DNA of 63,176 nt, counting the filler, from Conidiobolus incongruus B7586 (Eukaryota): assembly GCA_000697335.1 (NCBI GenBank). It is 6 parts of 6 records of this genome, joined end to end, with 100 filler letters (N's around TTAATTAATTAA, not from the genome) between each part and the next. Parts side by side here need not be neighbours in the genome. Positions count along the whole stretch, not along the records: positions 32,031 to 45,215 come from JNEM01006282.1; 5 more parts are not named here. The stretch is one strand, 5' to 3'. The number at the start of each line of letters is the position of its first letter. Position 1 is the stretch's first letter. A program made the translations under genes and the position numbers. Of this stretch, positions 1-63,176 are shown one piece after another. A model generated the notes under the pieces. The model was not told the origin of the DNA, did no database searches, and worked only from the letters and a program-made list of their open reading frames with translations.

Positions 1-55
1 TATTTGAAAAATCTGAAATTAAAAAATTTCCCATTTTTTCTATTTTTAGATATCG
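1..55 (-). mobile_element. Mariner 5' end/TIR fragment at window edge
   Basis: Reverse complement (aaaaaatgggaaattttttaatttcagatttttcaaata) matches the 5' terminal regions of the mariner copies at 18103, 43503 and ~49824. Confidence 0.55.
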
Positions 56-3000
56 ATAATTAAGGTGAATATAATATAAATAGCATTATAATAGGAACCA
101 CATATTTTATTGGTTATATTTAGAGCTTAAATAAACTTACTGATATATTAAATAATATAAATTAATCGATTTAATATAGATTCAAAACTAATAAAAATAA
201 TTTCAATTTTTTAATAATATTAATTATTAAAAACGAAAAAAGAAAAAAAAGAAAATATTATGAGCAAAAAGAGAAAATATGTATTGGTCAAACTAATTAT
301 TTTTATATAATGGATTCAATATTAATCGTTGTTATTACTTGATCCAATAAAAGTAATTATAGATATATATTTTTTAAAAAAACTAGTTTTTTATAAATAA
401 TATTTAATTTAACATAAATATAAATATTATAATTAATATAATTTATTCCAAGGATTTGAATAAAATTTTAAAAATTTCTATTAAATTTTTTTAGTCTCCT
501 TCTTTAATATAATATAAATAATCTTTATATAATCCATCTTATATTTTACAAAATACTATCTGAAATATTTTTTAAACGAAAAATTAATTATTTGCTTGTT
601 TGAAAATTTATCATACCATATTTGCATTATATCCTTTTTGGTAAACTTGATATATTTTCAATAAAAATTTAATGTTGAATATTAAATAATTATTAAATTT
701 GGAATTTATTTATTCTGATTATTACAAATAAATAATAAAAAGCTAAACTCTTATATATTATAGGACGTTAAATCAGGTTGAACTCAAGTAAAATATTGAT
801 TCAGTGAATTTGATAATAACATTCAATTGAAATACAAAAGTTATAAAGGAATTATTTAATTAATATTTATTAAAACTGTGATAAATGATATATTATAATA
901 TATTGGTTTATATTGAAGTTTTAAATAAAATATATAAATTTCAATTGATTTAAAATTATAGATATTGGAAAAATTTAAAATAATAGAGTAATATATTAAA
1001 TTATTTTAATGAATTAATAATATTTAAAATTTAATTTTTTAATGTTGCATATTAGTATCGACAATAACACTAAAAATAATTAATAACTGTGTAAAGTAAT
1101 TTAGCACATTTTAATCATCATTTTAGGAATTATTAATAACATCAAATTTTTTGTTAAAAAATATCTTAAATGCCAATCAATTATTTAACAGAAAGAATTT
1201 GACCTTAATGGAAATCCAGGTTTATTCTGAATTTTGATAAATTTAGCCAAATTGATTAAATATTTAATTATTATAATGTGTTCAAATCTATTTGATCATT
1301 TAGATTAAATTAAATATATTTTTATAAAATAGCTAACATTTATTCGCACCCTTGATACGTAATAGTTATGAATTGCCAGCCAATTTCTTCAAACCTAATT
1401 GAATAATTAAAAAAATAAATAATCTATACGTCTTTTGAATTTAACTTGATTTTGCTTCTTTGGCCTCATTTAGATTGAAGCTAATAAAAAAGATTCCAAT
1501 TAATTTACATAATAGCTTTTATTTTTGATGAATACTTATGAAAGAATTTTGCTAAGTGATAAATATCGATATATTTAAGAACTGATTAAGACAATTGAAA
1601 TATATATACGTCAATGTGTAAAAAAATTGGAGATATGTTTTTACCAATCTCCATTGAATGAAATAGTTTTTTATAATTAGCTATATTTTATAAGACAATT
1701 GAGTATTGAACTATTTATTATAAAAGTTCTATTAAATACAGTCTTGATTTAATTGACCATATAATAGATATTTTATTCATTAAATTGTATAAATATTTTA
1801 TCCAAATTGAAAATATATAAATATATTAATAAAAACACTAAAATAAGATAAAACAGAGGCTTAATAATATATAGTTGATTAATATCATTTATTTTAAATC
1901 TTGGCATAATTTTCTAAAATGTTCCTATTTAGTCCCCTTTTCCAAGGTATTTCTAACAGAATCCTTAGACTTTGTACATAATTAGGCCAGAGTATGGATT
2001 TAGGGCCGCGTTTTCCCCAACTCTCCTTTTCTAGTCCACCATGTTTTCATAGATATGATTGAGATTATTTGAATGGTGGTACATGATTCTAATAAAATTT
2101 CATTTTGACCTCAATTTCACATTATATTGTTTTCATCCACATATTTTTAAATTGCATGAAATTTTGTCATAAATTTAGTAAAGGCATTTTTATTGTAGCG
2201 CCTACAATAAATTATAGTTTGTAAAGTTGTAACGACCAGTTTATTGTTTGGCAATTATTAATCAAGTTCTATTTCTTCCATTAAAAAACATTGAACAATT
2301 TATCAATTGAATAAATATATATTTACAGACATTATGAATATTGAGCCAACATCTTGGAAATTCACCTCATAAAACGCATTAAATTCATAGGAGTGACTAT
2401 TAAAATAGCCGATGCAGTAGAACAATTGATAGGCGAAATATATTAAATAATACAATGTAATACAGAATTATCAAAATTATTTATAAATAAAAATAGCGAA
2501 TATGATGGGTGTCCTTGATAAATATAGTTTTGTTATATTTAAATATCGATTGAAATAAAATTTAAATTGAGTTGATCTTAAACATTTCAAAACAATATTA
2601 ATTTGAGGCCAGTGGTAATGATGATAAAACCAACCTGTCAAACTATTTAAAAAATTATGGATAAGAGTAAAAATATTTTACAGATCTATTATAAGAAAAT
2701 CTATGATCTTAAATTTTTGTTCCATTATTGTTCAAAAATATAATTTCTATTTTAAGAATTGTGAATCCAACAATACGTGTTTTAGTGGAGCCCTAAATTT
2801 GATATTTTTCGGATTCATTCCCAATTTGTTGAATGATTTCATAATTAAGAAAAATTTTGGACAGTACTTATGGATCCAAATATATGTAATTTGCTATGAG
2901 TTACATTATGACATAATATTAGTGTTATTTTAACTATTATCTACAAAAATAAAAAATCTAAAAGTATTTTCATGGTTATAATGGTTACAACTAAATCTAT

Positions 3001-4316
3001 CCTCTATTACCTAATTAATCCGAGTTATGGGATTATTTTCAAAATACTACAAACAATTTTCTAAATTAAATTTGTGAAACTAACTCATATGATTGATCTA
3101 AAATTAAGAAACTAGTATAGTAAAAGCGATAAAGATTAGATATTTTACACAATTCTCTCAAGATTGATACTGCATATGTAAGATAAATTACCTGCGTCAA
3201 AGAACGATAATTCCTCGTTTTAAAGGATATTAATCTTAATATTACCAGTTGCGAAGTTTATGTTTGGGATTTTTTTGCACTGATCTAGATATAGTTTAGC
3301 TTGCTGGGAAATTATTTTTTAATTTGAAACCGAATAATAAATTAATTATAAAACTAGGAGTAAAATTGACTCAAGTTATATTTTCGACATTCCTTTCATA
3401 TTATATTAATAAATTTAATTTGAATATTATTGGTTAAAATTCAGAAAATGAAGTATTTACAAGTTATAAGAAAATTGTAGAATATAACACTATCTAATCG
3501 CGAGTCCATAAATAGGGAAAAATAAATATAATTTTAAACTTGATTTGATATCTTATTGTTTAACAACAAATGTCATTTTTTATTAAAGTCATGGCCAATT
3601 TATCTCAATCGATTAATTCATAAAATTAAGTTAATAAGGCACATTGTCGCTGAAATCAACATAATTGGACTCAAAATTATAATTATATGAAAACTGGTAT
3701 GAAATTAAGATATTTTTATTAGTAATGGTCTATTAATATATTGACCAAATCTTTCTTTATTGAATATTCACATATTGTTGTTTTTATGATTACATAACTC
3801 GAATAACTGTCATTGTTTTGAAAACTTCATTCTGCTACTGCTTTTATTTCACCCTTTTTATTCATCATTGTTTTTATTTAGTTTATCCGCTTACTTTTAT
3901 ATTCAATATATATCACATGAGGAAAATATAAAGTGATTTATTTGAGTTATTCAGTTGTATAATTCATACTTATATAAACAGGATATAAATTAGTTTGTTA
4001 TGATAAATCGATACATTAAAATTTTATCGATAAAGAGAATAATATATTCAATCCACTAGCAACCATTTCAGTGAAGCAATGTCATAAATAACTCAATCTC
4101 TCAAGTAACACAAAATAAATTCCTCAATTAATTTGATCCAATTTTACTAGATAGACCCCTTATAAAGAAATTTATTTTTAACTTTTTACACTACGAATCT
4201 GGTATTATATACTTGATTTTCACATATCCACTTTTTATTTGCTATAAATACTCCATCTTTCTGTTCATTTTTATCTACAATATTTTTATTTATTTAATTT
4301 AATATCAGTTGTCATT

Positions 4317-5507
4317 ATGAAATTCTTTGACACATTATTGGCTGGCTTCATTGGTTTGTCCATGTTGGGCGTCAATGCTCAAAGATGTGACAGAATTAGA
4401 GCTCGTCCCAATGTTTACAACATGTCTCAAGGTGAATGGGATAGCTATGTCAACGCTGTTAAGAGACTCAACTCGGGTCCTCGCCCTACTCCTTGGGACA
4501 GATTGTCTAACAGACATGTCCAATACTACGGTCAGGTTCACAGCAATCCATTGTTCTTAGCTTGGCACCGTCAATTCCTCTATGAATTAGAGTCCGAATT
4601 AAGAAAGATTGACGAAAATGTCCGTTTGCCTTATTGGGATTGGAGTGTTCACTATACCAATATCAACGAAGATCCCATTTGGCAAAAATACGGTAAAAAC
4701 GGTAATCCCTGGCGCGACATGTGTGTCACTGATGGTTCCTTTGCTGGAATGGGTGTTGCATATGGTTCTGGTTCTTTGAACGGTGGCAGTGATAAATGTT
4801 ATCAACGTTTGGAAAGATTTCAGAATGTCATTTCTGGCCATCACTCCGAAATGGAATCTCTCATCGACTCCGCCAACGACTACGACTTCTGGGAGAATTT
4901 CGAATTCGGCTCTCACGGTCGTGTCCACAATGGAATTGGTAATGATTTCTCTGGCCATGCCAGTCCCTCTGATCCCCTTTTCTATGCTCACCACGCTTTC
5001 ATTGACAAGATCTGGTTCGACAGACAAGTTCGTCATCCTGAATTCACCTTCACTTACGCCGTCTCTGGAAATACCAACTTACCTGGTTACGATGCCTCCG
5101 TCTATAACGTTTTTGATCCCTTCGATCTCTGCTACACCTACCTTGAAGACAACTATTCCTGGTCCAAAAATGTTCGCATGCAAAGCGTCGAACCTGAAAT
5201 TCAAGTTGAAACCTTCACTCCTCTTGCTATGGCTCCTTCCATTGCTAGACAAGGTGTTAATGCCACTGAAGTCAAGGAAGCTCTTCAACAACACGCCAAA
5301 GACTACGTCTTCAAGGATGTCGTTGCCGCTGACCAAAACGAAGGACCCAAGAAGGTCAACGACTGTGAGATCCTTCCCTTACCTGATCCCGTCTCCCTTG
5401 AATACATCCAAAAGATGGGTTATGATGAAGCTACTGTCCGTCGCGTCGAACGTAAGAACGCTTTAAGAATTTCCGAACTCAATAAGCGTTGTCTTGGAGA
5501 ACAATAA
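4317..5507 (+). CDS. Secreted tyrosinase (type-3 dicopper oxidase), intronless
   Basis: Hydrophobic N-terminal signal peptide; CuA motif HVQYYGQVHSNPLFLAWHR; CuB motif HGRVHNGIG...SPSDPLFYAHHAFIDKIW; TATAAATA about 70 nt upstream. Confidence 0.93.
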   Translation: MKFFDTLLAGFIGLSMLGVNAQRCDRIRARPNVYNMSQGEWDSYVNAVKRLNSGPRPTPWDRLSNRHVQYYGQVHSNPLFLAWHRQFLYELESELRKIDENVRLPYWDWSVHYTNINEDPIWQKYGKNGNPWRDMCVTDGSFAGMGVAYGSGSLNGGSDKCYQRLERFQNVISGHHSEMESLIDSANDYDFWENFEFGSHGRVHNGIGNDFSGHASPSDPLFYAHHAFIDKIWFDRQVRHPEFTFTYAVSGNTNLPGYDASVYNVFDPFDLCYTYLEDNYSWSKNVRMQSVEPEIQVETFTPLAMAPSIARQGVNATEVKEALQQHAKDYVFKDVVAADQNEGPKKVNDCEILPLPDPVSLEYIQKMGYDEATVRRVERKNALRISELNKRCLGEQ

Positions 5508-6879
5508 TTTTATTTTCCGTCATTAAAATCTCCCTCATATCTTCCTTTAATCTCGTATAATATTTCAAAAATTTTTTAATAAATAATAATCTTTTCAATT
5601 ATATACAAATTAAACAATATATGTGACATTCTATATTTCATTTTCTCCATCTATTATTTTATCATCAATCTTTACTCTTAATTCTATTATGAATGAACTG
5701 TCCAGTTACAATCGGAACTATGAAAATCATCTAAGGGTTTAATCTAACAGAAATAATCATTATTGTGAACACATTTCCATACTTTAATTATTACAAATCT
5801 ACTCTAGATCGATCATAATTCGGTAAAATTTTCAATATCTATCCATTTTCTTTTTCTATTCATTTATTTTTCAACATAGTACTCCAATTAAAAGAAATTA
5901 ATTTTCATTGTCATCGTTATTATTATATTAATTGTAATTTTATAAAAATTATATCATTTATGTCAATTTTGAAATGCATATTTTTTATTATTTATTTCAC
6001 TTGAACAATTTTATGATAATTATGTTATAGTTCATAAATAATGATATAATTCTTTAGTTCAATAACTTTAATTTTTCAACAATTAACAATTTACAATTTA
6101 AATACAATTATTATCTCTATAATAAATATAGATATTTTAAGCAAAATTAACTCCCAACATAATACAAGTGTATTCCTACCTTCTCATTCAATTTAAAGGA
6201 TCATTTGATTATTAATAAACGGATAATCTCATTTTCCACATAAATAATATATATATATATATATTATATAAAAAAATAAAATTATCTTATTTTTAACATT
6301 CTCCCCAGGATTTCAATTAAAATTACAATATTATTTAGTGATTATTATTTACTGAGAATTTTTTTTATTAATAATAAAACTATAAATAAAATTTTATTGG
6401 AATGTATCATTTAATGCTGCATACAATGAATAGAGTGATCTAAGGATTGATGTAATAATATTGGATGTATTTTAATTTCTAATAATAGATTCAATAAAGA
6501 TGATTAGTTGATAAATTATTAATCTATGAAATATGATTTATTAATTAAATAACTATAGTATAATATAATTATAGATTGGATATTACTTGTAAAAGTTGTT
6601 TAATTCTTTAATGAGTAATTCTTTACATTTTGATGATAGCTTTTAAATTGATTTTAATTAAAAAAAATATGAAAAATAGATTAAACTATTAACAAAAATA
6701 ATATCATAGATAATTACGATGTGAAAAATGGAATGAAGAAGAAATATCATAAGTTTTATATTTAATAAAATAATTACTTACAACATGAGGTTTAATAAGG
6801 TAATTGATAGTTTTTACCATAAGCTTTACAAATAATCTCTCAACATCTCCAAAGTCCTTTGATTCCAGTCATACCGACT

Positions 6880-8760
6880 TAACCACCCTCGAGTCGTTTG
6901 GGATAGGCAAGTTGGTCATCCTATTGCATTTCGAGGTATTTAGAGGTGAGCCAAACTTCATCGGACAACTTTTTTGCAATTTTCGGGTGTTCTTTTTCAA
7001 ACTGTTCGTTGGGATCGAGGATCCGATCCAAATGGAGGTTGTAATAGGCCAGCGTGTAGTCACAAAATTTGAGCTGGACGTGTGCTTTTAGTAAGCTTAC
7101 TTTCGGAGTCGCGTAGCCAATGTTTAAACAGCACTCGAGATCAAGATCTGGATTTAGCAATTTATTCAGTTTTACGAGAAAGAATACTCAATTATAAAAT
7201 GCTGGAATTTGTGTGGGCGAGTAGGCGATTGCTTCGGGGAAGCACCATACAACCTCATCATAATTTGAGTTTTCATGATACTTTTTGCCTCGTTTAACCC
7301 ATAGATCTGCATGGCTTGCAATAATTTCATCTATATATCCAGTGGTATGTAACTTCAACTTCTACTTGATTAATTTTTGAAGGACTTTGAGATTACGGCA
7401 GAGTGAGAGTGATCCATCATAACGATGGAGTGCTTGTGTAACTTGATGCTTTAATAGGTGAGCATCTCCAATAAAGTATTCAATCTGAGATAGATGTACC
7501 AAGCTTGCGTCTAATAACTCAGCTTCGTTAAGTATCATGACACCCTTGTCAAGTACATGTTGATAGTTCCCCTTTGTGAGCATGTATTGAATGTATGAAA
7601 TTCTGAGTCGAGTGCATTTAGGATCTTGCTTCATTGCAAGATTATAATGAGGTAGAGCATTTTTATAGTCCTTTGCCTTCATCGATGCTTCTAAATTCAT
7701 AAGAATTTCACTTGAAGCTATATCTTGGATAGTAAAGTTCAATGATCAAAGTATCCAAGTGATCTGTGGGCTCTTTACTCAGCATGAGCTCAGTGGAGGG
7801 TCGCAATTCATAGAACATGTTCAGAGATTCTATATACAATTCCAAATGGGCATGGGGTGATGGAGCTTTAGCAGGCTAGTTGTTGAGCATCCCAATTCTA
7901 AATCAAGAGTTAAACATGGCTTAAATGTATACATTAACACATTGACAGCTTTGAAGAATCCCCAACGCATTTCTTCAGAAGGTACACCAGTAAATAATAT
8001 ATAATGCAGTGTTCTGTTTAAATTTAGATAGAACAAAAGTAATAAAAGGAACTGAAATCGCTTATACTTCAATAATTTGACAAATAGATGAGATCGTGTT
8101 GTAAGCATTTTACCATCTTTATATAGCCCCATACGTTAAAATGAGGATGTGAAGAAAAAAAATGATATTAAAAAGTTGAAAAATATTTGGGAGTAATCAT
8201 CGTATACACGAGATTATATATTAGTTGTAATATGAAATAAATATGAATTCAATACATTTAGGAATGTGACCGATATTAAGTACCATCATCTCCTTTTCAA
8301 AATATAGAAGCTCTGGTATATTTTCTTGTTTGGTGGAGCTTTAAAATAAATTTACATAGGTTTTCAGGTTGGTCGGGTTTGTCAGGGTTAATGTTACTAC
8401 CAATATTATTGGTTGCTCTAGTATTATTAGCATACACTTGGTTAAAATTAGTATTCGCATTACTAGGATTATTAAGATCCTCAGAATTGGGTGGAAGGCC
8501 TACCAAATACAGCTCTTTTGATAATACGCAATAGCTTCATCTAAATTTTCTAAACCTTGATAAGCTTGTTCCATCATCCAATAAAATTGTAGGTTATTTA
8601 GTAAAGTGATTTAGAATCTGAAGCTGGTTATATATAATTTACTTTGCTGGCTGGTGTGAATTTTGTCAACTAGGTATCAATTTTTTAACTTCGTCAAAAT
8701 TATCAAGTAATAGATGCCATTAGATCAGCTTCGTCCCACTGTCCATAACACAGTATGTCA
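6880..8760 (-). pseudogene. Decayed TPR-protein pseudogene, STI1/Hop-like (TPR2A-TPR2B plus an upstream TPR fragment)
   Basis: ORFs 7362-7742 and 6921-7160 are in one frame, broken by in-frame TAG (7362) and TGA (7188). Read-through gives ALHRYDGSLSLCRNLKVLQKL..GYID..RGKKYHENSNYDEVVWCFPEAIAYSP..FYN*, which resembles STI1 TPRs from memory. A further TPR-like piece AYQGLENLDEAIAYYQKS lies near 8510-8580. Boundaries approximate. Confidence 0.6.
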
Positions 8761-11700
8761 TATCTTTCTATAGAGAAATTAACCAAGTAGCTTCTTGATG
8801 TTTGATTTTAACTTGACTCGTAATTAAAACATCTCCCTTTTTAACCTTCAACAAGAAATTAGTTTAAAAATAAAAATTAATACCTTGAAATTTACCTCTT
8901 TTATAGGAGGAAATGTTAAAATCACTTCAATATTATCGACATTAAAATTCTAATCTTCTAGATACCAAATATATTTATTAAAAATTGGTAATAATAGCTT
9001 GTTATTAATTATAATAGTAAAATACTATATTTTAAATATTTTCTTAAAGATTTTAAAGTAGTTAATCATAAATTATTTACAGAATTCGATATTTTAGTAA
9101 TGGCTTTATTTTAACGTAATAAAATCTAGTCAAACATTGTTAGTTGAAGGTAAATGCATTTATAAAAAATTAATATATATAAAATAAAAAACCCAAGCTT
9201 GATTTTAAAATATAATATAATAATTCGTTAAATATATTTCAGGTGAAAGGTAATAGTTTTTATTTTTCATTGATGTGAATGATAAAAAAAATATATTAAC
9301 TAAATGAACAAACATTACATCTAATATCATAGATATTTATTTTTTGAGTTACTTTTATAGTTTAAGTATAAGAATATTTATTTATATAAACCAAAATTTA
9401 TTTATTGAAATATGGGATTTATTCTCAATAACATTTTGAAAATGTTGAATTAAAATTGATCTAAATTAATAATAAACCTAAAATGTTCAATATATAATTT
9501 AATAATTGATTTAACATATAAATTTCTCATTAAGTTAGGCTCAACATATTTAAAGTTAATTATTATATATAATAATAGCTGTAGAATTATAAAACATATT
9601 TGGTTTGCAAAACTTTATATTGAATATATACTTAATTTAAATATTGATTTAAATAATGTAATTTTAAATATTTTTTTATAATAAAAAATTATTATTTTTG
9701 ATAAATATTCATGATATTAAATCACAATAATTTAATGTAGTTTATATTTTTCAATATATATATATATATCAAATTGAATTAATTTATTATAGGATGAGAC
9801 TAAATCTCAAATTTCATGTTTTATTAATGTTTTTAGTATATGATCATATATTCATTTTTGCTTAAAATATTTTATAAATATTCTATGAAATTTTAATGTA
9901 TGAATATATTTGATTTGATACATAAATCTGATTCCATTTTTTATATTCGATTATTATTGGTTTCTGATATTTCTGTAACTTAAGCATGACAGAAACCGGG
10001 CATGATGCAGAGGGTCTTAATTATGCATATGACGTAGCAAATTTGGTAAATTACTAGTAATTTTATTAGAGATTATCTATAATATTAATAGCAATTGGTT
10101 ATCGATAATGATAGAATTTGATAGGAGTAGTCTCGAATCCTAATAAATAATAATGATTAGTGAAAATCAAAGGATAATACTAAAATTTGAGAGGAAAAAG
10201 GAAGCATGTTTAATAATTCAATCAAGGATATTTTTAAAATTAGATTTATTATAAAACTACATAAGTACATGTCACAATTAATAATCTCTATAATTTTTAT
10301 AAAAAACCATATGATATTCATTGAAAAGATTAGAAATATATTACTCATTATATGTTATTTAATGAGATATTTAATGTATTACGAATCAGTTAACTTCCTT
10401 GATAGAAAATAATGAAATTTGATTTTTATAATAGAGATTTTAATCATAAATTTTATTATTAATCAAAATGATTACTCAGATTAATTTATTTAATTCAAAG
10501 ATCATTGAAAATAATGTAATGGTATTGATACCAATTCATTTTTGTTAAGAGAATATTATTTCTTTAACAATATTATAAGGAATTTAATAATACTAAACAA
10601 GTGAGATAAATTTAAAAAATATTTTTGATAGTAAATTTATTGATGAATAGGGTTCACATCAAGTTATTCAATTACAAAACTTGTTTATTAAGGATAACTC
10701 GTTAGTAAAATGCCAAGTATATAGTATAAAGTTTCTAATATATATATATCAAATATTTTTAAGCTTTTATATAATAAATCATAAAATACTTATATTTAAT
10801 CAAAATCCGCTGTGTTTCAATTAAATTAAATTTACACTTTAATAAATTTAGTTACTAAAAAATAATTTTAATGATAAAAGAAAAAAATGCTAATGAAAGA
10901 ATTTTAACTTTAAAAAAGGGAACTTTGATATATTAACAATCATTTGTTGCAAAGTATAAATTCCCAAGTAAATATACTTAAAACTATATTGGTAAACTTG
11001 AATTGAAAAAATATTTTTTTAATTTTTTAATTGTAAATAGAGTTAATAAATACAAATAGTTTTATTACATTCGTACTCAAAGGATCTAATGTTTATAAAA
11101 AAATCAAATTATGCTAATAATACATCTACTTGGAGCTATGAAATTATCGAATATAATAATTTAATTTTAAAATCATTTTTAAAGATTGTTTTTGTTATAT
11201 TATTGGTAATAACTTTACTTTTATATCAAATGCATGTTAAGATTCAATATTTTCAATTATCAATTAAGAATATTTAAAGATATAATTTTGAAATAAAAAT
11301 GGTTTATTGGTAAAAGTAAAATTTTTCAAAATTATTCCATTAAATTGAATAAATAGATTGTTATAATAGTTTAATGAAAATAAAGGTTCTATTGATTTTG
11401 TCAAAGTTTAGACTTTAAAAAAATATTGAATACAATATAAATATTATAGTTATTAGATCTTAGTAACTTTAAAACGATGAAGCATTTACTCGCCAAATAC
11501 CTTTACTTAAGAAATAAAGAGATAAGCTATAGAAAATGTAGTTTTACTATAATAAACACTTTTACATTTCGTTCTAGTACAAAGTGCAGAGCTTGCTAGT
11601 ATTTATTAATTGAAATTAATTTAATTATTGATAAAGAAAATTGAGAATTGTATTTACCATTAACTCATATTTAATAATATCAAAGAGTATCATTTTAACA

Positions 11701-11881
11701 TAATAATGAGAATTATCATGATCTAATATTTTAAATTATTATTATTAAATTAATTAATTTATATGGCTATATCATCTTTCCTAGTAAAATAAAATATGTT
11801 TAATAATAATGTATATTTGTTGGAAAAATAAATTAATAATAATTTTACTGAAAATGAGAGAATATTAAATTTTAATTTATT

Positions 11882-13051
11882 TTAAGCTAAACATTCTTCA
11901 TTTTCTTGAGAAATTCGCAAAGCTGTAAGACGTTCGAAACCTCTAACCTTAACTTCGTCATACTTCATATGACGAATGTATTGGATATCCATAGGTTTAG
12001 GAATGGGGTGGACACGACAGCCGGAAGGACCATATTGAGCTGGACCGTTCATGTCGGAAGCGACAACACCATTCATAATATATTCGGTAGCATGCTTCTG
12101 AATTTCCTCAATTGTGGGAGCACCAGTGCGAGTCGAGTTACTTGTTTGAAGAGGAACAAATGGCTCGACATCTTCGAGAGGCATAGCGCGTTGCATTCTG
12201 ACGGTGGCATCCCAAGAGAAATTATCTTCAATATAAGTATAACAATAATCAAATGGGTCATAGGATTGATAGACAAGTTTGTCATAACCAGGAATTGGAG
12301 TTGATCCAGAGAGAGGATAAGTAAGTGTATGTTCTTTATGTCTCATTTGACGATCGAACCAGACTTTATCAATAAAAGCATGATGAGACCAAAAAAGAGG
12401 GTCATTAGGAGAGGCATGACCTTGGAAGTCTTCGCCAATTCCATTGTGGATGAGGCCGTGAGGACCAAGTTCGAAATATTCCCTGAAAAACCCATCGTCT
12501 TGAGCATCGATCAGACCATTGACTGAAGACTTGGTACCTCCAAAAGAACGGTCAAACACATCTCTGCGAGTGAAACATCTCTCACTTCCTTGATCATTAA
12601 TGTCGCTGCCATAAAAGACAGTGAAGTCAGAGAAGGGACCATTACGCACACATTTATCGGAAGGGTCACCATTCTTTCCAAAGATCTGCCAGATAGGATC
12701 TTCATGCATGTTGTCGAAATGGACAGTCCAGTCCCAGTAAGGAATTCTGATTGACTCATCAATCTCTCTCAATTTTGATTCTAATTCAACCAAGTAAATT
12801 CGATGCCATGCTAAAAACATGTGGTCGGAATGGACTTTGTCATAATACTCGACATGTTTTCTGGCAAGTTTATCCCATTCGGTAGGACGAGGACCAGAGT
12901 TAAGCTTTCTGATGGCGTCGAAATATGTTTTAATTTCATCCGAGGTCATAGAGTAAATATTGGGTCTTTGACGAATGTTTCTACATTCTAAAGCATTAAC
13001 AGAAGAAAATCCGAATAAAATGGAAGGAATTAAATACTTAAAAAATTTCAT
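11882..13051 (-). CDS. Secreted tyrosinase, paralog of 4317-5507
   Basis: Signal peptide; CuA HVEYYDKVHSDHMFLAWHR; CuB HGLIHNGIG...SPNDPLFWSHHAFIDKVW; colinear with the first tyrosinase over its full length. Confidence 0.93.
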   Translation of the reverse strand: MKFFKYLIPSILFGFSSVNALECRNIRQRPNIYSMTSDEIKTYFDAIRKLNSGPRPTEWDKLARKHVEYYDKVHSDHMFLAWHRIYLVELESKLREIDESIRIPYWDWTVHFDNMHEDPIWQIFGKNGDPSDKCVRNGPFSDFTVFYGSDINDQGSERCFTRRDVFDRSFGGTKSSVNGLIDAQDDGFFREYFELGPHGLIHNGIGEDFQGHASPNDPLFWSHHAFIDKVWFDRQMRHKEHTLTYPLSGSTPIPGYDKLVYQSYDPFDYCYTYIEDNFSWDATVRMQRAMPLEDVEPFVPLQTSNSTRTGAPTIEEIQKHATEYIMNGVVASDMNGPAQYGPSGCRVHPIPKPMDIQYIRHMKYDEVKVRGFERLTALRISQENEECLA

Positions 13052-16000
13052 TATTATAAATTAAAAAATAAATAAATAAATAAAAATTAAAGGTTAAAAG
13101 TACTACAGTATTCTTTATATATTGTTATTTGTTGTGGAAAAATGTACATGCAAGATTCTTGTTATAACGATTATTTTAACTCAAAGTTATTAAGAAATTC
13201 TCATGATACTTCAATTTATCAAATTTTCGTAGTGTATTGAGGTTGTACTAAACCTTTAAGGTATTTTTCATTTTTATGCTAATATTGAATACATATATAA
13301 TTAATACGCTCTTTGATAATTTCAATTATGAAATTGAGTGTTAGTTTTACTAAATTTAGTACATCCAGATAATGTAATATATAACTCATATTGGACTACA
13401 ATACATTTTTTATATTTATGAAGATTAATGAATATGTGTTAATAAAATTTTTTTTGTTAATTTTCTAATGTATAATATTTGGAAATTCAAATCAATAATA
13501 ATGACAACGTTGCTATATATTGACTTAAAATTCCGAGATATATGATTCTGTCAAATAGTATTGAATTGCAAAATGAATATGAAGTATAAATGATAAAATA
13601 TTAAATATTTGTCCAATTTTTTTTAACTTAATAATTTAGGTATATTCAAAAATAATATATATCAAGATAAATATAGAGATGTACTAAAAATATCCCATAT
13701 TAAATTTTTTTTAAATACAATTAAACTTTAAACGGAATCTAATAATTTGAATAACTAATCATGCTATAAAATCAACCAAATAGCTTTTAAACACTTAAAA
13801 TAACTAATTTTGAATATCAAATATAGTTAGTTAAATGCAAATTAGCACAAAGTCACATATCTAGAATCAATTTTAAGCGCTTATATTTGTGAGTATTTTG
13901 ACAAAGTGTTTGAAGGGTAGAAATTCAAATTAATAAATACACTTCATTTTATATTAAACACTTATTCAAGTGAATCAACCAATAATCAAAATTTTTATAA
14001 TCAATTTATCAAGGATCCTTATTCAAATCTATAAAGTAAATAACTATTATATTCAAAAATTACTATTAATTTTTATTTATTACCAAATTTGTATTTTTAA
14101 TAATTAAACGATTTAAATATTGCTAATATTGACCTAAATATACAGGTTTACTTTTTTAAAATATAATATATAATGTAAATAAATTATAAGAGAATGTAAT
14201 ACATCATTTTATATAATGAATTATATAGATACAGTATGATATCTTATGTTGATTTAATGGTCAGAATGGAGACAGTGAATTCTATTTGATTTCCATAAAT
14301 GGACCTATACTAATTGATTTCATTGGAGAAATGGTATAAATATTTCTCTGTATATCTATCCTATAACAGATTTTTAATCAAGATCAATTTTTTATTCTTC
14401 TTTTGCTATCAAAATTATAAATTTAAATATTATTTCAAAATCAAATATACTTCACATATTCTATCTAATTAATTATGTCAATAATTCGATATGTATAGAT
14501 TATGAAAATATTATTTTCTACTCAAAGTTAAGTTTGTTACAATTAAGAAATAAACATATTATTTGAAATAGAAATTAAATTCTTGATTTCTACCAATAAA
14601 ATTTGTGTAAGATGATTTACATTAAAATGAATTCAATAAATCGCTAATACTGGTTTATGTTTAATTGTCCCTGCGTAAATTTTTCTTGTTCTAATAAATT
14701 GTATTTGCTATATTACACTAGTTGGATGAAAATATAAGGTTTTATTAGTGATAGGTTATTTAATTAGATCATTTAATACAAATTTTAGGAGAATGATATC
14801 ATTGACATGAATTAAGAATAATTGAAGAATGTATTATTATAATAGGATATTTAAATCATTATATTATAATATGAATTCAATCCAAAATATTTCATAATTA
14901 TTTAACTATGATCATTATGATCTAATGAACTTGATTAAGTGGCTTTAAATTCAATTTCGAATATTTTCTAATTATAAATATTGGAAAAATTAAACTATTC
15001 GTCACAATTAGAATAACAATTCAATTTAAATCACAAGAATTATTTTGACCTATATATTTATTAATAGCATTAATTTCTCATGAACACCCCGAGTCATGTT
15101 TTATTATATCATTTCGTAAAACTATTATTCTATAATGAAAATATTATCAACAAATATTTCATATATTATTAATATATAATTTTGACGTCATTATCATTAG
15201 AGCGATAAATTGAAATATGAATTAATAATATTCTATATCCTTGAGTCAATTGGATTAGCTAATATAAAGATCATTTTAATAACATAATACAAAATCTAAT
15301 AAAAATATTCAAAAGTAATATAATTTTATCATTCATTTACATAATAGTATTAATTAACATCATCTTTTTCAACACATGGTAATTATAATTTATCAATTCT
15401 TAATCAATTGAACTAAAAAAAAACTTTTTATAATATTACTTAGTATATAAAATTTCATTTCAAATCTAAAAATAAAATTTCCAAAAACAATATGCTGTAA
15501 AGCTATCAATAAACCCAAAATACATATTACACATAAATACCCAGAGATTATTAATAAGGTTTAATATTAACTCAGAAGGTGATTGGAATTTAATTTGAGT
15601 GACGTTAAACATTTCTATTTTCATCTCTTGTTTACACTATTTTGTTCTCTTATACAAATATAGATTGTTGTAATGATTACAAAAAGTTTTTGAAGAACTT
15701 TAACAAATTGGACAAATTATCGCCTGTTTTTTTGTACTATTTACTATTCTTAATACGCAGCTAATTCTTCGTTTTTGTTTTTCTCTCTTATCCATTAATA
15801 TTAAATTTTAAATTGATTAGTCAAAGCTTTATTTTAGATTATCCATCAAATCTCGTTTCCATTGTTTTTACAATGTCTATATTAAATTAAAAATAGGTTG
15901 ATATTGTTAGCACTATTAAATTGAAATGATAATATATATTGTATAATATTCCACATAGTGTTTTTTAATTTTATCAATAATAATGTATATTAAGAATAAA

Positions 16001-16415
16001 ATTCTCATTATCTAAATTGATAATAAGTTTTTTAGGTAAACTTCACTTATATAATTAAATTTTTGAAAAAATTTATTCTCCTTATCCTCTATCTCAAATA
16101 ATAAATAAACTAAAAATGAATATTTGATAAAATTGATATAGATTCATATTTGATTTTATATAATATAGTTGTGTCTGATAAATAGCTTATAATATATAAA
16201 ATAATCTAAGATTTGATTTAAATTAGAATATTTAATTTTATCCAAATCAAAATTCAAAATAAAATGAATATAGAAAGTAATTAGATAAAGTATTAATATT
16301 AATTTGAAATTAATAAAATTGATAATATTTAAAAAATATTAATATAAAACTATTTATTGAAATTAATACCTTTAATTTAAAATAGTGTTATTATATAAAA
16401 ATAAATATAATAAAT

Positions 16416-16515
16416 NNNNNNNNNNNNNNNNNNNNNNNNNNNNNNNNNNNNNNNNNNNNTTAATTAATTAANNNNNNNNNNNNNNNNNNNNNNNNNNNNN
16501 NNNNNNNNNNNNNNN
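16416..16515. other. Artificial contig linker / assembly gap
   Basis: N44-TTAATTAATTAA-N44 (stops in all six frames); identical linker recurs five times in the window. Confidence 0.95.
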
Positions 16516-17566
16516 CATGAATGATGACTTTAGCAAAATCATCAAAGAAGGTTTGGATCATTATCAGAAGAATCTTCATGGTATCGATATCAAATCTCAA
16601 AAGAAATCTGATGCAGACAAGAAAGACGATGACGAAAGCAACCTGTCGTCTTCCGTTGGACGCAGCATTAACCGCAAACACATCAATATTAATAAGCCTA
16701 AGAGCAGAAAGTTCCCCTATCTCAGTCCTAAATTCATTCCAGTCAGAGGTCAAGACCATATTCCATCTATTGCTGGTTCTATGGGAACTACCCCCACTAG
16801 CCAAGCCAAGCACATCCGTCACCATAAAGATTCTCGTCAATATCAAGCTTCAGCCGCTGTAGGTTGGCTTTTGGATAAAAATGATGACGAATCCCACACT
16901 CCCCCCTCATCTGTTCCTAAGCAATTCAGCTATAGTGGCAGCTATGGAGGCGAAAGTCTTCTATCTTCTTCTATGGATACTTATGGAAAATCCTTCCCCA
17001 AGTTTGAGCATCCTAGCCACGAACTCCTTCGTGAAAATGGATTTGTCCAGCATAAGTACCATAAATTCCATGCTCGCGCGCTCAAAGATCGAAAGCGCTT
17101 AGGCATTGGTCATAGTCAAGAAATGAACACACTTTTCCGATTCTGGTCACATTTCTTGCGTACTCACTTCAATCGCCAAATGTTCCGAGAATTCAGAAAG
17201 CTTGCTTTAGAAGATGCCGAATCTAACTATCGTTATGGCTTAGAATGTCTGTTCAGATTTTTCTCCTATGGTCTAGAAAAGAAATTCCGTGGTGACTTGT
17301 TCAAAGACTTCCAAGAGCTTACCCTCAAGGATTATGAACAAGGATACTACTACGGCTTGGAGAAATTCTGGGCTTATCTATTCTATCGTCAAGATAAAGA
17401 AACTCGTCCTTTAGAAATTAGAGAAGAATTGCAAAAAATTCTCGAAAATTTCCAAACAATTGATGATTTCCGCAAATTGGATGTAAAGAAATCCGACCAA
17501 CTTTCCTCTAGCCATCGCGCTAAATCCATTCCTAAGTCCTCTCCTTTAAATAAGGAGTTCATTTAA
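16516..17566 (+). CDS. LARP1: Second LARP1 copy (C-terminal DM15 region), 5' part lost in the gap
   Basis: 349-aa ORF nearly identical to the last exon of the minus-strand LARP1; DM15 motifs [56 protein letters not shown]. Confidence 0.85.
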
Positions 17567-18102
17567 ATTTTTCCTTTACTTCTCTTCAAGATGGATCCAA
17601 TCCCATTGGAACCATCTGCTTAACTCCTCTCTCTCATTTGTAACTTTTTTCTGTCACTTGACATTTTTGTAAAATTTATATAATTGTATAAGAAATCATT
17701 AGAAAATAATAAAACCAAAAAACATCAAAAACATATATACTTACACTATTTGTTAACACTACATCATTTTATATTATTTCTTTTTAATATACAATTATAT
17801 CCTCCTTCAAATCAATTTTTACCTACGGTTTTATTTTTCTATTAATCAAAATGAAATCAAAAGATTATATTTTCAATTTGTAATAACATATACTAATATA
17901 ACCAATATGATCTTTTAATTTAAAATGTATACTGATTAAATCATTTAAATTACAAAAAAAATTTTCAAATTTTCACTTGGTGTAAATAACAAATAACATC
18001 ATTCTTAGTATCAGTTGAGCTTATATTTATTTGACACAGTGATTTGAATTATAATCAATTTAATAAAGTTGATAATTATACTAATATAAATATACTAGAA
18101 GG

Positions 18103-18567
18103 TATTAGTTCAGAAACAAAAAAATGGCAAATTTTTAAATTTCTGATTTTTTAAATATATTGCTAGTTTTAAAAATTTAAATATATATAAAATATATAAG
18201 AGAATTAATATGTTTAAATTATATATATAAATATTTAATTATTTTTTATTAAGATATTTTTAATTCAAAATTTAAAATTAAATTTAATTATACTTAAACT
18301 TAATAATAATTATCTAAAGTCTTTTATTTTAATAATATTAAAATAAAAGACTTTAGATAATTATTATTAAGTTTAAGTATAATTAAATTTAATTTTAAAT
18401 TTTGAATTAAAAATATCTTAATAAAAAATAATTAAATATTTATATATATAATTTAAACATATTAATTCTCTTATATATTTTATATATATTTAAATTTTTA
18501 AAACTAGCAATATATTTAAAAAATCAGAAATTTAAAAATTTGCCATTTTTTTGTTTCTGAACTAATA
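18103..18567. mobile_element. Fold-back of a degenerate mariner 5' end forming the palindrome core
   Basis: 18103 tattagttcagaaacaaaaaaatggcaaattttt resembles the TIRs at 43503/44826; 18281-18334 aatttaattatacttaaacttaataataattatctaaagtcttttatttt aligns to the transposase start aatttaatcATGcttaaactagattgtgattatcaaaaggcttttatttt at ~43687. Confidence 0.75.
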
Positions 18568-19103
18568 CCTTCTAGTATATTTATATTAGTATAATTATCA
18601 ACTTTATTAAATTGATTATAATTCAAATCACTGTGTCAAATAAATATAAGCTCAACTGATACTAAGAATGATGTTATTTGTTATTTACACCAAGTGAAAA
18701 TTTGAAAATTTTTTTTGTAATTTAAATGATTTAATCAGTATACATTTTAAATTAAAAGATCATATTGGTTATATTAGTATATGTTATTACAAATTGAAAA
18801 TATAATCTTTTGATTTCATTTTGATTAATAGAAAAATAAAACCGTAGGTAAAAATTGATTTGAAGGAGGATATAATTGTATATTAAAAAGAAATAATATA
18901 AAATGATGTAGTGTTAACAAATAGTGTAAGTATATATGTTTTTGATGTTTTTTGGTTTTATTATTTTCTAATGATTTCTTATACAATTATATAAATTTTA
19001 CAAAAATGTCAAGTGACAGAAAAAAGTTACAAATGAGAGAGAGGAGTTAAGCAGATGGTTCCAATGGGATTGGATCCATCTTGAAGAGAAGTAAAGGAAA
19101 AAT

Positions 19104-21177
19104 TTAAATGAACTCCTTATTTAAAGGAGAGGACTTAGGAATGGATTTAGCGCGATGGCTAGAGGAAAGTTGGACGGATTTCTTTACATCCAATTTGCGG
19201 AAATCATCAATTGTTTGGAAATTTTCGAGAATTTTTTGCAATTCTTCTCTAATTTCTAAAGGACGAGTTTCTTTATCTTGACGATAGAATAGATAAGCCC
19301 AGAATTTCTCCAAGCCGTAGTAGTATCCTTGTTCATAATCCTTGAGGGTAAGCTCTTGGAAGTCTTTGAACAAGTCACCACGGAATTTCTTTTCTAGACC
19401 ATAGGAGAAAAATCTGAACAGACATTCTAAGCCATAACGATAGTTAGATTCGGCATCTTCTAAAGCAAGCTTTCTGAATTCTCGGAACATTTGGCGATTG
19501 AAGTGAGTACGCAAGAAATGTGACCAGAATCGGAAAAGTGTGTTCATTTCTTGACTATGACCAATGCCTAAGCGCTTTCGATCTTTGAGCGCGCGAGCAT
19601 GGAATTTATGGTACTTATGCTGGACAAATCCATTTTCACGAAGGAGTTCGTGGCTAGGATGCTCAAACTTGGGGAAGGATTTTCCATAAGTATCCATAGA
19701 AGAAGATAGAAGACTTTCGCCTCCATAGCTGCCACTATAGCTGAATTGCTTAGGAACAGATGAGGGGGGAGTGTGAGATTCGTCATCATTTTTATCCAAA
19801 AGCCAACCTACAGCGGCTGAAGCTTGGTACTGACGAGAATCTTTATGGTGACGGATGTGTTTGGATTGGCTAGTGGGAGTAGTTCCCATAGAACCGGCAA
19901 TAGATGGAATATGGTCTTGGCCTCTGACTGGAATGAATTTAGGACTGAGGTAGGGGAATTTTCTGTTCTTGGGCTTATTAATATTAATGTGTTTGCGGTT
20001 AATGCTGCGTCCAACAGAAGACGACAGGTTGCTTTCGTCATCATCTTTCTTATCTGCATCAGACTTCTTTTGAGATTTGATATCAATACCATGAAGATTC
20101 TTCTGATAATGATCCAAACCTTCTTTGATGATTTTGCTAAAGTCATCATTCATGCCCTTGCGTCCTTCAGTTTGGTTAGAACGATCACGGTGTCTCTGGG
20201 TGACGATTAAAAGTGATTTGACAGTTTGATCATCAATGTCGTCATCCGAATCATATTCATCAGAGCTAGCATAGTATTTAGTAATTTTTTTGCCCGAATC
20301 GACGACTTGGTCTTCATCAAGCTGGAAGAGATCGTCTTCATCGGGTTGGTAGCGAGGGCGGAATCCAGGAGAGTTTGCTGGAGAGGTTCTACTTTTTCTC
20401 TGATTGCGAGATTTGAAACCAGTGCCAGCAGCAAAAGATACATGGTGAGAAGAAGCGTTATTACGGTTCGAAACGTTTCCAGCTATGGAAAAGTGGAAAA
20501 TGTTAGTGGGAAAGGGTGTGGAATTGAAGAGAAATTACCATTTTTGGAAGCTGCGCTAGCATTAGGATTAGGCAACCATTTGCTCCATTCATTCTTACGG
20601 CGTATCTTATTATCTCGGACTTCCAACTTGTCACTCAATTTCCAAGCTTCTGAAATAAACGGGATATCGATACTAAGTCTCTTGATGCGATTAAACGATG
20701 CGATTAAGCTGATAAGGACAAATCCTTCTGAGTCCATCTGAAAATAATAAATATTAATCGCTATCCCTTTTAAGGAAAGTAATAAAAAAGTACCTGTTCA
20801 CGCAAAAAATCATCAACGACTAAGTTTTCATCGCTAAAGTAGTATTCTCTAAATCTTGATTATCACCTTAGTTCATCATAAATAGAGATTGAGACTTACA
20901 CTTGAGAAATCAAATTAGCCTTGAGTTCTTCTTCATTAGCTGGAGTAGGGCATTGAGGGGGAGCAGGCCCGACACTTGAACGGCGATTAATGGCACCAGC
21001 CCAGACCTTAGGATTGGTAATATCTGCGACTAAAATTTAAATAGATCAGATTTATGTTGGTTAAAATGCCATATATAGAATGATATAGATAAATAGGGAG
21101 ATCAAATTACCTGAAGTGCTGTCCTGGAGGGAGAGGTTGCGTTCAAGGGAGTGGGACAAATTGTCAACGGAAGTCAT
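19104..21177 (-). CDS. LARP1: La-related protein 1 (La motif + DM15), 5 exons: 21111-21177, 20900-21029, 20794-20848, 20539-20737, 19104-20482
   Basis: Manual GT-AG splicing gives a continuous frame with the La motif ([39 protein letters not shown]), [14 protein letters not shown] and C-terminal DM15 repeats. Confidence 0.9.
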
Positions 21178-21569
21178 CAGGGTAAGATAACTCTTAACTA
21201 TAAAGGAAGTATAGGTTGAGTATATTGCTCAAAATATTCTAGTAAAGTATGTAGCATAAGTCTGAAATAGTAGCGTTTTAGAAGCAACGAGAGATTGTAA
21301 ACAAACTCCTGGCGTACACAATTTCAGTAGTTCGAGTATAACAATCAAAAATAAAAATATGTATAGAAGACTGCAGTACGATGGTGAAATGAAGATGAAG
21401 AATAAAGTCAGTACCTTGTATATAGAGATTAGATGGGTTCTTTCAAGTGAGTGATCACTTATTGAAGAAAAGTTTTGACTGGCATCTTAGGGAGATCGGG
21501 TGTATTTAAAACATTGGTCATGCTATGTGAAAGTCGTATTGTTTAGATGATTTGAACAAATGCAAAATG

Positions 21570-21920
21570 CACCAATCGAATTAAAAAGTAAAGGATAAAA
21601 TTAGTTTTGGAGTGGGAAAATCCAAGGTGGTCGCTGATTGACTGAGTGATCAAGTCATGACAATAGTTAATTGGAAAATTAATTAAGCCCAAGTATTCGC
21701 AACCAATCAATGCAATTAGTTTGGTGGGAAGGAGGAGGCGCTTGGTGAGCATTCTATATCAGAGCTTTTGATTTCACCTAATTTCATTCTTTGACAGAGC
21801 CAATCATTTGCCGAGATTATGGATATGAGATATTGATTGGATTGGATGAAGCACGGAATTGATATTTTGGTGTTACTGTTCATCCACTTTAATTATCAAT
21901 AATGCCAACATCCAATCACC
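21570..21920 (-). promoter_or_regulatory. CCAAT-box cluster upstream of LARP1
   Basis: About six CCAATC/GATTGG words (~21571, 21702, 21799, 21835-21845 twice, 21912) in a locally GC-richer stretch. Confidence 0.35.
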
Positions 21921-23466
21921 TTGTCAACTTACGCAAATAGTATTAGCATTTGATGCTGCTAGTGATTGAAAAAAATACACATCAGCGTTGATCATAGATG
22001 AGGTCATTATGAAATCAATTTTAGATATAATTTCCATTATTCTTTATTAAATAAATACTTTCAATAGCTTTGATTCCTACCTTTGTAGTGTTTAATTAAA
22101 TATAGTGAACTTTTCATTTTGAGCTAAATAGGAAAAAAATTTAATGAGATCAGTCGATTTTTATAGTGTGATTTGAAAAATATGATAAAAACTATTAGAT
22201 AAATATTACAATTTGAGGATAATTGATTTATCAACTATTTGCATGATGACTAGAGATAAGAAAAATTGAATCAAGTGATATAAATAGATTAAGAAATATT
22301 CCATTGTTAATCATAGTATATAGGTTTCAAAGATCTTTAACATATTTTTCTCAACTCACTGGATATATATTTAAAATCAATACTGAAATTTTAAAATAGT
22401 TATGAAAATATTCAAGTTTAATTTTGCCAACAAAAGGGTATCAATGGATTTTTTTATTTATTTATAATAATACAACCTTATATTCCAATCAAAGGATATT
22501 AGTTCATTAAAATGACCATGAATTCATAAATATTGTATTTTAATATATTTAGCTAAGTAACCAACTAAATATATATATTATTACCTTATATAGTTTGCTC
22601 ATATATAAAATAATATTTATTAATAAATTATATGACTGTTTTTTAATTATATAATCATGTGATAAATAACTGTTCAATATGCTTATATAAAAAAAATTCA
22701 CAAATGGATTTAAATAATAAAAATGAAATGAGTGATTCAACCTAAATTCAAATGATAAATTTTTAAATATTTATCGATATTCAAAGTTAAAATGAAAATA
22801 TGTAAAAAAAAATATAATATATTAATTTTATAAAATCATTGTTAAATACATATACCCTTGATGACTTGATAATTTTGCAAAGTTGCATTATATTACATTG
22901 AACTAAATATTATTCAATATTTTAAAATTCGAGTCTATAATAGTTTTGATGAATTTTTAATTATATATTACATAAAATACATATTAAAATCAACAAATAC
23001 AGTTATAAAATATGTCTTTCAGAGTTATTGTGTGTTATAACTTCTCTAATGATGGAGTATTTTGTAAATTTATTAATGTTTATACATATAAAGTAAAGGA
23101 ATTTAATTACCTACCAAGACATAAAATATAATATTCAAATTTGATTTGATTATTAATTTAATAAACTCAAAAATTGAGTGAAAAGTTTATATGTATTCCT
23201 ATAAGAAGATTTAAATCATCTATTGTATATTAATCAATTATTTTTTCATGTAATCACATTAATTTTAATCTGATTAATATATAAACGATGGTCAATATAA
23301 CTTAATAATTAATTTACTTTATTCGAAATATATTCATGAGTATATGGCCAAACTAAATCTGGTATATAAGAGTGAGCGGATAATTTAAGGGTTGTGATTG
23401 TTATTATTAAGTTCAGGTAATGTTATTGTACTCTGTACACTAACCATTGTTAACTATAATCACAAA

Positions 23467-24419
23467 TTAGTAAATAATCATTATGATATATTTATGAATG
23501 GTTACATAGTTGCTTGGCGCCATTCCGACCGTGCCATCGGTTTTTAATACTTTCCACCAATTTCCTTTACTGTTTAGTATATCCATTACTTCATGCTTAA
23601 TAAATGACACTTCATCTTCGCTACTCTTGGTATCTATTTAAAAATTCAATCAGCAAATTATTTTAGTATAAATGAAAGTGCATAATTACAGTCGAATAGA
23701 GCACGACATTTAAGTCCTGTGGGTTTAGGAGTACCATCGCTATTATAACTAATATCTGTACCTATTGTTCCAGTGGTTATTGTAAAATCTTCTCCATCAA
23801 CGAAGGAAACAAAAGCAGAAATGTCATGAGCATCATCAGTAAAGAAATGATCATCTATTTGTCCACTCAAATAATAGGCTAAAGTACCAGGTGAACTACC
23901 CAATAAAAAGATCCAAAATAACTATATGTATAATAATTTAATATATATTATATAATTCAAATTAATTGTTATAAATTACGTTCACTGAAATTAATATCAA
24001 AGTACCAATTAAAATAATGATAAACATTTCATTCTGTTCATCAGAAAATCTAGCTAAAATGTTGCTTATTAAAGAGACATTTATCACTATAAAAAATACT
24101 AACTATAGTAATAATTAGTACTTAGATCGTTATTAATCAAGAATATAAAGGTTACTGGAAGCTTATATGTTTTAATATGATTTAAATGGACTGCATAAAT
24201 AATAAATAAGATAACGTTAAGAGAAAATAAAATATGTAACCAAACATAAGTCCAACTATTCATTAAAATGACACCAACACTCAAGGCGAACCAGCCTCCC
24301 TAATTTCTATTAATTCATTTATCATTATAAAATATAATTGTAATTACCAGAGCTAACAAATATGATATTAACCATACTAAATCAGAGAATGTAAACGATG
24401 TACTATTAAATAATTTCAT
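23467..24419 (-). CDS. SHO1: Sho1-type osmosensor (4 TM helices + C-terminal SH3); exons 24348-24419, 24156-24299, 23980-24102, 23690-23921, 23467-23633
   Basis: Spliced frame has four hydrophobic segments ending LFWIFLLGS, then an SH3 domain: CRALFDYTKSSEDEVSFIKHEVMDILNSKGNWWKVLKTDGTVGMAPSNY. The exact 3' end is uncertain because a further intron is possible. Confidence 0.8.
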
Positions 24420-27400
24420 TTTAAAATAATATGATAAATTAATCAAAAATTATTTTTTTTATTCTTTCTGTTTAATATTCAAATTAAATTTTAAAATTAA
24501 TTTGAGCTTTTTTAATATTATTTAAAGATATTTAATTTAATTTAAAAATATGGGTTAATCATAATTTAATTAATACCAAGAAATTTAGGGTTGAAACATT
24601 ATTTTCCTTATTTGATTATTCACAAACTAACAAGATTTTAGTAATTAAATTATAGACGTAAATTTACGTCAATATCTAAGTGAAAAATAAGTTAAAGAAT
24701 ACATTCAAGGATGCTATGATAATTATATTAGTAATATATCCTAACAAGTTACTGATATTAGCAGAGAAAATTGTTTAAATCATATATTAATAAAATATTT
24801 AGAAGAATTTAATGATATTTTAAAATTCAAATACATTATAATCATAAAATACATGTATATAATTAAATATATTTATTGACTATTTTTCAAATATCTAAAA
24901 CACCTACCTTGATAATTATTAATGATATTATCTAATTTTTGAAATAATATTTTATTATATTATTCAATGAAATAATAAACAGAAATTGAATTAAAGTATT
25001 TCAACTTAAATGCAACTATTTCAAAAGAAAAACACTATAATTCAAAATCAATTTTATAAATATTATGCTTGGATTTAAAACATATTGTAAACTTTATTTG
25101 GAGAGAGCAATCTTTTAAAGCTGAGACTGATATTCAAAATTAAAGGTTGGACGATAAGGCAAATTATTTTACTTAAATTAAATATTAGTTTTATACATTG
25201 AAATATTTATATATAAAATAATACACATAATCAATAATCAATTCAAATAATTAATGTCATGCCTCTTTATTATTAATTACCTTAATATACTTATATAAAA
25301 ATTATATATAATAAAGTATCGATTGAGTCCAACCATTATAATATAATATTATTATATAATTGGTGATTATATTTACTTCAAATTGGAGCTCATAATATTC
25401 AATTGAAATAATTTTAAAATAACATGAATAAAGAGTATTTGAAATTTTTAACTTGTGTATCTAATATATTAAATTATAAATTCAAGAATGTTAAATCAAT
25501 TTGAATATTTATTATCCTGTTTTTTTATTTTGAAAATACCTGTCTGTCTTAATTAGATAGTTAAATCCATATTATCCCTTATTTATAGTGGCCTTGTCAG
25601 TCTATAATTAAAGGATATCATTCATTGAATCAACTGTTTAAACCCAGAAGTAACAAAGATAGAAAAAAAGTTTTTCTGAGTATTCTCCCATAATGTCTCA
25701 ATTATAAATAAGCTTTAAGATATATAAGATTAATAAATAATTTACTAAATCTTATTACAAGTAATTTTCTAATAACAATCTTTATTTACAAAGCTTATTA
25801 TAAAATACAACACTATACTAAATTATAACTATAAATGTCATAACTTAATATTTATTGGTTATTATTATTATTAAAAACAATATTTCATTTAAAATAAAGT
25901 ATATTTTAACTATCTTATTGTCAATGATTAATATTTTTTGATATTCCTTATATTTTTACTTATATTTTAAAATAAATTTTGTTTTTAAATTCCAACTTAA
26001 TTTACTAGATTATATGATTAACTATTTATATTAAAATAAGTATATATTAAATTAATTACAATAATACCAGAAATAGTATCAATTATTTTTTAAGTTTTAT
26101 GATTTATCTTTTTGTAAATTCACCAAATATTAAAATATTATTATTATTTTCAAAATTTTTTAATATTTCTTATTAAGAATATTATAGGACTTTTATATTT
26201 GAATTATAAATATATAATATTTAAGTATTGATATAATTACATTTATTTACCAGAAATATATATTAAATAAAGGGTAAATAGTTATAAAAATAAATATACT
26301 TATTAGCATAATATATTTAATATTGATTGATGATATTAATCTATCCATATATTAAATTAATTTTTTTCCTAATTAGCATCATTGATATTATTCTCCATAT
26401 TCTCTATTTTATATTTATTATTTCCCAATTTAATTAATTTTTTTATTCTAAATATTGTTATGGTTTAATTATGATATATAATTCAATACTCTTTTTATTC
26501 CCCTATATTAATTATATAATTGGTTTCAAATAATTTTATAATTTATTTTTGTTTAGTACATAAGTACTTACTATCATATTTCATAAAGGTAGATAAATAA
26601 AGATTGTAATCAATAAATTAAATTTCATCCTAATTAATGATTAATCCATACCTTAAATATTAAATATATCAAAACAATTTCAATAAATCATTAGATGAAT
26701 GAAATTAATATTTTGAATTTTATACTAATGATCATTCAGTTAATTGGAATAAAAACATGGATACTATAATATGATTAAAACTTCTTATAATTAAAATACT
26801 CTTATAACTTATTAAAAATAAAATTAATGAATAAATTTAATATAATTTTATTACTATCAAAATTTTTAGGTTCAAAATTTTAATTAATTTATAATTTCAT
26901 GATATATGAAAACTATTGATTATAAAATTAGAATATAAAATTTTGATTATATATTAAAAATAATATTTAATATTTAAGGATGGTTATATGATAATATACT
27001 AATAACACAAAAATAACACAAATTCATAAAATATGAAGAAATATATATATAAATTAAATTTAGATACTTTTCAACTTATTGGAATATTGGGTATAAATAG
27101 CTGAAATATAAAGATTCATTAATCTATTATTTTTATTAAATATTATAACTATAACTATAAATTTTAACAAATAAATCTTTAAAAAACATGTATTATATAA
27201 ATTTCAGTACTTTAGATAATGGATACCAAGTAATGAGAAATATAGGTACTAATTGTGTCATTATTTAAATGAATATTTAAAATTAATGACTATGAATAAT
27301 ATTTTTGAAATGTGCTGAAAATAAAAGAAATAATATCCTTTTTAATATAATTAAATTTGAACTATTGTATCAATCTTTGATTTGAAAATATATATTTTTA

Positions 27401-30400
27401 TAATTTTGAAGAAAATAGCTCATTTTGTTAGATATATATTATATATTAATAATATAAATTAATTCAAATTGAATTTGGATATTATATTATCAAAGTCATC
27501 AATCAATGATTATAAAATATTGGGAGTAAAGTATATGAAAAAATTGAATTTATATATAATCATTAAATATTGACAATATCTTTCTTTTTTATTTGATTTT
27601 GTTTATTTTATAAATTGAAAATCGTCTTAATTATTAAAAGCTAGGGTAGTAGATATATATTATATCTCTAATGATTACACTAAAATATCAAACGTACTTA
27701 TTATATCATAAACTCATGGAATTATAATGTTTGATATACTTCTTATATGATCGGTAAACATTTAATGGGCTAAATTGTAATCAATATTTGGAGGAATAAC
27801 ATTAAAATTAACCATACAGGAATCATATTGGTAATTTATATTTTTCGAGTTTTTGTAATATTAATAGGTTATATATATATATATAATTGATAAAGTTAAT
27901 AGAACATTTTTGATTGTATAAATATACTTTACACTCTGATTTATATATTTTTCTAAGAGAAATAAATAGCATTAATTTTCATAAACATAGTAATTTATAT
28001 TGGAATATATGTTTTAATAACAAAATTGATTTTATGAAGTTACTCGGTAAAATTAATTAAATATAATCAATTAAATCTTTTAAATAAAAATAATAATAAT
28101 AATACAAAAATCAAATTTTGTCAAATTTCAGTATAATAAAAAATTATCGAGTAACCAATCATTGCTAATCAGTATTAAGTGCTTTATTAAGTACGTTTTT
28201 AAATAAAATTTACTCTGGTAATATTTGATAAAATTTAACAAAGTTATAGCTCTCGTTTTAACAGGCTGATCGATTAAATAAAGTCATTTAAAAACTATTG
28301 GATTAATCATTCAGTAAATCTAAATACCTTTCTGTTGATAAAAATTGTTAAATCAGTTCATGTGGCATGAAAAATTTTAACATTACAGCTAATAAGTTAT
28401 GTCAATATTTAACTAATATAGTATGAATTGAATTATAACATAGTCGAGCAATTATAATATATTTTTGATTTTAGTATTAATAAAAATAATTTATTAATTT
28501 GAAACAAATTCAACTAAATTTGCTTGAATTTTTTAAAAAAAATTAAATCCTCAAATCATTCTGCTTAAATCCGAAATATCAAAAATTGCATAATTTTATT
28601 TTTATTCCCAATAAGTAATAATCAATTTCATTCAATGAAACTGTACGAGTTGGCAACATAAGCTAAACTTTGAATTTTAGATCAAAGTAACATTAAAAAC
28701 AATGGAATCTATAATATTCAAGTTAATTATTGATTTATAGTATTTCCTTACTATTTTCATAGATCCTTTTCATTTTGCGAATTAATCCCATTACTAACTA
28801 AATGATCCAACCATAAATAAATTAAGATATTTGATCTAATGATACAAATTAAATCTAACTTTTTATTAAAGTTATCTTACGTTGGTTGAGTACAATCAAT
28901 ATTGCGGGTGTGATATTATGTTATATCCATACTTTGAAGTATCAAAATAATGAAATTTCATGACATTATCAAAGATATAGAATATGTTCATGGATTGATA
29001 TATCGTATTCAATAAATAGATTCTATGCAGGAATCAGACATAATCAGCATTAAAAACAAACATAAGCAATATTTGTAAATCCTATAAACTTAACTTGATA
29101 CATAGACGACTTTGAAAAAGGTTATATTGATATAATGTAATATATATTATTCAAAATATTTAACTATTAGCCCAAACAAATAAATACAAAATCTAATTTT
29201 AATATTATGATAAAAATATCAATGTGAATATTAAGTACCAAATAATTTGGTAATATTTATCATTTTACTTTATAATAATTTGTATTTAATTATCAAACTA
29301 ATTTTTATAACTGTTATAAAAATTAGGCTTATTATTTAAAATTATACTTTTATAAATTTATGATATGCATTAGACTCATATTTTATACAGATGAATATTC
29401 CAATATAATAAATACACCAATATGTAAATTTTGGTCGAATTCTGGAAGAACGGGCTGATAAATATGCATCACTTGTTAATTATTACTTTGCAATTGATTT
29501 ATTTGTTATATATTATTAGGCAAAAAGGGTTAATAGCAAAATATGATATCGTTAAATTGAAAAGTATTAGAAGAGTTTTTTCAAATCAATATTTAATATT
29601 TGTCTTAATATACTGCCAAGTACACAAAAATCACATTAAATTTGATCGAAAATTTTACGCAGAAAATAAAATACATAATTAATAAATTTTTTCTATTTTT
29701 ATTATTATTATTATTATTATTGTTGAATCAAAAGGTAAATTACATTATACCAAATATTATTTTTTTTATTCAAAAAATTAATTTAAATTATAATAAAAAT
29801 TTAGATAATGATAATATAAATATATTCTCCATATTATAATATACACTAATTTAAACTGATAATATATCTAACAAATATTAAGTTAAATTTTTCAGAGTTA
29901 AATATTTAATTCAAAAATTATCAACATATTGATTTGATGTTTATCATTATTAGCCAATTAAGTATACCATCAATTAATGACATTTTAAAAATTCTATTTT
30001 AAAACAAATTTTATTATGTTTGCTATTGGTTAGTTATTTTTTAGTTTGGTTAAGAATAATTTGATTTTCTAATAAAATTAATAGATATTTTTTATTTATG
30101 ATTTAGTGTATTAAATTAAATATATATATATATATATTTAGTTTAATTATAAATATAACATATTATATATATTTTTTAAAATATTTAATATTGTAACTAA
30201 TATAGTGTATTTCTTTTTGTAAATTTTTTGAAATAATAGGGCTAGTTATAAAACTCATATAATGGTTTAATGCCTTGATTTTAATAAGCATCTTTGTTAC
30301 ACCGCTCAGTTGATGGATGGATAGATTATCAAAGTTACAATATTAACATAGACATTAGTATGGTTGAGTGTGTGCAAATTGAAAACTCCTGCCAGTGATT

Positions 30401-30785
30401 TGCCGACTTCTACCTCTTCTTTTAAGATTGAGGGAGATGTGTGGAATTAAAGTGATTTTGCATAAAATTTTTTTGAAACTTTCAGTAATGATCAAGATGT
30501 GGACAGACAAATTAGGGCATAAATAGATATATTCAAGTGGACGATTATAAGAATAATGTCTTTGAAAAAAGATAATTAGTATAAATAGCTAATATGAGCT
30601 AATAATTCTCTCAGTTTAAAAATTTAGCAAGTCTGAATGTGATTTTACTAACAAATACTGGTTATTAGTATTGTAAAATATTCATTTAAAAGTATTTTTA
30701 TTTTGTATTTGTAACATCTTTTCTGTTTTTCCGAGTGTTATTACCTATCCTTCTATTATTATATATACTTTCATTTAATTATATC

Positions 30786-31709
30786 ATGAAGGTTAAACCT
30801 ACAAATCACACGAGCGCTTACACCGCCGCCCTTTTAAATGAACTCCCTCCAGGCTTGTATCCTGCCAACCCAGTGCCCAATCCAACAAAGATTCAATACT
30901 CTAAACTCACCGGTAAACCTGTCAGGAAACAAAAAAATCCGTGTAAATCAAGATTATCCTGGACCAAGGCACAAAAATCAAGGTTGGAATCATATTATCA
31001 ACAAGACCCTGATCCTACCTTTGAGATGAGAGAAATGCTAGCTAAAGAATTGGGAGTAGAGACACGTAGCGTTCAGTTCTGGTTCCAGAATAGAAGAAGT
31101 CAAGATCCCCATCGCGCTAAACATAAACAACAACATCCAGTTCAAATGGCCAATAAGAAAGCAATTGACCCTTTCAATCGATTCAATACCCAACTTACTC
31201 CCCATCAGTCCGATGTGCTGCATTATATGGGCTATAACTTCCTGGAACACCATCAATACTCTTCATCTTCCGCTTCATCTAATTCATCCTATCACAGCAT
31301 GCAGCACCCAGCTACTACAACTCCTACACCAGCATTGCCCAATAATTCAATGTTCGAATCTAATGTAGATACTAGCCAGCCTAATAATTATGATTCGATG
31401 GGTTCTATGTACTACTCTACACCTATGTCAGAGCCCGGTCTCTTTAACCAAAACTCTGGTACTCGTTATATGTATCCTAATAATGGTAGTCAGGAACGCG
31501 GATACTCTCCAACGCATCTGGCTTCCTTACAAACAATAAAAATGAGCGACCGGCTGAGTATAGGAACGAACTCTACTTATAATGGAAGCCATAATCAAAA
31601 TTATCCACCCCCCAATCAACCAGATTATATGCTTGATTACAATCCAATTCCATCTGCAGTCAGCTCAGTGAATAATAGTCCCTATGTCAACTTATTTAGT
31701 TGGCAGTAA
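30786..31709 (+). CDS. Homeodomain transcription factor
   Basis: KSRLSWTKAQKSRLESYYQQDPDPTFEMREMLAKELGVETRSVQFWFQNRRSQ (helix-3 WFQNRR); low-complexity S/N/P/Q C-terminus; first ATG at 30786 (the ORF-track start is GTG). Confidence 0.92.
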   Translation: MKVKPTNHTSAYTAALLNELPPGLYPANPVPNPTKIQYSKLTGKPVRKQKNPCKSRLSWTKAQKSRLESYYQQDPDPTFEMREMLAKELGVETRSVQFWFQNRRSQDPHRAKHKQQHPVQMANKKAIDPFNRFNTQLTPHQSDVLHYMGYNFLEHHQYSSSSASSNSSYHSMQHPATTTPTPALPNNSMFESNVDTSQPNNYDSMGSMYYSTPMSEPGLFNQNSGTRYMYPNNGSQERGYSPTHLASLQTIKMSDRLSIGTNSTYNGSHNQNYPPPNQPDYMLDYNPIPSAVSSVNNSPYVNLFSWQ

Positions 31710-31930
31710 AGAAAATTAATTACTAACGATTTAATATACATTTTATCAATTTTTCTCTCCTCTTCCTAGAATATTTTAATTAAATTAATAAATTATTTCT
31801 TATTAAAAATAAAAAATATATATATATATATATATGAATATTTTTCTTTCATATTTATTTTTTTAACTTATTATTTAATAAATAAATTATTATTTAATTA
31901 ATTTTTCTTTGAACCATATTTTATATTGTA

Positions 31931-32030
31931 NNNNNNNNNNNNNNNNNNNNNNNNNNNNNNNNNNNNNNNNNNNNTTAATTAATTAANNNNNNNNNNNNNN
32001 NNNNNNNNNNNNNNNNNNNNNNNNNNNNNN
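31931..32030. other. Artificial contig linker / assembly gap
   Basis: N44-TTAATTAATTAA-N44. Confidence 0.95.
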
Positions 32031-33255
32031 AAACAAATAAGAAAATAAATAGTTTTGAATTATATATATATATAATAATTTTTTTGATTAAAAAATTAAC
32101 TTTTTAAAATTATTTATTTAATTTAATTTTGCTTAAACCAAATAATAACTATCACAAATTTTTTATTTTAATATTAGTAAAACTTAATCATAAACCTTTT
32201 AAAATTATTTAAAATTTAAAAACAACTTTTAATAATGAAGTATAATATAAATTAACAATTTATCACTAAGTAACTTACTTTAAAGCTAAGAGAAAAACTA
32301 CACATAACCTGTTAAAATATAAAAAATTCATTTTAACTATTACTTTTTTAATTGTTAATAAAGTAAAAAAAATATATTAAAAAATACCTTTTTATTTTAA
32401 TTAAAAAATTATTAAAACACTTTAATATTAGTTACATAAGTATTTTTATATTTATTAAAGTTTAAATTAAAATTAATGAATAAAAATATAAAATAAATAC
32501 TTTATAATTTAACTAAAACTTAAAAAAAGTTAGAGTAGCTATTATTAAATAAAACTTACTAAAGTATAACTAGAAACTAAGGTTTTTACAAAATATTATT
32601 ACAATTGATAAATTTTAATTTTTTTTATATAATCTTTTATTAAAACATAAATTAAAATGTTAAATTAAGTTAAATCAACCACTTCTATAAATTTCTTTAA
32701 ATAAATACTTTGTTAATAAGTGAATGTTAATTATTATAATAAATTATAATAGTATATGCTATTCTTATTTAATTTTTAAAAAAAATTAATTAATAATAAA
32801 CTTTTTATTTTTTTTAAATAAAATTATTTCAAATTAATATTCTTAATATAATTTAAGAAAACCTATTATTTTATATGATAATTATAAAATATATAAATTT
32901 AAAGCTATAAAAAGTTTTCTAATTGAAAATAACTAGAAAAAACTATTATATCTAGTATATTCTTTAGATTATAACTTATGTAATTATAATTGTTTTAAGT
33001 AATTAAAAAATTAGCTTATAAAAAAGAAAATTTCTATAAAAAAATTAATTAGTTTGTAAAATATCAAATTTTAATCTTTAATAAAAAGAATTGTTTTTTA
33101 AATATTAGATCTTTGCTAAAAGTATAGCAAAAAGTTATTACAAATAAAAGAAATTATTAATTTTATATTATATATTTATTTTTACTTTTTATATATTAAA
33201 ATATATATTTTTTTCAATCACAAAAAATTTCCATTATTTAAATTATAAAATAATA
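32031..33255 (+). mobile_element. Heavily AT-decayed mariner copy (5' TIR lost in gap)
   Basis: Colinear with 43505-44824 (e.g. aataagtgaatgttaatt, cctattattttatatgataatt, aataaaaagaattgttttttaaatattaga); ends with TIR-like ccattatttaaattataaaataata. Confidence 0.85.
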
Positions 33256-35684
33256 ATAAAAAATAAGTGAAATCTTTATAAAATAATTTTCTAAATATCA
33301 ATTATACATAGCAATAAAAAATCAAAAAAAAATTATCATTTTATCAAGTATTAAATTATACCATTGCCTGAATATTGATCCACCTGAATAGGTAATTTAA
33401 AAAGGATATTTAACTTGATTTTATAAATCAAACTAAATTTATATAATAATTTTGAAAATCTACAAACAAAATATTTTTAATAGGGAATATTCAAAATTTA
33501 ATTAATTATAATTGAAATTAATAAAATATACATATCATATTCCAAAGAGTAATATTTGGTAAATATAAAATTTATTTAATATCTTTTAATAATTTAAATT
33601 ATCAACTCTTATTGTTTAATTCAATATATGATTTTTTTTCAATATTTTCAAATAGTTCAATAAAATCATTTTTATTAATAACTAAATATTAAATGTTTAG
33701 GAACATTATGGACAAAATGTAAAAAATTTATTACAAAGTTTGATTTTATTTAATAAATGGTTTATTAACAAATATTCAGCTTAGGCTATATTTGCAGATT
33801 CTAATATAATTAATCATCAAGTTTTTCAAAACCTATATGAAATTAAAATGACTCCATTGCAAGAATATGAAAAAATTATTGAGCTTATATATTATCCAAG
33901 TTATATAAAATCCAATTATCAATTAGTATATATCTTCCAAACTTGTTATACAAAAATAAATTTAAAAATTGATATAAATAATAAAAATTGCTGAAATCAT
34001 TCCTAAAGTTTCATTCTCTGACATTTCACAATAAATTAAACAGATGTATGATCCAAGTCTCCCTCCAATCAATTTAGCAATCATGATGGACTGTTCAAAT
34101 TGATTTGATGTTATTTTTGCCTGACGATAATGAGAGAGTTTGGAAAATTATTGGTACTGATTAACGCAACATTCTTATTGGTAACGTAGAAATTATCAAT
34201 TTTGACTTTCAATATTTTCAAAATTTTTAATAAGTGGAGATTTCAAAATCTCTGGATTTGTATGAAGCTTAACTTTCGAGAAAAAATTGCTTGTGATATT
34301 TAGCCACAATAGTTTCTTCATACTTGATGTCATATGGAGATTTTCAGTTAAATCATAGCACTCTAAAGGGTTTGAGAGATTAAGTATAATACATATTGGT
34401 ATAATGATAGCAATTAATTATATAAATTTAACTTATTCGGTAATTTATTTTATTAATATCTGTATATAAGTCCAATATATTATATAATATTATCAAATGA
34501 TTAATACAAATCAACTATTACTACTTATTACGATATTCAAATTAAAAATTTCTTTGATTCTATTTTAATTAATCACATAATAGTTTTAAAATTATAAGAT
34601 TCTTTTGATCAGTTATATAGTTGCCAAATATATCTTCAATTTTGAATATAAATAAAAATATTTTTAATTGATATTATGTTTAACTCAAATTTGCATTTTG
34701 TAATGATTTAAGTATAGAAAGGGTAGTGATTGATATTTTTGAAAACTTTATTAAATATTATATTAGAATCACTTTTGAAATATTATAAAATTCAAATTTT
34801 TATAATAATAAAATATTTTTGACTATTAATATATAAAATTTAAAATTTAGTTTGGATAATAAATTTATAATGTGTATATTATTAGTCTTTCAGATAATCA
34901 ATAACCATATGTATTCAAATTTTCCTTCAATGTAAACGATGTTATAGCTTTAAAGAGCTTGAAATACTTATACAATGTTTAATTAAGTTGATTTAATTAA
35001 ATTATAATACAATAATTTACATAAAATATAGAGAATTTAATTTTAAAAAGTCAAATTTTAATATATGATTATTATTAATATTTTTCGTGATGAAGCATGG
35101 TATATAATATAAAATTAACCAAAATTACTTATCAATTTAGGTAAAGTGTAATATAACTAGATAAAATACAGTTTAACACTGTGGATTATTGCATCTAATC
35201 ATATTAATTCGAATATTTAGAGTAATTCTCTAAATTGGTTTGTTAAATTTAATCAATTAAAAATTATATTTCTATAATAAATTCTGAGAAATTATTGGTT
35301 TTAATATTGACTAAATAAATTAATTTAATTATTAAATATAAGTACATTAAATTGGACAATATTCACTCAGTACTAAGCATCTTGCTTTCAACAAGATTTC
35401 CATTTTGAGTATTCAAATTCAAGACTTGATCAAATTGGGATGTTTACATGTTGATAAATGAACCAATTAAATTGTTATGAAATCATTATATCCTAATTAG
35501 AACCCAAAATTTTCTTGATAAGTTTCTTAGGTTTTATTGCACGGAATTAATATGGGGAAGTAATTGGAGAATAGATGCAATACTACGAACATTACAGAGT
35601 ATATAATAAATTAAGTTTTCTGTAAATCATACTATACCTTATTCAGTTTTAGTTAATCAGTTAGTACTTATTAATCTAATTAGC

Positions 35685-35975
35685 ATGACTTGTTTTAAAA
35701 ACATTCTGATCTTAGTTGCTGGTATTTCTGCACTAGCACCCCATGGTAATACTGACTTATCAGTAGCTCAATCGGTTACCTCTGCTACCAATCCAGTTTC
35801 TAAATTAATGGCAAGTGGATCTAATGCTAATGCCCCTGTAAGCATTGTAACAGCTCCCAAAGCTCGTCGTCAGTGGTTTGGTCATAATTTTGGACATGGA
35901 TACTACCGCCGTCAACAAACAATGAGTGGACATATTGGAAGATTTGACGAAGTTAATAGTTTTTGGAGAAGATAA
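35685..35975 (+). CDS. Secreted Kex2-processed peptide precursor 1 (cores QWFGHNFGHGYY; QQTMSGHIGRFDEVNSFW)
   Basis: Signal peptide and pro-region homologous to the three downstream genes; RR-flanked segments. Confidence 0.8.
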   Translation: MTCFKNILILVAGISALAPHGNTDLSVAQSVTSATNPVSKLMASGSNANAPVSIVTAPKARRQWFGHNFGHGYYRRQQTMSGHIGRFDEVNSFWRR

Positions 35976-37048
35976 TTAGTTTTAATCAGTTGGTCTTATA
36001 TCAATCGATAAGTTGTTACTTATAATAATTGGTTGCTTTGAAATTTTATTGTGTAATAAAATTATATTCACTACCTTTATATAAATTTTATAACCTTTAT
36101 TAATTAAATTTAATATAAGTTATTAAAATGATAGGGTCATTAAATTGTAGAAAAAAAATTTGATAAAAATTATAATATAACAATAATATTAAAAATAATT
36201 GTTTAAATAAAAAATATTTAACTAGTCTAATTTATTATCCTAATTAAAACATAAATAGATAATATATAACTATTCTGGTGATATGTATTAAACTAACGAG
36301 ACTCATTTATCAATTTTATTTTTATGATACATAATTATTGTCAATTTATTATCGGAAATAATGAAAATATAGATATTTATATTGATTAGTTAAATATTAT
36401 ATTATAAACTAAAACATAATTTTATGATTGAGGAAATTTTAATATTTGTGAAATAAATTCAATAACTCACTAAATCAGCTCCTACAAAAATTTTAAATGA
36501 AATGTTAATATCCTGATGATGTGAACAATGAGTGTAATGAAATCTGATTGAATTGATAGAAGAATTGGTAACTAAACGTTTCCTCATCCTTGGATTAATG
36601 TATCTCACTATTTTGTAATAAATCTATATACATAATGATAAAAGCATAATTTTTTCGTAATATAAAAAATAATACTCTTTAGAATTTCGTCAGATAAAGC
36701 TAAATAGTAAGAAATAGTGAAAACTTAATCCTAACAATTTAATCAATAATGTTATTAACATAAATATTAATGATGAGATCATATTCCAATATGTAAACAG
36801 AGATATTAATAATTAGTCAACTAAAAGTAACCATATTTAATGCTTTATAAATAAATTGAATTTATTTTATAATCACCTCATAATACTAAGAAATTAATTA
36901 TTAATTAATTTACCATTCAAAGCAAATTTAAATTTGAGGAAATTTTAAATTTATAAAATATTATTGTTTACAATAAAATTGAATGAAATCATTAATTAAA
37001 ATTTTTTGAAAACTAAATTATTTGGGTTATAGTTTAAGTTATATTATT

Positions 37049-37112
37049 TCAAAATAAACTGGAGTGTAAACCAATGCAAATTCGTATGGATTGCTAGTCA
37101 CATAATATATAA
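37049..37112 (+). promoter_or_regulatory. Conserved upstream motif TCAAAATAAACTGGAGT plus TATATAA of precursor 2
   Basis: Identical 17-mer at 38934-38950, variant at 40561-40577; all about 138 nt before the ATG, TATATAA about 81 nt before the ATG. Confidence 0.65.
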
Positions 37113-37186
37113 TAGAGTGATAAGTTATCGATATACATTATAGTATTGTAATATTTATTTATTCATTAAAGCTTAATTTATTCGAA

Positions 37187-37714
37187 ATGACTTCTTTCAC
37201 TAATATCCTTCTCTTGATCGCTGCTACTGCTGCCATTGCTCCCATTAGAAATACTGATCTTCCTGTGACTGAATCGGTTACAAATGCTGCTGATCCTTTT
37301 GTACAACAACTTACCGAGTTAGTTGCTAGTGGTCTTAAAGCTAATTCTCTCGCTCAACCAGAGACTATCACTAATACCGTCACAGGACAATCCGAACCTG
37401 TAACTGAAACTGTAACTGATGCTGCTTCAGTGATTCGTCGCCAATGGTATCGTAATGGCTACTACCGTCGTAGTTTGAACGCCGATACTCCTGCCAAAGC
37501 TAAATCATCTGAATCTGACAAGGCTCGTCGTCAATGGTATGGATCTAGAAATGGCTACTATCGTCGCAGCGTTAGTGCTGATACTCCTGCCAAAGCTGGA
37601 AGTACTGCCACTTCCTCCCAACCCAATACTGAGGCCTCAAGCGAGTCTGAATCTCAAAACAGTTCTAAAACTCGTCGTGATTGGTATGATAACTATGGTA
37701 ATGGTTACTATTAG
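37187..37714 (+). CDS. Secreted Kex2-processed peptide precursor 2 (cores QWYRNGYY, QWYGSRNGYY, DWYDNYGNGYY)
   Basis: Signal peptide MTSFTNILLLIAATAAIAP; cores preceded by RR and followed by RR or stop; S/T/A/E/K-rich spacers. Confidence 0.88.
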   Translation: MTSFTNILLLIAATAAIAPIRNTDLPVTESVTNAADPFVQQLTELVASGLKANSLAQPETITNTVTGQSEPVTETVTDAASVIRRQWYRNGYYRRSLNADTPAKAKSSESDKARRQWYGSRNGYYRRSVSADTPAKAGSTATSSQPNTEASSESESQNSSKTRRDWYDNYGNGYY

Positions 37715-38933
37715 ATAGCTAATTCTATTTTACATATATACCTCCCCTATTTACCATAATATATAGACATTAATAAACCATCATTATTTCTATTATTAAA
37801 TTACTTTTTTCTATCTATTATCATTGAAATTATATCTTTTGATATTAAAAGAATATTTCCATAGATAATTTGTCATTTTATTTGATAAATACATGAGATT
37901 TTCTAAAATTATCAATGTCTATAATATTAATATATATATATATATATTTAATTTCTTTTATGATTTTGAAATTTTTTATACAAAATTTCAAAATTTGTAA
38001 ATGTCAATAAAAGTAATAACCCTATTAATTGTTTAACTATTTTTATTAGAAAAGCTTTATAAATAAAATTTTTTAAAAAAAATTATTATTTAATTTTCAA
38101 GTTATAAATTTATATAATAAATTATTTTGATACTTTATTAAAAATTTTTTGATAATATAATTTTAAAGTTATCAAATATAAGTAATTTTTAAATTTGAAT
38201 TTAAATTATTTGCGATTAATCATAAATTATGGTAATATTAAATTATTAAATAATAACTACATCTCATATAATAGTTGAAAATATTGTATAAAATATTGAT
38301 GTTTTTCTATAAATTCATTATGTAGTGAATGAATCAAGTCATTTCTTTAGAATAATATGTTGATACTAATGTTTGAGAATTGTCAAATAAAAACAGTTTC
38401 CAAATTTTATTATATATAAATATGAAAAACACTATTAGAATTTTATTAAATAAAAACAATGATATTGTAAATATAATTCGGAAAATTATTTTCATTAAAG
38501 AACATAATGTTTAATTGAATATAACTCTAAACGATTAGTATACGATATATTTTATACTATTCAAATAAACCATAGAACATTGAAATAAGTTGCATTAAAA
38601 TCATTTCTTTTTAGTTCATATTTATTATAGTCATCAATTTTACCATACAAATGAACTCTAATAAATTGATAATGTGTTAGATATGAACCTATTAGCATTA
38701 AAACTATCCACAAATTGAAAAAAAAACTAATATTGATTATTCAAATATTAATAAACTTTATCTTAAACTATAAAGTGCTAAATTGATTTAAATATTGTTC
38801 CTATTCAAGGTAAATTCATGTTGAATAATGCAAGTATTTAAATTGACTCGTGTCGATAATTAAATATTGATGATTTCAATAGTCTAAATCTTATAGACTA
38901 AATGAATATGGTTAAAATCAAATTTGTATTAAA

Positions 38934-38997
38934 TCAAAATAAACTGGAGTTGACGTGGGAAAAGGTTGATGTGAAATGATGTTTCATGGGTATATAA
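38934..38997 (+). promoter_or_regulatory. Conserved upstream motif plus TATATAA of precursor 3
   Basis: TCAAAATAAACTGGAGT at 38934, TATATAA at 38991. Confidence 0.65.
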
Positions 38998-39072
38998 TGA
39001 GTTGATTGAATAATGAATAGATATTATAGCATATTATCAATTATTTAATTATCAAGGCTTAATTTATTCGAA

Positions 39073-39546
39073 ATGACTTCTTTCACTAATATCCTTCTCT
39101 TGATCGCTGCTACTGCTGCCATTGCTCCCATTAGAAATACTGATCTTCCTGTGACTGAATCGGTTACAAATGCTGCTGATCCTTTTGTACAACAAGTTAC
39201 CGAGTTAGCTGCTAGTGGTTTTAAAGCTATTTCTCTCGCTCAACCAGAGACTATCACTAATACCGTCACAGGACAATCCGAACCTGTAACTGAAACTGTA
39301 ACTGATGCTGCTTCAGTGATTCGTCGCCAATGGTATCGTAACGGCTACTACCGTCGCAGCTTGAATGCTGATACTCCTGCCAAAGCTAAATCATCTGAAT
39401 CTGACAAGGCTCGTCGTCAATGGTATGGATCTAGAAATGGCTACTATCGTCGCAGTGTTAGTGCCGATACTCCTGCCAAAGAAGCTAAGTCGGCAGAATC
39501 TGAAAAAGCTCGTCGCCAATGGTATGGTTATGGAAATCGCTATTAA
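39073..39546 (+). CDS. Secreted Kex2-processed peptide precursor 3 (cores QWYRNGYY, QWYGSRNGYY, QWYGYGNRY)
   Basis: Near-identical to precursor 2 through about codon 136; RR-delimited cores. Confidence 0.88.
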   Translation: MTSFTNILLLIAATAAIAPIRNTDLPVTESVTNAADPFVQQVTELAASGFKAISLAQPETITNTVTGQSEPVTETVTDAASVIRRQWYRNGYYRRSLNADTPAKAKSSESDKARRQWYGSRNGYYRRSVSADTPAKEAKSAESEKARRQWYGYGNRY

Positions 39547-40560
39547 CTTCTTTCAATCAAGATCAAATTATTAGAGATCCTTAGACTCATTTTTCTACCA
39601 CATTATATATCATTAATCATTCCAATAAACTACATACGATTTTGTTATTAAATATTGTTTTTAATTTTTGATAATTTATATTGTAATTATGTTTCCATTT
39701 ATTTGAATGGCAATGTTCTATCTTTTGAAAATTGATAATGTGTATTTTATCCTAATAATCAATATGACTTAAAAATTATATAAAATAATTATTTTTAATA
39801 TATCAAAAAATATATGTTTACCTTGAAATAGATTATCACTATTTAAATTTTATTATATCTTTTATATCTAATTAAATATTCTGGAGAGTATATAATTATT
39901 TTACTTAAATATTAGGAAATAAATTATTAATTCTATTAAATAATATTTAAAAAACTTTATGTTATTTAAAATTTATAAGACGTTAATTTTTGACTCTATA
40001 TCTTTATTTTTTTTAAATATCAAATTTTTTATTATTCAATTCTATACATTTTTTAAACTTCATATCGATTATGGTGCAAGATTTTAACTAAACTTATACT
40101 TCATTACATCACCTATATTATATAAAATTAAAACTATTAATTTCATTATGATTTTAAATATATTGTTAATGCAATTTTAAATACTAATCTAGTTAAACTA
40201 ATTATAATCTGGATATATTGAAATATTTGAATTAAAAATGTTGTTCAAATACACTAAGTATAACGAACTAAAAAGTTTTTGTGATATAATATTAGAACAA
40301 ACTTAAAAAATAAAGCACTTATCAAATCAATAAATACAAACTAGTCCAATTCAGTTAATAAATTTTATACCTAATGTTCAATTACCTAATATTCTATGTA
40401 CCTCCAACCCAATTCAAATTCAAATCCCTATTTGAGTGAATTGAATGAAAATTTGAATGAAATATATTGATGTATTTAGTTGTTTTAAATTTAATGATAT
40501 CATAGAAGAAAATTTCCCAAAAACTAATTTAGTTTTAGTTTAAATGAAGGTTCAATTACG

Positions 40561-40624
40561 TCAAAAATAAACTGGGGACCGTATGATAGTAATTTGAAGG
40601 ACAAGCTCATTATATAGTATATAA
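40561..40624 (+). promoter_or_regulatory. Conserved upstream motif plus TATATAA of precursor 4
   Basis: TCAAAAATAAACTGGGG at 40561, TATATAA at 40618. Confidence 0.6.
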
Positions 40625-40698
40625 GTGTATTAATTAATGTTAAATATTTATTATAAAATCTTTAGAATTATTTAATTACACTATATTATCTATTCATC

Positions 40699-41481
40699 AT
40701 GACTTCTTTCAATCAAATTCTTTTCTTGATCGCTGCTACTGCTGCTATTGCTCCTATTAGAAATGCTGATCTTCCAGTGGCTGAATCGGTTACAAATGCT
40801 GCAAGCCCAGTTGTCGAACAGGTTTCCAAGGCAGGAGAACCCGTATCTAAGTTAGTTGCTAGTGGTATGAATGCCGTTAACCCTGAAAAACCTGAAACTG
40901 TTACTAATACTCCCAAGGCTCAATCTGAATTTCCTGAACAAACTGTAGCAGAAACTGATCCCAAAACTCGTCGTCAATGGCATGGTTATGGAAACGGCTA
41001 CTACCGTCGCAGCTTGAATATTGATGCTCCTACCGAAGTTAAATCATCCGAATCTGACAAGGTTCGTCGTCAGTGGTATGGTAATAGTTACTACCGTCGC
41101 AGTATTAATGCGGATACTCCAACCAAAACTGAAGCTACCCTTTCTCCACTTAAAGCCAAAGCAGAATTGTCTAGCGATTCCAAAGTTGAAGCCAATGCTA
41201 AGGCTCGTCGTCAATGGTATGGTAATAACTACTACCGTCGTAGTGTCAATGTCGATGTTCCATCTAAATCCAATGCTGCTGTTTCTCCTCCCAAAACTAA
41301 GGCAGAATCGTTAACCGAAGCCAAAACTGAAACTGATGCTAAGGCTCGTCGACAATGGTATGGTAATGGTTACTATCGTCGTAGTATCAATGCTGATAAT
41401 CCAGCTAAATCCGATGATACCGTTGCTCCACCTAAAGCCAAGGCTGAATCCTCTATCGATATCAAAGCTAAATCTGCATGA
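40699..41481 (+). CDS. Secreted Kex2-processed peptide precursor 4 (cores QWHGYGNGYY, QWYGNSYY, QWYGNNYY, QWYGNGYY)
   Basis: Signal peptide; four K(T/V/A)RR-core-RRS units with repeated spacers. Confidence 0.9.
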   Translation: MTSFNQILFLIAATAAIAPIRNADLPVAESVTNAASPVVEQVSKAGEPVSKLVASGMNAVNPEKPETVTNTPKAQSEFPEQTVAETDPKTRRQWHGYGNGYYRRSLNIDAPTEVKSSESDKVRRQWYGNSYYRRSINADTPTKTEATLSPLKAKAELSSDSKVEANAKARRQWYGNNYYRRSVNVDVPSKSNAAVSPPKTKAESLTEAKTETDAKARRQWYGNGYYRRSINADNPAKSDDTVAPPKAKAESSIDIKAKSA

Positions 41482-43504
41482 AATGTTTGTCCCAAAGGTT
41501 TGTTACTAAATACTGTAATAGCCAAACCAATAAGATTGCCAATTTTAGAATATATTCGTAGCATCAATATTTACTATCATATATTTTAAACACTCCAATA
41601 AATTTTATATTGAAGTCTATTTAATCATTTATAATATACACTAACTTTGATTAATTAAGGTAAAATTTTATATTGTTACGGAATATTTTTTATTATGCTT
41701 TTTATTGGTTACTATAAATTTCACATTTATGATATTCAACTCTTGAAAATATTAACCAATTTATATTACATCAAAATAAAACTGTATTATATTTAATATT
41801 AGGAAACTCCAAAACTTGGATTTATTTTCAATACAATATAGTAGGAAAATAATTATTTCAGTATTCTATAAAATATTTTGATGATTCATATTAATTGAAA
41901 TTAAAAGTTATCAATGTTTGATTATTAATTTCAACTTATATTTTATAACCTTATAGGTGAAAATTATCATGGATAGCATATATATTATCAAAATGCGATT
42001 TATCTTATTTTTGATATAATATACTTATTCCTTTATTTTATATACATAATACTTTATACTATTTTTTTTCTTAATTTTATAAATTTTTATTTATATCTTA
42101 ATTATTGTTTATTATATAAAAATATTTTTAATTTATAATATAACAAATATATTGAGTAGTATATTAATATTTTTATTATAAGTTTAAATATAAAAGATAT
42201 AACTTAATAACAATATCATAATTTAAAATATTTTAATATTGAATATTTAAAATTAAAACTATTAAAAATATTTTTGTAATTATACAGGATTTGAAAATTT
42301 AAAAAATTCAATATTAATTTTAAATAATTTATTATATAAATAACTCTTTAATAAATAGTATATATAATAGATAAGTCTTGGATTAACAAAAAATTGTTAT
42401 TAATAAAATTTATATATATATATTTATTATTATACATGATTGGTTAGAATAGCTTTTTTATTTATATAATTAATAAAATTATATTCAAATATTCAAATTA
42501 TATTATAGTTAATTATAATAGAAATATTAATATTTATTATTTTTTCTAACTTTTTTTATTAATTACTTTAATTCAGTATCTATATAATATATTTTAATTA
42601 TATGATTTAGGAAACTTAATTATCGATTTTTGATTAAATATAATATTCATAAAGGTATATATATATCAAAATTAATCAAGTAATAAATATTGATTTTCTA
42701 ATAACAATATATAATCGAAATATTAATTTTTTGGTAAAATGATATATAAACTCATAATGTAATGTCATTCTGTAACATTGAATATAATCTTTTATTTATA
42801 ATAATGGATATTGATATTAAATTATTTATTATAATTGCTTAATACTGAAAATTCTCATTTTTGGAAATTATACATAGTTAAAAATTTCTTATATCTAATT
42901 TACTAAGAAAATTTAATAATTTCACTAATTAACTTTATAATTATATTTATTATTTAAAAAAATATCCAAAATTTCTATTAAATAAAATTTATAGCATAAA
43001 TATATTTCAAATTTTGAATTATTTAAATAGATTAACTTAATTTAGAATTAACAATAATATTCTTGAAAGCAAAATATATTTTGTTATAATACAACTCTAT
43101 ATATGATCTTTTAAAATAGATAAATTATATTGCTTTGTGTTTTAAGATTATTAATATTATTATATTTTTGATATAATAATCATGCTCTTATAATAATCAT
43201 AGTTAAAAAACATAGTTGATATTAAATAACTAATAAAAATATTTAAATTTTTTTAATAAATAATAATTAATATGGTTAGAATTAAAATTTATAATTTTTA
43301 TCCAATAATAAGTATGAGTCAATATTCCAAATTATAAATTAATTTTAATATTATCAATTTAATATATATTGATGGAATTTATTAAAATCCAAAAAAGCTT
43401 AATATATCAGTCTTTAATATTTATATACTAATAAGATTTATATAGAAAACTTAACAAAAAATTAAAATTTGCAAGGTAAATAGATAATAAAAACTATATT
43501 ATTA

Positions 43505-44824
43505 TTAGTATGGAAATTAAGAAATGGTAAATTTTTTAATTTCCAATCTTTCAAACATATTATACGTTTTGAAAGATTATATATATATATAATATATAGG
43601 AAAATAAATATTTTCAAACTAAATATATATATTCAATTTTAATTATTTTTTTTATTAAAATATTTTGATTTTAAAATTTACACTTAAATTTAATCATGCT
43701 TAAACTAGATTGTGATTATCAAAAGGCTTTTATTTTTGTATCTTTAAAACTTAACCATAAATTCTCTAAAATCATCCAAAACTTGTAAACAGCTTATGGA
43801 GATGGTGCTTTATCTAAAACTACCATATATCACTAGATTTGTGATTTTAAAGCTGGAAGGGACACTATTCAAAATTTACCAAAATCTAAAAGACTAATTT
43901 CTATTGTTATTCTTTTACTTACCAATAGAGTAAAAAAATATATTAAGAAATACCTTTTTATTTCTGTTAGAGAACTATCAAAGCAATTTAATACTAATTA
44001 TACAAGCATGTTATATTTACTTAAGTTTAAACTTGGATTAATTAATAAAAATGCAAAATAGATACCTTATAATTTAACAGAAACCCAAAAGAAAACTAGA
44101 GTAGCTATAGCTAAACTAAACTTATTAAGGTATAACTAAAAACAATGGTTTTTACAGCAAATACTTGCAATTAATGAATCTTGGATTCCTTTATATAATC
44201 CTTTACTTAAAAATAAAACAAGATGTTGGGTTAAGCTAAATCAATCCCCTCCACAAATTCCAATGAATAAGCACTTTAAATATAAGTGAATGTTAATTGT
44301 TGTAATGGATTATAATGGTATATAGTCTTCTTATTTAATACTTCAATGAAAATCAATCAATAGTAAGTTATATATTACTTTTTTAAATAAAACAATTTCT
44401 AAATGGTGTTCTCAATATAAATTAAAGACACCTATTATTTTGCATGATAATTGCAAAATACATAAAGCTAAAGCTGTAAAAGATTTTTTATATAAAAAAA
44501 ATTAGAGGGAGTTACCACATCCAGTATATTCACTTGATTATAATCCATGTGATTATAATTGTTTTGGACAATTAAAAAAACAGCTTACAGGAAAAAAAAT
44601 TCCTGCAAACAAATTAAATTGGTTTGTGAAACATCAAATTTCAGTCCTTAATAAAAAGAACTGTTTTTTAGGTATTAGAAGCTTACCAAAGGTATGGAAA
44701 AGAGTTATTAATAATAAAAGAGGCTATTAATTTTATATTATTCATTAATTTTTATATATTATTTATTAATTTATTTGTTTAATTTTAATTTTAAAATTGT
44801 GCCATTACTTAATTTCTGCACTAA
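43505..44824 (+). mobile_element. Full-length (1320 bp) DD34D mariner transposon; transposase frame 43696-44730 inactivated by nonsense transitions
   Basis: TA target duplications at 43503-04 and 44825-26; imperfect TIRs ttagtatggaaattaagaaatggtaaatttt / aaaattgtgccattacttaatttctgcactaa; motifs AYGDGALSKTTIYH*ICDFKAGR, *IPYNL, INESW, LHDNCKIH, PHPVYSLDYNPCDY with 34 residues between the 2nd and 3rd D. Confidence 0.92.
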
Positions 44825-45215
44825 TATTTCAAATGGTTAAACAATATTAATTATTATAATAATATTAGAAAATATTAATACGATAATTATATTAATTAGT
44901 TATATAATTAAAAATTTAAATGCAAGTTTATTTTAACTCATTTATACTTAATATACTGAATTTCAATGAAAATATTAATATCAGAATATTGTTATCATAG
45001 ATATGCAATTTTGCTTAATTTTTTAAATCAAATCGCTTTAAATAATAACTTACATCATATTTTTTATTTCCTTGAAAATTTAATTTTTTTAATATTATTA
45101 AGGGCATTAAGATTGAAAAAATAAAGAATTTTATATAAATATTATGAATATTAATTTATATAACATAATAACAATATTTATATAATAATATTTTGAAAAC
45201 TTTTATATATTAGTA

Positions 45216-45315
45216 NNNNNNNNNNNNNNNNNNNNNNNNNNNNNNNNNNNNNNNNNNNNTTAATTAATTAANNNNNNNNNNNNNNNNNNNNNNNNNNNNN
45301 NNNNNNNNNNNNNNN
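45216..45315. other. Artificial contig linker / assembly gap
   Basis: N44-TTAATTAATTAA-N44. Confidence 0.95.
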
Positions 45316-46904
45316 TCAGAGCTTAAATATAATTTTACATAGAAAAATGATATGGCTGATAAATAATGGTAAAACATGTATAATCCACTTTCTGGATTAC
45401 ATTGTGAAATGTTATAGATGCTTTTCGCTGCTTTCATAGCTCTTAAAGTGTGATAATCAACCATATTGGTGACAGGGTCAAATTCGGGTGGTTGTTGAGT
45501 ATGAACCAGGAGAGTCCATTGATGGTACATACAAGTAAAGATCCAAACATATTTTTGAATGATAGGTAAATGGTGTGGAGAGGGGTAGCGTAAGTATAAA
45601 TACAAGAACTCATTACAACTATTAACTAAGCAAAAGTCAAATAGTTTGCCTAAAAAATGACAGCATCTTTGAAGTTGGTCTGAATCAAGGTTACTACTAT
45701 TCAGCTCATTTTTCAAAGTAAAAACTGACATATGATTAGTAGCAGGCATCCAATAACGATCATAAACGTTTCGGAGTAAGCACAGACATTCCGCTTCTAA
45801 TATTTCTTGCTCGTCTGTTGTTCCTTCAGTAGTTTGAAATTTTGGATCCAACTTTGAAATGATTGGCATCATGAAGATATAGAAGGGTGGTAAAGTTAAA
45901 GTGCCTGAAACATGCTGGTCATGGCTCAAGGCCATACTTCGTATACACCGCCTCTCGTTCTGGTATATATCCTTTAACCCTTTTATATCTAAATGGATTC
46001 CCAGGATAGAGGACATTTGGCATGCCTGATAAAAGTATCGTAGCGACTGCTTTGATAATCCTCTAAGAAAAATAGCGTATGAAAAGATAAAAAGAGCTTG
46101 GCAAGTTTGTATTGAAGCTTTGAAAAAGTTCTTTTTCAATTGAATTCTGGCCAAGTGTTCGAGATATGTTAATAACTCCTTGTTTTGATGGCTATTGTAT
46201 TGATATCCTACAAATAACAGAACCGAAAGTAATACCGGCTCGACATGATTAATCCTCTGATAAAATAGCTGTTTACCAAAATAAGTAATCCAATGATGAA
46301 AGTATTTAAAATAATTATCTAATGTCTGCTGTTTAAAATTTGGATGATATAGCTCCTTTATCCATGCGTTGTCCATTCTAAAATGAGCTTTTGTTAATCC
46401 ACCAAACATACCTAGCTTAATCTGGTCAAAAAACCACCCCACTTCCCTTCCAATATTTGGATTAACATCGATGATTTGACCATATAACATAAGCATAAGA
46501 TGAGATTGGAATCGGATTACTGGGTCACTTTTCTGTGTAGGTTTATTGAATATTCCATTAGATACTATTGGGAAAATTTCAGAAAAAATATTTAAATGGT
46601 AGTACTTATCAACAACCGATTCACTTAATGTATTATTATCATCAAATTGATATTTTATCAACTTTCTTTGTCCAATTTGACCCAAAACAACTTTTCCCGT
46701 ATTCTCAAACTGCTTGCTTTTACGTCTTTTATAACTACCTTTACGATAGCTACACGAGGTATTAGCTTTCAAGCATCTTATACACTCAGGCAGTTCTCTT
46801 CCACATCGAACTTTTTGCATGCGACATCTATCACAAGACATTTTACTTTCTTGAAGAGTATTAGAAGTTGCTCTATGAATTGTAGATATGTTGTTACGAA
46901 TCAT
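45316..46904 (-). CDS. Zn(II)2Cys6 (GAL4-type) transcription factor, 3' end lost in gap
   Basis: CDRCRMQKVRCGRELPECIRCLKANTSC binuclear cluster; middle-homology-like region (YFKYFHHW..., QALFIFS..., ACQMSSILGIH...ERRC). Confidence 0.9.
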
Positions 46905-49236
46905 AATGTATTGGCAAATGATTTAAACTTTGCAAACATTGAAATACCAAACTTATTTATAATTAAAATTCTAATTAAAATCAGAACGATTGATATGATT
47001 GGATCACTTTTTGATAAAGTTTTTACCATTTTGCAGTTTACTCCATATGAAATCAAATAGTTGCATCTAGATTATGCTTTGTGGAGTTCAATTATTCTAT
47101 TAAATCTATTTATTTGCTTAAAATCTTTCATATTTTGAAAATGAACCTATTAATCTAGCTTTATCTGCCTTAACCTCTCTATTAGTGAATTTATTCTGTT
47201 ATTATTTAAATATAGAGTCGCATAGTTAGAACATTATTATTAACCTATATTGAAGTCGATATACATAGCAAAGATCAATATAATCAAATTAGTTTACATC
47301 GGTCATTTTGCAGAATTATGCATACCTTGAAAAGGCGTAATGTGGCTTATTGAGCTTCAAGTGTGGTGTTTCTTTAAGTCCCTTCAAAATCTATATCATG
47401 TGAGGTGCATTTTTATAAAAATTTGCAGAACTTCAACTCTATCAAATTATCTACTCTTTACAAATTCCTTCTTTCACTTATAATATTCTCTCTGCCGATA
47501 TATATTATTCTTAATTACATATTAATTTCGGATGTCTAGTTTATTTTATGCCAAGCTAATAGCCATTATTCTTTTGAAATAATACTTTAGATTTGAAATT
47601 CATGTGAAACAAAAAAAATGTACTCTGATTAGATTAGTGGTTATCAGTTATTGACAATATAAAAATTTATAGCTCATACTATTAATTAAAATCTTTTAAT
47701 TTATTATACATTAGTTATCTTACTTTTTACATAAGAAATCTGTCGTCTAATAAATTTTAAATTTTGTTAATATCAATTTTCAAAAAATAATTTATATTAT
47801 AGAATTTTGGGAATTATCAAAAATTAATTTTATTAATTTTTTTCATAATTTAAATGGAACTATATTAATAAATATTCAATATTGGAAATCTTATAACAAA
47901 AGTATTGTTGATATCATTTATTGTGGGCAAATATTTAATAATTAATCATTGGAATCGAATATACAAAATCATAATTTACATTTAATTCTAGTAGTTCAAG
48001 CAAATTATTTCAATTTATTCAACATTTTTATTTAATTAAACCTCCGATTTCTTCCAAAATAAAAATTATCATGAAAATGATATTGTATATTTTAAATAAT
48101 AGGTAATTCCCGAAAAATATCTATATATGGAAATCTTTTAAACTTGGCCTTTTGCTTAATTGACATTGAAAAGAATTAATATGTAAATATATATTTGATT
48201 ATATTTTCAAACTTTTTTCACTATCTATAATATATAATATATAATAGAAAATTGATAAAATCTATTATCTTACTTATTTCAATAACACCCTCTTAAAGAA
48301 TAGAAACACATATGTTATAAATTTTGATAAAATTTTCTTAATTTATAATTATTCTCAAAATAACGAGATAGTGATTTTAATAACTTATTTCAAATTTAGT
48401 TTTTTACTGCTAAATATTATATGAATATATTAGGAGAGTTGATATTAAGCTTGACATGCTATTTCATTTAAATTATATCTACTTAATTAGTTTAAAATAT
48501 TACCAAAAATATTTAATAATCTAATTTGTTTAAATTAACACTAATTGATTAATAATCATTATTCCTCCGAATTTTCTTTTATAATTCTGCTTATTCCTTA
48601 AAATGAAATAATGATTATTTAATATATAGATAGCATTAAAGTTATGATTAAGTACTTGCATCATATACTATTTAATATCAATTACCGCCTTTAATTATTA
48701 AATTTGATTAAATGGAAATATTTTTTGATCTACTAATTGTTATTGATATATTTGTTTTATAGCTTTATAAAATATTTTGAAAAGCTAGTATTTTGATTAA
48801 TTAATATACCCTTAAATATTTATATATAATTAATACTGTTTTACCATGTTTTTTTCAGCGCAATGTATGAATAAATCTAATCAATTTATTCTAGATTAAA
48901 ATTTATAAATAATTGATTTTTACAACGATTTATAAAATTATTACTATAAGATATGTTGTGTTTTATATTAAGTTTTATAAATAAAGATGGTAGTTAGAAA
49001 AGTACTCAAAATATGATTTAGTAAATTATTTATTAATCCTGCTCTTTAACGTATCGGGACTGTAGGTTTAAATAATTGAATCAATGAATGATATGGGATT
49101 TGGATAAAATCTAATAAAGAAAATAAAGAGAACAAAGAGTATCCTTCAATTATAGACTGACAAAGCCAGCTTAAAATAGAAATAATATTGGTTTAGCTAT
49201 CAAACTGGAAGAGATGATTAATTTTGAAATACAACA

Positions 49237-49237
<1 letters not shown>

Positions 49238-49274
<37 letters not shown>
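49238..49274. repeat. (TA)n microsatellite
   Basis: Uninterrupted TA run of about 18 units. Confidence 0.85.
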
Positions 49275-49277
<3 letters not shown>

Positions 49278-49823
49278 CAATTTTTATTCTTGATTCATTT
49301 ATAAATCATACAATATTACAAAATTGATAGCTGTTACATTATAATACTTAAAATTGAAACAAACTAATAGCTAAATGGCATTTTTCAATAATACCAAGAG
49401 TACCAAATTCAATAAAACTCCAAAATACATTGATATAATGGTGTAATATATTAAAGTGATAAAAGCATTTAATATAAAGAATCTTGATTATAAGGCAGAT
49501 TCAAGAAAAAGTGTTTGCATTATTCTAATACAAATATTTTACTATAGTTTAAATTTGGACATAAGTTCTTTGGTATAAATATTTCATTATTATTATTATA
49601 TAAATTAAATAATAACAATATTTTAGAATAATATATAAATTAAATTTTAATATATTATTTATAAATATCAATATATAATATAACGTAGCTATTTTTTATT
49701 ATTAATACTTTCTTCCATATATTTAATAAGCATTTAATACCTAAAAAATAATTTCTTTAATAAAAACTCAAATTTGATATTTTTAAATTAATATAATATA
49801 ATTATACGAATTTCTTTTCCTAA

Positions 49824-50957
49824 TACAATGGATTTGAAAAAAAATGGGACATTTTTTAATTTTTAATTTCTCAAATATATTTTTAATTGCAAATAATAAA
49901 ATATATACAAAATATATAGGAAAATATAGAGCTTTGAATTATAAATAATAATTTTTTTTAATTAAAAAATTAATTTTTTTAAAATTTATTATTTAATATA
50001 TTTATGTTGAGACCAAAAAATAATTAATAAAAGACTTTTGTTTTTAATATCAATAAAACTTTAACTTTAATCTATTAAAATTATTTAAAATTTATATATA
50101 GCTTTTGTTGATAATATATTATTTAACTTTATTATTTATTAATAGGTGAATTATTTTGAAGTTTAAAAACTATCTAAAATTTATTAAAATCTAAAAAATC
50201 AATTTTAGATATTAATTTTTTAATTATTAATAAATTGAAAAAATATATTGAAAATATCCTTTTGTTTTAGCTAAAAAATTTTCATAACACTTAAATATTA
50301 GTCAAAAAATAGTTTATATATTAAAACTTAAACTTATATTAATTAATAAAAATATAAATTAGGTATTTTATAATTTATTTAATTTTTAAATAAATTAATA
50401 CATATATTATTAAACAAAAATAAGTAAAATATAATTAAAAACCAAGGCTTTTGTAAAAAATAATTATTATTGATTATTTTTAGGTTTTTTTTATATATTC
50501 CTTTATCAGATCATATTTCAAGATATAAAATTAAATAAAATCTATCCTTTACAAATATTATATTATATAATTTTAATATTTATTAATTAATATTAAACTT
50601 TAAAATACTTTTTTCAATTAATATTTTTAATAAAATTTAAAAAACATAATTATAAATAATATCTATTAAATATATAAAATTAAAATTAATAGAAATTTTT
50701 TAATTAAATATAATTGGAAAAATTATTATATCTAATATATCTCTAAAAATATAATTTATATAATTATAATTATAAAATGTAATTAAAAAACTAGCTTGCT
50801 AAAATAAGAATATTTTCAAAATGTTAATTAATTTGTAAAATTTTAATTTTTAATTTTTAATTTATAGATTGTTTTTTAGATATTAAAAGTTTATAAAAAT
50901 ATAATAATATATTATTAATAATAAATAAAAAAATTATTTTTATATTATATATTAATA
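49824..50957 (+). mobile_element. Highly decayed mariner copy, interrupted near its 3' end
   Basis: Colinear with the 43.5-kb copy (aaaatgggacattttttaat; atgttgagacc start; attatatctaatatatctctaaaatataatttatataattataatt; aattaaaaaactagctt). No 3' TIR is seen before 50958. Confidence 0.75.
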
Positions 50958-51387
50958 TGTAAGCACAACGAAACAATACTAATATAATGCAAAAAAAGAC
51001 TTAATATAAAAGTAACGTGACACGGAACGTGGTAATATAGCGTGGAAATATAAACAAAGTTTAATTAAGCTTCGAACACGGATGAGTCACTGATATATTA
51101 GGATTTATATTAGGTAGTGTCAATATACTATAATATTGACATAAAATAGTCTTACTTTTGGAAATAATAGAAAAAATAATAAATAATAAGAATTGAGAGA
51201 AAAAGAAAAACCTAGTTTATTAAATAATTTAATATTATTTATATTATTAATTTAATTATAAAATTATCAATTAATTATATAATTTATAATAAATTGAACT
51301 ATATAAAAATATATATATATAAGTTTAAAGAACTAGTCTTTTAACATAATATTTATATATTATTTATTATAATCTTAATTTTTTTAA
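50958..51387 (+). mobile_element. Probable LTR start (TGTAAGCAC...) inserted into the mariner; runs into gap
   Basis: Abrupt switch to CpG-containing sequence beginning TGTAAG, the same terminal hexamer as the Gypsy LTR at 57378. Confidence 0.45.
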
Positions 51388-51487
51388 NNNNNNNNNNNNN
51401 NNNNNNNNNNNNNNNNNNNNNNNNNNNNNNNTTAATTAATTAANNNNNNNNNNNNNNNNNNNNNNNNNNNNNNNNNNNNNNNNNNNN
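51388..51487. other. Artificial contig linker / assembly gap
   Basis: N44-TTAATTAATTAA-N44. Confidence 0.95.
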
Positions 51488-51788
51488 TATAATAACAATA
51501 ATAAAACTACTAAAAACCTATTAGAAATTAATAATTACCTAAATTAAATTTATTTATTATTATTTTAAATTATATTTATAATTTATTTTATTTTAATTTA
51601 ATATTATATATTATAATATTATTAAAAAAAAGATACCTTTATACTATTTTAATAATAATAATAATAATTTAATTACTTAGTAAATCTAAAACTTTAATTT
51701 TTAAAAATTTATTACCTTTTAAAAAGCTTATATCAAACAACTTTTGGTTAAGAAAAATATAACTTAAAAAGCTTAAATTTAATAAACT

Positions 51789-54700
51789 TGTAATTAAATA
51801 ATAATAGTTAAAGGTAGAAGAAATAAGTTTTTTAATATTTTAGGAAATATATAATAATTAGATCTTTTAATATTAAAGTGTTAATTAATAATAATAAGAG
51901 ATATATTAATAGTTAAGCAAAAGGTTTATTTGTGTAAAAAGTAATATAAGTTAAAGTTTTAACTAAAGAAAAAAATCTAAGTTTTTTTTATAGTTAAGTA
52001 GAATATATACACATAAGTATATAAGGTTAAATAATAGTAAAGTTACTTAAATATAAAGATTTATAAAATGTTAATAAGATTTAATTTAGATAATTAAGTT
52101 TTTAGTAATAAATTAAAGTAAAGAAAAGTATTAATTAAGTAGTAATTGTTATAATACTTATATCCCCTCTAAACTATATTAAACTATTAATATAGTTTTA
52201 CTCCCTTTAATTTTTTTAATATAAGATAAATAAGTATAAGTGTTTTTAATTATTTCAAGTGGTTTTTAAGTTAATTTAAAATTAGGATAACTTAACCATT
52301 TTATAAAATAATAAGGTTTTCTATATTTTGTTTTATGTGTAAAAATTTTATTAACATAATATTCTTTATCCCTTTGATTATTAATAATAGGTAATAAAGG
52401 TGCTTTGAAATTTTAATTAAGAAATTTATTTTTAGGATAATAATATAGTTTTAATAATAAGGTATAAAAGACTAGATAATATTTATAAGATTTTAATAAC
52501 TTTAATTTAAAATTTCTAAGTTTAAAGCTTGCTTTAAAGATATAGAATAGCTTAATCTAATGTGGTAAAAGCTTTTAATTTGTGTTGTTTCTAGATATTT
52601 ACTTGGTGAAAAATATATCTATTATATTTATAAGGACTAGAAACTTAGATTTATATTTAGGTAAAGTTTTGTAGAATTTTAAATAATAATTTTCATTGTA
52701 TATTTATTTTAATTTAGTTGATTTTGAAACTATTTGGTAAATTAATTCAAATCTTTCTAATTTATCTATAATAAACTTATTGGTGATAACATCTAAGTTA
52801 GGGTTAATTAATAAGTTAGGATATTATTTATAATTTATAAAATAAAGAGTTAAACTACTAGATTAATTAACTAAGTTATTATAGGTAAACTATAAATAAA
52901 GTAAGAGAGATTCCCAATTATTTTAATTAAAGTTAATATAATTTCTAACTATTTTTTTTAAAGTTTTAATAATTTTTTCAATTAGTTTATTTAATTAATA
53001 ATAGCAAATAGTATTGAGTTTTATATTAATATTTATATATTATATAAATCTTTCTAGAATTTTAAAGTAAATTGAAAATCTTTATTAATAATAATAATAA
53101 TATGTAATTTATATAATAATATTACCTTTTTAATTAATAAATTAATTACTTTAAATATTGTAATTATTTTATAAGTAGGAATAAAATAAACAAATCTGCT
53201 GTATAAATTAATAACTACTAAAATATTATCATAACTTTTTTTTAACTTAGGTATTTCTATAAAATCAAGTTATATTTAAGCTTAAGGTTTAAATAATAAA
53301 GGTAAAGAATTTAATTCACTAACTGTTTTTTTATATTATACTTATTTCTTTAACAGCTATTATAAGATTTATAGTAGTTTTTTACCAATTTTAATTAATT
53401 TTAGTATATAATATTTTATTTAAATTTTATTGATAAATTGAATCTAGCTTTAATATCCACTTAACTTATAATTATAGTATTGTTTTAAAATCTTTAATTA
53501 AAGGTTAAAGATTTATAAAATATATAATTTATTATGTTTATATAACAAACCATTTAATATTTAGAATCTTTTATATTCAGAAATTTTTTTCTTATTATTC
53601 TTTTTTATTTTAACTTTAATTATTTAATAAAAGTTATTTCATTGTAGTTTCTCATTTAAAGTTTAATAAAAGTTTTTATTATTTAAGGTGATATTTGTTA
53701 AGCTAGTTTCAATTAGTTTTTTATATTTATTATATATTAGTGTATAGATTAGATTTCTACTTAACATATCTACAACTATATTTTATTTACTAAGAAAGTA
53801 TTTAATAAAGAATAAATACTCTTGGATAATTTTTATCTATCTAATTTATTTTTTAAATAAATATTTTTGTGAATTTAAGTAAATTAATGATTTATAATTA
53901 CTTAGATATAAAAACATTTAATAAAACAACCATAAACTAAATTATTTTATGATTTCTACTAATATAAACATTTCTTACTTATATATAAAATAATTTGATT
54001 TAGTAAACATTAATTTTCTAAATTAAAATATTAAAGGCTTTAGATTTAAATATTTAAAAACCTTTTAGTGCTTAGTTAACTTTTTTAAAGTTTAAGAGTA
54101 GTTATACTTTTTATAATCTTCAATATTTTTACTTTAAACTATTTAACCACTTATAGTATAGGTAGATATATTTATAAACACAATTACTAACAATTTAAGG
54201 TTAAATATAACAAATATTAAAGTTATAGTAATTTTATAAATTAGTATATAAAAAGAAAAAATTTTATTAAAGATTTAAGTAAATAGTTTATTATTCTTTA
54301 GTAAATTAGATATAAAACTAGTAAGCTTAATAAATATAGGAATATAATTTTTAAAATATATAACTAATTTTAGGAAAGCTATTACTTAATATTTATTGGT
54401 AAAGATTATAATGTTGTATAATCTTTAAAGTTTTGTTAAATTAATAAAAATTCCTTTAAAAAAGATAATATAAATATAAAATAAAATAGATGAAGCAACA
54501 AAAACACATTTAAATAGTTTTACTAGCAACTAATTTTAGTTGAGTATCTATAAGATAGTTTTTATATATAAAATATAATCATCTAAAGTTTTTGAATAAA
54601 CTAAAATATTGTTTAAGTAGCATACAATAAAATCATTGTAATACTTTCTAAATAAACTATTTATAAGTTTTATAAATATAGTAGATATGTTATAAAGTCT

Positions 54701-57378
54701 AAAATTTATAATTTTAAACTTATAATATTTTAATATATAATTAAAAATAATTAAAAAGATACTTTATTTGTTAACTAAAATATTATAATAGTTATTTAAG
54801 ATTTATTTTAGTAAAATAGTTTATATTTATAAATCTATCTCTAATTTCATTTAAATTAAATAAAAGAATTTTATCTTTAATTGTTTTACTATTAAAAACT
54901 CTATTATCCATGTAAAATCACCAACCTTTATTATATTATTTAATAAAAAAGATTGGTGAATCTTAAGGGTTTGAAAAAGTTATATAAAACCTAATTTTAA
55001 TAGATTATTTATTTCTTCACAAAAAACCTTATACTATTTAAAAGAAATATGATAAGGTGGTTTATAATAAAGTTAAGTGTTAGGTAACAATTTAATTTTA
55101 TAAGATATATTTTTTTTAGTGGTAAAGTGATTAAAACTTTAAAAACATTTCTGTATTTAATAATAACCTTGTACAGTAAATTTTTAATATCTAAGGTATT
55201 TTTTAAATCTTTTAAAGAAATAGAGATAGTGTTAAAGTTGATATAAATTATATTATATTGATTTTTTAACCTTTTAATTAAATTTACAAAGGATATTCTT
55301 GAAATTATTATATTATTGAAAAGGGTATTATTAGTACCTTTTTTTATAATAGAATTAGTTATTAGCTTATAACTTAAACTATTATAGCAAAACAAAAAAA
55401 TATACTCATTAGATAAACTTTTATTTATAATAATTAAATAGTACTTTTAAAACCAACTAAAATTTATAATAATATTATATTTTATAAAACCTATTATAAA
55501 TTAAATACTTTTAAAATAACCTATCACTAATAAAATATTATAATATAAAAATTCTTTGGTAATTTATTAGGTATTATTTATATAATTTAATACTATATTT
55601 ATTTAATTATAAGATAATTTAAATCTTTTAACAATATCTTCATTAATAAACACACTATTATATTTAAAATTAAGTAAGAAAAAAATAAAGTATTTGTTTG
55701 GAGTACCTTTGAAGATTTATAAGGAACATAACTTATTTTCATTAGAATTTAATAAATAAGAGTTTAAATAGATATTACTCTTCTTCTCTAATGAAATTTA
55801 AAATAATTTTTAGTTATTTGAATATAATTTTAAGAGTTTATTATAAAGAATTTTTAACAAAGATTTCTCTTTATTATTTTAACTACATTAGGTTAAATTT
55901 AAACTAGATTAATTATTAATCTGTTAATTACTTTTTTTTATTGTTCACTTAAATATTATTGTTTGAAACTATATCACTAGAGTTTTTACTATTAAATAGC
56001 TTCTTAAGATATTTATTCAAATAGTAATTTATATTAATTTATCTTCAATAGAAGTATTTTTTATTTTTTCTCAAATATGATTTTTTTTAGTTAAATGCTT
56101 TTTTTTCTATATTGTAGATATATTTATAGTATTAAGATTAGATAATTTAAATAAGGAACTATTAAAGCTTATGTAGAAACTTTTATTTATTCTTTTAATA
56201 TAATTCTAATTATCTTTTACCTTAATAACTATTTTAGTTAAAGTAGCAAAACTAGCTGTTTTTATATTAATCTTAAAGTAAACAACTATAAATATATTAC
56301 ACTTGAGTTTTCTCTTAAACTTATTTTTTTTCACCTTTAAACAAGTTAAGAATCTTTAATTTAAGCTAAGTAAATTTTTCTATGAAATTTTTAATTAAAG
56401 ATTTTTAAGTAATCTTTCTTAGTTTATTTTAAGTTAAAGGAATTATATTTAATAGGTAAAACCTCTACTTAATTACTTGTTTAAATTTTATTAGGATAAA
56501 AAAATCACTAATAAAATTAAATGTGTCTTCTAAATATTTATACCACTAAAGTTTAACATAAAAGGTTAATTTAGAAGCTGAAATTTTTATTAAATTATAT
56601 AGATCTAAAGTTTTAATTTCTTCAAGGAATTTGGTTAGTTTATTTAAAAATTTTTCTAGTTTTTTGGGAGATTTTAAGTTGTTATAAGTAATTAGGTTAT
56701 TTACAAAGAATTTAACTTTATTAAAGCTTTTTAAAATAGATAATAAAACTCTATAACTGTTTAATTCAATTATTATTTATTATATATAGTTAATTTGCTA
56801 GGTTTACCCTAATTTTAATTTACACTTAATAAAAGTACCTTTAGTGTTAATAAAATCTTATTAATTGATAAAATAATATTTGTTGTTATTAAAACTTTAA
56901 GTGTTTATTTTATTTTAGTTATATATAGAATAATAAGTTATAATTATAAAATCTTCAATTATAACAATAAAAGTACTTTTAAATTTTTTTAATCACTGTT
57001 ATTATATAAGTAAATAACTATAGTTAAAGATAGAAGAAGTAAGTTTTTCAATATTTTAAGAAATATATAATAATTAGATCTTTTAATATTAAAGTGTTAA
57101 TTAATAATAATAAGAGATATATTAATAGTTAAGCAAAAGGTTTATTTGTGTAAGAAGTAATATAAGTTAAAATCTTAGCTAAAGAGAAAAATCTGAGTTT
57201 TTCTTATAGTTAAGTAAAATATATACACATAAGTATATAAAGTTAAGTAACAATAAAGTTACTCAAACATAAGAATTTGTAAAATATTAATAAAACCTAA
57301 TTTAAATAATTAAGTCTTTAGTAATAGATTAGAGTGAGGAAAAGTATTAATTAAGTAACAATTGTTATAATACTTACA
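51789..57378 (-). mobile_element. Degenerate Ty3/Gypsy (chromovirus-like) LTR retrotransposon; LTRs ~56997-57378 and ~51789-52162
   Basis: Two ~380-bp direct repeats; polypurine tract agagggga at 52163-52170 (minus); RT relics SPIFFIK*..GW*FYMDNR (~54900-54960) and FKIINFRLYNISTIF...FIVCYLNNILV (YLDD>YLNN, ~54600-54720); chromodomain relic YYFIKWLSYPNFKLT*KP (~52261-52316). Confidence 0.85.
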
Positions 57379-59072
57379 AAACTAATTACTTTATTATAAT
57401 TAATATATTACCTTATTTTTTTAATATCTTAAAAAATAAATTAACCACTTATATTAATTTTTAAAACTTCTACAAGCTTGAAAATTATTTTAAAAATATA
57501 AAAAAAATTTTATTTTATTTTTAATAGAAATCTAAAGAATATCTTTAAATTAACTATTTTTTTTGGAAAAATTTACTTATATTTAGTAGTTAACTTATTA
57601 TAAACTTAATCTTAAAGAGTTTTTAAAGGGATAACCTATTATAAAAATACAAACCTTTAAACAATTAGAAAAAACCATTAAAAAAAGGATTACTTAAAAA
57701 ATTAAGTTTAACTAATAAAAAAAACTTTTTAACATAAACAAAAAACTTCTATAAAGTAATTGATTAAGAAATATAATAAGATATATTTAAATATATTAAA
57801 TATTACTAAAGAAAAATAAATCTACAAGTTATTATAATATCTTAACCTTTAAGTAAAACTCTAATTACTTAACAAGGAACATTTTAATAATATATTTTTT
57901 TCTAACATTTATAATATAGTAATTGTAATTGATAATATCTTTTACTTTATAACTAAATTTTTTTATCCCAAGAATTAATTTTTTAAAAACTTACTTTAAC
58001 TTAAATCTCAAATGATAAATATTTTTGTTTTAAAGCTTTATAAGAAAATTTTTAATAAAGAAGTTAAAGCTTACTTAAAAGTAAATAAAAATTGCTATTA
58101 TTATTAAAAGATATAAGTTAATTATAGAGTTAATAAGTATTTTCTTAAAAAGCAATATTTATCAAATTTTTAATAATCTTAATTTACCAACTATAAATTA
58201 AACTTAAATAATATTAATATCATCTTAAAATTACTTCTTTTATAATTAGTTAGCAGATTCTAATTTAATCTATAAAAGTTCTAATAAATTAATGATTTTA
58301 TAAATAAAATTATATATGCTAAAGAGATTTAATTAATTAAACTATTAAAAACTAAAAATATTCTAGTAACTAATTTATTTTATAATTCTTTACCTTTAAC
58401 TATCACTTTATTATTTGTTTTAACTATATATTTTATAAATATACTTGTTAATGTTTTAATTAACTTTAATTATTCTAATTATATTATTTTTCTTTTATTA
58501 TTATAAAACTATCTCTACTTATCTAAAAAAATAACTTAATAATTAAATATATTAATAATTTAATAAAACAAGCATTTAATATTATATTTAAATATTTATT
58601 ATTATTTTTTAACTACTCTCAATATATTAAATTCTTAGTTAATAACATTAGTTATAATTTTATATTAGGTTAAAATTAGTTTAAATACCATAATTTTTTA
58701 TTTATAAATATTACTCTAAAAGGTTACAAATCTATTTTATTTATATTTTAAAAGGAATTAATAGAATTAATCTAAAAAATTTATATTTCCCTATTATAAA
58801 ACTACTAAATACTTTATTTAATACTAACTTTATAATTGTGTTAAATAATTTTATTATTATAAGCAAAAACTAATATAAAAAACTAATTAAAAACTTTAAT
58901 AATTTATGAAGATATATATTTGTTTATTATTTATTTATTAATATTTTATTTATTAATTTTAATGAAGTTATAACTAATAATTTTTTGATATAATATAATA
59001 AGTTAATTTGTTAATATTTTTAAACTTGTAAGTAAATTATCTTTTAAATATAATATTAAATATAAAATTAAA
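57379..59072. repeat. Extremely AT-decayed repeat relic, possibly a DDE DNA transposon
   Basis: Same CpG-depleted, TA-rich texture as the neighbouring relics; weak IVIVIDNIFY motif near 57917. Confidence 0.3.
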
Positions 59073-59172
59073 NNNNNNNNNNNNNNNNNNNNNNNNNNNN
59101 NNNNNNNNNNNNNNNNTTAATTAATTAANNNNNNNNNNNNNNNNNNNNNNNNNNNNNNNNNNNNNNNNNNNN
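59073..59172. other. Artificial contig linker / assembly gap
   Basis: N44-TTAATTAATTAA-N44. Confidence 0.95.
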
Positions 59173-59475
59173 CTGAACTTCATCTACTTCAGCAATTTGG
59201 TCTGGAACGATTGAAACGACATTGGGTAATTGTTTTACCTTCTCAAGAGTCTTGACATCCAGAGTAGCAGATATACCATTTAACACAGCATCATATTTAT
59301 GGTGGATTTCATTGATGCTTGATCTATCGACAAATAAATCGGTAACGGAGGCAACATGACCTTCGAAATCAATACGACTGTTACGATCGAATGCTACAAT
59401 ATATTTATCTTTGATTGATATGGACTGACTTAGCTGTAAGAATAGTGAAATGAAATAAGATTGGAATAGTTCCAT
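59173..59475 (-). CDS. Subtilisin (S8) N-terminus: signal peptide + I9 propeptide; catalytic part lost in gap
   Basis: KYIVAF...IHHKYDAVLNGISATLD...VKQLPNVVSIVPDQ is typical of the I9 inhibitor propeptide. Confidence 0.8.
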
Positions 59476-61929
59476 TTTTATATATCTATCTATGTTTTTC
59501 CTACCTCAATTTTTTTCTTAATACTTTCATCTTTATATATCCAAATTTCTAATTAATAAAAAAACATAATAAATTTAATTTTCAACTAAATTTAAATTAT
59601 TAATAATTCTTAATAGAACAAATCTATTTTAATAGTTAATATTTAATCCAATTTGTTTTCTTAATATTAATAAATAATATAACTAATTTGCAAATTTTTG
59701 ATAAAAGTAAAATGTTGTATAATTGTGGTTACAACTCGCTAGTACATTATACTTACAATTTTTATTTTAATTGAAATAATATTAATTATAATGCATTAAT
59801 CATGAGAGATTAACTTTTTATAAAAATTTGTTTAAATTGAACAAAATTAAAATATTTAAGTCATATCAACTTCAAATGCGATTAGTTATTCTATGTAAAT
59901 AATGTTCAGATTTTTAATATCTTTGATTATTTTTAGATTCTCTATATTAATAGAATTTTAAAAATAGAAAATAATAGATATAATTGTATTAGAAATATTC
60001 AAAATTTGAAATATAATCAAATTATGTAGTGTGGAGCTAAACAGATTTACTCCTACTATTAATGCAAAATTTCAATATATACATTGATGAGAGATCGTCA
60101 TTATACACACTTGAAATGTAGTCAAACTACGCAATCTCTCAATATATCATTCGGTTAAGATTATCTGCAAAATTTTGCAATTTAAAAATTTAAAATCAAT
60201 CTTAGTGAATAAGTAAACTCAATTTTGAAACATGAAAGTATAATCAATTCAATAAACACTTTTTATTGTTTACATTCTTATTTTTGATAATAAATATTCC
60301 AATTAAAAAACAGTTTATTGATTATGGTGTTTTAATATATTGTTTGGATCACATATATTTATGTTAAACTTTGATATTTCAATTTCATGACTTATCTTAT
60401 TTCGACAAATGGTATACCTTTGATACTTAAATTAATAATAACAAATTTATATAAGAGTTTAATAGGTAACACATAGATTATTAAATTTATCTATCAAGTT
60501 TACTATACTATATATTCGTTTTTTAAGATATTTCAGAGTATTTTAATAATTTTAAATAATTATAAACAATTGATACTATTATTATTTTCTGATTTCATTT
60601 TTATGAACCAATATAATCAATATAATATCAATGATATAGTTGGCTAATATTTTATCAATTTTACAATTTAGTTTACATAAAGTAAAAGATATTATGCACG
60701 TAGTAATTGATTAAGCTAATATTTATACATTACATCAGGTATATATTAGATATATCTTGAAATATATTTTGTCTCATTCAGTTCTTTTCTATAAATTGTT
60801 TTCAAAATAAGAAATACCAAAAATTTGAGAAAAATTTAATTATTTCGCTCTTTTTACATTTTTTAAACTTTATATTAATTTAAAAAATTTCAATTGAAAT
60901 GATACTGATGTTCAGAAATTAAATACTAGCCTCTTTATTACAACAATGTTTGATAATTTAATAAGGTAATTATTATTTTAGAATTAATACTTGTGATTAA
61001 TGAACTGGGTTATTATATATATATATATATATGATACTTTTTTAATAATTGTATTAAGTTAAACCGTCATTTTTGTTTTCTGATGCTTAAAAATGAACCT
61101 AGTAATAGTATAATGAAATTAAGATAATACGTATAATCAAAATTTTAATAATTAGAATTGGATCAAATGTTAGAGGGGGGAATAAATTGGATTAATAATA
61201 CAATTCTCAAATTAAAATGCATTATATATAGTTCACTAAATTTCCAAATTTGTTAAAATTGATACATTTACTCAGAACAGTTATTAATTTTATAATATTC
61301 GATTTAAAAATATAAAAATCAAAATAATAATTTTATTCTATTATTCATAGGAGTTTAAAATAATACATATTATGTTGTATTATAATAAAACATAATGTTA
61401 AAATTCAAGTTGATCAAAATAATAACACTCAAAAAATTCAATAAAATCCAGATATCCAGCTTATAGATTGATATTTTAATTGAATATTACAAAAAATGAA
61501 GCAGGTTTCTATATCAAATAATTATAATTAGGTTGGATTCTATAATGGAATAGTGAATTATAAGAATTATATATATATATATATTTAAAGTTCATATTGG
61601 GAATATCAATTATCGGACTCATCAAATTCTTATAGTGATAATATTAGATTGAAAATAATTACCTTTTAAATATCAATTATAACTAGTACAGCTTCAGAGT
61701 TGTCAATAAGAAAAATTATTGATTCGTAATGTTGACCATGAAATTGATATTATATAATAGATTCCATTTAAATATGACATAGTGGAAATTGAAAATGAGA
61801 AAAGTTATTAGAACAAAAATATATAGAATATTATAAAAACAATTAATACCTAAAAATCATTCTTATTTTGAAAATTATGTAATTAACCTTATTTGTCCTA
61901 CCAAATCTTGAAGAAATGAAAAACCTTAA

Positions 61930-62011
61930 GATAAGATGGCCGAGTGGTTAAGGTATGTGCCTAGAAAGCAGATGGGATTTTCCGCGTAGGTTCCAATTCT
62001 TGTAGTTGTTG
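61930..62011 (+). pseudogene. tRNA-Ser(AGA) pseudogene
   Basis: A-box/D-arm tggccgagtggttaagg; anticodon loop ct-AGA-aa; long variable arm; damaged T-loop (gttccaattc) and mismatched acceptor and anticodon stems. Confidence 0.7.
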
Positions 62012-62504
62012 GGTTCGGATTTTTTCTAAAAAAATAGTAGAAATTAATGAACTGATTTTTTTCTGATTATTACTAATATAATATAGTTTTTATAATATTT
62101 GATCATTTCAATATTTCTATTCAATCATATTTATAATTCTTAACCACTAAGTTCATCAAAAGTTATTTATTAGACGTAAAATCATTATTATAAATTTTAA
62201 GTAATTAAGTAATTAAATATTTGAACAAAAATGAATTCAAATATTTTAAAGATTTAAAATGAAACTTATTTTTTTGACTGATATTCATTGCACAATATAT
62301 TAATACTATAATTATTTTACCATATATTTGCTGTAATATAGCTATTATTAAATTCAGATATAAAGGTCTTGATGGATGCTATCATTTATTGAGAACAGAT
62401 CATATAGATTAAAAGCCGATATTCTATAAATCTGACTATTTAATCAGGGATATTTGAAGACATGAATTTGATGAATCGAAAAAATTGTGAAATATCAATA
62501 CTGA

Positions 62505-63176
62505 TTATAGTCTATTATAGCCCAATACATTAGGAGTATCTTCTGAAAATCCAGTTATAGCTCCCTTAGTTCCTCTTTCAATTAAAGTTGAGAGAATATC
62601 CTCTGGAGCAATACCTTCGCTAAGTAAAGCAGCGGCCAACCCAGCAATATGAGGACATGACATTGATGTTCCATTTTTTGTCAGGGTACCTGTGGGCTTG
62701 TTAGCAGTGGAAACAACTCCAACACCAGGGGCCAGGATATCAATACATTTACCAAAGTTAGAGAACCCAGCTTTAACATCATTGATATTAGTTGCACCAA
62801 CTGCAATAACTCCTTTGGCAGTAGCAGGTGACTTTTTACAAGCATCATAGTTATTGTTCCCACCAGAGACAACTACTACAATACCTTTAGCAATAACTTC
62901 TTCAACAACCGTATTGAGAAGCTCGTTGATTGGTTCAAATGAGATACTCATACTGACTACATTTCCTTTAAGACCATTTGCATTCTTAGCAACCCAGTTG
63001 AACCCGGCAATTGCATCACTAGCTGAACCTTTACCCTGATCATTCAAAACCTTAACAGCAATCAAATTCACTTTCTTAGCAACTCCATAAGTTTTTGATC
63101 CAATAGTACCGGCACAATGTGTTCCATGACTATAGACATCAGTATCTGAATCAGAATGGACATTTGTTCCAAATTT
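62505..63176 (-). CDS. Proteinase K-like subtilisin (S8A), catalytic C-terminal part; 5' end outside window
   Basis: Frame is open to the window edge: HGTHCAGTIGSKTYGVAKK (catalytic His), SGGNNN (oxyanion Asn), GTSMSCPHIAG (catalytic Ser). Confidence 0.95.
   Translation of the reverse strand, partial: KFGTNVHSDSDTDVYSHGTHCAGTIGSKTYGVAKKVNLIAVKVLNDQGKGSASDAIAGFNWVAKNANGLKGNVVSMSISFEPINELLNTVVEEVIAKGIVVVVSGGNNNYDACKKSPATAKGVIAVGATNINDVKAGFSNFGKCIDILAPGVGVVSTANKPTGTLTKNGTSMSCPHIAGLAAALLSEGIAPEDILSTLIERGTKGAITGFSEDTPNVLGYNRL

What the first reader, a model, noticed from the sequence alone, without database searches (positions are those of the whole stretch)
35685..41481. Tandem array of four secreted precursors releasing a family of QW(Y)..(N/G)YY peptides: candidate new fungal RiPP/signalling-peptide system
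Seen: four co-oriented intronless genes, each with a homologous signal/pro region and RR-preceded cores of 8-12 aa: QWFGHNFGHGYY; QWYRNGYY x2; QWYGSRNGYY x2; DWYDNYGNGYY; QWYGYGNRY; QWHGYGNGYY; QWYGNSYY; QWYGNNYY; QWYGNGYY. W2 and the terminal Tyr are invariant while the middle varies and the spacers drift, so selection appears to act on the cores. Established: this signal + dibasic + repeat layout is that of Kex2/Kex1-processed repeat proteins, such as the alpha-factor precursor and the dikaritin precursor UstA; N-terminal Gln commonly cyclises to pyroglutamate. Inference: the products are pGlu-Trp/Tyr-rich peptides, possibly aromatic cross-linked, acting as signals, toxins or adhesives. I do not recognise this core family.
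Basis: partly seen in the sequence, partly recalled or inferred. Interest (0 to 1): 0.92.

Follow-up and report, generated by a model that had tools for sequence, protein, structure and literature searches.

The report
Tandem fungal repeat-peptide precursor genes
Four neighbouring genes of a Conidiobolus-like fungus encode unfolded precursor proteins that are predicted to be secreted and cut at Arg-Arg pairs into nine different short tryptophan- and tyrosine-rich peptides; the gene layout is a common, catalogued fungal one, but this peptide family matched nothing in any collection searched and its likely signalling role is untested.

Summary
Four co-oriented, intron-free ORFs (96, 175, 157 and 260 aa) carry 11 cores (9 distinct) of the form [Q/D]W[Y/F/H]…Y(Y). 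Each core is bracketed by Arg-Arg or ends at the stop codon, and no such core occurs elsewhere in the window's six frames (shuffles give 0.02). Constraint is concentrated on RR-core-RR (pN/pS 0.08-0.14). The pro-region and spacers score 0.5-0.9. The precursors have a hydrophobic N-terminus, no cysteine, no Pfam domain and no predicted fold.

[quoted passage not shown] Tyrosinase relatives place the window in that phylum, near Conidiobolus.

No relative was found in 1.84 billion representative proteins, in the 5.8-billion-protein word index, in metagenome contigs or in the paper library.

The window holds no DUF3328, P450, methyltransferase or transporter gene. The only candidates are two tyrosinases 23-31 kb away, and they form an old pair also present in C. 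coronatus.

Expression, cleavage and function are untested. Verdict: a real, orphan member of a known kind, of moderate interest.

The parts
35685..35975 (+). g1, 96-aa divergent precursor. It has a signal-like N-terminus, one core QWFGHNFGHGYY (35871-35906) between RR pairs, then QQTMSGHIGRFDEVNSFW-RR-stop, which aligns as a decayed second unit.
37187..37714 (+). g2, 175-aa precursor with three cores: QWYRNGYY (37442-37465), QWYGSRNGYY (37532-37561) and DWYDNYGNGYY (37679-37711). The last core ends exactly at the stop codon.
39073..39546 (+). g3, 157-aa precursor and a recent duplicate of g2 (dS 0.13). Its cores are QWYRNGYY (39328-39351), QWYGSRNGYY (39418-39447) and QWYGYGNRY (39517-39543). 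The last core ends at the stop codon.
40699..41481 (+). g4, 260-aa precursor with four cores: QWHGYGNGYY (40975-41004), QWYGNSYY (41071-41094), QWYGNNYY (41212-41235) and QWYGNGYY (41353-41376). The last three lie in 141-nt tandem units.
35600..35606 (+). TATATAA box at -85 of g1. The same heptamer lies at 37106-37112 (-81 of g2), 38991-38997 (-82 of g3) and 40618-40624 (-81 of g4).
   Evidence: The conserved position is the evidence, because the heptamer is common in this AT-rich DNA.
35477..35485 (+). ATGAWWTCA block at -208 of g1. It also lies at 36983-36991 (-204 of g2), 38870-38878 (-203 of g3) and 40494-40502 (-205 of g4). It is a candidate shared cis-element, which is an inference.
   Evidence: 25 matches in the window against 9.19 expected; 0 of 100 shuffles reach 25
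37054..37064 (+). ATAAACTGGRG block upstream of g2. It also lies at 38939-38949 (g3) and 40567-40577 (g4), but not in g1.
   Evidence: 3 matches against 1.81 expected; 30 of 100 shuffles reach 3, so the count alone is not significant
4317..5507 (+). Context only: tyrosinase 1 with a signal-like N-terminus, 30 kb upstream. No link to the array has been shown.
11882..13051 (-). Context only: tyrosinase 2 with a signal-like N-terminus, 23 kb upstream. No link to the array has been shown.
45264..46841 (-). Context only: Zn2Cys6 + Fungal_trans transcription factor, the next gene downstream of g4 and convergent with it. No link has been shown.

Best explanation
The four co-oriented, intron-free genes encode paralogous, cysteine-free, domain-less precursors of the Kex2-processed repeat protein (KEP) kind. 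They are predicted to be secreted, cut after every Arg-Arg pair by a Kex2-like protease, trimmed by a Kex1-like carboxypeptidase and likely cyclised at the N-terminal Gln to pyroglutamate. This would give linear 8-12-residue QW...YY peptides that would act as diffusible extracellular signals.

Shown directly:
- the genes, the 11 cores and the exclusive placement of RR at core borders;
- the ORF ends of g2 and g3 coinciding with a core end;
- stronger protein-level constraint on RR-core-RR than on the rest of the precursor;
- the absence of a predicted fold.

Inferred from the KEP literature: secretion, cleavage, trimming and pGlu formation.

Inferred only from design (size class, conserved aromatic ends around a Gly/Asn turn-prone middle): the signalling role.

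My odds are about 0.75 that the peptides are released as described, and about 0.35-0.4 that their job is signalling.
For: - Anatomy. The most hydrophobic 10-residue stretch is residues 7-16 (Kyte-Doolittle mean 2.6-2.8), with small residues at -3/-1 for cleavage after residues 13-16. All 21 RR pairs lie at core borders. Cores start directly after RR. The g2 and g3 ORFs stop exactly after the last core.
- Chance control: 11 observed against 0.02 expected.
- Real genes. Coding GC is about 40% against about 15% between genes, and the GC islands match the ORF limits. A TATATAA box lies at -81 to -85 in 4 of 4 genes. Whole-gene dN/dS is about 0.4.
- Selection. pN/pS is 0.10 for RR-core-RR, 0.48 for the spacer head and 0.90 for the spacer body at similar pS. 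Between genes it is 0.14 and 0.08 for cores, against 0.54-0.55 for the pro-region and 0.67-0.75 for spacers. Synonymous codon variation at the invariant R, Q and Y positions shows the conservation is at the protein level.
- No fold: AlphaFold2 mean pLDDT 39, pTM 0.11, and the only N-terminal helix is residues 3-15. No Pfam family passes its cut-off.
- Literature. RR counts as a Kex2/Kex1 site in both KEP surveys. Peptides of 9-24 aa are the alpha-pheromone size class. KEP peptides with pGlu derived from Gln were detected by MS. KEPs that lack a nearby DUF3328 gene are taken to be linear.
- Weak lead: the second nearest language-model cluster is the MF_alpha_N/MF_alpha family, score 0.80.
Against: - There is no expression, secretion or cleavage data for these genes.
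- SignalP was not available. The residue after the best A-x-A site is Pro, so the exact signal cleavage site is uncertain.
- No orthologue was found, so all selection estimates come from paralogues within one genome. They rest on 12-65 codons per class and on non-independent pairs, and gene conversion could distort pS.
- Nine distinct cores among 11 copies is more heterogeneous than classical pheromone precursors, which repeat one peptide (from my own knowledge).
- No receptor, glutaminyl cyclase, Kex2 or Kex1 gene could be looked for, because no whole genome is held.
- The atlas score is below the tool's own 0.9 threshold for anything more than a lead.
- Knock-outs of six Coprinopsis KEP genes gave no phenotype in axenic culture, and the authors suggested a role towards other organisms rather than self-signalling.
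Confidence: 0.45

Rival explanations
1. The peptides are released as above but are aimed at other organisms. They would act as effector, antagonist or defence peptides against an insect host, competitors or grazers, rather than as self-signals.
For: A four-gene array with recent duplication (g2/g3 dS 0.13) and nine different cores looks like birth-and-death diversification. Vogt et al. saw no axenic phenotype in KEP knock-outs and proposed a role in biotic interactions. Known linear KEP products include plant effectors and the toxin candidalysin. The nearest relatives of the neighbouring tyrosinase are from insect-associated Entomophthoromycotina.
Against: The cores are under strong purifying selection, not diversifying selection (pN/pS about 0.1). 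After trimming of RR the peptides are short, near-neutral and not amphipathic, unlike membrane-active toxins. No target is known.
Confidence: 0.2
2. The Tyr-rich cores are substrates of secreted tyrosinases. These would oxidise Tyr to DOPA/quinone and cross-link the peptides, giving a modified RiPP-like product or an adhesive or melanin-like material.
For: Every core carries 2-4 Tyr and ends in Y or YY. Two tyrosinases with signal-like N-termini lie 23 and 30 kb upstream, about 4-7 genes away. A tyrosinase is needed for ustiloxin and phomopsin cyclisation and sits 7-8 genes from the precursor gene in those clusters. Tyr-rich KEP peptides in another early-diverging fungus, Rhizophagus, raised the same question.
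Against: No DUF3328 gene is in the window, and none was found outside Dikarya. Without DUF3328, tyrosinase genes do not accumulate near KEP genes: only 4.3% of KEPs have one within 15 genes. Each window tyrosinase groups with a different C. coronatus tyrosinase (100/99 and 81/95 support), and those two share one contig. The pair is therefore old, while no relative of the KEPs was detected among the proteins searched, which include C. coronatus entries. The ring size would vary from 8 to 12 residues if the conserved ends were joined.
Confidence: 0.15
3. The RR pairs are not cut. The products would be intact, disordered secreted or wall-bound proteins whose Tyr/Trp patches serve in cross-linking or adhesion.
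For: The proteins are disordered, Ser/Thr/Ala/Lys/Glu-rich and cysteine-free. Cleavage has not been shown. RR is a poorer Kex2 site than KR in yeast (from my own knowledge).
Against: RR occurs 21 times and only at core borders, on both sides of every internal core. Two ORFs end exactly at a core end. Spacer bodies evolve almost neutrally (pN/pS 0.90) and vary from 18 to 35 residues, which fits discarded linkers. No wall-anchor or PIR-type feature was seen and no Pfam family matches.
Confidence: 0.1

Closest known systems
Kex2-processed repeat proteins (KEPs) as catalogued by Le Marquer et al. 2019 (PMC6339444) and Umemura 2020 (PMC7329392)
   Same: Signal-like N-terminus, several short similar cores separated by dibasic sites, and no other domain. 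Such genes often sit near another KEP gene (9.7% of those without DUF3328). Zoopagomycota are the phylum with most KEPs per strain, and C. coronatus has 11 or 19 by the two surveys.
   Different: This core family (QW...YY) matched nothing in any search here. Only RR is used, on both sides of each core. There are four paralogous genes in tandem. Whether the catalogued C. coronatus KEPs resemble it could not be checked. Umemura's table lists accessions only, and Le Marquer's Table S2 is on an external website.
Ascomycete alpha-factor-type pheromone precursors (yeast MF-alpha, N. crassa Ccg-4)
   Same: Secreted pro-protein with repeated short peptides freed by Kex2/Kex1. The peptide size class is similar, with Trp near the N-terminus and an aromatic C-terminus. 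The last repeat ends at the stop codon. There is no DUF3328 neighbour. The residue-level likeness to alpha-factor and to QW-initial Sordariomycete pheromones is from my own knowledge.
   Different: No MF_alpha or MF_alpha_N match even at E<=10. No Ste13 X-Ala/X-Pro dipeptides. There are two dibasic sites per repeat instead of one. Nine different cores replace one repeated peptide. The lineage is one whose pheromone chemistry is unknown.
Dikaritin (ustiloxin / phomopsin / asperipin-2a) precursors
   Same: KEP-type precursor with Tyr-containing cores of similar length (8 aa in asperipin-2a) and a tyrosinase within a few genes.
   Different: The defining DUF3328/UstYa cyclisation factor is absent from the window and from the whole phylum as surveyed. 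No other tailoring or export gene lies nearby.
Coprinopsis cinerea KEP-derived pyro-Glu peptides (Vogt et al. 2022, PMC9769878)
   Same: Linear peptides that begin with Gln right after the dibasic site. They were detected as pGlu forms in culture supernatant, showing that this maturation route operates in fungi.
   Different: Unrelated sequences from a basidiomycete. Those peptides are acidic and Pro-rich, not aromatic.
Animal prohormones with dibasic-bracketed repeats, such as pro-TRH
   Same: Each copy is bracketed on both sides by dibasic pairs and starts with a Gln that becomes pGlu. Umemura draws the same analogy. The details of pro-TRH are from my own knowledge.
   Different: No C-terminal Gly for amidation, an unrelated sequence, and a fungal secretory pathway.

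Membership tests
Kex2-processed repeat proteins (KEPs) | N-terminal signal peptide | tested here: met
   Tested by heuristic only, because no SignalP was available. The hydrophobic stretch is residues 7-16 (KD mean 2.6-2.8). (-3,-1)-rule sites follow residues 13-16. The AlphaFold helix 3-15 is the only N-terminal structure.
Kex2-processed repeat proteins (KEPs) | Several similar short motifs separated by dibasic (KR/RR/KK) sites | tested here: met
   g2 and g3 have 3 cores and g4 has 4, each bracketed by RR. g1 has one intact core and one decayed unit, so g1 alone would not qualify.
Kex2-processed repeat proteins (KEPs) | Actual cleavage by Kex2 and trimming by Kex1 | not testable with these tools
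   This needs a secretome or heterologous-expression experiment. No genome is held in which to look for kex2/kex1.
Alpha-factor-type pheromone precursors | Match to Pfam MF_alpha / MF_alpha_N, or BLAST similarity to validated pheromone precursors | tested here: not met
   No such Pfam match at E<=0.01 or E<=10. The atlas neighbour scores 0.80 and is only a lead.
Alpha-factor-type pheromone precursors | Ste13 X-Ala/X-Pro dipeptides between the dibasic site and the mature peptide | tested here: not met
   All 11 cores start directly after RR.
Alpha-factor-type pheromone precursors | Mating-type-dependent expression and a cognate Ste2-like receptor | not testable with these tools
   No RNA run is listed and no genome is held.
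Dikaritins (ust-RiPS) | DUF3328/UstYa gene near the precursor gene | tested here: not met
   No DUF3328 match in 11 + 38 ORFs taken from the window's GC islands. The 38 were picked by eye from 174 candidate ORFs, leaving out alternative frames inside already identified genes. None was found outside Dikarya in Umemura 2020.
Dikaritins (ust-RiPS) | Tyr in the core and a tyrosinase in the cluster | tested here: inconclusive
   Tyr is present in all cores. The tyrosinases lie at 23 and 30 kb but form an older conserved pair, and co-regulation is untested.
Dikaritins (ust-RiPS) | Side-chain macrocyclised product | not testable with these tools
   Needs mass spectrometry or NMR.

The most novel reading that the evidence does not exclude
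The QW...YY peptides are the peptide pheromones or hormones of an entomophthoralean fungus. This would be an alpha-factor-like ligand system that exists outside the Dikarya, in a group whose mating and communication signals are chemically unknown. The conserved aromatic ends would be read by a receptor, and the four-gene array would supply a graded set of ligands.
Probability: 0.12. Interest if true: 0.8.

Novelty: new member of a known kind. Interest (0 to 1): 0.4.

Why it matters
KEPs are the source of fungal alpha-pheromones, several effectors, a human-cell toxin and the dikaritin mycotoxins, yet most catalogued KEPs have no known product or role. [quoted passage not shown]

This locus is a clean test case. 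It has nine short peptides that are easy to synthesise, with exact predicted masses. There is clear evidence that selection acts on the peptides and not on the linkers. Two secreted tyrosinases sit nearby and could be tested as modifiers. If the peptides prove to be signals, or tyrosinase substrates, that would extend peptide signalling or KEP-based peptide chemistry beyond the Dikarya. If they prove inert, the locus is one more orphan KEP family.

Tried and rejected
- Whole-genome search: no genome is held for this window.
- RNA evidence: no RNA holder is listed. Only 4 DNA runs of one sample and study hold the stretch.
- Protein homology, all negative:
  - g4 against the word index: 3428 candidates, none at E<=0.01.
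  - The four-protein profile at E<=10: 7994 candidates scored, none.
  - The exhaustive profile search of 1.84 billion representatives: 1 hit. That hit, P0024, is an 837-aa bacterial TPR protein whose repeat junctions happen to resemble the YYRR-S-x-x-A-D-P junction. I rejected it as a chance resemblance.
- Metagenome contigs: 211 pattern stretches with none confirmed. A degenerate DNA pattern for RRQWYGN-x-YYRR gave 0 matches.
- Papers: six core strings gave 0 papers, and 'Conidiobolus' + 'Kex2' gave 0 papers. The core strings were absent from the held supplements of both KEP surveys. Those supplements hold no sequences, so this says little. Kamel 2017 shows the Rhizophagus motifs only in image files.
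- Pfam: Rhabdo_glycop_FD matched g4 at 21.8 bits, below its 22-bit cut-off and with no qualifying stretch, so I rejected it.
- ESM Atlas: best scores 0.82 and 0.80, below the tool's 0.9 mark, so they are leads only.
- The homeodomain gene at 30783-31709 as a mating-locus marker: it matches generic paired-like homeodomains (DUX4, LHX, engrailed), so it gives no evidence.
- Decayed repeats downstream of the genes: none seen in three frames.
- The GC island 33988-34424 holds no convincing ORF.
- Motif counts: GTATATAAKT gave 5 against 2.97 expected, and ATAAACTGGRG gave 3 against 1.81. Neither is enriched, so only positional conservation counts.
- Read laying: the higher depth of the short contigs over the shared g2/g3 5' part was not used as a copy number. 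X1 has three bins without cover at 40850-41551, and that is not used as evidence either.
- Earlier scan notes: none for this genome, and none alike by sequence.

Full report
**What is there.** The window is very AT-rich: about 15% GC between genes and about 40% in coding ORFs. At the stated coordinates, four ORFs on the + strand each fill one GC island: g1 35685-35975 (96 aa), g2 37187-37714 (175 aa), g3 39073-39546 (157 aa) and g4 40699-41481 (260 aa). They are uninterrupted. Each has a TATATAA box 81-85 bp upstream of its ATG. The first 143 nt are homologous in all four at 60-99% identity, and 38 protein columns are invariant.

A six-frame scan for [KR]R-[QDE]W-x(2-12)-[YW] followed by a dibasic pair or a stop found 11 matches. 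Shuffled windows give a mean of 0.02 and residue-shuffled precursors give 0.001. Splitting each protein at RR yields exactly pro-region, core, spacer, core and so on. All 21 RR pairs are core borders, and there is no KR. In g2 and g3 the ORF stops immediately after the last core.

Contigs of four DNA runs bridge g1-g2, g2-g3 and g3-g4 without a differing letter. The four runs are from one sample that may be the assembly's own source, so this is not independent support.

**Selection.**
- Whole-gene dN/dS between paralogues is about 0.4, and g2/g3 are recent duplicates with dS 0.13.
- Within the three 141-nt units of g4, pN/pS is 0.10 for RR-core-RR, 0.48 for the first nine spacer residues and 0.90 for the rest of the spacer, at similar pS of 0.37-0.46.
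- Between genes, cores + RR give 0.14 (g2/g4) and 0.08 (g3/g4). The pro-region gives 0.54-0.55 and the spacers give 0.67-0.75.
- The invariant Arg, Gln and Tyr positions use different synonymous codons in different units, so the conservation is at the protein level.

The head of each spacer, S-[LVI]-[NS]-x-D-x-P-x-[KE], is also moderately constrained. It may help cleavage at the preceding RR, which is an inference.

Caveats apply. All comparisons are between paralogues in one genome, involve few codons and are not independent, and gene conversion could distort them.

**What the proteins look like.** They have no cysteine and no Pfam family above threshold, even at E<=10. AlphaFold2 gives mean pLDDT 39 and pTM 0.11, and its only N-terminal structure is a helix at residues 3-15. 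Residues 7-16 are the most hydrophobic stretch (Kyte-Doolittle mean 2.6-2.8), and small residues satisfy the (-3,-1) rule for cleavage after residues 13-16. SignalP was not available, so secretion is predicted and not shown.

The genes prefer CGT, GCT and ACT codons more than six neighbouring genes do. For Arg, CGT is used 32 of 51 times against 33 of 120. This could reflect high expression or simply shared descent of the repeat units.

**Organism and neighbourhood.** No whole genome is held. The tyrosinase at 4317-5507 is 63% identical to a Conidiobolus coronatus protein and 57-61% to unnamed JGI proteins. It is 35-38% identical to proteins from Neoconidiobolus, Entomophthora and Massospora. 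The window therefore comes from a Conidiobolus-like member of the Entomophthoromycotina, and its own proteins are not in the collection.

Neighbours found by Pfam are two tyrosinases, a TPR gene, LARP1 with an inverted partial copy, an SH3 gene, a homeodomain gene, a Zn2Cys6 factor, an Inhibitor_I9 ORF and an S8 subtilase fragment. I scanned 11 long ORFs and 38 of 174 shorter GC-rich ORFs. The 38 were chosen to cover the GC islands outside already identified genes. No DUF3328, P450, methyltransferase or transporter appeared.

In a tree of 25 tyrosinases, tyr1 groups with C. coronatus P0001 and its relatives (support 100/99), and tyr2 groups with P0005/P0006 (81/95). P0001 and P0006 lie on one C. 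coronatus contig. The pair thus predates the species split and is not peculiar to this locus.

**Relatives of the precursors.** None was found.
- The word-indexed search of 5.8 billion proteins gave nothing for g4 (3428 candidates, E<=0.01) or for the four-protein profile (7994 candidates, E<=10).
- The exhaustive HMMER search of 1.84 billion representatives gave one hit. It is a bacterial TPR protein whose repeat junctions resemble YYRR-S-x-x-A-D-P by chance.
- Two metagenome scans gave nothing.
- The core strings occur in no paper of the library.

The family is thus an orphan in everything searchable here. No fungal genome collection could be searched, and small ORFs in relatives may be unannotated.

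**Comparison with what is known.** The anatomy is that of Kex2-processed repeat proteins.
- I read passages of Le Marquer 2019 (PMC6339444), Umemura 2020 (PMC7329392) and Vogt 2022 (PMC9769878).
[quoted passage not shown] Zoopagomycota have the most per strain (11.56).
- No DUF3328 protein was found outside Ascomycota and Basidiomycota. Tyrosinase genes lie within 15 genes of only 4.3% of KEPs. Another KEP gene lies nearby for 9.7% of those without DUF3328.
- C. coronatus is credited with 11 KEPs by Le Marquer and 19 by Umemura. The held tables give counts or accessions only, and Le Marquer's sequence table is on an external site. Likeness to those KEPs could therefore not be tested by name. 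The HMMER searches, which cover NCBI proteins of that species, found none.
- Vogt et al. detected KEP-derived peptides by mass spectrometry, many as pGlu forms derived from N-terminal Gln. They also note that linear, minimally modified KEP peptides are not counted as RiPPs.

**Most likely mechanism.** The precursors would enter the secretory pathway. A Kex2-like protease would cut after each RR, and a Kex1-like carboxypeptidase would remove the trailing RR. The N-terminal Gln would cyclise. The result would be nine linear peptides of 8-12 residues with conserved aromatic ends, pGlu/Asp-Trp-aromatic and (Gly/Asn)-Tyr-Tyr, around a Gly/Asn-rich middle. Predicted masses are listed. I put about 0.75 on this maturation.

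For function I commit to diffusible signalling, at about 0.35-0.4. The reasons are the size class, the receptor-ligand-like design and the absence of tailoring genes. The rivals are peptides aimed at other organisms (0.2), tyrosinase-oxidised or cross-linked products (0.15) and uncleaved structural proteins (0.1).

Points against signalling are the heterogeneity of the cores, the absence of any receptor or expression evidence, and the lack of axenic phenotypes for KEP knock-outs in Coprinopsis.

**Promoters.** Besides the TATA box, an ATGAWWTCA block lies at -203 to -208 in all four genes, including the divergent g1. The window holds 25 matches against 9.19 expected, and 0 of 100 shuffles reach 25. 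An ATAAACTGGRG block is shared by g2-g4 but is not enriched by count. Co-regulation is a reasonable inference and remains untested.

**Verdict.** Its RiPP / cross-link component has no support. This is a new, orphan member of a well-catalogued kind, of moderate interest. It would become highly interesting only if the peptides prove to be pheromones or tyrosinase substrates in this early-diverging lineage.

Noticed in passing
window 16516-17566 (+) and 19104-20797 (-): A LARP1 gene (LARP1_HEAT and La domains) has a near-identical inverted partial copy about 1.5 kb away. The copy differs by only a few residues and starts at an N run. It could be a recent inverted duplication or an assembly artefact.
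   Followed up: no
window 16416, 31931, 45216, 51388, 59073: Five paired N runs, each made of 44 N, 12 bases and 44 N. Two of them cut into ORFs (the LARP1 copy and the Zn2Cys6 gene).
   Followed up: no
window 4317-5507 (+) and 11882-13051 (-): Two tyrosinases with signal-like N-termini. Each groups with a different C. coronatus tyrosinase, and those two share one contig there, so this is an old conserved gene pair.
   Followed up: partly
window 35477-35485, 36983-36991, 38870-38878, 40494-40502: An ATGAWWTCA block at -203 to -208 of all four precursor genes. It is a half-palindromic candidate regulatory site of unknown binder, and the motif is over-represented in the window (25 against 9.19).
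   Followed up: partly
window 59173-59505 (-) and 62505-63176 (-): An Inhibitor_I9 propeptide ORF (E 2e-11) lies next to an N run. About 3 kb away there is a separate S8 subtilase catalytic fragment at the window edge. These look like two subtilase genes, and the first is interrupted by the gap.
   Followed up: partly
window about 47500-59000: A stretch of more than 11 kb at 12-16% GC with no ORF-bearing GC island, unlike the rest of the window.
   Followed up: no
P0024 (protein): A bacterial TPR-repeat protein whose repeat junction mimics the core-spacer junction (YYRR, then A/S-x-x-A-D-P). It is a reminder that short repeat junctions can give E about 1e-8 profile hits by chance.
   Followed up: yes
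window 35685-35975 (g1): After its single core, g1 encodes QQTMSGHIGRFDEVNSFW flanked by RR and RR-stop. This aligns with a second unit whose upstream RR has become GR, so it is either a decayed core or a new 18-residue peptide.
   Followed up: partly
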